The notes beneath the pieces were generated by a model that was not told where the DNA came from, did no database searches, and worked only from the letters and a program-made list of their open reading frames with translations. The position numbers were made by a program, and so were the translations under genes. From positions 69,750,001 to 69,814,000 of the forward strand of contig CM069138.1 in NCBI GenBank assembly GCA_035221665.1: DNA of 64,000 nucleotides, given 5' to 3'. The stretch is from Okamejei kenojei (taxonomy: Eukaryota). This document shows, one piece after another, positions 1 to 64,000 of this stretch (position 1 is its first letter; the number at the start of each line of letters is the position of its first letter).

Positions 1-636
1 ATCCGTGGCGAAGGCTCAGGACGTGCCGCTAGATCAAATCCTCGCGGCCGCAGGATAGTCTAGAAAGTCAACTTTTTCTCGTTTTTATGACAAACTTGTT
101 CCGACAATGCCACGGTTTGGGCGTGCTGTTTTGGGTTCCATTTAATTCTGTTGCTTTGTTTATATCGATTATTGTTTGTAATTTCCCCTTGGGACAGAGG
201 GGTTATTACTGTTTTTTGTTATCATTCTTAAAATAGTTATTGAATAATTCATGCAATGTTCAATATATTATTTATTTACTACTGTGTCAACCGAATCAGA
301 TTGTCGTATGGAGTGCATCTCACGTAAAATAGTAAGATTAAATGAGAACTTACCAGTTCGAAGTTTGATCCTTATTTTATGAGGAGTGACGTTGAGGGAT
401 TACGTGAAGAAGCCCCGCCAGGCGCATGCGTGTCATACTTCAAAGCAGCGGCGTGAAAACACAGAAAACAAATAGCCGAAGTAACATAGTAAGCCTGTAA
501 GAAGACTAGAACTACCAGATGATCTCTTAGATTATGAGGGTGGGAGCGGAGGGCACGTAATCCCTCAACGTCACTCCTCATAAAATAAGGATCAAACTTC
601 AAACTGGTAAGTTCTCATTTAATCTTACTATTTTAC
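1..636 (+). mobile_element. DIRS1-like retrotransposon, 3' end (copy 1): tyrosine recombinase C-terminus plus terminal inverted arms; continues upstream of the window
   Basis: 2-145 translates SVAKAQDVPLDQILAAAG*SRKSTFSRFYDKLVPTMPRFGRAVLGSI*, homologous to 53255-53393. Terminal arms match those at 7741-8048, 53600-53915 and 62322-62626. Confidence 0.9.
324..636. repeat. 83-bp inverted repeat (324-406 / 554-636) enclosing a 147-bp loop
   Basis: gtaaaatagtaagattaaatgagaac...gagggattacgtg versus cacgtaatccctc...cttactattttac; one mismatch seen by eye. Confidence 0.95.
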
Positions 637-879
637 TGCACAGTTTATGTTGCAGTGAAATAGTTTTGGCTTCACAGTAACTTGAAATGCACAGTCCTAT
701 TGAAGCCAAACTGGTTTGAGTTTGGATCTTGAACACGAGGGTGGCTATGCCAAGTCAATCTCACCTTGTTTTGACTTTGCTAGCTGCACCATTTAGCAAA
801 TATTCAGTTCAATGTTTTCTGAGGCAATGAGCTGGATTATTTTAATTATTTTAATAAACCATGTGAGAAATGTTAACAT

Positions 880-1475
880 AATGCCTGCACTTTGGGGTTT
901 TAGCTACAGGGAGGGATTGGACAGACTTGTTGTTTTCTTTTGATTAAACCTGATTTAATCTATTTAATAGATTACCTGATACTTCTATTTAAAATTATAA
1001 GAGGCATTGTCAGGGTGGACAGCAGAGCCTTTTTCCAAGGTTGGAAATATCAAATACTAGAGGGCATAGCTTTAAGAGGAGAGGGGCAATGCTAAAAGGA
1101 CATGTGCAGGGCTTGTTATTTACACAGAGGGTGGTGAGTGGCTGGAACAGGCTGCCACTATGCCAAGGATGGTGGTGGAGGCAGATGCGATAGTGACCTT
1201 TAAGAGACTTTTGGACAGACGGACACAAAATGCCGGAGTAACTCAGCGGGACAGGCAGCATGTCTGGAGAGAAGGAATGGGTGATGTTTTGGGTCGAGAA
1301 CTTTCTTCAGACTTAATGGGTGACGTTTTGGGTCGAGACCCTTCTTCAGCGTAGACATGTGGATATGCAGGGAATGGAGGGATATGCATTATCTGCAAGT
1401 AGATAAGAGTTGGCATTATGTTCAGCACAGACATTGTGGACCAAGAGACCTGTTCTGTACTGTTCCATGTTCTAC
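880..1475 (+). mobile_element. CR1/HER1-type LINE 3' fragment, interrupted by a Penelope-derived repeat
   Basis: Typical CR1 C-terminal DNA (actagagggcatagctttaag; tttacacagagggtggtgagtggctggaac) and 3' UTR ending ctgttccatgttcta. Confidence 0.8.
1219..1351 (-). mobile_element. Penelope-derived short repeat with two tandem degenerate hammerhead-like cores
   Basis: Reverse strand reads ctgaagaagggtctcgacccaaaacgtcacccatt-aagt-ctgaagaaagttctcgacccaaaacatcacccattccttctctccaga...gagttactcc; same family as 48234-48332. Confidence 0.8.
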
Positions 1476-1920
1476 AATAAATATCACAGCCATTAGACTT
1501 TGGATGACAACACTGCTTGTCATCTTTTGTGAGTGATGTGATGAGCCTGTCAGCTTGCACTGTTCTGAGACGAGCACTACTGTCAAATATAATTAGTCAA
1601 ATACAATTATTATTTTTTCTCTTGAATGCCAGTGAAAACAATTCATATACCCTGAGCCTATCTAATAATATTTCAAAATTTTGGCAGAGTGCAGCAGAAT
1701 TGAAGTCATTTTGAAATGTGATATTTTCTGTCCAATAAGTAAATGGCCTCTCTGCAAACTATTCCAGATTTTTAGACCAACACAATGTAAAGATACTGTA
1801 AGAGTATTTCTACATCTTTTCTCTTTGCATACCTATCAATTGTAGAATTAAAGCTAAACGGGAATCTCTTATAGCACAGCATCCACAGAGAGAAATTGGG
1901 AAAAGCTCCCAATTGTATAG

Positions 1921-2022
1921 AAAGGAACTGCAAATGCTGGTATATGCCAAAGTTAAACACGAAATTCTGGAGTAACACTGCGGGTTAGGCAGCATCTCTG
2001 GAGAAATGGGATGGGTGACGCG
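1921..2022 (-). mobile_element. Penelope-derived short repeat, partial
   Basis: ggaactgcaaatgctgg...ctggagtaacactgcgggttaggcagcatctctggaga matches the family. Confidence 0.7.
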
Positions 2023-3174
2023 CCACTTAATTGGCTGACTGTTTTGGTAGTGGAGGCCAAACTGGGTAAGCAACGGAAGGGATTTATAAATGAGATTAAA
2101 CCTGAAATATCCTACACCTCATAGGCAGACAAACACCACATTATGCTGTACTCAATGTATAATCGTGTTCATCCAAGAAAAACAGTGATATTTTATCAGG
2201 ATCTGACAGCTGCAGTGACTCATGTAATCGTAAGTGATCAAGTCGCAGCATTGATTATGTCAAATGATTACACTCACTTGAGTTTGCAATTGTGGAAATG
2301 TTTCCGTATATATGTTCATAGGGTAGAGTAGCCTCAAAATTAACTTGGTGAATGGAGCATCAAAAATACTACAGGCTACTAAGAAGTGAGCATTTATTAA
2401 GCAGGAAAAGTGTAGGATATGTAAACCATGCACTTCCATTTCATAAAATGTCATTATTCCCAATTAGGTAGCTCACTATCGATCCCTGTAGATGTTTGCA
2501 TTGGTTGACTGCTGAACAATTACTGCGTTGCCTTGGAGAAGTACGGATAAATTAATATTATTGTGATTTATGTGCTGATTTTCCCTTTGTTAGGAGGTAC
2601 AATGTCGGAGCTGCTATATTTGCACCCTTTTGGATGTTCAGGTTGTCAGCTGCAGCCAAGGCAATAGTTGAAGTGTTACAATAAAATTTACTGATCATGG
2701 AACAAAATTCTATTCTATTTTCTCAGTCAATATTCTTAGTCAGCATGAAATACAATAACAATAACACCCCAATCTCTCACAAACATGTTCATGTAGTTTG
2801 TGAAAAGTGCAGTATTTAACATTCAATATTGAATATCCTGATAAAAATTAAACTCACAATTGTACTAAGATTACCAGATCAGTCTTTGGATGGATTTTTG
2901 TTTGCTGTGGAATCATAAATTGCAATGTTTTAGCTTGCAAGAGTAAAAAGTAAATTAAGAAAACTGGTTGTCACATGATTACAAAAACATGAAAGCTTTT
3001 GCTAACAACTTGAGCTTTGTTGATATTTGCTTCATGTCACACGTTGTTCTTCCTTCAAAGTGTCATTCATCAAGCATCTGATCCCCTGTCTCAAAACGCT
3101 CTTACAGTATATGTTATTTACTATCAGTGCATTATGTATGCATCAATTTCTGCTTGGACATTAAGCTTCTTGAT

Positions 3175-3405
3175 TGAATGGATTGAAAGGCACAGCATGG
3201 AAACAAGCCCTTCGGCCCATCCAAGTCCATGACAACCTTCGAGCACTCATTCACACTAGTTCTATGTTATCCTCCTTTCATATCAACTCCCTACACACCA
3301 GGGGAAATTAACCGAAGCCAATTAACCAGCAATGATGTAGGAAGAAACCAGAACACCCAGAGAAAACCCATGCATCAGGGAGAAGATGAAAATTCCACAC
3401 AGACA
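3175..3405 (-). mobile_element. HE1/V-SINE-type SINE, degenerate
   Basis: cagcatggaaacaagcccttcggccca tail and gccaattaacc / gaaaaccca core similar to the intact copies at 9782 and 34290. Confidence 0.7.
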
Positions 3406-3949
3406 GCTTTGATAAATTGAATTAAATAAATTCTTCAATAAATTGGTTTTGCTATAGAAAAGGCATCCATTACTTCAGAAAGGAAGATTGGATTGAACCT
3501 GAAATCCAACTTCAGATAGGTGACTGGAGGCAACAGACCAACTCAAACCCAGCATTCACTGGCCCAGTCGATGTGGTACGAAATGCAACTGCTTACATGT
3601 ATACATGAGAGTTCATAAAATTAGATTTTTGCCCAATGGTGATTTTCACAAAAAATTAATTCTGACTGTTAAACAGAGCACGCCTATACATGAGACAAAA
3701 GGAATCATTGCCAGACAGTTTTGGGTTAGCATTTCAGGATTTTGGGCGTTGATCCCAGATGGAGCATGGATAGCCTCCTCAGGCGTTCATTCCACAGAGG
3801 ATGCTCCATCATGATATGCTCCGTGAAATGGTGCCATATCAGAACAGGTCTCCTCGGGGGCCTGCGGCAGCCCCTATTTCAGGGCTACTTAAAAATCTCC
3901 CTCTCTGTGGAGGAGAGTGCCAGGGGTCAGAGTATGACTGACTCCGAAT

Positions 3950-4760
3950 TTGGAAGTATGTCCGTGGAACATACTGGAATACATGTGTGAGGGTCAAGAA
4001 TTGTCTGTTATGGCATCAAGGTTTGCAATACCCTCGCAAACAAAGGAGCTGCTGCAAGCAGAGTTGGCTACCAGCATCAGCTACGTTACAGCACTACAGG
4101 AACAGGTGATGGCTGCAAAATACCATACACCTGTAAATTGTGCATTCCTGAAAGTGCCGGCAGCGAACAGCGCTATCTGGGGAGACATTGGAGGGGGTGC
4201 AAAAACTCAGGAAGTGAAACTGCAACAAATTTGAAAAATTACTGGCCTCGGGCATCTAGGCATTTGCCAGATCTGTGGATGGCGGGCCCTTTTCGGACGT
4301 CCAACAGGATGCCCTGGCGTTGATGTGCAATGCACACTTCGAAATGAACTGCTTTCAGCAGAATGCCATCAGAACTGCCTTAAATACCCAATTTGCAGGC
4401 TTATGCAAGGCCAGCAATGTCCAGCCGCCGAATCTACTCTTCGGGAAAGACCTACCCAAACAGGTAAAAGACCTGGATGAGGAAGCAAAAGCTGTCGGAT
4501 TAATCAAGGTACCAACGACGAGCAAAGCTTCACCGTTTCGGCGACAACACCCCAACGCCTCCATTGGCAGTAAGCGGTTCACTGAAGCTGGTGGCAGCTC
4601 GAAAGCTGATTCTCTGGGCAGAGGTCTTTTAGGCCAAGGCCCAAGCCAGCCCTCAGGGAAAATGCGCAATCCACGCACCCCAGCAGTCCTACCCTCCAAA
4701 ATTTGTGAGGACGGAAATAGAACCCACATCAGGGGCCTTTGGGCTTACCATAAGACCACC
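3950..4760 (+). pseudogene. DIRS gag-like ORF1 remnant
   Basis: ORFs 3950-4234 and 4275-4835 (TPVNCAFLKVPAANSAIW; DALALMCNAHFEMN; LLFGKDLPKQVKDL) lie immediately upstream of RT. Confidence 0.65.
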
Positions 4761-5084
4761 GGTAACCATGGAGGTAGGTGGGTCTGGTTCTTTCCGAAAC
4801 ATGGGGTGTGTGGACTAGTTACAAGTTGGTGGTAGATTACACTTGGTTTTTGCATGAATGGCAATGGATAACATCAGATCCGTTCATAAAATAAAAGGAT
4901 AACATCAGATCAGTTTATACTGCACAATATGCAACAGTTCCAAGTTGAATTTTCCAAACAGAAAGGTCTATATATACAAGCAGATATCCAAACACGTAAA
5001 AGATCTGGATGAGGAAGCAAAAGCTGCTGGGTTAATTAAAGCACCCACGACGAGCAAAGCTTCACCGTTCCAGCGACGACACCC

Positions 5085-6600
5085 TGCGCCTCCAAAAAAG
5101 AAAGATGGAGGACGTCGGATCATCCTTGATTTAACGCAACTAACTCTTATGTGCAGTATAGACATTTCAAAATGGAAAACCTCGTTACTGCCAAACAACT
5201 GATTTCCAAAAGATGCTTTATGGCATGCATCGATCTCAACGATGCATACTATTCGGTGCCCATTCACAGGGATCACCAGAGATATTTGAAATTCAGCTGG
5301 ATGGGGCAACTGTGGCAGTTTAAAGCATTGCCTAATGGGTCAACCTCAGCCCAGGTTATTTACCAAATTATTAAAGCCGGTGCTTGGGCGACTTAGAGCT
5401 CAAAAACACATTGTTATGACATATGTGGATGATTTTCTCATCATAGGAAAATGCTGAAACTGGCTAAATTGGCCACAAAACTCATATTTGACAAGTTGGG
5501 GTTTCTCATCCATTCAGTTAAATCCAAGTTGATACCAACTAGAGTTATTAATTATTTGGGGTTTACCATTAACTCTATTAATATGTCTGTGCCTCTGCCC
5601 TGGGGCAAGAGATTAGAATCAATAGAAGCCTGTAACAACCTTGTTGTTATTAAACAGCTAACTATTCGACAGGTGACTAATGTAATTGGCAAATTAGTGG
5701 CTGTTTTTCCAGCTGCACAATTTGGTCCTTTGCATTATCAGAATTTACAACGTGCAAAGGAGCAAGCACTCAAATACCATTTAGGTCATTTTAACAGACC
5801 TATGCTATTACCAGCTGAAGCTGTATCAGAATTACAATGGTGGACGACCAATATTCGGCATTTCTCCAGTAATATTTGGTCAGTTACTCCAGTTATATTA
5901 CAAACTGATGCTAGTGCTCAAGGATGAGAGCTACTTATACCATCCCTAGTGGCGGTGGCAGATGGTTTGTGCATAAGTTATCAAATTCTTCAGTGACATG
6001 GCATCAACTACCTGGAGATGCTGGGGGCATTTTTATGGGATACAATCTTATTGTGGGAATATGCATACTTTGCATGATTTAACTACAGATTGACAACACT
6101 ACAGCGATGGCATATATTAATCACATGGGTGGAATCAAGTCAGTATCCTGAGATAATTTAGCTAGCCTTATTTGGCACTGGTGTATGGTGAAAAGCATTT
6201 GGATTTCAGCTACCTACTTGCCGGGTAGGTTTAACATGGTGGCGGACACCAGGCCACGCAAACCCAATGACGACACAGAATTGATGTTGGATCATAAAGT
6301 ATTTACCGACATTGTTGCTCGGTATGGAACACCGGAGGGGCAGTGATGATGGATGCATTCTCGCTACACTGGGGAGGAATGTGCTTTTTATGCCACCAAT
6401 TTGCCTCATCAGTCGGGTCTTGCAAAAAATTCCGCTTCAGACATTTTGATAGTGCCTGACTGGCCTACGTAGCCATGGTTCCTGCTGATGTTGTGAATGA
6501 TAATAGAACCTTATATGGTTATTTCTAAAACACAGAAATTTGCTGGTTCATCCCGTGACTCGGGAAGCCCACCCTATGCATATAGAATCAATTTATTGAT
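5085..6600 (+). pseudogene. DIRS reverse transcriptase / RNase H / Dam-like methyltransferase remnant (frameshifted)
   Basis: RT: KKDGGRRIILDL, IDLNDAYYSVPI, QFKALPNG, YVDD at ~5422. RNase H: LQTDAS, INYLEM, IDNTTAMAYINHMGG. MT-like: DAFSLHW and IVPDWPT*PWF. Confidence 0.9.
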
Positions 6601-7560
6601 TTGCAGACTCTAAAAACACCTGTCCTGAGGCTCGGATTGTCAGACCAAACCATGGACGTGATAACTTCAGCTTGCAGAGATAGCACCAAGAAGCAGTACA
6701 TTTCCTATATCATGAGATGGGAAGTGTTTTGTTTAAATTCTAATATGTATAATACGGTACAGATAACTGACGTTTTGGAGTTTCTTTCAAAATTATTCTT
6801 TGACAAAGATTAAGTTATAGTGCCATTGACTGTGCCAAAAATGCCTTGTCAGCATATTTGCTGCTGGGATTAGGACACCACTCTGTCCTCCCTCTGTTAT
6901 CCAGATTCATGGAGGGTATCTTTAATACAAACCCTCCCAGGCCCAGGTACACAGAAGTATGGGATGTTAACATTGTGTTAACACTACTTTGCCGGTGGGC
7001 TCCAGCTACATTCTTATCATTGGCCTGGCTCACATATAAGGTAGTTATGCTCATGGCGCTTGTTTCAGCGCAACGCATCCAGTCGTTGCATAAGCTACGG
7101 TTGGACAGAATGGTTATATCTAACTACAAAATAACGTTCTATGCAATGAGCTAATTAAACATAGCAGACCGGGGTTGTTAGGTCTAAAGCTGGAATTCTG
7201 GCATATCCTACGGACCATAGATTGTGTGTTGTCACACATATTCATCAATATTTTAAGGCTACAAGAACCTTAGAGGCACTGAGCTGGCAATGTTCATTAT
7301 CCACACAAAACCACACAAGAGTGTTTCAGTGCAGACCATGTCTAGATGGTTAAGACATGTATTAGCTTGTGTAGGAGTGAACTTTGATATTTAAATCTCA
7401 CTCCATCACGGCTGCAACAACATCAGCAGTGACGTTCATGGGGTTTCCGCTGGACCGCATCCTAGCGACAGCAGGATGGTCGAATGAGCAGGCTTTCCAA
7501 ACCTTTTATAATAAACCGATTGCCAGGCCGGGTTCGTTAGCCAACTCAATTTTAAATTGA
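6600..7560 (+). pseudogene. DIRS tyrosine recombinase remnant
   Basis: RFMEGIFNTNPPRPRYTEVWDV; LMALVSAQR; HSITAATTSA...LATAGWSNEQAFQTFYNKPI, containing the catalytic Tyr region. Confidence 0.9.
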
Positions 7561-8324
7561 ACTCTGATCGCTATTATTATTATCATTTGCATCAGCATTT
7601 TAAAATCTATGTCATGTCTGAATGCATTATCTTTTCAATCATTTCTGGTCAACTAATGCAGTGTGTGGCATGGACTCGTGTTCACGGCATGAAATCACAG
7701 AGCTTTGAAATCTTCACGTTGTCACTCACGTGACTCCGAAGTAAAATAGGAAGATTAAACGAGAACGTACCAGTTTGAAGTTTGATCTTTATTTTATGAG
7801 GTGTTACGATCAGGGATTACGTGCCCTCCGCTCCCAACCCTTCTCATAAAGTCAACTGGTAGTTCTAGTTTTCTCGAATCTTCCTATAATCAGTTCAACA
7901 ACTGTGTTTCTGTGATTTCACACCGCTGTTTTGAAGGTTGACGCGCATGTGGGCTGGTGGGCTTCTTTACGTAATCCCTCATCGTAACTTCTCGTAAAAT
8001 AAAGATCAAACTTCAAACTGGTAAGTTCTCATTTAATCTTCCTATTTTGTAGTACAAGGGTGTACATATGATGGAAATTTTACAAATAAGATTAAACAGG
8101 CTGATTGAGATCACAAATCATGTATATACAGGAAGCCTGTCCATATGTTTGCATATTTTGCATAGGAATGCTGCACTAAATCAGGGAGTCTCAGTCAAAA
8201 TGGGTGTTATAGCTCTGGCATCAATTAAGGTGAGGCAGTAATGATTCTCAAGGAAACAGACCTAACGGAGAGGGAAAGTGTTGTGCAAAGGGAAGTAGGA
8301 TCTCATAATGGCCCATTGTTTTGT

Positions 8325-8928
8325 TTAGGTTTGTTTAGAGATACAGCACGGAGACAATAGACAATAGGTGCAGGAGTAGGCCCTTCGGCCCTTCGAGCCA
8401 GCACCGCCATTCAATGTGATCTTGGCTGATCATCCCCAATCAGTACCCTGTTCCTGCCTTCTCCCCATATCCCCTGACTCCGCTATTTTTAAGAGCCCTA
8501 TCTAGCTCTCTCTTGAAAGCATCCAGAGAACCTGCCTCCACCGCCCTCTGAGGCAGAGAATTCCACAGACTCGCCACTCTCTGTGAGAAAAAGTGTTTCT
8601 TTCGTCTCTGTTCTAAATGGCGTACTCCTTATTCTTAAACTGTGGCCCCTGGTTCTGGACTCCCCCAACATCGGGAACCCTTCATGAAGGGAGGCCCTTC
8701 AATCCACTGAGTCCGAGTCGACCAGTGATGACCCTGTACACTGGCACTATCCTACACACTAGGGACTATTTTCCATTATTACAAAACCCAATTAACACCC
8801 AGAGAAAACCCACGTGGTCACGGGGAGGACATGCAATCTCCGTACAGACAGCACCCATAGTCAGGATCGAACCTGGGTATCTGGCGCTATAAGGCAGCAG
8901 ATCTATCACTGTGCTACCGTGCCACCCC
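8325..8928 (-). mobile_element. HE1/V-SINE split by a CR1 3' fragment (8353-8680, minus strand)
   Basis: SINE tail tttagagatacagcacgg at 8335 resumes as aggcccttc at ~8692; tRNA-like head (caggatcgaacctggg; gtgccacccc) ends at 8928. The insert carries a CR1 3' end (aataggtgcaggagtagg). Confidence 0.85.
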
Positions 8929-9781
8929 AGATTGCTTGAATATATTTGTTGACCGTCATATTCACAATTTCTCAATTTGGTCAAACTTGGTAAGAGCTGT
9001 CACTGGCATTAGAACAAAACATAATGCCGAGGGGTTCAGCCCTCTCAAATGCTGAAACTATTCATCCAGTTCAATGGACTCCTAAGAATGTAATCCAGTA
9101 ATAACCAAGATTGGGACCTCCTTAATGCATTGGAAATAATACAACATTCAAATTATGGCACTCACTTACCCTGTGACCATGACATTGATCACATTTTGAG
9201 AAACAATGTAGATTTGATTTCTTTACCAGGGTCCCTGACATTTTAACATTAAACACTCCATTTGTTATGCGTCAAACATTCCTATAACCAATGCCAAACA
9301 AACTTGGCATATGCCACACACTTAATACCCGGCCCAGGACTTTGCACTTTTTGAAACCAGACTGTTAATCCCTTAGAGTTTTTGCAAGGTTTGCAGAGGC
9401 AGATAAACAAGTCTTTGACCACAAAACCTTCAATTTATTGCAGTACATCTCAGTTCGATGATTTTAGTTGCCGTTTGATAGTTCTGTCAAAAGAGCTTTG
9501 TCACTGTAATGATTACAGGGAGGGAAGGCTGTAGCCAGCTGAATCCCTGAAAGTAAACAAGCACAAAAGTCACTCTACGAACTGAGGTGAAGTCCTGGCT
9601 ACAAAGAGGCTTCTGAGTTGATAGGGGGCATAACAGGCACAAAATTGTGCTGAGCAACATTAAGGCAAGAAAAGCTTCACATAATTAAATGCAAATGCCA
9701 TGTCTTTATTTCAAAGCATTTGAAAGAAAATTGTAATGGCCTTGTGAAATCATAAGTATTTCATACAAATACACAGAGGAT

Positions 9782-10050
9782 AGGGCAGCATTGTGGTGCA
9801 GCGGTGGAGTTGCTGACTTACAGCCCGAGATCCGGTTTCAATCGCGACTATGGGTGTCATCTGTGAGGAGTTTTACATTCTCCAAGTAACTGTGTAGGTT
9901 TTTCTGGGTGACCCCGTTTCCTTCCACATTGACTTCTGCAAAATTGTCCTTCGAGTGTAGGATAGAACTAGGGTAGGGTCATCGCTGATCGGCGAGGATT
10001 TGGTGGGTTGAAGGGCCTGTTTCCACACTGTATCTCTAAACTAAACTAAA
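9782..10050 (+). mobile_element. HE1/V-SINE-type tRNA-derived SINE
   Basis: A-box-like gtggtgcagcggtgg, B-box-like ggtttcaatc, central V-like core, tail gaagggcctgtttccacactgtatctct(aaact)n. Confidence 0.88.
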
Positions 10051-10854
10051 CAAATTGTGAGCAAATGCTATGTATGTTATCTTCTTAGTGTAATTTAACT
10101 CAAGATGCAGAGCTGTCACAGATGATGACGGGGCTCCCACAGCTACCGGATGCCAGAGTTCAATATCATCCAGCTACATGTGCCCCATTCACTCGGAGTA
10201 AGTGAAAAATGATCATCCGGATAATGATTTGCTTAAACATTCTTATCTTGACAGTTGTAATTCATGCGATTAATCTCCCACAGGGCATTCACCTGTCTTG
10301 CGAGATGTGAAGTTACATGATAACAACCTTCCCTCAGAGGAGGTCGGTCTCTATGAGGATTCACCAACGCAGATCTTATGTCAGCTCGGCACCAGCTCAG
10401 TTACTCACAAGCTCGTGGGGTGACAAAGAAAGACAGCTGGGTGCAGAGGCTGGAGACAGGGGTTGCAGTGGAGATTCTCCACCTGGGCACAACTACTACA
10501 CCTAGGAGACATTGTTATGTGACAGGTTAATGCAGGAGCAGCAATGAACAAATGAATACTTTAGGGTCACGTGTGACAAGTCACAGTGAAATTCGTTGCT
10601 TGAATACCCAAGGTACGTAAATAGTCATCCATAAAGGATGCTTACAAAGTTACCGAGCACATGCACGCCAAATCCCTCTTTGTTCTCCCCCCTCCGTCAC
10701 AATAGTTCCCCCACGCCGAATCCTCCATTGTCCATTGTTCTCCACCCCCGCCCCCCCCCCCCCACGGTGGTCCCCCCACACCGAGTCCTCCAATAAATAA
10801 CATGTGAGTACCCACTAGGCTTCCAAATTTCGTCCTTTAGCGTTACCCAATATT

Positions 10855-10932
10855 GAAGACCCGAAATGTCACCTATCCATGTTCTCCAGAGATGCTGCCT
10901 GACGGGTTGAGTTACTCCCGGATATTGTGTCC
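10855..10932 (+). mobile_element. Penelope-derived short repeat, partial hammerhead core
   Basis: gacccgaaatgtcacctatccatgttctccagagatgctgcctgacgggttgagttactcc. Confidence 0.75.
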
Positions 10933-11077
10933 AACTCTTATCTGTTTAGTTTAGTTTAGTATATTATTGTCACATATATTAAACTACGGTGAAAAGTTTT
11001 TATTTGCAAGCTATCCAGTCAAAAATAAAGACCATATATGAATATACTTAAGCTGTCCACATTGCACAGATAAAGCA

Positions 11078-11519
11078 CATGGGTGGCAATCGCTTTTAAA
11101 ACATGGGGGGCGGGGGGGGGGACACAATGAGGCCTGACATCTAGGACAGGGGTCAGCAACCTACAGCCCACAGGCCAGATCTGGGCCTTAACCCAAAATC
11201 ATCCGACCAGCAATCACCCCGTACACTAACACTACCCGACACACCAGGGACAATTTACAATTTACCGAAGCACTTAACCTACAAACTTACACGTCTTTGG
11301 AGTGTGGAGCAGGTGAGCCCACCTGGGTGCTCCAACCAGTCCCGGGGCAGGTGAGCCCACCTGGGTGCTACGGCCATTCCCGGTCGGTTTCGCTGCTACA
11401 TGTTTCACAAAACATGGGGAGGATTGTCCCCCACAATTCAAAACATGGGGGGGGGGGGGGTGACAGCCTCCCCCATCCATTCCCCCCCCCCCCCCCCCCC
11501 CCCAGGATTTCCGCCCATG
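11078..11519. mobile_element. Putative hAT-like MITE containing nested fragments (cagggg-type TIR at ~11147; SINE piece 11215-11308)
   Basis: Imperfect TIRs catgggtggcaatc / gatttccgcccatg with subterminal G/C runs. It interrupts a Rex-type tail (10945-11077 resuming at 11520). No clear TSD. Confidence 0.5.
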
Positions 11520-11584
11520 GAAGGTGCAACATTTAGTGCAAGATATAACATTGAAGCACGATATGGTCCGATATTTCCTTTGAT

Positions 11585-11858
11585 ATTTCCATCCTGGGAA
11601 AAAGATTGTGGATGATCAGCCATGATCACATTGAATGGTGGTGCTGGCTCGAAGAGCCAAATGGCCTACTCCTACACCTATTGTCTATTATTGTTCTGAC
11701 TGTCTACCATAGTCAGGTCAGGTGTCAGAGGTTATGGGGAGAAAGCAGGAGAATAGGGTTAGGAGGAAGAGATAGATCAGCCATGATTGAATGGTAGAGT
11801 AGACTTCATGGGCCAAATGGCCTAATTCTACTCCTATCACTTATGACATGACCTTATG
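11585..11858 (+). mobile_element. Two short CR1 3'-UTR fragments
   Basis: gatcagccatgatcacattgaatggtggtgctggctcgaag...ctattgtcta and gatcagccatgattgaatgg...ttatgac tails. Confidence 0.75.
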
Positions 11859-11865
11859 ACTATAT

Positions 11866-12325
11866 TTAGATTTACTAGAATGTTGCCAGGGTTCCAGCAA
11901 CTATGTTACAGAGAAAGGTTGAACAAGTTAGGTCTTTATTCTTTGGAGCGCAGAAGGTTAAGGGGGGACTTGATTGAGGTCTTTAAAATGATGAAAGGGA
12001 TAGACAGAGTTAACGTGGATAAGCTTTTCCCATTGAGGGTAGGGAAGATTCAAACAAGAGGGCATGACATGAGAATTAAGGGACAGAAGTTTAGGGGTAA
12101 CGTGAGGGGGAACTTCTTTACTCAGAGGGTGGTGGCTGTGTGGAATGAGCTTCCAGCAGAAGTGGTGGAGGCAGGATCGATTTTAACATTTAAAAGTAAA
12201 GTGGATAGGTATATGGACGTGAAGGGAATGGAGGGGTATGGTCTGAGTGCAGGTAGATGGGACTAGGGGAAAACAAATGGTCGGCACGGACTGGAAGGGC
12301 TGATGTCTCCGTGCTGTAATTTGAT
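11866..12325 (+). mobile_element. CR1 LINE 3' fragment with open ORF2 C-terminus
   Basis: ORF 11856-12266: RFTRMLPG..YRERLNKLGLYSLERRRLRGDLIEVFK...TRGH...FFTQRVVAVWNELP. Confidence 0.92.
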
Positions 12326-12389
12326 TTTAACTGTGGGGGGGGGGGGGGTATGGGGGGGAATCGCGATTTTCATTGACTGACGGTACTTT

Positions 12390-12910
12390 TATATAATTCT
12401 ATCAGGTCTCACCTCTGATGTTACAGAGAAAACAAGTCTATACAACCTCTTCCTGCAGGTGAACTCCCCCTAATCCAGGCATCATTCTGGTAAACCATTT
12501 CTGCACCATTTCCAAAGCCTCCACATCCTTCTTGTAATAGGGCAACTAGAACTGCACACAATACTCCAAATGCAGCCTAACCTAAGTCCTATTAAGCTGC
12601 ATCATGATTTCCCGATTCTTATACTCAATGCCCTGACCAATGAAGGTAAGCATACCACATGCCTTCTTTACCACTCTATCTACTTGTGAGGCTTGCCATG
12701 TACTTACCATATAGCTACTTGGTGTATTTCCTGTGGATCCATTCCTTGTTATATTCTTAAGGTGGAGATTGACAAATTCTTGATTAGTAAGGTGTCTAGG
12801 GTTATGGGGAAAATGCAGGAGAATGGGTTTTTGGAGGGAAAGATATATCATGATTGAATGGCGGAGAAGAATCAATGGGCCACATGGCCTAATTCTGCAA
12901 TGAACTTATG
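12390..12910. mobile_element. CR1 fragments (minus ~12390-12700; plus 3' end ~12740-12910)
   Basis: Minus strand SQVDRVVKKACGMLTFIGQGIEYKNREIM; plus-strand CR1 3' UTR. Confidence 0.75.
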
Positions 12911-13067
12911 AGAGTGGGCATTTTCTCGTCATCTCAGTCCTAATGCCCTACCACTTATTGTCACATTGTGTTTCTTGGTCCGAGGCTCTTGAGCCAGAGG
13001 GAACTTTTCTCTGTCAAGTCCTTCAATAATTAATACGTTTCAATGGTATTCTACTCTCATTCTTCTA

Positions 13068-13192
13068 ATGACCCGGAGGAAACCCATGCGGACCCAGGGA
13101 GAACGTACAAACTCCATATAGACAGCACCCATAAACCCGGGTTTCTGGCACTGTCAGGCAGCAACTCGACTGCAGCGCCACTGTGCTGCCCT
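13068..13192 (-). mobile_element. HE1/V-SINE 5' half
   Basis: Reverse strand gggcagcacagtggcgctgcagtcgagttgctgcctgacagtgccagaaacccggg...gtacgttctccc. Confidence 0.8.
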
Positions 13193-13561
13193 AATAAAGT
13201 CCAAAGTACCACATGCCTTCTAAATTGTTCTCTGCAGCTCCTGGTGATTGTGTGCTTGGACACCCACCACCTTTGAAGATAAACGTTGTTCATTCGATTA
13301 CGAGTCAACAAATACTTTATTTGCTAGCTTGACCCAGCTACACCCTTGCACAACTGACACTGCCTTTTGCCAGGAAAGGGGGATGAAACAACAAAAGCAG
13401 CCAGGCTGTGAGACTTACAGCAAAACAAAGTATTTTGCAGAATACCTGCCACACTCTGAAAAAATTCTCTCACCTTTGCAGCCTCCGTTACAACTTATCA
13501 TTGGGGCTACTATGTGGATTTTTGGAGTTGTAGATTTCACAGCTGAGCTATCAAGACTGGA

Positions 13562-13655
13562 AGGTAGACAAAAATACTGGAGAAACTCAGCGAGTGAGGT
13601 AACATCTATGGAGCGAAGGAAATGGGCAACGTTTCGCGTCGTAACACTTCTTCAA
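13562..13655 (-). mobile_element. Penelope-derived short repeat
   Basis: Reverse strand ttgaagaagtgttacgacgcgaaacgttgcccatttccttcgctccatagatg...gagtttctccag; close to 48234-48332. Confidence 0.8.
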
Positions 13656-14059
13656 GAGTGGAAGACTATTTTACCATTCTGTTATTTCCAAATAAAGGAT
13701 TCTAGTTTTGTGTTTACCCCCTTCCCAGCAAGGAAATGTTGCCAAAAGCAACCTGAAGCAAAATTTAGGCAAATAGAATTAACACATTTGCTGAATTTAT
13801 CAGTAAGAGGGAGATATTCTGATCATTCTCTGCAGCAACTGCACTTCATACAGGATCTTTAATGTAGTAAGACACAGTTAAAACATTTTTTATAGTTAAT
13901 AATCAACAACATTTGACACTGAGTGCGAAGATGATAGTTACAAAAAGCTTGGTCAAAGGTACGCATTAAGGAGTGTCTTTGAATAAGTCAGGGAAGCAAT
14001 TCCAGAGTTCAGTGCCATAGCTCCTATGGCAAACAGAACACAGGAAAAGTTACAAAAAA

Positions 14060-14600
14060 TGACAGTGCTCGTAGAACCTCAATGGGTCAGGAAGCATCTC
14101 TGGTGGACATGGAATTATGAGGGACATAGATAGGATTGACAGTCAAAACCATTTTCTCAGGGTGGGAATATTAAATCCTTCTTCAGACCAATTGTAGTAG
14201 GAGGGAGAATGCTGGAAGGGAGGTGGGGGCAGGACAAAGTCTGGCAATTTAAAGGTGGATACAGGTGAGGAAGGGTTTTGATTAGCAGATGATTAGACAA
14301 CGACCGTTCGACATAAGCAACAAATAGGCAAGCATAACCGGGGCCCTTGCGAGTGCCATTGGCTACCTTTAACTTGAAGAAAATGGGAGGAGTCAAAAGA
14401 GAAGTTCATAATGGTGAGGAATAGTTCTGCCAGGCGGAGAAAAATGCTAGTACAGGGAAGCTGACTGGGGCAAGGAAAATTCAGAGGGCCTTGAGACTTT
14501 CTTCATGGTGAATGGAGTTGCAAAAGGAGTGGATATCTATGGTAAAGATAAGGCAATGGGGCCCTAGAAATTTAAAGTTATTAGAGAATTTAAGAATTTT
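14060..14600 (-). mobile_element. Penelope-like element remnant (RT motifs plus pLTR), internally deleted
   Basis: Reverse strand LIFTIDIHSFCNSIHHEESLKAL and NFSFDSSHFLQVKG..GTRKGPGYACLFVAYVE resemble PLE RT motifs (DVxSLYTxIP; GxAMG..P.YA.L). Followed by tctgaagaagg and the family tail. Confidence 0.75.
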
Positions 14601-16629
14601 ATAATTGAATGTGTCAGATTTAGGTAGGAAGGAACTGAACATGGGGGGGGGGGGGGGGGGGGGGGGGTTAAGATGGAATCAAAGTATTTGGAGATCATTT
14701 CTTTGCGGCAGTAGCAGGCTAAAACAACCTGCAACTCTTTGGTTCATTCATCCATTGCCACCTAAATCACTGCCTTTCCTCCAACAGCATGAGATGTAAC
14801 ACCTCTCCCTGAGGCTGTCTGGTCATCTGTCTCCATCTGGCTTTCTCTAGTTCCTAGTTGACTACTCTACCTTCCTTTGTCCACTGGTGCAACAAGACCA
14901 GAATCCAGTCCCAGATCCATTCTTGTATGTTTACCTGTTTCTCTCCTACCCTTCCACCTGCAACTCTCAGTATTCACTTTGTTTGTTATACCCACATATC
15001 CTCCCCATACTGATGACCACTCAACCTCCCTTCCTGGACTTCATGCTGTCTGATGCAATTAACAAAGTTTTCTCATTTCATCCACTGCCTCCCTCCCCTT
15101 TATATCAATCTTCATGGTCCCTTTCCCCCAAAACTAAACTCTAGCATTTCATAAATTATTCTTGCATCTGCATTTTCTCTCCTCTTCCCAAAGTAAATGA
15201 GTAACCTTTTCTCAAAGTCATGCTGTCTTATCCTGACCTCATTATCTGAATTCCTGCAACAAGAAATAAACATTCTGGCCCTGCCACTATTATGAAAGAG
15301 TTATGAAATCTTGTATGATTGTGGGGAGGAACCTATCTTTTTTCAAAACACCAATTGCTGGAGTAATTCTACGCGTTGCCTGACCCACTGAGATCATCCC
15401 GCACTTAGTGTTCTGCCCAAGATTCCAAAATCTGCAGTTCCTGGAGGCTCTATCTCTCTCCAACCTGTTCAAAGTCTTTACGATCACATCATTTGCTTCA
15501 ACAACTCTCCCTCACTTCCGGGTTGGTTAGAATGTATTTGCCTGTTACAATTTTGCCTATCAAATTACAGTGAGATAGGAACCAGCAATGGCTTCTCTCT
15601 CCATGCTCACACCTTGCTCTTATTTCCACCCTTGCTCTCTTCCTATTTCTCAACACCAAGCAGCAGCATCCAAGATCATGGTGCCAGCTTCCACAGGAAG
15701 TCTCCAGTTCTACCTCATCACCACCTCTCTTGGCACCTCTGCTGTCTCAGGAGTGTTAGATTTATTGTCAAATATTTTGTGCAGTATAAGCAAAGTTCCA
15801 ATCAAACTATAGTTTAGAATGTCCAAAACTATTGCCATCAGTTCCAGGGACAAACCCGGATCGCTGTCCATTGACTCCATCCACTGATAACAGTGAAACT
15901 GACCAAAATGTTTTCAAGACTTGATATCATACTTGACCCTGAGGTGATATTAACTCCAGAAAACAGCACAACTTCTCACTTGACCTTTCCCCACATCTCA
16001 TGGCTCTGTGCACATAATGCTCTAGAACAGCCAGTACACATTGTATTGCAGAAGCTTTGAATCTGTTGACCCATGATTTAGCAGGAAAGTGAAACTTGTC
16101 AAAGTAAATGCAACTTCCTCGTATGCTCCTGCCCCAACTGGCCCGGGTGATCAAAGCACAGCCTCAACACCAGCTGGATCCTGAGCCAAATTCTGCTCAT
16201 AGATACCAAGAACATCTCTCAACAGTAATGTGCAACTTTAGTACTAAACCTTAAATTTATCTGATCAAATCTCTGGGTGTTTTTTTTTTAATGAAATAAG
16301 ACATTGTTGTTTTCGAACAAATTTCTGACGCTTTGATCACTCCAGTACATTTAACTGTGAATGTACTTTTAAGATCGATGTGGTATGACTTGTGAAACAT
16401 TATTGTACTAGTTACTGTGGTTAGCTGAGTGTGGATTATCTTTAATAAAGGATTTGTTGTTGGCAATTCCAACACTTGTACTTGCCTTCGTACAACATAG
16501 ACGATATACATTAATGTTACTAATGTTACAGAGTGAAATTATAGTTCATACATATGTTCCCATCAAGCACTAGAGACACTTCACATTTTGATTGGTTTAG
16601 TCCGTTAAAAGTCTGTCTTGGCGGGAAAC

Positions 16630-17310
16630 TTTAACTTTTATATGTGGGGGAGGGGGGCAGGGTAAGGCGGAAACTAACTCCCAGTCGTTTCCTGGTGTGG
16701 ACGCGATTATTTCTCCGAGTCGCGTCCTCGCCCCCCACCTCAAGGCCTACCTCCTGGATCCGAGCGACCTTTCCTGCCGGGGACCGGGAACCGGACCAGA
16801 GCTGCGACAGCGGTGGTGCTGGAGTCATCGCGGAGCGGGCGATACCTACCTGGGTCGCCGTTGGAGCTCCGCAGCGTTGGGCCGCTGCTCCAACATCGTG
16901 GAGCTCTGGTTGGGAGAGCTTCCAACGCGGGTGGCGCTGAACTCCATGGAGTCCTGGGGCCCTTTGTCGAGGGCCTCCAGCGTTGTGTCTCCACCCGGCG
17001 CGGCCTGCGGACTTTGGGAGCCGCGGACTCCGGTAGGAGGTGGCCGACTCGAGGTCCAGGCTGCTTAGGACGTCCCCCAGCCCCGACGTCGGACTTGCAT
17101 CACCCCGCCGAGCGGGCCTGAACAACGGCGACTGCGGAGGGCTCGGGGAGGCCCCGACCACGGGTGATCAGTGGGGAACATCGGGGGAAGAGACTGACTT
17201 TGGTGCCTTCCCTCACAGCTGATCCTGCTGTGAGGGGATGTTTTATGTTTTATGTTGAATTTCTACTCCATGTTGTGTTGTTTATTTTTTACTGTATGGT
17301 GGTTTCAAGC
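16630..17310 (+). mobile_element. GC-rich non-coding retro-element (non-autonomous, Rex/Babar-type 3' tail), copy A
   Basis: Homologous by eye to 41605-42265 and 58640-58984; 3' hairpin ccctcacagc/gctgtgaggg. Confidence 0.6.
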
Positions 17311-17455
17311 CACGGTTGCCCAGCCAGATGCAACTACATTTAAAGTGGCACTTTCTTCCCAATAACCCTCTCTGGCTTAACCCCTCCCTTCACCACCTCC
17401 AGTTTAAATTCCAGTTGGAATATTTTGGAGGACAAGTAACCAAGAACCAAGAAGA

Positions 17456-17486
17456 ACTAAACTAAACTAAACTAAACTAAACTAAA
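17456..17486. repeat. (AAACT)n microsatellite
   Basis: About 6 copies; same unit as SINE/LINE tails in this window. Confidence 0.9.
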
Positions 17487-17784
17487 TACATGACAAATAA
17501 AGCACAAAGCTAGGTTTCAAGTTAACTATCTGGCTTGGCATCATTTTGCTAACCTCTGTAGAGCCTGTCTTTGATTTGTGGATGATTCTCCCTTGTTCCT
17601 TCAAGCAGTAAAAATAGTTTGGCCTGGAATTTTCTCAGCCCCTATAATGGCCCTTATTAACAATAGCTAAACTTTTGACCTTTTTTGAAATTAATTGGTG
17701 TCAAATCCCCAAAGCTACTGTGAAAAGTAAATAGGGTAAAGATGACCGACCCACATGATGATGCTTATTGGCTGGAGGCTTATT

Positions 17785-17990
17785 GCCTGCAGGTGCTGGA
17801 ATCTTGCGAAAAAAAACCACAAAGTGTTGTCGTTACTCAGTGGATCCGGCAGCATCTGTGGAAATGGTTGGACATTGTTTTGGGTCGGGATGCTTCCTCA
17901 GACGGAATAAGAGCCCCAGCCCAAAACGTTGCATGCCCATTTCCACCAGAGATGCTGCCTGAACCGTTGAGTTACTCCAGCACTTTGTGT
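17785..17990. mobile_element. Head-to-head inverted pair of Penelope-derived repeats
   Basis: cacaaagtg...gcagcatctgtggaaatgg versus ccatttccaccagagatgctgcc...cactttgtg. Confidence 0.75.
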
Positions 17991-19444
17991 GATTGTTATC
18001 ATTCGGCGAGTCTCTGCTCAAGGAGGGCCCCAAGGAAGCAGCTTCACAGACATACTGAACCTCTCCGTCTATGGGAGTAAGTCACCCCATTGTAAATGAA
18101 AATCCACAAAGAAATCCAAACAAGTGTAGCAGCACATCAAAAGCCAACTTGCATTTTCAGTTTCCTTACCTGATACTTATCCAAAGCATGGGGAACTCAG
18201 AACAAAATTGCAGATTTTGCAATCCTTGTGGCAATTGCTCATGTTGTAGTTTCATAGAAATTGTGTTGTGTAGCATGTAACAATGTGATGCCACACAATA
18301 TAATTCATAAACATTTCTCTTTATCTGTATCAGTTTCCTCTCAAACTTTGGAAAACAAGGTCAGATCGGATCACTCCACAGCTTTTGAAACTGAAGGAAA
18401 TACAATCCTCATTTTGGTGATGTCTCCTTGTCAACAAACCCTTGGGGTACGGATCTGGCAAATCTGCGCCGCTCTCCCTCCAGAGCCCAAACATCCTTCT
18501 AGGTGGCTGTAGAATCATTATGAAAGCCCTGACTTTATGTTTGCTACTATTATTCAAACAAATGTGCAAAATGAGAAGGAAATTCGTAACATATACAAAG
18601 AATTAAACCGTTGTCATTACTCACAGGGCCAAGGGGTAGCAGAGATAAACTATTCAATATTCCACAGTGTTAGGAATGGATTGATGAGTGTTGCTTGGAT
18701 ATCAGTTCAAACTAAATACAGAAATATAGAAGTCTGAAAATATCATGATATTAAAGGATTTATTTGGCTTCATGATCCAATATGGATCCACCTTCAAACA
18801 AATGTTAGTATATGTGGTAGATTGACAGCAGATTGCTTCTTTTGTAAGACTCATGATTGTCCTGTTGCTAAACTGACCAGTTAATTAGGTAGAATGTAAT
18901 CAGGCATACAGTCAATGCCAAGTGTTCACTCCAAGCTTCTGTTAAATGAAACTCTCCATTAAATGCGAGGTTAACAAGGTTAATGTTTCTTTGAATTCAA
19001 ATCTAATTAAAATAATTTATGTTAAATGAATTATTACCTTATAAAGCAGTCTAAATAACAATGATATTGAGACATGAGAAACTGCAGATGTGAGAATCTG
19101 GAGCAAAAAAACAAACTGCTGGAGGAACCCAGTGGGTAGTAGTTCAATGGTGCATTAGTGCCACATAGGCAAACATACAGTGAAATTCTGCATTTTGCCC
19201 ATAAATCACTAAAATCATATTATACATAAGCACAATTATGAATAAATACAAATAAATACAAAAGTGCAATGATTGTCATGTAAGAATAGCAGATTTCACT
19301 AAGGCAGTATACAGAGAGTCGCTGGGTTTCCAGCACCATCTCCTGCCCTTCAAATTTCAACTTCTTTAAACAAAGTCTTATCTTGGCCTTGAGAGCCTGT
19401 TTTAAACGGTGGCGGCACTGGGTCAGTGTGGCAGGGGGTTAAAT

Positions 19445-19930
19445 TAGTTTATTATTGTTTATTATTGTCACGTATACCGAGGTAGAGTGAATAGCTTTTT
19501 GTTGCATGCTATCCAGTCAGCGAAAAGACTATAGAGCCGTCCACAGTGTATGGATACAGGATAAAGGGTATAATGCTTAATACGAGATAAAGTCCAATAA
19601 AGTTTGATTCAATATAATTCATAGGCCTCCAATGAGAGGGGAGGGTCAGGACCGTACTCTAGCTGGTGAGAGGATAGTTCAGTTGCCTGATAATAGCTGG
19701 GAATAGCTGGGAACTCGTGAATCGTCAGGTATGCGTATTCAAAGTTCTGTACCTCTTATCTAATGGGAGAGAGGAGAGGAGGGAGAGACCAGGGTGGGGC
19801 TATTCCTTGATTATGCTGGTGGCCTTGCCGAGGCAGCGTAAAGTGTAGATTAAGTCAATGGAAGCGAGGTTGGTTTGCTTGATGGTGTGGGCTATGTCCA
19901 CAAGTCTCTGCGATTTCTAGTGGTCTGGCC
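19445..19930 (-). mobile_element. Rex1/Babar-clade LINE 3' fragment
   Basis: Reverse strand encodes a degenerate LPSIDLIYTLRCLGKATSIIKE..HPG.SL...GRGTE region, followed by a gtgacaataataaac tail. Confidence 0.75.
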
Positions 19931-20779
19931 TGGCGATGCTGTTGGTGTCCTCCCCTGCCCTCCACCACTCCATACTGCTTCAGGTAAATTTGCCTGTAAA
20001 GACAGAGGAATCATCTACATTTCAGGTTGAGACCCTGCATTAGGACATTGAAGTTGGAATAGCGTGCACCTGGAAACGATTTAACTGCCATATAAAGGTT
20101 GTTAGGTCTGAAGCCCACCCCTTGATGAAGTTGCTGCTTTGTAATGCACAGCCATGTGTTACTCTCTCTGTAGTCAGCAAGCACATAGGAGAAATTATAT
20201 TTACAGCACAATACCTCAGTGGTTTTGGTATCAACGTCAACCCCTTTATTCAAGTTTTTTCAAGAAATCTTTAACGCTGTCAAAACAGATCTTGCTATTT
20301 TAAGTAGATTGCTCCATTTTCAAAATCCAAATCTGTATAACATCACCTTCTGAATTCTTGCCAATGTTCTTTAAATTGTGCACAGCTCCTTTTGAACATT
20401 TTAGCTGAATAATATGCTTTAACTTTTATGGACCAATAAAATATGACTGGAGCATTTATCCAGGTCTGCCATCAGCTTCTTTGAGTTAATTTATTTCAGA
20501 CACTATGAGTTTTCCAAGAAGCCTATAATTGTGAAGCTGTGCAGTCCCACTTGAAAAACTGAGCTACCTTTGCAGAATTTGGTGTCTATAAATTGCTCAG
20601 TGGTGTTTACTTGCCACTTATCCGGTGCATTAATTTGCTGATTTACCTCTGCTCCTGAATGCCAAGATGTGTTGTGATGCATTGATATATTGCCCTTTTT
20701 TGATTGCCACACTTGACAGACAATAAACAGTCACCATTGACATCTGTCACTCCATTCACAGTTCAAAAACAGCAAATCT

Positions 20780-20921
20780 TAAAGATAGCGGAGTCAGGGG
20801 ATATGGGGAGAAGGCAGGAATGGGGTACTGATTGTGGATGATCAGCCATGATCACATTGAATAGAGGTGCTGGCTCGAAAAGGCCAAATGACCTACTCCT
20901 GCATCTATTGTCTATTGTCTA
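20780..20921 (+). mobile_element. CR1 3' UTR fragment
   Basis: ggggatatggggagaaggcaggaatggggtactgattgtggatgatcagcc...(ctattgt)n. Confidence 0.8.
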
Positions 20922-22365
20922 AATGCTTGACAGAACACTCTGTGTGATGTTTGGTGGACTGTGTGAGGTGGGAGGACCCGTTGCTCCTCCCATGCAGCAA
21001 GTGGCGCTGCACAGGACAAAGGGAGATGTGTTGTATATAGTTTATCCTGTCTGTAGACAGTGTGTGTGCAGCCATTTTGAGTTGTCTTGCTGCCAGCATT
21101 GAGTAAAGTATTATAGACTTCTGTTGTAAATTGAAGACTCTCAAGTTTTATGCAGATCTAGAAAATAAACATGAATCTCTGATTATGATGGTATTGATGA
21201 GGAAGGAGATTAAGTTGTGAGTGAGTGAGAGAGAAGCGAAGTCTATTGAGAGGGAGAAAAGTTCAAGGGTCAGGCGGGCCATACCAGCATTTCCATGTTT
21301 GCATGTCATAGAGCCACAGAGCATGGAAACAGGCCCTTTAGCCCAACTTGGCCATGCTGACCAAGATATCCCATCGACCTGTCCCACCTGCCCATGTTTG
21401 GCCCATATACCTTTAAACCTTTCCTGTCTACTTACCTGTTGTAATACATTTTAAATGTTGTTATAGTACCTGGCTCAACTACCTCATCAGGCAGCTCGTT
21501 CCAAATACCTACCACCCACTGTGTGAAAAAGTTCCCCCTCGTGTTCACATTAAATCTTACTCCTCTCAACCTAAACCTATGGCCTTTGGTTCTTGATTGC
21601 CCAACTCTGGGAAATAGACTGTGCATTCATCCTATCTATTCCACTCTATAACAGGGGAATAAATAGGGTGATTGTACACATATCTATAAGACCATCGCTC
21701 AACCTCCTGCACTCCAATGAATGAAGTCCCAGGCTATTTGATCCCTCTCTACAGTTCAGGCACTTGAGTCATGGCAACATTCTTGTAAATCTTCTTTGCA
21801 CTCTTTCCAGCTTAACAACATCATTCCTACAGAAAGATGAGAAAAACTTTACTCCAAATTTGACCTCACCAACAAACTGTACAACTGCAATATACATTCA
21901 AACTTATATACTCAATACCCCAATTGATGAAGCCCAATGTATTGAAAGCCTTCTTGACCACCCTATTTACTTGCAATGCCACTTAGAAACATAGAAACAT
22001 AGAAAATAGGTGCAGGTGTAGGGCATTCAGGCCTTCAAGCCTGCACCGCCATTCAATAAGATCATGGCTGATCATCCAACTCAGTATCCTGTACCTGCCT
22101 TCTCTCCATACCCCCTGAGGCCCACAGGAGCCGTTGGAAGAGAAGGAGGGGGAGGAGCGACACCCGACCGGTAAGCTTAAAAATCCAGCGCGGGGCTTGT
22201 TTTTACTGAAATCCATAATGTTCCATTCGGAGAAGTGGTTTTTTTGAGAAAGCCGCTGATTGGTGGGAAGTGGACTAGGGTAAGCAGCTGATTGGCAGTC
22301 AGATTTCAGCAGTTTGTAGAGTACTTTGTATTGTGTTGATATTGTATCCTGTGTAAGGGGGGAGT

Positions 22366-23310
22366 ATGAAGGCCAGGGCAGCTTACTGTTGTGGATGTCA
22401 GATGTGGGAGGTCAAGGAATCTGATAGCCCTCCAAACATCCACATCTGCGCCAGGTGTGTTGAGATGGGGCTCCTAAAGGACTGTGTTAGGAAGCTGGAG
22501 CAGCAGCTCAATGACCTCCGTCTGGTCAGGGAGAGTGAGGAGGTCACTGAGAGGTGCTACAGGGAGGTACTCACTCCAAAACCACAGGAGGCAGACAAAT
22601 GGGTCACAGTTAGGAATGGCAAAGGGCAGAGGCAGGGGCTAGAGAGTACCCCTGTGATTGTACACTGATAGGTACTCCAGTTTGAGTGCTGTTGGGGTGG
22701 ACAGCCTACCTGGGGGTAGCAACAGCGACCGGGCCTCCGGTACAGAGACCAGCCCTGATGCTCAGAAGCATAAGGAAAAGAAGAGGAGGGCATTAGTAAT
22801 AGGGGACTCCATAGTTAGGTGGTCAGATTGGCGATTCTGTGGACGCAGTCCGGAGACCCAGATGGTAGTTTGCCTCCCTGGTGCCAGGGTCCGGGATGTG
22901 TCTGAACGTGTCCAAGATATCCTGAAAAGGGAGGGAGAGGAGCCTGAGGTCGTGGTACATATTGGTACCAATGACATAGGTAAAAAAGAGAAGAGGTCCT
23001 AAAAGGAGAATTTAGGGAGTTAGGAAGAGAGCTATGGAAAAGGACCACAAAGATAACAATCTCAGGACTACTTTCTGTGCCACGCAACATTGAGAGTAGG
23101 AATGGAGCAAGGTGGAGGATAAACGCGTGGCTGAAGGACTGGTGTGGAGGGCAGGGATTCAAGTTTCTGGATCATTGGAACCTCTTTCGGGGAAGGAGTG
23201 ACCTGTATAAAAAGGACGGGTTGCACTTGAACCCAAGGGGGACCAGTATCTTGGTGGGGAAATTTGCAAAGGCTACTGGGCGGGACTTTAAACTAGATAG
23301 GTTGGGGGGA
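22366..23310 (+). pseudogene. CR1 ORF1: Cys-rich zinc finger, coiled coil, SGNH/GDSL esterase (frameshifted)
   Basis: CCGC...CARC; VRKLEQQLNDL; VIGDSIVR (block I), LPGA (II), HIGTND (III), DGLHLN (V), spread over ORFs 22366-22668, 22658-23002 and 23077-23496. Confidence 0.88.
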
Positions 23311-23602
23311 GGGACTCAAATAGAGATAGCTAGGAGACGGTGTCTGAGGCAGGAGGCAGAGAAGGGAAGCACTCAGACCCAACATGTACGGGGGGAAGAA
23401 GAAAAAAATAATAAACAGAGAATAAGATGTGGTGGGTGTCCTAAAGGTGTGAGCAGAGAGAAAGAGGGGTATAAAATGACAATAGAAGCAAGGTGAACAT
23501 TAATAGTGGCTGACAGACAAATCCAGGAAAAAAATCAAAAGGGGCCACTTTCAACATAATTGTATAAAGGGTAAAAGTGTTGTAAAAACAAGCCTGAAGG
23601 CT

Positions 23603-26383
23603 TTGTGTCTCAATGCGAGGAGCATTCGTAATAAGGTGGACGAGTTGAATGTGCAGATAGCTATTAATGACTATGCTATAGTTGGGATCACGGAGACATG
23701 GCTCCAGGGTGACCAAGGCTGGGATCTGAACATCCAGGGATATATAATATTCAGGAGGGATAGACGGAAATTAAAAGGAGGTGGGGTAGCGTTGCTGGTG
23801 AGAGAGGAGAATAATGCAATAGAAAGAAGGGACATTAGCATGGAGGACGTAGAATCGATATGGGTAGAGCTGCGAAACTCTAAGTGGCAGAAAACGCTAG
23901 TGGGAGTTGTGTACAGGCCACCTAACAGTAGTATTGGAGTTGGGGATGGCATCAAACAGGAAATTAGAAGTGCGTGCAACAAGGGTAACACAGTTATAAT
24001 GGGTGACTTCAATCTGCACATAGATTGGGTGAATCAAATTGGCAGGGGTGCTGAGGAAGAGGATTTCTTGGAATGTATGCGGGATAGTTTTCTAAACCAA
24101 CATGTGGAGGAACCAACGAGAGAGCAGGCTATTCTAGACTGGGTATTGAGTAATGAGGAAGGGTTAGTTAGCAGTCTTGTTATGCGTGGCCCCTTGGGCA
24201 AGAGTGACCATAATATGATTGAGTTCTTCATTAGGATGGAGAGTGACATAATTAAGTCAGAAACAAGGGTTCTGAACTTAAACAAAGGTAACTTGTTTGG
24301 CCAAGATAGACTGGCAGGTGAGTCTTAAAGGGTTGACAGTGGATGTGCAATGGAAGGTATTTAAAGACTGCATGGATGAAGTACAAAAATTGTTCATACC
24401 AGTTTGGCAAAAGAATAAATCAGGGAAGGTAGTGCATCCGTGGATAACGAGGGAAATCAGGGATAGTATAAAAACTAAAGATGAGGCATACAAATTGGCC
24501 AAAAAAAGCAGCCTACCAGAGGACTGGGAGAAATTCAGAATCCAGCAGAGGAGGACAAAGGGCTTAATTAGGAAAGGGAAAATAGATTACAAAAGGAAAC
24601 TGGCAGGGAACATAAAAACTGACCGCAAAAGTTTTTATAGATATGTGAAGAGAAAGAGACTAGTTAGAACAAATGTTGGTCCCTTGCAGTCAGAAGCAGG
24701 TGAATTGATCATGGGGAACATGGACATGGCAGACCAATTGAATAACTACTTTGGTTCTGTCTTCACTAAGGAAGACATAAATAATCTGCCGGAAATAGCA
24801 GTGGGCCGGAGGTCAAATAAGATGGCGGAACTGAGTGAAATCCAGGTTAGCCAGGAAGTGGTGTTGGGTAAATTGAACGCATTAAAGGCCGATAAATCCC
24901 CAGGGCCAGATGGTCTGCATCCCAGAGTGCCCAAGGAGGTAGCCACGGAAATAGTGGATGCATTAGTGATAATTTTTCAAAACTCCTTAGATTCTGGAGT
25001 AGTTCCTGAGGATTGGAGGATAGCTAATGTAACCCCACTTTTTAAGAAAGGAGGGAGAGGGAAAGCGGGGAATTACAGACCAGTTAGTCTAACATCGGTA
25101 GTGGGGAAACTGCTAAAATCAGTTATTAAAGATGGGATAGCAGCGCATTTGGAAAGTGGTGAAATCATTGGACAAAGTCAGCATAGATTTACGAAAGGTA
25201 AATCATGTCTGACGAATCTTATAGAATTTTTCGAGGATGTAACTAGTAGAGTGGATAAGGGAGAACCAGTGGATGTGTTATATCTGGACTTTCAGAAGGC
25301 TTTCGACAAGGTCCCACATAAGAGATTAGTATATAAACTTAAAGCACATGGTATTGGTGGTTCAATATTGATGTGGATAGAGAACTGGCTGGCAGACAGG
25401 AAGCAAAGGGTAGGAGTAAACGGGTCCTTTTCAGAATGGCAGGCAGTGAGTAGTGGGGTACCGCAAGGCTCAGTGCTGGGACCCCAGCTATTTACAATAT
25501 ACATTAATGATTTGGATGAGGGAATTGAATGCAATATCTCCAAATTTGCAGATGACACCAAGCTGGGGGGTATAGTTAGGTGTGAGGAGGATGCTAGGAG
25601 GCTGCAGGGTGATTTGGATAGGCTGAGTGAATGGTCTGATGCATGGCAGATGCAGTATAATGTGGATAAATGTGAGGTTATCCACTTTGGTGGCAAAAAC
25701 ATGAGGGTGGACTATTATCTGAATGGTGGCAGAATAGGAAAAGGGGAGATGCAACGAGACCTGGGTGTCATGGTACACCAGTCATTGAAAGTAGGCATGC
25801 AGGTGCAGCAGGCAGTGAAGAAAGCAAATGGTATGTTAGCATTCATAGCAAAAGGATTTGAGTATAGGAGCAGGGAGGTTTTATTACAGTTGTACAGGGT
25901 TTTGGTGAGACCACACCTGGAGTATTGCGTACAGTTTTGTATCCAAATCTGAGGAAAGACATTCTTGCCATAGAGGGGGTTCAGAGAAGGTTCACCAGAC
26001 TGATTCCTGGGATGTCGGGACTTTCATATGAAGAAAAACTGGATAGACTCGGCTTGTACTCACTGGAATTTAGAAGATTGAGGGGGGTTCTTATAGAAAC
26101 TTACAAAATTCTTAAGGGGTTGGACAAGCTAGATGCAGGAAGATTGTTCCCAATGTTGGGGGAGTCCAGAACAAGGGGTCACAGTCTAAGGATAAGAGGG
26201 AATTCCTTTTGGACCGAGGTGAGGAAAACATTCTTTACGCAGAGAGTGGTGAGTCTCTGGAATTCTCTGCCACAGAAGATCGTTGAGGCCAGTTCATTGG
26301 CTATATTCAAGAGGGAGTTGGATGTGGCTCTTGTGGCTAAAGGGATCAGGGGGTATGGAGAGAAGGCAGGTACGGGATACTGA
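23603..26383 (+). pseudogene. CR1 ORF2: APE endonuclease plus reverse transcriptase (frameshifts near 24295 and 25940)
   Basis: APE: NARSI, GITETWL, YRPP, GDFN, SDH. RT: NYRPVSLTS, LDFQKAFDKVPH, GVPQGSVLGP, FADD. Confidence 0.95.
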
Positions 26384-27844
26384 GTTGGATGATCAGCCAT
26401 GATCATATTGAATGGCGGTGCAGGCTCGAAGGGCCGAATGGCCTACTCCTGCACCTATTTTTCTATGTTTCTATGTTTCTATCCCTTTAGCCACAAGGGC
26501 CACATCTAACTCCGTCTTAAATATAGCCAATGAATTGGCTTCAAGTACCTTCTGTGGCAGAGAATTCCACAGATTCACCACTCTCTGTGTGAAAAATGTT
26601 TTTCTCATCTCGGTCCTAAAAGACTTCCCCCTTATCCTTAAACTGTGACCCCTTGTTCTGGACTTCCCCAACATCGGGAACAATCTTCCTGCACCTAGCC
26701 TAACCCCTTAAGAATTTTGTAAGTTTTTATAAGAACCCCCCTCAATCTTCTAAATTCTAGCGAGTACAAGCTGAGTCTATCCAGTCTTTCTTCATATGAA
26801 AGTCCTGCCATCCCAGGAATCAGTCTGGTGAACCTTCTCTGTATTCCCTCTGTGGCAAGAATGTATTTCCTCAGATTAAGAGACCAAAACTGTACACAAT
26901 ACTCCAGGTGTGGTCTCACCAAGGCCCTGTACAACTACAGTAGAACCTCCCTGCTCCTATACTCAAATCCTTTTGCTATGAATGCTAACATATCATTCGC
27001 TTTCTTCACTGCCTGCTGCACCTGCATGCCTACTTTCAATGACTGGTGTACCATGACACCCAGGTCTCGATGCATCTCCCCTTTTCCTAATCGGCCACCA
27101 TTCAGATAATAGTCTACTTTCCTGTTCATGCCACCAAAGTGCATAACCTCACATTTATCCACATTATACTGCATCTGCCATGCATTTGCCCACTCACCCA
27201 ACCTATCCAAGTCACCTTGCAGCCTCCTAGCATCCTCCTCACAGCTAACGCTGTCCCCCAGCTTCGCTTCATCCGCAAACTTGGAGATGTTGCATTCAAT
27301 TCCCTCGTCCAAATCATTAATATATATTGTAAATATCTGGGGTCCCAGCACTGAGCCTTGCGGTTCCCCACTGCCTGCCATTCTGAAAATGACCCGTTTA
27401 CTCCTACTCTTTGCTTCCTGTCTGCCAGCCAGTTCTCTATCCATATCAATACTGAACCCCCAATACTGAACCCCCAATACCCTCAAACGTTTGTACCTGC
27501 GCTTTTAGATCCCTCTGATTTACAACACTCTCTAGGACAGTAGATAGAATGGTAAAGATGGTACACAGTATAAAATGGGCTGTTTCTGTGCTATATGTCG
27601 TATTCCACGAATGAAGACAGACTAGGAGCGATTGCAGAGCAAATGGATTTGATCCAAGTACATCGTTAAAAAACTCATTGGTAAGTAAGAAGAGATCAGC
27701 AAAATTTATGTCCTGTGAGACTTTTATTTGAAAGGAGTGGAAGCTTGGAATATAAACAAGAGGCAGTAAGGATTTAATTGTAAAGAGACTTGGTCAGACA
27801 ATATCTCAAACACAACATTCGTTTTGGGTATTGAACTATAGCTT

Positions 27845-28152
27845 TGGTTTAGGTTTAGGTTATGTTTAGGTTTATTATTGTTACATGTGTTGAGGTACAG
27901 AGCAAAGCTTTGTTTTACATGCAATCCAAATAGATCAGATGTGCCATACATAGGTACAATCAGCTTCAAATTCATGTACAATAGATGTAGCAAAGGAATG
28001 GATACAAAGTGCAGAATATAGTTCTCAGCCTTGCAGCACATCGGTTCCTTAGAAAAAGTCCCAATGCCTTAAATGAGGTAGTGGTGGATTGGACAGTAGT
28101 CTTGCTTATGGAAGGACTGCTCAATCATCTGATAATAGAGGGGAAGAAGTTA
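27845..28152 (-). mobile_element. Rex/Babar-type 3' tail fragment
   Basis: gtttattattgttacatgtgttgaggtacag...ctgataatagaggggaagaag, similar to 19445-19700. Confidence 0.6.
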
Positions 28153-28451
28153 ATGTATCACAAGTTCAGTACGATCGTGCAAGAGTTTAAATTTAAATTA
28201 TGAAGTCAGATTGTGTAAAGAGATGGTGCGTACTTGTCTAAGTTTAGGGAGATCATATGTGATTTGTACAAACCATTGCGAATGATAGAGATTTGATGCG
28301 ATAGGAATATTTCTACTTTGTCTTGTATACCTAATTTTAATAATCACAAAATGATTAATGAGCAAAATGAGGAATCACAAAGGTTGTGAATATCAGAATT
28401 TGCCCATTCGTGAAGTTGTGTATGTGGAAAGAGATCAATATTTTTTTGCGA

Positions 28452-28635
28452 AGTACTATCGCAACATTTAAGAAACATTTAGACAGGTACATGGATAGAA
28501 TAAGTTTAGAGGGATATGTACCAAACACAAGCAGGTTTGATGTGGATGGGACATGTTGGTGGGTGTGGGCAAGTTGGGCCGAAGGGCCTGTTTCCACGCT
28601 GTATGACTCTATGACTATGATTCTATGACTATGAC
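28452..28635 (+). mobile_element. CR1 3' UTR with (CTATGA)n tail
   Basis: acatttaagaaacatttagacaggtacatggatag...gaagggcctgtttccacgctgtatgactctatgactatga. Confidence 0.85.
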
Positions 28636-29854
28636 GTATGTGTAAGTCTATCAAGGCATATAAGGAAAAGGGTGGATGTGTTGAGAAGTATATCAGCCAG
28701 GATCCAACAGAAAAATGAGAAAGGGTAAGAAATCGGATAGTTTCCCTCTGTCTCTATACAGACCGAACATAAGAGCAGGCAAAATAAAGCTGCAATTATT
28801 GCAAGGCACAATAAAACCCCAGAAAGTGAAGCTTTTATTTTTAAGTTTTCCTTTAAATCACTCATGTTATGAAACTTAATGGTTGAAGCCATTGTTTACG
28901 CATATTAGGCTTAAGTGTGTCTTGGAAAATGAAACTGCATTAAAACCCCATTCTTTTTAAAGTATCAGTTTACAGTTGTCACAGATACAAATTCAAAAAG
29001 TATGTAATATAGACTTAGGTTTTCAGAAAAGAGAAATTGCTGTAACATATCATGAATTGTGAATTCAAATCCCACTGTACTTACGATTTTTAACTGTTAT
29101 TTAGACATTAATATGTTCCCTGTTTTTTTTGCTGAGGAAGAGTTTTGCAGTAAAATCATGTATGTTTTTGATAGATATACTGTAACTTATTAGTTGCACC
29201 ATTGATTAAGGAAAGTTGTGAAGCAATAATGGAAATCTGACTTTGCTGTCCTGCTAAAATGTATTTCATTTTTATAGAAATCTTATATATGTTTAACTTT
29301 CGTATCCACAAATTGTAGTTCCTATTGTCCTAATTTTGATAAAATGTATATAGCAATAATTAACAATACCCTTTTCGCTAAATATAAATAGATTTCAGTG
29401 ATGTGGTGGGTACAAACTGCCGTCCCCGGGTCACATTGCCACTTTTCCCTCAGACATCATGAGAAATGATTATAATACACTGATTAATGGTGGTCTGGCA
29501 CCTTCAATCCGGACAAAATCACGAGAGTGCATTTGATCCCCCCCACCCTCAGGAGGTCCCCCCAATAATATGGCGCTCAGGCCGATCTTGACCTCATTGG
29601 GACTTCCGTAGTCGATCGGCGGGTTGCATTTGCCCCCTCCGTTGGGGCTCTGGAACTCCAACCTGGCCAGAGCCAGTGACTCCGTACACAAAGCTGACTT
29701 CTGGGGCTGATTTTGCCAGCTCGTATCTTGGCCTCCCGGCTGCCTCGGTGTACTGTTCTGATCTTGCTTGACTCCTCTCAGAAGCCTGTGTCGGACAGCA
29801 GGGTCGACGGCCGCACCCCCTACTATATTTATGGCAGTTTTGGCAAATCACGGG

Positions 29855-30386
29855 TCATAGAAACATAGAAAATAGGTGCAGGGATAAGCCATTCGGCCCT
29901 TCAAGCTAGCACTGCCATTCAATGGAAGGCACTACAACGGGTGGTGAAAACCGCCCAGCACATCATCGGTGCCCCGCTCCCTGCTTTGGATGCCCTCCAC
30001 CGAAAACGGTGTCTGAGACGGGCTGGGAAGATCATCAAGGACCCCTCCCACCCTAACCATGGACTGTTTGCCCTCCTACCATCGGGGAGGCGGTACAGGA
30101 GCCTCAGGTCCCGCACCAGCAGGATGAGGCGTAGCTTCTACAATAACACCATCGCACTGCTGAACTCGGAGTCCCGCCGATAGATTCCCACATCTGTATT
30201 TATTTATCTGTATTTATCTAAACATTGCTACTACGTACTGACACTAAACTGCATTTCGTTGTACCCATACTTGTATCTGTGCAATGACATTAAATTTGAA
30301 TTGAATTGAATCAATATGGCTGATCATCCAAAATCAGTACCCCTTTCCTGCTTTCTCACCATATCCCTTGATTCCGTTAGCCCTAA
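29855..30386 (-). mobile_element. CR1 3' fragment (29855-29922 and 30311-30386), host of nested insertions
   Basis: catagaaacatagaaaataggtgcagg...ccattcaat resumes as tcaatatggctgatcatcc...ttagccctaa. Confidence 0.85.
29923..30310 (+). mobile_element. Rex1/Babar-clade LINE 3' end
   Basis: KALQRVVKTAQHIIGAPLP...IIKDPSHPNHGLFALLPSGRRYRSLRSRTSRMRRSFY; (gaatt)n tail; possible tcaat duplication. Confidence 0.9.
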
Positions 30387-31750
30387 TGGGCCTGTCACAC
30401 TTACGCGATGGTGTCGGCGACTGCCAACACCATCGTTGTATAGGTCATAGGTCGTTGCAGGTCGCTGAAAATTTTCAACATGTTGAAAATCCAGCGGCGA
30501 CCAGAAAGATGCTACAACTCTTTGGGCGACTGAGGAGACTACACACGACCATACATGTCGTGGGGGTGAAGCCTGTATGGTCATGAGTAGTTGTCCAAAG
30601 ATTAGTACCTTGTTCTGCTCGCCGCTGGATTTTCAACGTTGAATATTTTCGGCGAACATAACTTTAGATCCACTGGACGAAGCAATGAATATTAAGGCTG
30701 ACACAGAAATTAATATCATATTTATATAATAGTATTTTAAATATAGACTTACCATCGACAGAGGCATTTAGAGAAGAGTGGGAACGAGAATTAATGATAA
30801 AAATTACGAAGGAAACATGGGAAAAGTATTTGATATATATACACAAATGTTTGATTAATGTAAGACATAATTTAATTCAATTTAAAATTTTACATAGATT
30901 ATATTATTCAAAAACTAGGTTGAATAAATTCTATCCAAATACTTCCCCCATTTGTGATAAATGTCTATCCCAAAATGCAACTATAACACACTCCTTTGTC
31001 TCCTGCATAAAACTTTATAATTTCTGGAGTGATATTTTTGAAATATTTACAAAATTATTCAAGATAAAAATGGAACCAAATACTGAAATGATTATATTTG
31101 GAGTAATGGAAGATGGGATTAAATTTAACTCATCTCAAAATTTATTTTTTAATTATGGGTTAATAACGGCAAAAAAACATACTTAACTTTTGGAAAAATA
31201 CATCCATACCAACACTTAAAATATGGATTTCAAACATGTTGGACACCGATCATCTTGAGGAAATGTGATTCCTCCTAATAGATAAATCAGACCAATTCTT
31301 AACAAGTTGGTCTCCATTTGTCGATTTTTTGGAAGCATATGGTGCAACAAAATTGTAGAAGCTAACTGTTTCAGGATTGGGTGAGGGATGGTCAAGAATA
31401 TAGATAATGATCTCCTTAATCTCTTACTTTCTACTCTTTTTCTTTTTTTTCAATTTTCTTCTTTCACACTTTTTTCCTTATCACACACTATATATCACAC
31501 GTTTCTCTATCTTTTATTATCTATTCTCTCTTTTTCTTTTTCATTATTAAAAAAAAATAAGAAGCTGTACATAAAATGTAATATGTCAATATATATTAGG
31601 CACCTTGGTGCCATATGTCTGTACTTACTTCTAAAAAAAATTTAAAAAATAATTTAAGAAAGAAAAAAAAAGAAATTTGTCGGCGACCTGCAACGACCTA
31701 TGACGGGTGCCAGCAGTCACCGAAAAAGTTGTGTAAATAGGACAGGCCCA
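30387..31750. mobile_element. Palindromic MITE, PIF/Harbinger-like (TAA TSD), split by an L1 fragment
   Basis: taa|tgggcctgtc...gacaggccca|taa. Internal symmetry: cataggtcgttgcaggtcg / cgacctgcaacgacctatg and ttgaaaatccagcggcga / tcgccgctggattttcaa. Confidence 0.8.
30656..31672 (+). mobile_element. L1-clade LINE 3' fragment with CCHC zinc knuckle and poly(A)
   Basis: QFKILHRLYYSKTRLNKF...CDKC...HSFVSC..LYNFW; A-rich tail 31633-31672; imperfect TSD aatattttcggcga / aaatttgtcggcga. Confidence 0.9.
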
Positions 31751-34289
31751 TAAGTCCCTCTTGAATACAGAGTCGATGGATATTGGCCTGGTACTCCTGC
31801 TGGGAAAGAGGTACCTTCGCCCCACGGGCAGCGGCAATCCATTTCCAGGGGCTACTTGTTAACCGGCGCCCGGGTTGCCCATACAGGAAATAAAAGTTTC
31901 ACTGTAAAATTAATTTACACTTATTATTTGCTTTATTCAAGTTTCTAGCAGTCCATGGTGCTTTAAGGGAGAGGTGTAATTAGTGGGTCAGTTGTATTGT
32001 TGTATCATTATTATGTGACCTGTGTTGGTTCAGCAAAACGCATAATACGGCAAGGTATTGGAACCAAGGGTGCCAGAAATTTGTACCTGTATTGAACTAC
32101 AAAATCTGGAATTGTCCTAATGTGTGGACATTCATTCATGTTCACAAGTACAACTTGTCGTGCATTGACATTGGTGCGGCACCTTAATGTTAGTTCATAC
32201 CACATAAGTTTGTTGGGTGTGTTTGGTGATCTCCCACACAGTATGCTCTAGATTTCAACTCTGCCTTCGTCAGCCAAGAAGACATGTGTTTCAGCCAAAA
32301 GGGGGTTAATGAGACAGTGAGAAATCCGAGACTTCTCTCACATGCTCCCAAATAACCCACCTCACAATGCCATTATGTCTGAGAGAACGTCAGCAAGCCT
32401 GAGCAACCTTAAATTAATGAGTTGTATAAAAACATATTTAAAAATTGAGCAGAATTCCTTTCTTCGCAGCCTTTGATATCAATTAACAAGCATGTACTTG
32501 ATTCAGATGCCATGTATTCCTTGCTATGAGCCAAGTGTTACAGTCTTTTACAATTTTTTTTATGTCTCTGCCATTATATTGGAATTTTCTCCATGTCAGT
32601 GGGCCAGGTCTTGTACGCTGTCTCGAGAACACAAAGGGCAAGGATAGAGAACGTGAAATATTCTGTCTGCTTCCTTGTCACAAAATTCACTGCCAGAAAA
32701 TCAAAGAATTTGCTTTCTTGGCACGTAATGCTTTGTCAGAGTATAATATGTTTGTGTTGAGTGAAGAGGTAGAGAAGCAAGGGTCCTGTAACATAAAGTC
32801 CTGACTCACAACCTTAACAACCTTTCTGAAATTTCACCATAGATTTCCAGCAAATTCAACTGCTCCTTTCCCAGAAAATTGTTTCCATCTTCCCAGAAGC
32901 TGGAAAATTATATCCTTTTAAAAGTAGCTTTCTTCTGTTGCGAATTATTATTCTTAAACTTTTTTTTTCCAAATGTCTTTCTTATGTATGAAATCTTTGA
33001 AACCAAGACGTTTTAATGAATCATCTTTAATTGTTCTAAGTTAAATCTCTAAACCAAAGAACATAATGGAACCACTCTGAATGAATGTCAGTTTGGTTTA
33101 CTGTCCAAAGTAAACTCAATTGAATGAGCATGTTGATCATTGCCTGGGTCTGATTTGGCTTTGGTTTATATTCATCATTAAGATTATGCCAACAGCATGT
33201 TTTTGCAATCATTCAGAAGCTGGTATTATATCTCCCTGTCACTCTTACTTAATTTGTTTGAATAATTAAAGTTGTGCTCTCTACCACATTATTCAGTGAA
33301 ACTGTCTTGTTCTAATTGCAAGGTTGGGAAGGAGTGCCTTTTCATAATGCCATTAAATGTGAAGTTCAGGTTCAACTTTAAGTCTATTGTTATATGCATG
33401 AGAATGCTGGGGTACAGGTATATGAAAAATCTTGCCTGATATGGATTCACAGGCATATAGATTCAGATAAACAGACCCAAAAAAATCATACATACATTAT
33501 ATATAAATTACACTTAAAATTCCAAAAGAAAGAAGACTGTGGACAAAAAAAAACACGACATTATTGCTGGAAAAGGGGTGTAAAATAAAATGATCAAAAT
33601 AATGATAATTGCAATTTATTAATGAATCCTGCTGCAATCCATTTTCTGCTTTTGGGGCAGGATTTTGTTTTTAATGGTGTCTTTTAGGCCATCTCTGTAT
33701 ATGTGTGTCACTAGGCAGATTAATAAGCTGTGGGTCCTTGTTCATAGATGCCCTGCCATTTCTTTTCTTCTTGATGTGTCTTCTGCAGCTTTGACCACAA
33801 TTAAGTATTTTTCTTTTTGTGTGCACCAGCAGCCAATTTTTTTTTCCTTATGAGCTTGGTCAGTGCCAATGTTTTTTTGGGCTTGTTTTGTATCTGAATT
33901 TGGCTGCCATTTATTTTTTTGTTCTCATGAGTGAAGTCTGGAGGAGGGAACAGAGTGTGGGGGGAATTGTGCTTGTGATCCCCAGAGAAGGTCCAACCAG
34001 ACTGTCTCCCCTCGGATAATCCACCCAGTGTCCGGCTCCAGTTCATCAGGAGCATTGCAGAGCTCCAGTTGAAGAAAGCACATAAGAGGCAACTGGCAAC
34101 AAAAGGGAAGCAGAAAAGATAGGAAAGCGACCAAGGGATTAAGACAAAAATCAAAACCACAAAGGAGAATAAGAAATAGAAGGAAGCCAAATAGAAAATT
34201 TAAGCAGTAACAATAAAGTACCTCCATTAAAGAAAAATAAAAACTTGTAACCAAATGCAGTGGAATGGCATTAGGTCGAAGAAACATAG

Positions 34290-34598
34290 GTGGAGCAGCG
34301 GTAGATTTGTTGCCTTACAGCACCGGAGACCCGGGCTCGATCCTGACTACGGGTGCTGTCTGTACGGAGTTTGAACGTTCTCCCCATGACCATGCGTGGG
34401 CTTTCTCCAAGATCTTCGGTTTCCTCCCACACTCCAAAGACTTACAGGTATGTAGGTTAATTGGCTTGGCGTATGTGTAAATTATCCCTTGTGTGTGTGT
34501 GATAATGTTGATGTGTGCGGGGATCACTGGGCGATGCATATTCGGTGGGTCAAAGGGCCTGTTTCCGTGCTGTCTCTCTAAACTAAACTAAACTAAAC
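34290..34598 (+). mobile_element. HE1/V-SINE-type SINE
   Basis: ggtggagcagcggtagatttgttgccttacagc...gggctcgatcc...gggcctgtttccgtgctgtctct(ctaaa)n. Confidence 0.9.
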
Positions 34599-34940
34599 AT
34601 GGAGTCATAGAGATACAGCATGGGAATTGTGGCGGCGACTGGGATTAGAGGATCATAGTGGAGAGCCTTGAGGATGGAAGGAGGATGAGCAATTGGAATG
34701 ATAGGGTGGGGTAAGATTGTTAACGAGATTGGGTCAAGGATAATCTAGCAGGAATCAGTGCGATTGGTTTAGTAGATGGAGGCATCGGTTTGTGGTTCAT
34801 TGATGTCGCTGGTCAGGGGAGGGGGTGCCAATAATAGGAGAGGAAGGATACATGAGGGAGACGGTGTGTGTGGGAATGGTCATTTTGGCAGATCAATGGT
34901 GAATGTTGAGAGCTTGTAGCGGAAAGGGAAGGTATGGGAA

Positions 34941-35010
34941 ATGGGCAAGTACCAGATTGTGGTGGTATGGGAGATGGGCAAGTACCAGGTTGTGGTGGTA
35001 TGGGAGATGG
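34941..35010. repeat. 33-bp tandem duplication in a purine-rich, possibly Penelope-related tract (34640-35050)
   Basis: atgggcaagtaccag(a/g)ttgtggtggtatgggag occurs twice. Confidence 0.7.
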
Positions 35011-36624
35011 GGAAGCTGAAGATGAAAGAGGTAAATAATTTGCTTCAAGAAGATCTAATTGGGCTGGAATCTAAACCCCAGACTGGAGCTTGCTCAGGCA
35101 GGTGCTTTTAACTAAGAACGAAGGCCTCATGGTGGTTACGTGAATAATGCAGACCATAAAAGTGAACAGAAACATCACGTTAGGCTCACAAGCATGAGTT
35201 GCAACACCACTGTGCATGACTAAGGTCCCCTTTGCAATATCCCTTTGAGTGTACAAAAGAACATGGAAGAAATTAATTGAATTAACAAACAATGTAACAA
35301 GTTACTGATTTTGTGCACTGGAGGGGTGTGCTATTGCATGATCTAGTTTCTGGGCAACTACTTTTTTTTCCCCCCCTTATGTTTTCGAGAACTAACATTG
35401 GCTGAAGAAAAGTGAGCATTCCATATACTCATAACCTTTTGCATGAGTAAACTTTTCTCCATTCAACCACCTCTTCTGTTTTAAACATCCCAGTCAGGTC
35501 ATCCCTATCTGGAAAGAAATACAGTCTGTTTGGAAAGAAAGAATTTGGACTAGAGTTGCTGCTCTGGGATCAATCAGCACTCTGGATGCAAATTGCACTC
35601 AAAATGTTGTCAGGTTTCCTAAGTGAAGTTGTAGTTCAAATTCCAGCTCAAACACATTTACATAATCACAAATGTTAGAATCTTCCATTACCTTTTGCCG
35701 GATACTGATTTTCTGCAAGTTAATTGTATTTTTCCCTCTTTTTTTTCATTGGGTAAAAAAATATTCCATATGTGTTGGCCTAATGGTGCATTGTCAATGC
35801 AGCCAAAATGGGCTCATCACCAAAAATAATCATTTGAACAGAGAGCCTGCTCTAACACCAGCAAGTAACCTGATATTAAATAGCTAAAAATAACTTTAAG
35901 AAACTACACAGCTTGCTATATATTTACCAGTGGTTAATGCCGATTAATTGATTTTAAAAATATATATTTTAATAGTTCCAATTGAGTAGACATTACACTT
36001 GAGTAGACATGATTGACAGATGCTTGCAATGGTTCGTTTGGATGCGGGAGTGTGGCCAGTTTCTTTGTAAAGCTGCTCTACAGAGGAAAGATCACAAAAT
36101 CTCAATAAACACTCATTGTCACTTGCATTCAAAATTATTTGGTCTTTTGTACTGCTTTGAAAGATCTCAGCAGAATTAACCACCGCAACCTGCTGCTGTG
36201 ACTTTGCAATTTCACACTGGGAGGAATTTAGTGGATTTAAGCTAGAGGTAAATGGTATCAGAGAAAACTGTTATTTATCTTGGGATTAGGTCATTAGGTT
36301 ATGTAGGATCTACACCTAGACTGTTTTCCAATCAGTAATCTCTCAGCAACTTACACTATGATTATTTCCAGAATTGAAGACAGAAGGTTTGGGAAAAAAA
36401 TATATATATTTATTTCCAGGTATGAATCTACTGAACTAGATATAACATTGATTGAGATGAAGGAATATAGAGCAGCAAATCCAATGTATATAAACCAACA
36501 CTTGGATTTTCTGGTTGCCACAGAATCTTTTGAAGGAGGCATAGACAAACTAAGTGACAAAACTGTGGATGATGTAGTGCAATATTACCCACTTTTGTAA
36601 ATGAGAGTTTATGTGTCATAGGAA

Positions 36625-37100
36625 TGCTCCGGTTTCCTTCTACACTCCAAAGATGTGCAGGATTGTAGGTTAATTGGCTTTGGTAAAATTGTAAAATTGT
36701 CGCTGGTGTGTAGGATAATGCTCGTGTATAAGGAGGTCACTGGTGGGCCAAAAGACCTGTTTCTGTGCTGTATCTCTAAAGTCCAAAGTCTATAGAGTCT
36801 ACTCCGTTTATTAAGAGGAGATACAAAAAGTTTCTTCCCAGCTAGTATCAGGGCAACAGAACCGCCCTCTCACCAGCTGGAGTGTGGTCCTTACCGCCCA
36901 TCTACCACATTGGAGACTTTTGAACTATCTTTAATTGGACGTTATCAGACTTTATCTTGCACTAAATATTGTAGCCTTCACCCTTTACACTGTGTAATTG
37001 TAATTGTAGGCTTTTCTTTGACTGGATAGCACTTACCAGAAAGTTTTCACTGTACCTTGGCACATGTGGACAACAATAATTAAAACTAAACTAAACTAAA
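36625..37100 (+). mobile_element. HE1 SINE 3' half (36625-36790) followed by a Rex/Babar tail (36820-37100)
   Basis: gctccggtttcc...gtaggttaattggc...ctgtatctctaaa; then gtttcttcccagctagtatcaggg...aataattaa(aacta)n. Confidence 0.7.
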
Positions 37101-38329
37101 GTAAAAGATGAATAGCCTGAACTTCAGGGGGGGTTAGTGTACAAGTGATACTTCAGCTGCGTAGACTCTTACTGATTCAGTGGCCAGACCCTGTCCGAGG
37201 TATTGTGCTTTAGGCTGCCTTTGGGTCATTTTTGCACCTCAAGAAAAGAAACAAAATTAATTAAGCTGACTGCAAAGTGGAGGTAAATCGATTCGAGAAG
37301 CAGATTAACCATTCCGTGATGGTATGCAATAATGAGCTAATATTTCTGGCCATTTTATTTGTCTTTCTTATTGCATTAGCTGAATGTGGGCCTAAACGAC
37401 AAATCTACCATTTCACAGCACCATGTCTTGGTGATTTTCTAAGCCACCAACAATATTTCTTAAATCTAATTCAATTGTGAGGTCTGCATGAAATTGAGGA
37501 GGCGTTATTAGTGCGGGTATGTGATAAGATCCAACAGGCGGAACCTGCTACGAATCTGAGCTCATGCCTGGTATCATGCACGTTAATTTATCTGTCAATG
37601 CTTCCACAACTGTGCTTCAACAGCTATTATAGGATTATAAATTCAACACACTGGCATGCAGAGAAAGGCACTATAAACACGACAGGAGAATACAGACAAC
37701 TTTTTAATGACATCCTTTGACCACATCCGTCTAAATCTCTGGGTAGGTTTGGCTTACTCCTCACCAATTATCGTCCTTTAATCACACTTGTAGATTATTA
37801 TGCCGAAAACTCCACAGCTGCAATAAATTAAGCTTTGCCATTCATCAGAAAAATATCCATTGACGCAACTTAGACTGCAAATGTACTAACTAAATGTACT
37901 AAATGTACTAAATGTACTTGCAGAATGAAAATTAGTCTCTTATCCATAGATTCCATTCAGATGGAGAAACGGGTTCTACTTGTTGACTCCAGTCAGAATT
38001 CAAGCTTGTAGACAAATTCATCTCTAATATGACTGTGCATGGTCACCTCCAATGAAAGACAAAACAAATCTATTGTCAACATAAAGATGCTTCTTTCTCA
38101 GTCGTTCTCAGTTTATTTCAGTTGACTCAAAAAAGATTGCTCAACTCAGCAATTGGTGAACCTATGGGATAACCATATTAGACACCATTTTAACTGTTTC
38201 AAATGTTTCGATTTTAATTATTCTCATCAGGCAGAAAGCAAAAAATATTGGCTCAATCTCCCATCCAAAATGTTGTTTCTAACTAAAAGCAGGTGGCCGT
38301 GATAAAATAACCACAGTTGCCAAGCAATC

Positions 38330-39170
38330 GATGGACGATAACATTGGGCTATAGAGCATGGAATATAGAACACTGCAGCAAAAGAACAGGCCTTTCAGCT
38401 CAAAATGTCCATGTCAACCATGATGCCAAGTCCAACTCTTATCTACCTGTGCATAATTCATATCCCTCCATTCTCTGCATATCCATATGCCTATCCAAAG
38501 GTCACAAAAATGCCACTATCGTATCTGCCTCAACCACCAACACTGGGAGCGTGTCTTAGGCACTCACCTCTCTCTCTTTAAAAACATTGCCCCACACAGC
38601 TCTTTTAAACTTTGCCCCTCTCACCTTAAACCTATCCCCTCTAGTATTTGACTTTTCTATCCTGGGAAACAGGATTCGACTGTCTACCTGATTTATACTT
38701 CTCATAGATAGAGTAGATAATGTAATAGATAACAATGAAAGGAGAGATAACCTCTCACAAATCGATTCAATCTTCGTTCATTCATTAAATGATAATCGTA
38801 TTGATATCTTACAGTATTTACTTTTGCTAGGCAAATCAAGCTGAATGTCACATACACACCTACAGTGAGGTACAGGTACAATGAAATCTTAATAGCAGCA
38901 GCAGCATCAGAGTCATAGTGTCATAAAGTCATAGAGCTAGACAATATGGAGACAGACCCTTCGTCTTGTCCAAGCCGACCAAGTTGACATACTGGGCTAA
39001 TTCCATTTGCCTATATTTGGCCAAAAGCCACCTGAACCCTTCCTGCCCATACCTGCACCAGATGTAATTTTAAAAGTCGTAATTGCATCTGCTTCTATAA
39101 CTTCCTCTGGCAGTTCATTCCAGGTTTAGAGTATACCGTGAAAGAAATGGCGCTAAGGTCCCACTTAACA
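38330..39170 (-). mobile_element. Two CR1 3' fragments (38330-38710; 38910-39170)
   Basis: Antisense CR1 3' UTR and C-terminus (ctcaccttaaacctatcccctctag; aacttcctctggcagttcattccag). Confidence 0.7.
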
Positions 39171-40377
39171 GGCACATAGACTCAGACAACACACAAATAT
39201 ATAAATTATACATAAATTACACATACATTTGACAAGATAGTGAAAAGAAAAAAAACTGCAATAAACAAGACATTAATACAAAAGTGCACAATTAGAACAA
39301 ATGCCTTGTAATGTTTCATTCTGTTCATTAATAACTTTGGTTATTATCTGAACGTTAGCCAATAAAATCTGACTACTGTGGACTTTTCAGCCTTTAAGGC
39401 AGTTGGGAAAATATTTTATGGCCATTTCCTTCAACCTTTCGTGTGAAAATTGTAATCCTCTTTCATGCCTTCATTTCAGTTGTAATGTTGCAACTTTTTT
39501 TTGGATCTGCTTGGGGCAAATGCCTCCTTTTTCGAACAGTGGTGAAGAGAATGGGGAGTTCATCCAAACTGTTACATATTCTTCTAGTATCTAGTCACCA
39601 ACAGTGATTGGTTTTGATCATTTAGTCTCCCTATACAACAAAACAGGCTTCCCAGTGAACAGCGCCCACTCTCCTAAATTGAGCCGTTTACTAATTGGAG
39701 CAACTGTTACAACCATCTTTTGTCAGCATATAATGATGTCACACTGCGTGATGCTGCTGGCAAAAATACAGAGGGAAACTATAAAGTCAACATAGGAGGG
39801 CATTTTAATTAGGAGATTTCATAAAGACAGGTTTTTACCAGTGACTAATCAGAAAAGGAGTTTACTGTGTGTTAATGGCTATTCTGCATGCTGGTTGAAG
39901 AAGGAAGATAATTTAAAACACACAAAAACTCCAACATTTCCATGTGGATTCGGCCAGAAGCAAGCGCTGCTCCATGTTGCTGGCTGCATTTGTGTGGAAA
40001 TGCAGGAGCACAGTATGTTTTAAATTATATGTTGTTTCTTTCACAGCATGCAGGATAGACATTGCAATCTGCAGATAAAATGTAGTTAACAATCTCTCCA
40101 TTCTAATTACAGGCTACTCACATTAAGTGGAAAAGAACAAGTACTGCAAAACTCATTTTCAATTTTGTTTGAAATCTATAAATTACAGAATTGTAGAAAT
40201 TACAATTTTATCCTGAGTATGGGTCACATCTTTATTGTTGTGATATTCAATTTTGGAAAGGAGATTGCAATTTATGTACTAACATGATTCGTGCATTTTT
40301 CTATTTGGTTTGTTAATTGCAACTCCTACTGAGGATATGAGGAATGCTCCAGAGATTATGACGGTGTGTTAAGGTAT

Positions 40378-40472
40378 GTAGAACACAATGTGCTGGAGTC
40401 TCTCAAAGGGTCAGGCAGCATCCCTGAAGGACATAGACAGACAATGTTTTGGATTGGGACCCTTCTTCAGGC
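40378..40472 (-). mobile_element. Penelope-derived short repeat
   Basis: Reverse strand gcctgaagaagggtcccaatccaaaacattg...atgctgcctgaccc...ctccagcac. Confidence 0.75.
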
Positions 40473-41149
40473 TTTAGGTGTGTGTTAAGCAGCTTCCTTA
40501 GATTATTTTCATGTTTTCTCTAATATTGTCATAAAAACAATAATATGTATATGCAAGGCTTTTTGCAAAATGTAAACACTTGTGTGGAGCAAAAATACAG
40601 GCATCGATCAATAGGGCAGTAAAGGTGTTCTTGTGCTATGCAGCCTATGTGATCTGCAGACTACTTGTGTCCATCTGCAGAGCCCGATACTCCAGCAGAG
40701 TTCTCTGGTTGTTGATCCCAGGAAATTGGGCAGTCTAGGAGCAAAGTATCATTAGTAATGATGAACTTACTCAGCAAACTCTGTACGATTGTGTGATATC
40801 AAGTCATACCTAACAGATATCAGGCAGAATTTTACTTTAGATTGTGAAACAGAGAAGACCGCACCCCACATTGGAGGGTAATATTTAATTGGAGGGAAAT
40901 GAGAAGAGAAAACTGAAAGTGCTCAGGTAACATGGACTCTGGATATTAATACCTGAAAATTATAGTGGGAAAGGGAAATTGAAGAAGAAGAGGAGTGACA
41001 CAATTCTTAATTTGTGGCCATGAAAGTTTAATGGACAGTGTTGTAGTTAACAGGCTGAATAATACAGTTGGAGTTCAGGATGCAGGATCACAGAAACATT
41101 GGTGCAGAATTAACCAATGATTATCACTGAAATAGGAATAAAATACATT

Positions 41150-41434
41150 TGGTGGTGGCATGGTGGCACAGCGATCCTGACTGCGGGTGCTGTCTGTATG
41201 GAGTTTGTACGTTCTCCCTGTGACTGTGTAGGTTTTCTCTGAGTGCTCCGGTTTCCTCGCACACTCCAAAACCGGTTTGTAGGTTAATTGGCTTCGGTAA
41301 AGTTTGTAAATTGTCCCTAGTGTGTAGGATAGTGCTGGTGGACGGGGATCGCTGGTCGGCGCAGAATCGGTGGGCCAAAGCGACTGTTTCCCTGCCGTAT
41401 CTTTAAAATTAACTAAACTAAACCAAACTAAACT
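41150..41434 (+). mobile_element. HE1/V-SINE-type SINE with internal deletion
   Basis: ggtggcatggtggcacagc..gatcctgactgcgggtgctgtctgtatggagtttgtacgttctccc...(aaact)n. Confidence 0.85.
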
Positions 41435-41579
41435 GATCTAGAAAGTTATTGCAGAAATATTGGAGCCTGGAGTTGAGAAAAAACATCATAAAGTGCAGTG
41501 CAACTGTGGCACTAAGAAGGACTTCTTCAAATAAGAAAGCAGCATTTAAAACTACCTATGATGGAAGCATTGATTTTAG

Positions 41580-42265
41580 GTTCAAGGTCAAGGTCAAGGT
41601 TTCAGGGTCAGTTAATTGTCACATGTACCAATTAAGGTACAGTGAAATTTGAGTTACCATACAGCCATACTAAGTGAAAAGCAACTAGACACACAACCAC
41701 ATAAAAGTTAACATAAACATCCATCACAGTGGATTCCACATTGCTCACTGTGATGGAAGGCAATAAAGTTCAATCTTCTTCCTCGTTGTTCTCCTGCAGT
41801 CAAACCATTTGGAGACAGGGCAAACAAAGCCCTCACGACTGATGAACGAAGCCCCCGTTGCGATGATCGAAACTCCCGCGTCGGGGCAGTTGAAACTCTC
41901 TCCGCGCCATGGAGCTCCGAGTCAGCCTCTTCTTACCAGAGACCGTGGGCTTCACGATGTTAAAGCCCACAAGCTCCTCACTTCGAACACCAGCAAAAGG
42001 ATTGCAAGCTCCGCAATGGTAAAGTCCCGCAGACTCCTGCGGATTGGAGCGCCCGCGGACTCCAGGAAAGGCCACCAACTCCATGATGTTATGCACGATA
42101 TGGAAAAAAATAGCATCTCCATCGAGGTAAGAGATTGAAAAAAAGTTTCCCCCAACCCCCACCCCCCACATAAAACCAACCAAGGAACACTAAAACAAAC
42201 GTTTTAACACATACTAAAAATAACAAAAAGAAGAAAGGACAGACAGACTGTTGGCGAGGCAGTGG
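41580..42265 (-). mobile_element. GC-rich non-coding retro-element, copy B
   Basis: Homology to 16630-17310; hairpin tccatcacagtg/cactgtgatgga; Rex-like tail gtacatgtgacaattaac. Confidence 0.62.
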
Positions 42266-43399
42266 GATGCTCTGGGGCATCTGCATAACAGTGAATGGAC
42301 TGTAACTAATAGTCAAGAAATACTCTTCAGTGCATGTACTGTATGTGCACTGACTCCAGTCAGAACCAATAGAGGGAATTAGATAAATATGTGCTACGAA
42401 GTCTAAGCTGATGACTGTTTGGTATCATGCATGTTTCAATTTGTCTGTCATCGCTTCTCACAAATGTGGTTTAATAATTTGTTACATAATTATAAATCCA
42501 ATATTTCTGGCAGGCAGACAAAGCAGGAGAGATATGAAAGCAAGATTCCAGGCAAGAAATGTGAAAAAATGTCTTGACAAAATGATTAAAAAGTAATTTT
42601 AAATGGATACATAAGTAAAATAGAACAGCTGATTCTTAACGATCTATCCTTTACAATGATCGTATTATTTTACGTCTATGTTTGTCCTAAAGTTACCACT
42701 AGCATTCCCATCACACTGCAAACTTCCCTTACAAACTCTATACACAAAATATGAATACCAAAATCTTTGTACATGTGAAAATATTGACGATGATAAACCA
42801 CAAATATTCTTGAACCAGAAGATGGTTCATTCACCACCAATCTGCTCATTTTTATTTGTATGAGTGAACAAGGCAAGCAAACAATTGTTTTCTAAATCGG
42901 ATTAACAATATGAGGACTGAGACGGAACTTAAAATGAAAGTGAATGAATTCAAAGGAGAATCCGAAAGGTGAATTAGTGGAGAATGAGGAAAAATTAGAA
43001 AGGAAAAACGAGAATAAATATCACATTTTTAATATCTTTAACAATTAAAACCTGAATGAATGAGACTCTATATTTATATTTTCAGTGCAATTTTCAGAGC
43101 TGTAATTAACATTAAACGGATACTTGGATGTGATTACTTTGGCAACCATATTAACCAGGTCAATTAGTGAGTTCCAAGTGTGAGTCTTTGGCAAGATGCC
43201 ATTTTCATGAAACCAGTGATGAAATGACATCATTCCAATGGCAAATTTTGGATTCTGCTTTCAGCAATGGAACTGCCTTAAGTGAAACTACTTCAACATT
43301 TACAAATCGTTCAATAATGGCATGTGCTGTTAACTGCACCACTGTTGTGGCAACATGTTACAGTCCATTCTAAATGTTGCGGGGAGAGAAATGATGGGA

Positions 43400-43590
43400 T
43401 GGTGTGGACAGATATGATAGTGGTATTCAAGAGGTGTTTAGATAGGCACATGGTTTTGCAGGAAATGGAGGGATATAGATCATGTGCAGGCAGATGTGAT
43501 TAGCTTATCCTGACATCATGCTCGGCATAGATGTTGTGCCGAAGGACCTGTTCCTATACCGTACTTTTCTATCTTCTATGTTCTATGATA
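43400..43590 (+). mobile_element. CR1 3' UTR fragment
   Basis: ggtggtgtggacagatatgatagtgg...ggaaatggagggatatag...ttctatgttcta. Confidence 0.7.
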
Positions 43591-44629
43591 GAGAGATTAC
43601 ATAGGAAATAATCAACAACATATATAATATCTCCCGATAATTTTCCACATGATCTACAATTTCACACCAGTCTATAAAAAAAGATTATTTCCAAACCAAT
43701 AATATTGAAATTAGAAATTAATCGTGCATGATGCACTCTGTGCCCTACTTGTAGCAAGCTTATGAGTATTTTATTTGTATGTGCTATCTAATGTCAGTGC
43801 TCATTGAAAACGGTGGCGAGTTGTAGCTGCAGGGAGTCCCTCATTAAGGAAGAGCTGCGGAAAATTCAACGGCAGCAAAGAATTAGTCATGAGTTCTCCA
43901 ACCTGTGGAAAAACAGGGGCTGTGGATTCCCCCTTCAAAAAAAAATGAGCTAGTGAATTGGGAATTGTGCAACCTTATCACCAACATCTGGCTAACATAT
44001 AATGTAGAGATATATGTTTTTATAAAGGGTTATGGGTTGGGACATCAATTGAAAGCATTGTCCCATTGCCTATTGAGCCTGGTCTGATTCCAGTTCAGGC
44101 TAATGTGATGGAATTCCTTGATTTTTTGTAAAGGTCGTCTGTTGAAAAAAAGGTTTGACTAAGTCTAATTCCTAGTGAATGTAATCCCGCAGTGGTGTAC
44201 TAACCATAATTCAGAATTAATCACCATTCAAATTGGCACTTACTTAGAGAAAGCATAAAAATGACTGGCGTGGAAGGTGGAAAAATTCGCACTGATGAAG
44301 TAGGGTTTGCTGTTCTGAGGTTATAGTTAGAGGAACAGTTTGGAGAAGAATACTGTAGAGGGAGCTTTATTATACATCTGGTCACATTATACCTGACCTG
44401 GCAGAACATTATGCCGACTGCAACCGCCAAAAGTGGAAAGTATTCCATTCCTCAGAACTGAAATTCCTCATTTCAATGACCACAAAAATTCACACAAGAC
44501 GACTTAATCAAAATATTATAAATATAATTGGAGTATATATAGATTCTCTTCGGATGTAAAAGTATGGAAAATAATCTTTGCTTCACAGTAACCTCCTCAG
44601 GTAACCTGTGACCCCGAATATTCCTCTCT

Positions 44630-46460
44630 CTATCATTAGTCAAGCCAGGAGATCAATTTTGTTTCTAGGTGAAGTGTAGCTGGAAATCTTAAAACAGTCT
44701 TAAGACAGACTTAAAATTGATGAGGAGCCAGCAAAGAGAAGCAGCAACAGAAGACTACAAGTGGGCTTAACAGCACGACCAAGGGGTTAGGCCGAAGCTC
44801 TGCAGTGCCAGCATGTCTAGTCATAAATGGTGGCGGACAATTAAACAGCCAACGGAAGGAGGAGGCTTCAAGAATGTCCCCAACTCAGCAACATGGACAC
44901 TAAAGACCAGTCTGACGCATTCACAACAATGTTCTGCCAGAAATGGCGAGAGGATGATCCAACTCAGTTTCCTCCTGAGATCCCAGTCAGAATGAAGCCA
45001 GTCTTTTGTCAATTTGATTCACTTCAGCTAATAACAAGGAACAGCTAAGAGGTAATACAATGGGATCAGTGACAGTCCAACAGTGCTGATGGTCTGAGCC
45101 CCAGAACTACTATCTCTGTTAGGTGAGCTATTCCAATAAAATTACCACAGGGGCACCTACTCAACAATGTGGAAAAGTGCCAAGGGATATCCTATTCACA
45201 AAAAAACAGGTTAAATCAGATCCAGCAAATTACCACATGATCAATCTAGTCTAAACAAACAGCAAGGTGATGGAAGCTGTCATTGAGTTTACTATCAAGG
45301 AGCAGTTATTAACCTAATACGCTGCTTTCCAATACCAATCCAAAATAATTTCACTGAACTGTAGATATGTGACAATAAAGAACCATTGAGCGTAGTTTGG
45401 ACTATACCAGGACCACTTATCATGAGACCTCATAGAAAATAGAAACATAGAAAATAGGTGTGGGAGTAGGCCATTCTGCCATTTCTGCACTGCCATTCAA
45501 TATGATTATGGCTGATCATTCCTGCTTTCTCCCCATAACCCATGATTACATTAACCCTTATTCTTAAACTGTGACTCCCGGTTCTGGACTCCCCCAATGT
45601 TGGGAACATTTTTCCTGCGTCTAGCCTGTCCAATCCCTTAAGAATGTTATATGTTTCTATAAGATCCCCTCTCATCACATCGCCTTGGTTCACATAGAGG
45701 GATGAGCAGCATTCCAGAGGTGAAGTGTTAATGACTGCCTTTGACATCAAGGCAGCAGTTGACTAGGTGCAGCATCTAAGCAAGAGTTCTGTTAAAACTG
45801 GCTAGGCAAGAGTGGGGGGAAAGACTCCAATGGTTGGAGCTGTATCTTGCACAAAGGCAACTGGCTGTGGTTGTTGGAGGGCATTCATCTCAGCCTCAGG
45901 ATATCACTGCAAGAGTTCATCTGGGCAGTATCCTGGGTCCAACCATTTGCAGTCACCTTCCTTCCATCGTAAGATCAGAAATGGGGCTAATCACTGATGA
46001 TTATACAATATCCAAGTCCATTCGCAACTCCTTAGCAAATGATCCAGTTCCTTCAAGCAATGAGACCTGGACAAAATCCTGACAAAGGCTCATAAAGGAA
46101 AGTTAATAGTTATGTAGTAAATGTGTTAAACAATGAGTGCATCCAGCAAGGGAGAGTCCTACCATTAATTCAGGAAATTCATTAGCATTAATATCACAGA
46201 GTCTCCCACCATCAACATCCTGCAATTTATCATTGACCAGAAACTCACTTTGAGCAGGTGCAGGAATACAATGGTTGCTAGAACAAGTAGGAGGTTTGAT
46301 ACACTGTGGTGAATAACTAACCTCCTGACGCCATAGGCCGCTCCATCAGCTACAGGGTACCAGTCAGAAGTGTGATGGAAGATCCTTCGCCCCTGGAAAA
46401 ATACGGCTCCAACAACTCAAATTATATTTGACACCATCAGAGACAAAACAGCCTGTTTGG
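44630..46460 (+). mobile_element. Ancient L2/CR1-group LINE ORF2 remnant, interrupted by an antisense CR1 fragment (45431-45675)
   Basis: Degenerate WKSAKGYPIHKK..SDPANY and TAFDIKAAVD*V motifs, plus a GSILGP-like segment. Confidence 0.65.
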
Positions 46461-47754
46461 ATTTGTCCTGAGGGAAAAAAAAATCTCAGTTCCTACATTG
46501 TGCACGCACTTGGGTTTCTTACATTGCTGATGGATTTACCTCCCCAGCAGTAATAGTCCTCTGTTCAAAACTTAACATGAAAAATATACCGAGTTGCACC
46601 CCATAATATCAAGCTACCTAACCGCACGCACTCCACCAATTTCCAACACAACTGTGTATTAATCATCAGACTAATAATTCACGTTTGGGTGGAAAACTGA
46701 TCTCTTAGAGCAAGTTTGTAGCCAACTTTCTCATTGTTGTAGCCAAAATGGTGCCAGGAGCCAGAGGGAGACTATAAAGAAGGTATTGTAGACCTGTTTA
46801 CTATGAGGAAAATGTTACTCAATATCTAAAATACTGGATAACGAAAAAGTAAAAGTAGCGATAAGCTTGATAAAAGTATAAAGGAGGTGAATGTAAAATG
46901 AGAAGGAAAGGGTGGAGGAAGAAATAGCTTTCTTATCATCAGAAGCAATGTTGTAAATGTATTTTTTTTAAAACAGTGCCAAAGCATCACAATAATTCTT
47001 CCTTCCACCATGGAGCAGTGATAGCAATTATTTATATAAGGAAGTTTTATTCCAAACAATTGTGTATTTTTATAATAGAAGCTTTAACATAACATTAGGA
47101 CTATGAAAACAAAAGTTTTTATTGAGTTAAATGATAGAATTGTATCAGATTCAAGATCGACTTGATGCAGCATCATTATTACAGCACTATAATTTACTCC
47201 ACTTGCATGGAGTATTGTTTACAAAGCAGTCTGACTCTATGGAGCCTGGTGTACTCATTGATCACACTCAGTGAACTACGTGTTAAGGTTACAAGGGAAA
47301 AAATGCAGGATCTGACTCATTCACGCCTGTTGTCAGTCTTGCTATTATTTAATATTATCAACTGGGTATGTTTTGTATTTTTCTCACTGCAGCTGATTCA
47401 CCATGATGAATCTGACTGCAGCCCACCAGAAGGAGACAAGACTCATTTACAGTATTTTCTCACTCGTGGTTACTCAGGGAGAAAATACCCCACGGAAATA
47501 TAAAATACTCAGACCCCAGTCATCTGCTTGTTCATATTGGATGCTGTTGCTTGTTGAGACATTGTGGACAAAGCCCTTCAACAGAAGTCTTGTGCTGAAT
47601 CCCTGTGACTATAGAATTCCAGAGAGAGACAGTGATTCACATTTGTGTCTCTAGTCTGGCAAGTTTGCAGCTGAGCTCTAATCATGCTCCAGATTTTTTT
47701 TTAGCATTATTGAGGGGAATTTACACACAAGCTAAAGATGTTTAGGGTATATTT

Positions 47755-48030
47755 ATTGATTGATTGAAAGATAGAGCACAGATATAGCTAGGCTCTTTGG
47801 TCTACCAAGTTCATACCAACCATCGATCACTCTTTCACACTAATTCTACCGTATCCCACTTTCGCATCCACTCCCTACACACTAGGGACAATTTACAGAG
47901 GCCATTTAACCTATGAATCCCACACTTCTTTGGGATGTGGGAGGAAACTGAAACACATGGAGGAAACCCAGGCAGTCACAGGGAGACTGAAAGCACCACA
48001 CAGGCAGCAGCCGAGGTCAGGATCAAACCC
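47755..48030 (-). mobile_element. HE1/V-SINE-type SINE, degenerate
   Basis: ccctacacactagggacaatttacag...ggatgtgggaggaaac...caggatcaaaccc. Confidence 0.75.
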
Positions 48031-48233
48031 AATGTCTCACAGCACCTCTACATTAGTTCACTGTCGCACTTAAAGAGAGTTAGGTGACATTTCTATGGTC
48101 TTCTTTCACAAATGCATGTAAAAATATGATCAGGAATCTTTACTTAATGGGGTTTCCTGAATGTTGAGATGATCAAAAACTAAGGGGTGATGCCAGGGGA
48201 TTGGTTCACACTTAAGAAGGTGACGTGGAACAT

Positions 48234-48332
48234 AAGTCTGAAGAAGGGTCTCGACCCGAAACGTCGCCTATCTCCTTCGCTCCTTAGATGCTGCTGCACC
48301 CGCTGAGTTTCTCCAGCTTTTTGTGTAACCCC
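48234..48332 (+). mobile_element. 99-bp Penelope-derived insertion with intact minimal hammerhead core and 12-bp TSD
   Basis: TSD gacgtggaacat at 48222-48233 and 48333-48344; core ctgaaga-a-gggt(ctcg)accc-gaaac-gtc. Confidence 0.85.
48238..48268 (+). ncRNA. Putative minimal type-I hammerhead ribozyme motif
   Basis: CUGANGA, stem II, GAAA and GUC triplet are present. Stem III is reduced to palindromic ACGU; stem I is only about 2 bp. Activity untested. Confidence 0.55.
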
Positions 48333-48829
48333 GACGTGGAACATTCATTTGAACTGCTGACCTCCATGTGGTGAGAATACCTCTGTAGCACGGATCAATA
48401 TTGAGTGTTGACATTGTGACGTTTGGAAATTGTCAAGCACACCAGCTGTACATTCAGCATAAGAAATCTTCTGCGCACCTCATGATTTTGGGATTAACCA
48501 AGGCAACGTGGGTACAGTGGTTGGTTTACTGTGCCATGTAGAAGCCTAAACCCACACGGGGATTCTCCCTTGCTCACTGGCTGTTCACTCCGTCTCGCCA
48601 ACAGTCGTGAATCTTCACCTTCTTATATTTCCTGAATTTTCTTTATTTTCTTTGTTTCCCTAATAAAGTAATGAGCTGAAAAATTAAGAAATGCTACTGA
48701 TGTCCACAGCGGCAGCATCAGCAGTGACCGCTCCTACACAGCAGTTCTCTGTGGCTACCAGTGCATCCTAATGAACACTACTTTGCACATTGCTCCTTTG
48801 GCCAGGTTGATTCATTGCACCCTGTAAGT

Positions 48830-49275
48830 TCCCTGCTATACAGGGCCCTAGTGAAACAACACCTGGAGTATTGTGTGCAGTTTTGGTCCCCTAATTTGAG
48901 GAAGGACATTCTTGCTAATGAGGGAGTGCAGCGTAGGTTCACAAGGTTAATTCCCGGGAGATATGCTGAGAGAATGGAGCGGCTGGGCTTGTCTACTATG
49001 GAATTTAGAAGGATGTGAGGGGATCTTATTGAAAAATTATTAAGGGTTTGGACATGCTAGAGGCAGGAAACATGTTCACAATGTTGGGGGAGTCCAGAAC
49101 CAGGGGCCACAGTTTAAGAATAAGGGGTAAGACATTTAGAACGAAAATGAGGAAACACTTTTTCACGCAGAGAGTTGTGAGTCTGTGGAATTCTCTGCCT
49201 CAAAGGGCAATGGAGGCCGGTTCTCTGGATACTTTCAAGAAAAAGCTTGATAGGGCTCTTAAAGATAGTGGAGTC
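48830..49275 (+). mobile_element. CR1 ORF2 C-terminal fragment
   Basis: LYRALVKQHLEYCVQFWSPNLRKDI...TRGHSLRIRG...FFTQRVVSLWNSLP. Confidence 0.9.
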
Positions 49276-49408
49276 ACCATCCTTCCAAACGTGGCCAATT
49301 CTGGGAAAAGCACTAATGATGTGTATATGGGCAGCCTCAATACACTTCCAGTCAAAATGACACTTGTATCACCCAAGTCAGAAGCACAATGCAGCACAAT
49401 TGCAGGCA

Positions 49409-52400
49409 ATTTTACTTCGGAGTCACGTGAGTGACTACGTGAAGAAGCCCCGCCAGTGTGCATGCTCGTCATTACGTCAGATGCATCGGGCTGGCAGGGC
49501 AATGCTCCTGCCGGTGGTAAGTTTCAACCTAGAAGGTAAGTGTTTTTTATTTACCAGCATTGTTTGTTCAAGCAGGAGCCTCTCTTCACAGAGGTTTTCT
49601 GCCGGATTTATCCGAAGTCCGATGCGTAAGCCGGCTATGGGCTGTGGGGGAACCCCGGACCGACCACTGAAGCGGACAGCCGGCAAAGATCGGGTTTCGA
49701 GATAACAGCCGCTCACAAAGCAGTCAGTGGCTTCCAGCCTGCTGGGATGCCGTTTAAAGAATGCCAGAGTCGCTGACAGTGCGGTCAGCGACTCACAGGC
49801 ACGTTGGTCCCCAGGCATGGAGTAAAATTGGAGTGAGAGAGAACTCGTGCAGCCCTATTGGGACTCGGGTGAGTCGGGCTGCAAGGGTTCCTCTCCGATA
49901 ATAAGGGTATTTTTCACCCTTTAGAAGTCCACACTGCCAAATTAGTGAGACTACACTATAAGAGCGCGGGCCTATGGGACAGGCCGCGCCAGCAGCACTT
50001 GGAACAGGGCTGTTTCATGTGAAAAAGCGCCGGCCTCTACGAGAGGTGGCGCCAGCAATGCCTGGGACAGGGTTGCTCAAGGTCTCCCTGCTGGAGTGGG
50101 AGACCAGGACGGGTCAGTGTACTACTGACGCCAAATCTGTCACAGCGCTGGACTACGGGAGAGCCGTGCCAGCAGTGCCTGGGATAAGGCTGCTTCATGT
50201 GTGAAAGCGCCGGCCTACGGGAGAGCTGCGCCAGCAGCGCCTAGTACAGGGCTGCTCAAGGTCTCCCTGTTGCAAAGGGCAGACCAGTTTGGGTCAATGG
50301 GTTGCTGACACCAAACTTTTCACAGAGCAGGCCTACGGGAGAGCCGCGCCAGCAGCACCCGTTGACAGGGCTGTGTGTATGACCTCCCATAAGCAGGAAC
50401 CGGGAGAGCCAGGGCAGTATAAATCTGACCCTGAAGTGGTGAGCTCCCGTGAGCATCAGCCGGGAGAACCAGGACATGGGGACCCAGCACAGCAGCATCT
50501 CGTTTGGGCTGCGTGTGTGATCTCCCGTGAGAATGACTTGGAAGAGCCAGGGAAGTAGGAATCTGACCCTGAAGTTTGGGCCACAGCACACCAGCACCTC
50601 GTTTAGGGCTGTGTGCGACCTCCCGTGAGCATCAGCCGGGAGAGCCAGGGCAGGGTGAAGCTGACCCTGAAGTTTGGTGTCATTGCTTATGTGCATACAC
50701 CAGAGCACATGAGCCATGCTCTAGGTATGCCGGATGGGGTCAGAAATTTACAATACCGGCGGGAACTGATGCAGCCAGGGATAACAATCTGACCAGCAAA
50801 TTAATGGCCTCTCACCAGTTCCAGGACTTCATAATGGAAGAAACTTCACATATCAAACACGTAACTGTGCATCGCTCTAAAGGAGCGCTTCATGAGGGCG
50901 CATGAATTAAGGCTGCAGAAGTCTTAAAAAACTGGTTGGAGCAGGAACTATGGCGTTTGGGCAAATGGCAAGGCCACTATCTAAACACAGCAGGATATGG
51001 ACCCTGCTGTGTAATGCCCATTTGTTAGTTTATTATTTACGAATAACTATACAGCCTACACTCAACCCACAGTTCACAGCCTTGCGCAGATCCTCTAGTA
51101 CTCAGGGGAAGACCTGGACGATGAGACAAAAACTGAGACCAGGATGCCACCTCAAAAACCGTACCCTTTAGGAAGAGGTAAGTGAATATTGGACTGTATC
51201 CGGGGATCTTGAATAGGTATCTCGGAAGTACATCCTCCCGTACAAAATACACGTAGTTGGGTATTGGGGTTCAATACCACTAACTCTACAGATGAATGAT
51301 GCATATCAGCCTTAACAATTGTGTCCAATCCCCCAGCCAAAAGAACGATGGTGGGTGTCGAGTCATTCTGGGCCGAAACATACTTAACCCTTAAGGTCCA
51401 GTATAAAAGGTTTTAAATAAATATTTCAGTATAGTAACTGGGATAAAAAGGGTGTTATATGGCAGCCATAGATCTGAAAGATAATATTCAGCTACCACAC
51501 ACCTGTTGAGAGGTTAGGTCCTCACCCATCTAATTAAACTCAGATTAGTACCATTTAGAATGATTGGCTATTTGAGGTCATCATTGGTTAATTAACATGG
51601 CAGTACTTTGCCTACGGCCAAAAGTGTAACTAATGTCTCACGATGTACTAGCGACATTCTGACTCAATAACCTTTAGTTTACAAACTGATGTGAGCTTCA
51701 GGATGAGGAGCCACTGATATCAAGTCTGGCTGTGGCGGAGATAGAATGTGAAAGAACATTCTATCTCCGCATGAGGCATGAAGTAAACTGCATAGAATTG
51801 CTGAGTGCATTCTATGGCCTAAAGAATTCTGCTCAACAATGCATAATTTGCATGTGCAGCTTCAGATTGATAATACCACAGCTGTTGCATATCAATCACA
51901 TGGGTGGAATGAGGTCATTATTCTGTGGCAATCTGCCTAGCCTCATCTGGCACTGGTGCATTACAAGGAACATCTGGGTCTCAGATATCTACCTATCAGG
52001 TAGAGATAATGCAAAAGTTGCAGACACCAGGTCATGTAAATTCCATGACAAACAAAAAATGGATGATGAATCCAAAAGTTTCAAAATGATTGTTATGGAT
52101 TGCCAGACATAGATCTGTTGCATCTGGGTTAAATTACCAGTACCTATATTTGGCATGGGAACCAAATCTAGGGGCAGTAGCGGAGGATACATTCTCGCTA
52201 CATTGGGGATGTACATTCTTACGCTTTCCCCATTTCTGCCTCATTTAATCAATGTCTCACCAAAATAGAGTACAACTACACTTAGGCGTTTGGTAGTTCC
52301 TAAACTGGTCCACACAGCATGGTCCCATTGGTTCTGAGAGGGATGACACAGCATTCATGATTATCCCAATTACAGCAACTTGTTGGTTCACACTGGGACA

Positions 52401-53915
52401 GGAGGAAAGTTCCCCTTTACATGAGCGTATTAATCTATTGATTTGGATCTTCTGACCAGACTGTTCCAGGGACTCGGACTATCGAGTAGGACCGTCTATG
52501 TGATTACGGTGGCCTGGAGAGATAGTACTAAAAAAAGATATGTATCTCATATTAAGAAATGGGAGATGTCCTGTTTACAGTCAAATATATCATAAGTTGC
52601 AGGCATACCGGATGTATTGGAGTTCCTGGCTACATTGCATTTGATGAGCAGTTAAGCTATAGTGCCATTTATAGTGCTCAAAGTACTTTGTCCTCCTACT
52701 TAGTACAAGGGTCCGGAAAACACTCTGTCGGATCTCATCTATTGGTGGCCCGATTCATAGGAGGTATTTTAACAAAACCCTCCCAGAGAAAAATCTGGGA
52801 TGTGTGCATAGTTCTCACACTGCTTTGGCAATGGGGTCCAATTACATCTCTGTCTTTCCGGAAGTTAATGCTCAAAGTGGTCATGTTCATGGTGCTAATG
52901 GCAGCACTATGGGTCCAAATAGTGCAAAAGTTATGACTGGACAGCATGCATTCTTCTGTAGATTATATTGTGTTTTAATCAAATGATCTAATCAGAGCAG
53001 GCCAGGGATGGCTGGAACCAAAATAAGCTTAAAATATACCCATTGATCTGAGACTATACGTAATTATGCATCTGAGCTAATAATATCAAGGTCCTCAAGA
53101 GTTTCAGAGGCTCTGAAACAATGATGGTCATCAGCCATATAAAACCTCATACGAAGGTGTCAGTACAAGCTATTGCTAGATGGCCGAAACAGGTTTGCAT
53201 TGTGCTGGAGTAGACACTGATGTGTTTAATCACTCCACCAGGGCGGCATCAACATACGCAGCAAAGGCACAGGACGTGCCATTGGACCAAATCCTCACCA
53301 CAGGATAGTCCAGTTAAGGAACCTTTTAGTGTTTATGACAAACCTGTCCTCGCAATGCAAAGATTTGAGCATGCTGTTTTGGGTTCTGTTTGAGTTCTCC
53401 TTTGTAATTTCCCCTGCGAAAGAGGGGTTATTACAGTTCTTTTATTGTTTAAGACATTCATTGTATAATTTATACAATGTTTGATACATTATTTGGTTAT
53501 CCTGTGTCAACCAAGGCAGTGTGTCGCATGGAACTGTATCTACGGCATGAAATCACAGAGCTTTGAAATCTTCAACGTAGTCACTCACGTGACTCCGAAG
53601 TAAAATAGTAAGATTAAATGAGAACTTACCAGTTTGAAGTTTGATCTTTATTTTATGAGGAGTTACGATGAGGGCCCTACGCTCCCGACCCTCATAATCA
53701 CAAAGATCATCTGGTAGTTTTTGTCTTCTGAGTCTTACTATATCACTTCGACTGTAGTTACTGTGATTTCAAGCCGCTGCTTTGAAGATTGACGAGCATG
53801 CGCACTGGCGGGGCTTCTTCATGTAATCCCTCATCGTAACTCCTCATAAAATAAAGATCAAACTTCAAACTGGTAAGTTTAATGGTAAACTGGTAAACTC
53901 ATTTAATCTTACTAT
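49409..53915 (+). mobile_element. DIRS1-like retrotransposon (copy 3) with both termini and ICR; coding regions heavily decayed
   Basis: Left end 49409-49444 is complementary to ICR 53570-53606. 49437-49471 is complementary to 53790-53824. ICR 53607-53674 is complementary to the right end. Remnants of RNase H (HINHMGG), MT (DIDL..AS, DTFSLHW) and YR (HSTRAAST). Confidence 0.95.
49965..50680 (+). repeat. Higher-order tandem repeat arrays within the DIRS gag region
   Basis: gcctacgggagagccgcgccagcag-like units at ~49970, 50033, 50150, 50212, 50330 (~180-bp super-unit); second array of ctcccgtgagcatcagccgggagagccaggg / ctgaccctgaagt units to 50675. Confidence 0.85.
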
Positions 53916-54349
53916 CTCTTCTTATTTTACACACATGGAAAACGTTATGTTTTTATCAACAACGCCTGAGACATCATCACTAGTATGCAGTAAATGTTTT
54001 CAAACTCCACAGGCATGGAACAGCAGAGTTGTCATTTGGTTCTGCTCCCAATCCCCTTCAGTTCCCTGAATTATTTTTTTGCAATTTGATTCTAATCACC
54101 TATTGAAATTTATCAACTGGTCGGTTCCACTCATCAATCATGCTAAAAGTCAGGCTGCACTTTAATCAGGACTGGGACAAAAGCTACTTTTATAATCCTT
54201 TGACGTTAACAAAACGGGCACACCTTATTACTGATTCTCTTATAATGTACTTCCCTCCTCATGAGCTTCTAATAGGCTGTTTTCCCTGTAAGCAAAATCA
54301 GATTTGAACGAGTGTTTTGTTATGAACAATCAGTATAGCAGTCTACCAA

Positions 54350-55910
54350 GACCTTTTAGAGGTTTATAAAATCATCAGGACCTTAGATAAGGTGAATAAC
54401 CACAGTCTTTTGTATAAGGTGAATATTAAAGATGAGTGAGTGAGGTTATAGGTATAAGGTGAGTGTTAAAGATTTAACAGGGACCTGAGCAGCAACCTGT
54501 AAGAAACATAGAAAAATAGGTGCAGGAGTAGGCCATTTGGCCCTTCGAGCCAGCACCGCATTTAATATGACCATGGCTGATCATCTAGAATCAGTACCCC
54601 ATTCCTGCTTTTTCTCCATATCCCTTAATTCCTTTAGCCGAAGAGCTAAATCTAACTCTCTCTTGAAAATGGAGAAAATGGTTTGTTTAGAGTGTGGTGG
54701 GTGAATGGAACAAGATGGCAGAGGAAGTGGCTTGTGATCTCCCAGCAGAGTGTGATTTCCAGAAGAGAATGTTGCCGACTGGCCCACCCCAGACCGCAGT
54801 AGTACATGCTGAGGAATGCACTGAAGCTTGGTGCAGCCAGTGGCAAGGCTCTGCCTGGGAGAACCTCAGTCTAGGGTCCTTCCACTGGTGGAACAAAGTG
54901 TGGTGGAGACACTTCACAAACAAAGGAAGGGATGTCACCCCAGGGGGCCACATGAGTGGCCAGGGTGCCGGGTATAATGATGGGTTTTGAGAACACTACA
55001 AGATATAATGCTAAGGAATGTATATACAGCTATGGAGAATGACAGAGGAATTTTGCACAGTTCTTGTCTTATACATATTTTTTTCCTGAATAGTTTACTT
55101 TGATTTAAAAAAAGAGGAAGTGGTAGAGGCACGTACAAAAAATAACATTTAAAAGACACTTGGACATCTGCATCGATAGGAAAATTTTGGAGGAAGATGG
55201 GCCAAATACAGGCAAATGAGCTAACTCAGTTATCAACTTGGTCATAAGCTATAGGAGTAGAATTAGGCCATTTGACCCATCAAGTCTACTCCGCCATTCA
55301 ATCATGGCTGATCTATTTCTCCCTCCTAACCCCATTCTCCTGCCTTATCCCCATAACCTCTATCACCTGTACTAATCAAAAATCTATCTATCTCTGCCTT
55401 AGATATATCCACTGACTCGGCACCTACAGCCTTCTGTGGCAAAGAATTCCACAGATTCACCACCCTCTGACTAAATAAATTTCTCCTCATCTCCCTAAAA
55501 GAACGTCCTTTAATGCTGAGGCCATGACTTCTAGTTCTAGACTCTCCCAGTCTTCTCCAAGTCCACTCTATCCAAGCCTTTCACTATTCGGTAAGTTTTA
55601 ATGAGCCCCCCCCCCTAATTATTCTAAACTCCAGCGAGTGCAGGCTCAGTGCCAACAAATGCTCATCATAGGTTAACCCACTCATTCCTGGGATCATTCT
55701 TGTAACCCTCCTCTGGACCTTCTCCAGTACCAGCTCATCCTTCCTCAGATATGGTGCCCAAAATTGCTCATAATATTCCAAATGCGGACTTACCAGCCTC
55801 AACACCACATCCCTGTTTTTATATACAAGCCCTCTCGAAATAAATGCTAGCATTGGCATGGTGAGTAGGGCCAGGAGGGCCTGTCTGTATGTGGCATAGC
55901 TCTATGACTC
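54350..55910. mobile_element. Cluster of CR1 fragments: a plus-strand host interrupted by antisense CR1 3' ends (54500-54670; 55245-55855) and a Tx1 piece
   Basis: Minus ORF 55584-55859 MLAFISRGLVYKNRDV...PHLEYYEQFWAPYLRKD; plus-strand CR1 UTR pieces at 54690-54730 and 55113-55245. Confidence 0.75.
54731..55112 (+). mobile_element. Tx1/L1-clade 3' fragment with 11-bp TSD
   Basis: TSD agaggaagtgg at 54720-54730 and 55113-55123; ECCRLAHPRPQ*YMLRNALKLGAAS.KA...TSV* resembles shark Tx1 ORF2 ends; short A tail. Confidence 0.7.
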
Positions 55911-56884
55911 CTATATGTAATGCACAGCATTGAAATAACATAAGATGTGTGAATATATGGAAAGTGAACATTAACACTTAATAGTCTTCAGATGACAGAA
56001 AAGGCAAACTTGAAGCTCTTTATCACCCCATACTTTCTCCAAGAAGCTTGTTGTTGATCTTTAAAATGTATCTATAATCATTATTCCAATTTCTATGTCC
56101 AGCAGAAGCTTGTGAAAGCAAAATGCTTTGTTGAATAGGAGACACGTTAAAAAAACATACTTCAACAAACATAATGGTTAAAATTATAACTAATTAAATT
56201 TGGTATGCAGAAAGGCAGATATATATGAATGGTGTCTTGCGCCAATAATCTAAGTCACTGTAACCAATTGGCTTGAAGCCCAGTTCATTCTTCGTGTAAA
56301 TAATGAATCATGCTAATTGGTAGCTATGAAAGTATAATAAATGACTATTTACCCTTTATGTTCTTTATTCTATCTCACTGAATGCATACTGCATTCAATC
56401 ATCACTATTTGTGGTGGTCTTTGGATTTAATAATTTGAGAATGAGTAGAATTAAATGAGGCCCAAAGGAAAATTAAATGTGCACAAAAGAGAAGGATGTA
56501 GATGCAATACTAAAGGGGAGATCTTGAAAATACTCTCAACCCTTTGGACATTGCTACTTTCCAAATATTTGTATTCTTCCATTGAATATGAATGATAGTT
56601 GTTTGTGTGACATACCAGCCTATGGTCTGGACACTGGGTAAATCATTTGGGTGGTGAGTGGTGTATGACTTGTTGAAGCTACACAGATTCAATCAAAGTG
56701 GACAATGGGCCATTTTGCTCCTGAGCGTCTCTATACAATTTTTGGTGTTTAGTCCTATATCTCAGCTTCACCAGACTGTCACTTTAATTTCAGGTATGCC
56801 TCATGCTGCCTCCAGTGTGCTCTTCTGTTCTTCTCATTGAACTGGGCTTGATCTGCTGACTTGATTGTAATGGTAGAATAAGTG

Positions 56885-57020
56885 CTGGTACATGGACAGG
56901 TACATGGACTAGGAAAGGTTTAGAGGAATATGGGACAAACGTGGACAGGTGGGACCAGTGTAGATGGTCAGCATGGGCAAGTTGGGCCAAAGGGCCTGTT
57001 TCCACGCTGTATGACTATAT
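56885..57020 (+). mobile_element. CR1 3' UTR fragment
   Basis: ggacaggtacatggactaggaaaggtttagagg...gggcctgtttccacgctgtatgactata. Confidence 0.8.
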
Positions 57021-57994
57021 CATAAGAGCTATGCCGGACGACCTGTTTACTAATTGTAGCAAATACATTTCTGCCCTTGTCCAGCAGGTTTATTTGTTGT
57101 AATGGGATAAAATTGTCTCAAGTGGACTTCATTGTAGTTAATAGCAACAACATCCATTCTGGACCTAAATTTAACAATTGGCAAAACCAAAAGCTGAAAC
57201 AGAGAGGTGCAGGGAGATTTTAGGATGCCTGCGTATAGTTCAATAAAAGGACAAGTTCTGAAAGTAATCCAGAAGACTACTGGAAATATGGTTTATATAT
57301 CTGAAAGCCTGGCTTACAAAGGCCTCTTGTTATGCTATGACTATGTGAATGACATTTTACTTATTTCCATGTAATATGGAAGTTATAAATCATATTCATT
57401 GATACTCCACAGTACACTTCCTTTCTAAAAATAATTCAATCAGTTTTGGGCAAAGCTGCTCTCTTTCAGATAACTATGCTGTTTTTTTCCGATAGTTGAC
57501 AACTTTCAGAGTGTTCCCTAAGTAGGGACTCAAGCAATTTCTTGACAACAGATTTCAGGCTAAGTTATCTTTATCACATTGACACATTTCTAAAGAAGAT
57601 ACTGTGAACATTTTCTGTGTAAAAGAACAGTTTTGAAATTGAGGGAATTTTTGAAGATTGTTAAAAGGTTATTCACTGCATCTTTCAAAACCCTGGCAGA
57701 GAAATTTTGTGATCTAGAAATTAATCAGACTTGTGCGCCATCATTTCTTCATTACTTTTACTGCTATCGCATTAGTTTTGGTTAATCCCTATTCCTGTCC
57801 TACATGTTACACAGGTAATTGTGTGACTTGTTACACAGGTAATTGTGTTATATGTTCCCCATTTGCCAATTATTAAGTGACTCAGATAACTCCTGACTAT
57901 TCTCTTTTTGAAGTTTATTTTCTTACACTTGGATTTTGAAGTCCCTTGAGTGTACATCCTGCAGAATCTTCTTGTAATCATGCATCTATTATGT

Positions 57995-58122
57995 GAACAC
58001 AAAGAACTGCAGATGCTGGTTTACAAACAAAAAAGGAAAACACAATGCTGAAGTAATTCACCAGGTCAGGCAGCATCTCTGGAGGACATGAATATGTAAT
58101 GTTTTAGGACATGACCCTTCTA
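57995..58122 (-). mobile_element. Penelope-derived short repeat
   Basis: gaactgcagatgctgg...ggtcaggcagcatctctggaggacatg...atgttttaggacatgacccttct. Confidence 0.7.
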
Positions 58123-58639
58123 TTCTGTAATATTTTAATGTACTTTATATCACTCCGTCTCCAGGACTGCACCCAGACGCGCAATTCTGTACTGTTTATA
58201 TTTCTATTTTTCTGTGTCTTTTCCCTCCTATCATCATGGTTGTATGTTTTTGGCAAGTAGAACTCTAGCCCCTTAGGATATTAACTGGTTCTGCATCACA
58301 TTCTCCATCCCACTTATCTTCTCTAGTTTTACCAATTAAAGTATTTGCTCAGGTTACTGTTGACAGATCTTGTCTCATTAAAATAAAGTCAGCCTTATCA
58401 AAATCTAAAATCTTGCTGGCTCTTTTATCTTACACCTTCTATAATTTTACATTGAACGATCAATATATTTATGATATCACAGTTCACACGCCGTTAGGTT
58501 GTTAAATTAACCTGGTTCAATGTAAATTCTTGATTAGTAAGGGTGTCAAAGGTTACGGGGCAAAGCAGGAGAATGGGCTAAGAAGGAAAAATAGATCAGC
58601 CATAATCGAATGGCAGAGTAGATTTGATGTGCTGAATGG

Positions 58640-58984
58640 CCACTGGGCCTGCGGCTGGAGCCTCCGAAACTCCGAAGTCGGGTCACAGCCGCTCGCCACC
58701 ACAGCTCTCCACGCTCCAAAGCCAGCCAGCTCCACGATGGTAAGTCCGCAGGCTCCGTGACTGGAGCCCCCGGGTCGTTCCGATTGGAGGCCGCTCCACG
58801 GTGCTAGGCCCCAACGACAACGGAGACCCGACAGGGAAAAGGTTGGGTCCCCTGTACAGGGAAGAGATTTTAAACAGCTAAAAACAATATATAAACTACA
58901 ACCAAACTATACACTCAACAGGACAAACATTTTTAAAAAGACAGATAGACTGCAGAGGCCCCTGCTGCGAGGCGCCGCCATCTT
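58640..58984 (-). mobile_element. GC-rich non-coding retro-element, 5' part (copy C), starting with YY1-like AAGATGGCGGC
   Basis: Reverse strand aagatggcggcgcctcgcagcaggggcctctgcagtctatctgtc matches the 5' end of copy B; shared gatggtaagtccgcag.ctcc motif. Confidence 0.6.
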
Positions 58985-59532
58985 TGACATGCTCTAGTAC
59001 TTCACAGTTGATTACATGGGTATTTACACATCAGATGAAGTGAGTCGGTGAAAAAAAGAGGAGATAAGAAAAGAACTGTAAGCACCTTAATTTGAGGAAT
59101 TTCTCTGACTGCACTTTGGTTGAGCAACTGCTGATAAAGTATCTTCTCAAAGCACTAAATAGCAACTGGTGTTTGTATCCTTCAGCTCAGTGCAGTCCCT
59201 TCTATTAACATTCACTGTGGCTTGCAGGGGAAGAGAACTGTTAGAAGCAGCAGCACAAGAAGCAGTATGGTTCATTTGTCCAGGCTGCAGCCCACCATAT
59301 ACAGAAACATCATGAAATAGGTTTTCACTCTACATTGCCCTTTTAAAACGTACTTATGTGGAATATTTCAGTGACCGGATGCAGTATAATTTGTGACTTG
59401 TTTGATATGGATAATAGATGTAGGTACAAAGTTTAATAGCTTTTGTTTGTATAAGGGTGCAGTCAAAAGGTAGAGAAACAGCTTCTGAATTTGTACATAT
59501 CTGATATAGGGTCTAGTCAGCTAATTTTAATT

Positions 59533-60280
59533 GAAACACAAAGTGCCAGAGTAACTCAGCAGGTCAGGCACCATCTCTGGAGAACATGGATAGTTTACTT
59601 TGGTTTAGTTTAACAATACAGCGCAATAATATGTCCTTCGGCACCGACCAGCAATCCCCACACACCATCCTACGCACACACTGGTGACTGACATTTAAAC
59701 ACCAAGCCAATTAACCTACAAACCTGTGCATTTTTAGAGTGTAGGAGGAAGCCAAAGATCTCGGAGAAAGCCCACGTGGTCATGGGGAGAACATACAAAC
59801 TCCATACAGACAGCAAGACAGCACCCATAGTCAGGATTGAACCTGTGTCTCCGGAGCTGCAAGCACTGTAAGGCAGCAACTCTACCACTGCGCCAACGTG
59901 CAGCCCAATGTTTTGGGTCGGGAGCCTTTTTCAGTCTCATTGTAGTGGGGATGTGGGGGGTAGGAGAAATAGGGGGTGGGCAGTCAGAGCAGAGCAAAGT
60001 CAGGAAAGTGATAGATACAGCAGATGGGTGTTAATTGGCAGATGGGCACACAAAGACCAGTGAAATAAGGCGAGAAGAGGTATAAATTGTGAGTCCAGAG
60101 GAAAGATTGTAGGTGGAAGGAAATATGGGAAAGGGGAAAGGGGTGGGATAGTGGGAGAATGGGCGCACACTTTGAAAAGAGTGGAGGGGGAGTGGAGATG
60201 GATTGTTGGTCAGTAACATAAAATTGGAGAATTCAAAGTTCATACCATTGGATTGTAAGCTACCCAAGCAGAATACCCTA
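59533..60280 (-). mobile_element. Penelope 3' end (GIY-YIG C-terminus plus pLTR), split by an HE1 SINE (59594-59906, minus)
   Basis: Reverse strand FCLGSLQSNGMNFEFSNF resembles the PLE terminal motif IFxLxTLxPxGLN. Then pyrimidine tract, ctgaaaaaggctcccgacccaaaacatt, and the family tail beyond the SINE. Confidence 0.8.
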
Positions 60281-60584
60281 CCTCCACATAATCCACATAA
60301 TATATAACAAAAATTAAACTTGCTAGGCAGTGGAGAAAGAGCAGTGAATTGGGACCAATTGGGAAGCTTATTCAGAGATTTGGTATAGGCAACACGGGCC
60401 AAATTACCTCCTGCCGTGCGGTGTGACTCGAAGATCAGTTGACAGAAAATACCCGTGTCTACCTAAACTACAGCATAATACACAGCAAAAATTGTTTTAA
60501 AAAAACCTCTTGCTCTCTAAAGGTTGTTGTGTCTTCCTTTATTCCTTACAAAATTATTATTTAAACACCAAAAAAAGATAATTT

Positions 60585-61100
60585 GTTCTACAGGTGCACA
60601 GTAGAGAGCATACTGACTGGTTGCAACGTGGCCTGGTTCGGCAACATGAAAGTCCAGGAACAGACTGCAAAAAGTTGTAAACACTGCCCAGACCATCATC
60701 GGCTCCGACCTCCCCACCATCGAAGGGATCTATTATAGTCACTGACTCAAAACGGCAGCAACATCATCAAAGCTACACCATCCTGGCCACACACTCATCT
60801 TACCACTGCCATCGGGAAGAAGGTACAGGAGCCTGAGAACTGTAACATCCAGGTTCAGGAACAGCTTCATCCCTACAGCTATCAGGCTATTAAACACGAC
60901 AACCTCATAAGCTAGGAACTACAGAAGACTATTATTATTATTATTATTGCACTGTTATTGTTTTTTCTTTTTTTCAGAGTTTTTGTTCTATTATTTATTT
61001 TTATTATATATTCTGTTGTGCTTCAGCAAGTAATAATTTAATTGTCCTATCTGGGACATATGACAATAAAGCAATCTTGACTTGACTTGACTCTTGACTT
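60585..61100 (+). mobile_element. Rex1/Babar-clade LINE 3' fragment
   Basis: YRCTVESILTGCNVAWFGN...LQKVVNTAQTIIGSDLPTIEGIY...LPSGRRYRSLRTVTSRFRNSF; (gactt)n tail. Confidence 0.88.
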
Positions 61101-62321
61101 ACTTATTTCACAGCCAAAAGCTTGCCAAATGTCTGGTGGCATTTGACAGTGGCTCCGTGAGCAGACTCCATCTGTTGGATATATGTGCAATGACATTTCA
61201 CTTTCAAAATGCACCCCATTACAGTTCAAACAGGTTGTTTTTGGCGTAAAACAAATCAGAAATAGAACTTATGGAGGATTCGTGTCCATGATATTCATGT
61301 TTGCATAGAATTTGGCACAAGAAATTACAACAGATATTCCCTTCCTGAAGTAATTATATCTTATGCATTGGTGCACTCTACATATTATTCAGATAGGACT
61401 AAAGCCTTTGTTTTTTCTTTCTCTAAAGAGAATCACAAATCATCAATAATCTTGACAGCTTCCTGTAATGTTTTAGCAATGGCCAATTCTAGATGAAATA
61501 TATATTCAATGTCAAGAAAATATTATTCAGTGAATTCAACCTCAGAACTTTGCTCAGAGTTCACGAGATTCTTCATTTCCGGTCTAGTTAACAACATTGT
61601 AACTACCATCCCCATTTCAACTCCAGCCATAACAAATAAAATTAAGGTTATTTTAATGAAGAATAGATGTGACTCATGTGTAATACAATACAGCAGAATA
61701 CAGTTAAGAGCAGCTAATTGCAGTTTACTTTATTGTCAACATTAACGTTTGCATTCAATTGAACTTATAAATCATTACATCACTTGCATCTGATAGGGGT
61801 TATAAACTTTGTGGCATGACATACACTTTGTTTTTGCAAACTAGTTGATTTTTCCAAACCACTCCCAAAGGAATTATGAAGTCGGCCAAAGGGTATTATT
61901 GTGTATGTTTGGGATTTGTTAAATACTGTTCAAAATTTGTAAACGTATGGTGAACCCAGTTTACACCAATGTAATAGGGCAGAAGTTGTTTCAAATCCAG
62001 GGTGCAGTGTGACCAAGATACAAAGTGATCATAAACAATTTTAATATCATTCATTAATGTACTTTGTCTGGCTTGGCATTGCAGTTGAATCTTGTTCAAT
62101 GAAACTCCCAGTAGAAATGAATCAGTTCCTCCAGTATTTTGTGTCTCTCCACAGCGTAAACCAGCATCTGCAGTTCCTTCCTACACAATGCCATGTATCA
62201 CTTTGTTCCATTAATATGAATTCTAATCCTATTGCTTTAACATGCAGTAGTGCTCATTAATGTGCTTCTGGTAGGAAATAAAAGATCCATAGTGAAAACT
62301 ATCATAAAGGTCTGAGCCTAT

Positions 62322-64000
62322 AAAATAGAAAGATTAAATGAGAACTTACCGTTTGAAGTTTGATCTTTATTTGTGAGAAGTTGAAGTGAAGGATTACTGA
62401 AGAAGCCCGCCAGCCCGCATGGGTGTCAACCTTTAAAGCAGCTGTATGAAACCACAGAATAGTTGCTGACCTAAGCTATAGGAAGATTTAACGGACTAGA
62501 ACTACCGAATGATCTTTATGAGAATAGGGTTGGGAGTGGAGGGCACGTAATCCCTCACTTCAACTTCTCATAAAATAAAGATCAAACTTCAAATGGTAAG
62601 TTCTCGTTTAATCTTTCTATTTTATTTTGAAGTCACGTGAGTGACTACGTGAAGATTTTAAAGCTCTGTGATTTCATGCAGTGAACCAAAGTCCGTGCAA
62701 ATGTGCTGCCTCTGTTGACCAGATATGGCTAAAAACTGCATCAAAACATGATATTGACTTAAACATGTTTATGCTTTTAATAGAAATAATAACAGCCCCT
62801 TACATCAGGGATAAAGAATAGATTCATTAATAGAACTTAAAATTTTACTAGCAAACAAACCAGGCCTGGCAATAGGCTTATTATAATATGCTTGAAAAGT
62901 TCACTCATTCGACCATCCTGCTGTCGCTAGGATGCGGTCCAGCGGAGCTTCCATGAATCTTGCTGCCGACGTTGCTGCAGCCTTGGTAGAGTGAGATTTG
63001 TCCACTCCTGCGAATGCTAAAACATGTCTCAACCATCTAGAAATGGTCTACACCAATACCCTTCCGTGTGCTTTTCTGTGACTGATGAACATAGCCAATT
63101 CGGTGCCTCGAGTGTCGTTTGTAACCTTTATATATTGTTTGACAACACATAACCTACGATCAGGTGGATATACCAAAAAATCCAGCTTAAGTCCTAGCAC
63201 ACCTGGTCTACTTTGCTTAACTAACTCATTTACGTAAAAGATTACCCTATTGTTAGACATATCTGCCTTATTCAGCCTTAATTTATGCAATGACTGGACA
63301 CGTTGCGCTAAAACGAGCGCCATGACCATTATTAATTTATAGGTAAGCTGAACCAAAGATAAAGATGTGGCTGGAGCCCAACTGCGAAGCAGTGTTAACA
63401 TTACATTAATATCCCATACTTCCATATATCTGGGCCTGCGAGGGTTTTTGTTAAAGATACCCCTCATAAATTTGGATACCAATGTGTGAGACCCGACAGA
63501 ATGGTGTCCTGATCCCAGCAGCAAGTATGACGATTAAGCACTTCTAGCAGTGTTGATAGCACTGTAACTTAATTTTTTATATAAAATATAATGTTGAAAG
63601 GAATTCCAACACATCGGCTATATCTGCTGAACCATAAGTTATATCTGAATTAACACAAAAATCTTCCCATAGTCTAATGTAATAAGTGTACTGCTTCTTA
63701 GTGCCGTCCCGCCAAGCTGCAGTGATTACGTCCACCGTTCGGTCGGATAATCGAAGCCCCAAAAAAGGTCTTCTCAGACTGCAAATTAATAGATTGATTT
63801 TGTCATGCAGAGGATGAGACTCCCGAGACACGCAAGTATATATGTTTATGAATAACCATATATGGTTCTGTTAGCATTGCTAACAGCTAAGGGAACCATG
63901 GTTGCGTAGGCCATTCAGGCACTACTATAATACCCGAAGCGGAGTCTTGCTTGATTTTTTCCAAGCAACGACCGATGAGGCAAAATGGAGGGAAGGCATA
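62322..64000 (-). mobile_element. DIRS1-like retrotransposon (copy 4), 3' half: MT end, YR remnant, ICR and right terminus; continues beyond the window
   Basis: Reverse strand YAFPPFCLIGRCLEKIKQDSASGIIVVPEWPTQPWF; ORFs 63577-63831 and 63048-63524; HSTKAAATSA..AGWSNE*TFQAYYNKPI; terminal arms 62322-62400 / 62544-62625. Confidence 0.93.

Follow-up and report, generated by a model that had tools for sequence, protein, structure and literature searches.

Copy 1, the DIRS1-like element that runs into the window (the 64,000 nucleotides of Okamejei kenojei analyzed here, positions 69,750,001 to 69,814,000 of contig CM069138.1 in assembly GCA_035221665.1), carries the loop of its 3' hairpin reversed with respect to its body. 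Genome-wide scoring of loop orientation, which the preliminary description of this DNA had proposed, found about 90 such flips, and these are independent in-place inversions, not a propagating isomer. On balance, we favor the view that copy 1 is one of these roughly 90 independent inversions, each made by a polymerase that switched template across arms of 79-83 bp, probably during or soon after the element's own transposition.

Copy 1 is complete and about 4.77 kb long (L031:3862-8632); its start lies 4.1 kb upstream of the window. The preliminary description had placed its body on the forward strand and its loop, in reverse, between 83-bp arms, and both statements hold. The body strand is +, with the end of the tyrosine recombinase (YR) frame at window position 58. 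Three more copies of the cassette lie in the window (7741-8048, 53599-53879 and 62321-62624; copies 2-4), and against them the body and arms of copy 1 align on the forward strand while the loop does not; the reverse-complemented cassette aligns collinearly. The arms (324-406 and 554-636, 83 nt each) are 99% complementary around a spacer of 147 nt, and the arm-loop-arm strand folds with z = -18.9 against 100 shuffles. The features of the window are as follows.

1..58, + strand: 3' end of the YR frame of copy 1 (stop-to-stop frame L031:7147-8058; PF00589 above cut-off)
59..320, + strand: 3' non-coding body of copy 1, from alignment with copy 3 and genomic sisters
321..323, + strand: 3-base remnant in place of the 57 bases that in sisters contain the left ICR (complementary to the left terminus)
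324..406, + strand: inner arm, with the last left-ICR bases, the AAT circle junction (328-330) and the right ICR; its innermost ~25 bases are the divergent ITR (terms as in the cited part of PMC3266345)
401..430, + strand: 30 bases made direct and identical to the left terminus (L031:3889-3918) by the flip
407..553, - strand: 147-bp loop, reversed relative to the body, with 97-98% identity to standard loops of the same subfamily
554..632, + strand: right terminus (outer arm), last bases ATT; 633-636 are flank
7741..8048, + strand: copy 2 hairpin, standard orientation
53599..53879, + strand: copy 3 hairpin, standard orientation; left end at ~49409
62321..62624, - strand: copy 4 hairpin, standard orientation

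The left end of copy 1 is ordinary, and its termini read ATT at both ends with AAT at the ICR junction, the anatomy that the cited part of PMC3266345 gives for DIRS1-like elements. The arm earlier drawn to 636 stands as an 83-nt match, but the element itself stops at the ATT of 630-632; 633-636 are target bases that lengthen the match. The reported loss of half the ICR is borne out as well: only 3 bases separate CATCT (320) from GTAAAATAG (324), versus 57 in standard sisters. Copy 1 may have lost its left ICR in the inversion event itself, as a scar, or through a later deletion. Because the ICR is essential in DIRS-1, according to the cited part of PMC7192593, copy 1 with half its ICR gone is likely inert. 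Short-read contigs from two organism labels (4 of 4 runs) contain the junction between its right terminus and flank, and the insertion is thus perhaps older than the split of the two; across this junction (window 612-807), runs of the second label show 3 differences. None of the listed short-read pieces at copy 1 crosses an arm, and the loop orientation there is that of the assembly only. A further DIRS left end lies on the - strand 3.7 kb upstream of the left end of copy 1 (L031:62-174).

Copy 1 is a DIRS1-like element. Its frames follow one another as gag-like (without a Pfam match), RT (PF00078, E 1e-19), a frame without a clear match, and YR, the last with PF00589 at 28.3 bits against a cut-off of 27.1 and with the HSTR motif in frame. 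The frame that follows RT (L031:6539-7177) has only a sub-threshold match to PF12237, in a search with general profiles of which none is dedicated to RNase H or methyltransferase. Across the family, left ends carry ATT in at least 23 of 25 cases, and the ICR is complementary to both termini, of which copy 1 keeps the right half only. The left and right ITRs are inverted in standard copies, and their conserved part is direct in copy 1 and the other flips, as rearranged members. DIRS1-like elements, as presented in the cited parts of PMC3266345 and PMC7192593, likewise have gag-like, RT and YR frames, ATT ends, an AAT ICR junction, divergent and conserved ITR parts, a right extension and an ICR matching both ends, and insert into their own copies. 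Those same parts describe a single orientation from ICR to right terminus, whereas here 3-4% are reversed and copy 1 is also without its left ICR. The family counts at least 10,838 left ends in the genome, and its targets favor A before the ATT and, past it, no G, then T and A, with C-A at +7/+8.

A few observations on relatives and neighbors may be recorded here. The loop context that the preliminary description quoted for copies 2-4 is indeed in the standard orientation, but copy 3 is without its first 8 bases; the terminal arm of copy 3 is rearranged, a short duplication interrupting it ahead of its last bases (53880-53920). Copies 2 and 3 have internal direct repeats in their 5' parts (window 4453-5094 and 49963-50677). 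A large inverted repeat with ~1-kb arms of 90% identity and 134 bases between them (25351-27466) is a dispersed repeat with other copies at 8363-8678, 48839-49260 and 55251-55795. Elsewhere in the genome, a very young subfamily of ~950 ends, ~1% from nearest neighbors and ~4.5 kb long (L202-L231, L252-L261), has its YR match broken into pieces at similar places and is possibly non-autonomous. Three copy pairs with an identical right flank (L071/L072, L013/L024 and L015/L016) represent duplicated segments, or one nested insertion seen from both ends.

Flips are a small but regular fraction of the family. Among the 30 best genomic matches, the YR-side body lies no more than 1.5 kb away in 27, and three are flipped, including copy 1. 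Exact patterns run genome-wide returned 3,426 standard ends versus 50 and 64 flipped-pattern matches, with 0 matches for reversed-pattern controls. On inspection, the 114 flipped-pattern matches resolved into 87 clean cases of precise spacer reversal between inverted repeats, 3 flips whose arm is cut or that took up an insertion afterwards, 19 matches whose arm is extended and 5 irregular ones. As to sensitivity, 21 of 30 standard copies would match the flipped patterns if flipped; the corrected rate is ~90 in 2,490, or ~3.6% (3-4%). The matched pattern pair gave 38 flipped versus 946 standard copies in the youngest subfamily, and a second subfamily had 10 versus 151, with the rate estimated at 4.5% in the youngest subfamily versus 3.1% in the rest. 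Between sister clades of equal arm length the rate ranges from ~1% to ~14%, and flips are commoner among copies with near-identical arms. Other ICR types, which were sampled only, yielded no flip in a 30-locus sample, of which 29 loci had a loop match, and 1 in 6 elsewhere (L197). Two initial junction patterns (37 and 5,826 matches) caught mostly ICRs of other subfamilies, so they were discarded as junction counts. Reversed loops are thus to be expected in DIRS consensus building and annotation.

Each flip was made within its own element. All 62 clean flips tested hold the loop of their own subfamily, the criterion being a loop no more than 4 points away from the best match that the loops of the nearest body neighbors offer (L060 and L114 were dropped from the 64 non-extended rows); a foreign loop occurs in 6 of 14 extended-arm cases. 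Of the 20 flips fetched whole, 19 are ordinary at both ends and have their ICR intact, and the bases 3' of the right ATT follow the same pattern in flips (58) as in standard copies (66). On two subfamily trees, both star-like and of little power, the flip label changes 14 times versus 13.3-13.5 when shuffled (16 flips, taken from 39 in the youngest subfamily, and 30 standard copies) and 10 times versus 10 (11 flips, 30 standard). A flipped master lineage is disfavored by this absence of clustering. Own loops, normal termini and scatter on the trees therefore identify the flips as independent in-place inversions, with no sign that flipped copies multiply; each of them is likely a dead end. The preliminary description's proposal of an inversion between the arms is thereby upheld, but its notion of an interconverting or propagating flip-flop isomer does not agree with a frequency of ~3-4% and flips unclustered on the trees. 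Among the fetched loci, no flipped locus shares its flank with a standard one, and apparent haplotype duplicates in opposite orientation proved to be flank repeats or one locus fetched twice.

The hairpin also carries marks of the process that reversed it. In L321 and L339, which have different flanks, the reversed loop finishes with 5 bases from the end of the standard loop, joined via GGG. This scar is present in 2 of 39 flips and in none of 946 standard sisters (p = 0.0015, Fisher's test); its mirror form in unflipped copies would match the flipped pattern, and it is absent among the 64 matches of that pattern. A cut at ATT cannot leave such a scar. In short-read contigs the L321 scar was not confirmed, none of the listed pieces spanning it. 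The extended-arm matches consist of tail-to-tail pairs (12 of 19) and single elements (7 of 19), so that tail-to-tail pairing is ruled out as an account of them all. The seven single elements (L038, L054, L057, L094, L118, L325 and L342) show a near-perfect fold-back extension of the arm, 134-233 bp long, that reaches the left ICR and the body. The fold-back copies of L038 and L118 rejoin the old terminus through microhomology, and two of the seven are also flipped (p of about 0.02 at a base rate of 3.6%). In L060, 13 loop bases are overwritten from the opposite end. Microhomology junctions or perfected repeats at the hairpin are thus seen, in the assembly only, in L321, L339, L060, L038, L118 and L342. 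Since the L321 and L339 scars and the fold-backs occur at the same hairpin, template switching fits best.

We envision that a nascent strand, having copied one arm, would pair across to the opposite strand at the other arm, would then copy the loop backwards, and would return through arm homology or, rarely, through 3-base microhomology. The polymerase could be the element's RT or that of host replication or repair, with age patterns as the guide both to this choice and to the exact moment. Three points weigh against template switching: most flips are seamless, a product that YR or homologous recombination would leave equally well, with the scar in 2 only; the arms show no conversion tract in the form of shared mutations; and the ICR is a real YR target.

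The age of the flips points to an origin at or near transposition, because flips are enriched in younger copies, occur at lineage-specific rates and do not build up with age. By body distance, flipped copies are younger than standard ones in two comparisons (medians 0.8% vs 1.0%, p = 0.048; 1.7% vs 3.0%, p = 0.026), and in one subfamily flips number 1 of 19 in the older clade versus 10 of 22 in the younger part (p = 0.005, the split having been chosen after the tree was seen). The arm divergence of flips fits their age (observed/expected 0.90 vs 1.11, p = 0.31). The age test excluded arms of <70 or >90 aligned bases, neighbor distances >8%, and the A2 flips L046 and L092. Switching also takes place late, on the chromosome, since the fold-backs of L038, L094 and L118 copied mutations that postdate insertion, which weakens the case for early timing. 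Homogenization of the arms was rejected as a timing mark: mutations common to both arms are in no excess (1 in 16 and 1 in 10 flipped copies versus 1 in 28 and 4 in 26), and there is no conversion tract.

Inversion by the element's own recombinase has to be weighed most seriously against template switching, and we regard it as unlikely. In this scheme, the terminal junction of the circle would attack the element's own ICR 313 bp off and invert the loop, and the circle would later integrate normally via the junction beside the left ITR. The ICR is a real YR target in trans. Thirty of 118 junction-pattern matches were examined and comprise 11 head-to-tail joins, 11 insertions nested at an ICR, 2 truncated cases and 6 false ones, which are ICRs; in the nested ones an element sits in inverted orientation precisely at the ICR core of another, the far end being confirmed in 11 of 11. 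Scaled to the genome, insertion into an ICR reaches ~0.4% of the 10,838 left ends (~43) versus at most 0.12% predicted from the target motif, a preference of at least 3-fold, and head-to-tail joins are about as common (~0.4%). The circle junction and the ICR have more than 110 identical bases in common. Self-inversion by YR would also leave a seamless product, and the enrichment of flips in young copies suits it. If, however, the two sites were equal after inversion, opening at the element's own ICR should have left about as many elements as there are flips, and none of the 24 true junctions is of this kind; a direct search, estimated to catch about a quarter of such ends, gave 8 matches of which one ends at the core and is a fragment, where ~25 were expected if they were as numerous as flips. 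Free flip-flop between equal sites is disfavored because ICR-opened products are essentially absent. Self-inversion by YR with a privileged donor site is possible, at the price of an extra rule by which only the site beside the left ITR acts as donor, and it cannot produce the L321 and L339 scars. Of the routes named in the preliminary description (YR, homologous recombination, or strand transfer during hairpin replication), strand transfer thus fits best, whereas free inversion by YR fails on the missing ICR-opened products.

Several loci illustrate these junctions further. Nested backwards copies that split an ICR core, forming tail-to-tail pairs, are found at L232-L241, L244 (192-5436), L248 and L249; ICR-opened elements are near-absent genome-wide (loci L302/L310); and in the tail-to-tail pairs L245 (L046), L330 and L250 (L124) the shared loop is flipped with respect to its own element.

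Homologous recombination of the two arms, taking place on the chromosome at whatever time after insertion and without connection to transposition, would account for seamless junctions, own loops and normal ends, and late chromosomal events do happen at the hairpin. We nonetheless consider it improbable, as it predicts an equal or greater share of flips in older copies, where the same or fewer are seen, and leaves the scarred flips unexplained.

That the flips are assembly or sequencing artefacts of hairpins is very improbable. Such errors would suit the surplus of flips where arms are near-identical, and the short-read contigs span no arm; but arm mismatches number 2-5 in many flips, scaling with age, the clade-specific rates of ~1% to ~14% arise despite the same arm length, both scarred copies are flipped, and the position of the window within a 97-Mb contig suggests long reads. 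We give least credence of all to a sister inserted backwards into the ICR and then deleted between the direct right termini, so that its own loop stays behind in reverse: nested inverted insertions do exist, L048 and L099 each contain a reversed loop of foreign origin and, for copy 1 alone, a donor of the same subfamily would be compatible, but nested pairs are often cross-subfamily (6 of 14 extended cases) and yet the loop is the element's own in 62 of 62 clean flips, and nested insertions (~43) are rarer than flips, so that this general route is largely refuted. In L048 and L099 (L315, L316) the reversed foreign-subfamily loop sits in the ICR ahead of what remains of the resident loop; these are likely aborted or partly deleted nested insertions.

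More tentatively than the template-switch origin itself, we suggest that flips are frozen by-products of DIRS copying and that, together with the missing ICR-opened elements, they speak for an integration substrate other than a symmetric double-stranded circle. As part of that suggestion, the junction alone would donate, and the ICR would serve only as a target or strand-transfer point. Our picture of DIRS cDNA completion and integration is still largely a 1985 model. In an experimental DIRS study, as far as the cited part of PMC7192593 goes, the cDNA was mostly linear and single-stranded and the circle junction could not be amplified. A family of more than 10,000 copies makes such by-products countable: flips at 3-4%, ICR insertions at ~0.4%, head-to-tail joins at ~0.4%, and ICR-opened elements at almost none. 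Models of DIRS integration must reproduce these ratios, which can be scored with a tagged element, and flips thereby provide a new way of testing DIRS integration. If flips are instead host errors, they amount to a large natural assay, set in the germ line of a vertebrate, for inversion across 80-bp inverted repeats.

The kind of element and the likely mechanism are already known; the recurrent flipped isomer and the donor/target asymmetry appear undescribed. In a search of openly accessible articles, which took in neither supplements nor repeat-database entries nor the older subscription literature, no earlier account of a reversed DIRS loop came up. Segments between inverted repeats that occur in two orientations are familiar from the yeast 2-micron plasmid, inverted by the tyrosine recombinase Flp, and from the flip/flop of AAV, which uses hairpin copying; there, near-equal isomers are part of the life cycle. 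In contrast to that near parity, standard and flipped copies here stand at ~27 to 1, flipped forms are not propagated, and use of the two sites is unequal. The preliminary description had likened the flipped end to the layout of Ngaro/PAT elements. In split direct repeats, which the cited part of PMC9210276 gives as A1...B1-A2-B2, B1 and B2 are direct and identical. A short piece of the left terminus does recur in direct orientation near the 3' end after the flip, as in PAT/Ngaro (PMC9210276, in the part cited), but only 30 identical and 25 diverged bases become direct, the ICR, arms and internal junction copy stay inverted, and flipping the loop does not create that layout. The likeness to split direct repeats is superficial and no step toward them. 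A close parallel is with microinversions at inverted repeats, attributed in the cited parts of PMC8755829 and PMC7954356 to template switching or break repair: there, too, the spacer is reversed precisely, and the sites involved also show fold-back duplications and repeats made perfect. Those of apes, as given in the cited parts of these two sources, measure 17-33 nt, whereas here the spacer is ~147 bp and the arms ~80 bp; and, unlike the microinversions treated there, a single substrate in more than 10,000 copies here yields a rate, and there is a possible link to a transposition cycle.

Follow-up and report, generated by a model that had tools for sequence, protein, structure and literature searches.

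A hammerhead-bearing 99-bp insert in the skate Okamejei kenojei is probably a reverse transcript of the mRNA leader of a Penelope-like element

Introduction

Penelope-like elements (PLEs) of the Neptune clade, of the EN+ type, are described in PMC4209133 and PMC8557442 as partial tandems with the arrangement pLTR-ORF-pLTR, encoding a reverse transcriptase (RT) followed by a CX2-5CxxC linker and a GIY-YIG domain, with inverted 5' copies, an optional 30-40-nt tail, and a minimal hammerhead ribozyme (min-HHR) that has an extra base before helix II and a palindromic helix III stub. The family analysed here, from the skate Okamejei kenojei, resembles them in all of these traits. It differs from what those sources report in its numbers (about 48,000 exact cores, against 4,000-9,000 min-HHRs in coelacanth and Xenopus), in that about half of its young copies begin at one sharp edge, and in the unusually long low-complexity N-terminal region of its protein.

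Three other systems are close enough to be compared. PAc, a Poseidon element of Anolis carolinensis (PMC11167929), belongs to a different clade; its two 3' ends lie shortly downstream of the hammerhead and are separated by the length of one tail, a pattern tied to two internal RT start sites, its template is uncut RNA and either strand can prime, in all of which the skate family appears alike, but in the skate element the ORF begins after the tail. Run-off at the 5' end, addition of G and jumps from end to end do not appear to be described in the main text of that paper, and its Fig. S2 may show a comparable 5' pile-up. Penelope of D. virilis (PMC2377424; PMC4209133) likewise is reported to have a promoter and start in the pLTR, a hammerhead with just 2 bp in helix I and, at the 5' edge of this helix, an acceptor-like site; its start precedes by 46 nt a 75-nt intron running up to the ribozyme, which places it about 120 nt upstream of the ribozyme, whereas the start that we infer here coincides with the ribozyme. 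Metazoan non-LTR retrozymes (PMC7229834; bioRxiv 10.64898/2026.07.22.740005) are, as here, pLTR-related, non-coding, dispersed and provided with a type I hammerhead, but they are described as tandemly repeated units, each with its own ribozyme, that are processed to circles, while the present unit is a 99-bp monomer matching a parent element.

The PLE replication cycle is called undefined in PMC8557442, and for the regeneration of pLTRs PMC2377424 sees "no obvious mechanism" beyond a propensity to form tandems. Solo pLTRs, palindromic inverted junctions and Inr-like pLTR motifs are noted in PMC3846280, where self-priming is favoured.

Results

The insert and its parent element

The window analysed is a stretch of 64,000 nucleotides (contig CM069138.1 of assembly GCA_035221665.1, positions 69,750,001 to 69,814,000, forward strand). 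A sequence-only reading of it had pointed to a 99-bp mobile unit that begins 4 nt before a CUGAAGA box and lies between perfect 12-bp target-site duplications. Both statements hold (Table 1), and contigs of runs X21 and X24, two related assemblies, join 48224 to 48336; the 111 bases that they skip equal the insert plus one duplicate, so an empty site exists. Positions given below with a sign are counted from core base C3 (window 48238 = 0), with the predicted ribozyme cut between +27 and +28. Rfam gave no match over the insert at E<=5, and no hammerhead model matches. A search for host exons in the 64-kb window found none among 87 frames of at least 95 aa, the domains present being of LINE type only.

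Table 1. Positions of the insert, its parts and its relatives in the 64,000-nt window
Feature	Position	Strand	Remarks
Left copy of 12-bp target-site duplication	48222..48233	.	Perfect match to right copy; single copy at empty site
Insert	48234-48332		99 bp between two perfect 12-mers
Single base A	48234..48234	+	Differs from both target and parent, which has C; probably added without a template at the template end
Beginning of parent-derived sequence	48235..48237	+	-3 from C3; Inr-like YYANWYY in parent; putative mRNA start
5' strand of 2-bp helix I	48236-48237	+
Minimal type I hammerhead core	48238..48265	+	CUGAAGA, extra A, 4-bp helix II, GAAA, palindromic ACGU replacing helix III
CUGAAGA box	from 48238
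Extra A	48245
Helix II	48246-48249/48254-48257
GAAA	48258-48261
Predicted cut	after 48265
Leader body up to short 3' end (~+93)	48266..48332	+	~35-nt tail missing in this copy
Right copy of target-site duplication	48333..48344	.	Perfect 12-mer
Older-subfamily copy	1214..1349	-	Short head-to-tail repeat of its 5' ~35 nt; probable restart after run-off
Older-subfamily solo	13553..13654	-	Decayed core
Old head-to-head inverted pair	17786..18005	.	Tail remnant in one arm
Older-subfamily solo	40381..40472	-	Decayed core
Older-subfamily copy with tail	57999..58121	-
Partial copies	1916-2020, 10858-10932, 14071-14105, 15375-15443, 19076-19137, 20006-20042, 59533-59593, 59907-59936, 62124-62185

The unit is almost certainly the pLTR end of an intact Neptune-type PLE. 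It matches the last ~96 nt of the pseudo-LTR of a parent element at 98.96% (unit positions 2-97), from which the window copy departs in its first base and in a single-base variant near +90, the latter also carried by long copies. In the parent, two unit copies 3955 bp apart (loci L121 and L123, the former inside a 12-bp duplication) flank an open frame of 1197 aa. These loci came from a protein search that yielded 43,897 first-look candidates, of which 150 were scored; many copies extend upstream into the ORF. Pfam places RVT_1 at residues 681-851 (E 5e-6) and GIY-YIG at 1101-1134 (E 0.004), both under the curated cut-off, and the frame carries the motifs DKG and YIDD, a CX4CxxC linker (CxxC at 1069, with a cysteine four residues earlier) and a CxxC before YIGET (at 1104, inside GIY-YIG). 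The partial RT frame of another locus, L050, gave no Pfam match.

A single ORF with RT and C-terminal GIY-YIG, pLTRs arising from partial tandems, inverted 5' copies and the optional 30-40-nt tail identify the parent as an EN+ PLE. The CX2-5CxxC linker before GIY-YIG and the two cysteines inside it are those by which Neptune and Nematis are defined in PMC8557442, and Neptune is favoured over Nematis by the vertebrate distribution given in the cited papers. An initial assignment to Poseidon was dropped, as Penelope/Poseidon elements lack the linker zinc finger and the CX4CxxC linker is present. Counted from its first Met the ORF has 1185 aa (L123:3779-7369), longer than the ~840-aa PLE ORFs reported in PMC3846280, owing to a Pro/Ser/Thr/Ala-rich stretch of ~300 aa between the N-terminus and the RT-proximal region. 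In the parent, -3 is occupied by an Inr-like site and -32 by a TATA-like word, and neither AATAAA nor ATTAAA occurs in the element.

The Penelope origin and mobilisation by Penelope machinery that had been suggested from the sequence, with solo pLTRs as one option, are supported. The other options, a non-autonomous family of retrozyme or SINE type, find no support in the comparison of 122 short with 145 long copies, in which no position differs (lowest p 0.07) and all variants are common to both. Tandem units with a complete hammerhead each, as in non-LTR retrozymes, are not the rule, only occasional runs of 2-3 units being found (L215, L309), and the 5' edge does not fall at the cut site. Nor does the unit have the features of a SINE, i.e. 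a lineage of its own with diagnostic variants and a head unrelated to its partner.

Ends of the copies

Ends were tallied for the first 100 body matches of contig C1 (first 4 Mb, one chromosome), from which three copies with unclear sister-type flanks were dropped, leaving 97; three others were counted as long. Boundaries are far from random, as the sequence-only reading had required of a mobile unit: 50 of the 97 copies start at -7..+7, compared with 26 beyond -100, 2 at -100..-8, 10 at +8..+27, 5 at +28..+32 and 4 at +33..+50. The stop rate per base at -7..+7 is 0.056, versus 0.001 upstream (p 7e-49) and 0.005 downstream (p 5e-22). There is no edge at the ribozyme cut site, four of the five copies at +28..+32 lying in rearranged arms. 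Copies that contain the ORF start show the same edge (6/30 at -7..+7, p 7e-6), and loose contig ends pile up at the same bases in all runs with depth. Genome-wide, starts with non-native flanks number 2,877 at +2 and 15,683 at -3, the latter including other subfamilies. Assembled contigs of 24 runs, of a kind mostly guessed, cover the leader far above the ORF start, which is no measure of expression.

At the other side there are two fixed 3' ends, putative sites of RT initiation, at ~+93 (short, 59 copies) and ~+127 (tailed, 36 copies), with 2 copies ending otherwise; the window copy uses the upstream one. Duplications of at least 8 bp enclose 55 of the 97, with a family median of 13 bp. Like the window copy, which is a monomer, 28 of the 57 non-inverted copies are solos, or roughly 20,000 genome-wide if the C1 sample is typical. 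The 36 inverted arms form 22 insertions, each with exactly one tailed arm and 21 with a duplication, suggesting that the two target strands were primed at these two putative start sites; starts at -2/-4 in these pairs coincide with a CAG-N-CTG palindrome.

Leader-flanked chimeras

Among copies that contain the ORF start (ranks 1-97 of the 150 scored), 20 are chimeras with 21 junctions, a number that may be an undercount because wider flanks were available for only 10 of the first 30. Their general structure is [start ... X] + A-run + G + [start ... +92 or +128], in which the break X lies at 568-579 in 11 cases and at 484-3019 in the rest. A G precedes the leader at 19 of the 21 junctions (p 1e-8 against 0.30), compared by eye with 4/20 before the start in long truncated copies; at the L351 junction there are ~28 A plus GG. 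In 13 of 17 pairs, 0/0 and -2/-2 among them, the two halves begin no more than 1 nt apart, where 7.3 such pairs would be expected (permutation p 0.0008). One duplication of 10-18 bp encloses 9 of 13 chimeras tested, the second stop falls at the start again in 17 of 20, and the two junctions of L299 differ from each other. A full run from the start to the 3' pLTR is seen only in L350 and L367.

In plain solos the G signal is weak to modest (by eye, 44/100 at +1 among the listed +2 starts and 33/100 at -4 among the listed -3 starts), and the window copy has an A. Short 5' repeats with an inserted G occur in run X19. The ORF break at +568..+580 from the 5' core of L123 is recurrent, being found in 11 of 21 junctions, at the 5' end of L124 and at the start of a deletion in L370; neither a poly(A) signal nor a hammerhead is present there, and it may be an RNA end or a third RT entry site. 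L307 and L371 are tandem elements that repeat a private duplication or deletion in every unit.

The hammerhead core

The core had been read as a minimal hammerhead with an extra A after the CUGANGA box and with only ~2 bp in helix I, and this description stands. By the definition of PMC4209133, it has the CUGANGA box, the extra base, helix II with G10.1-C11.1, GAAA, the palindromic 15.2/16.2 pair and UH of a minimal type I hammerhead, while its native helix I has 2 bp instead of 4-5, as in 102 of 138 descriptor matches. A descriptor scan of the window finds one intact core, against 0.05 per shuffled window (20 shuffles). Great abundance had also been predicted: the exact 28-nt core has 24,302 + 23,913 = 48,215 matches in the 2.76-Gb genome and none in the reversed control, and a 20-nt body motif of the young subfamily has 68,592.

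Self-cleavage looks weak given the 2-bp helix I. The predicted pairing probability of helix I is at most 0.002 in four contexts, a forced hammerhead fold is predicted to lie 3.4-7.6 kcal/mol above the minimum, and folding of the unit is no better than that of shuffles (z 0.25); where the tail is present, the 5' strand of the core is predicted to pair with it. RNAs starting at +2 would be without C3 and U4. In PAc the hammerhead is reported to cut only with protein and to be dispensable in vitro (PMC11167929), min-HHRs of S. mansoni to cut weakly as dimers (PMC4209133), and 8 of 9 Xenopus dimers to remain uncut (bioRxiv 10.64898/2026.07.22.740005), for which reasons a lone copy is unlikely to cut host pre-mRNA.

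In the majority of 63 older copies retrieved by means other than the core, the core shows changes at 0 of its 28 positions and the body at 9 of 60 (Fisher p 0.052). Blocks of the body (stem +48..+56) are about as conserved, so that conservation is not peculiar to the core. Second alleles of the core in older copies fall at CpG sites and in the loop, and a sub-lineage with a UUCG loop, a U-G wobble and GUU (4/138 descriptor matches) carries only tolerated changes.

Discussion

A model for the origin of the copies

The element itself is of a known kind; it is the mechanistic footprint in its copies that was not found in the literature searched. The insert was likely copied by reverse transcription from the element's own mRNA, of which it would represent the initial ~95 bases, as a leader-first cDNA reaching back to the mRNA start. 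Transcription would begin at about -5..+2, just ahead of or within the hammerhead, and the 5' edge of the copies would correspond to the capped 5' end of the mRNA. With a nick made by GIY-YIG as primer, RT would start inside the 5' leader, by internal initiation as shown for PAc, and run off the capped end. RTs add C opposite the cap, which would appear as G on the sense strand. From here, four outcomes can be envisaged: (a) the leader cDNA is joined to the target, giving a solo like the window copy; (b) it meets a second cDNA that was primed on the opposite strand at the alternative start site, and a head-to-head pair results; (c) it jumps to the A-tailed 3' end of the same RNA, giving a leader-flanked chimera, in which the order of synthesis would be leader, run-off, addition of C, re-priming on the A-tailed end and the same end again; or (d) homology carries it over to the 3' pLTR, which would yield ordinary long copies and, in a second round, a promoter-bearing partial tandem. 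The A-runs may be RT additions rather than poly(A), given that the element is without AATAAA/ATTAAA. The templates would carry the hammerhead uncut, and for cleavage it likely depends on a partner copy or on the protein of the element. Solos, being without the upstream promoter region and the downstream ORF start, are probably dead ends.

For long copies, read-through of tandem masters is as good an account as homologous transfer. The 5' and 3' pLTRs within an element are only modestly closer than those of different elements (2.6% vs 3.3% with the rearranged L359; 37/3578 sites without it).

In the minus-strand strong-stop step of retroviruses and LTR elements, priming near the RNA 5' end gives a short cDNA up to the cap, which is transferred to the 3' end, and this first strand transfer rebuilds the terminal repeat. 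The route proposed here would differ in having no tRNA primer or RNase H and in its RT lineage, and its short product would integrate because it is primed by nicked target DNA. That PLEs replicate by such a target-primed strong-stop route, with pseudo-LTRs and promoter-bearing tandems rebuilt each round, we suggest only tentatively, as it may well not hold; tens of thousands of failed transfers would then have scattered hammerhead cores through the genome.

Other explanations of the same data

The 5' edge could also arise if the mRNA started elsewhere and the short copies of the same parent were 5' truncations, primed in the 3' pLTR, that stall or fold back at the 5' edge of the hammerhead on account of structure, a bound protein, a polypyrimidine-CAG acceptor-like site at -4..-2 or the CAG-N-CTG palindrome. 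PLE copies are mostly 5'-truncated according to PMC8557442, the inverted junctions are centred on the palindrome, and the acceptor-like sequence lies just upstream, as where the D. virilis intron ends at helix I (PMC4209133). Stops after helix II has already been passed are hard to reconcile with stalling, as are the same stop twice within one insertion, the concordant offsets and the A-run + G junctions. Duplications abut the start, with no room for a captured exon (18/49 adjacent), GT..AG ends occur in 0 of the 15 joints listed (44 more lie outside the list), and among 31 solos without an adjacent duplication there are five distant 11-mer matches upstream, at least three of them explained by tandem or chimeric structure. 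We regard this explanation as unlikely.

Copying round the junction of circular or end-ligated RNA templates, either cut by the ribozyme or decapped and oligo-A-tailed, has been proposed for PLEs (PMC4209133). One molecule read repeatedly would fit the concordant chimera starts and the repeated private junctions of L307 and L371, yet the cut site (+28) is not used by any junction, a renewed stop at the start and not at random is seen in 17 of 20 chimeras, and the two junctions of L299 differ; such templates seem highly improbable. We give equally little credence to a retrozyme or SINE that forms an independent non-autonomous family, has masters of its own and is able to cut host pre-mRNA. It would account for short copies that number in the tens of thousands and have fixed ends and duplications, for the unchanged 28/28 core, and for the derivation of animal retrozymes from pLTRs (bioRxiv 10.64898/2026.07.22.740005), but not for the absence of private variants, starts that are ragged over 15 nt, the predominance of monomers, the lack of an edge at the cut site or the prevalent 2-bp helix I.

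Leader-first copying with jumps would help to explain how PLEs rebuild their terminal repeats, and would account for minimal hammerheads occurring mostly as lone motifs; such monomers should not be called new SINE or retrozyme families. In a literature search that left most subscription papers, Repbase and supplements outside its scope, leader run-off, cap-G or end-to-end jumps in PLEs were not found. In this young family the intermediates can be counted in the genome, as solo leaders, one-tail inverted pairs and A-run + G chimeras, and the ORF is intact, so that priming in the leader, run-off at the cap and transfer are open to direct tests in an in vitro system of the PAc type.

Relatives in the window and neighbouring repeats

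All 12 of the relatives listed in the sequence-only reading were recovered by a profile, which gives 17 matches in the window, including the locus at 48234, and 0 in the reversed window. The window also contains a near-complete CR1-like LINE (22984-27504, with esterase-like, endonuclease and RT domains), the 3' part of which is inverted at 26481-27466, and degenerate tandem repeats of ~180 and 99 bp (49963-50677).

In the first 4 Mb of C1 (L034-L080, L213-L236) there are arrays of 3-12 copies of a 54-bp unit corresponding to the leader body (~+33..+88) of an older subfamily, 16 of 38 lying behind a recognisable hammerhead core. There are 35 such arrays in 502 kb there and 0 in 659 kb of protein-anchored loci elsewhere, and they may represent a minisatellite expansion at the chromosome end or iterative telomerase-like copying. 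A separate repeated inverted-repeat element of ~340-380 bp, present several times on C1 (L268, L269, L287, L288), carries outward-facing old pLTR pieces with a shortened core.
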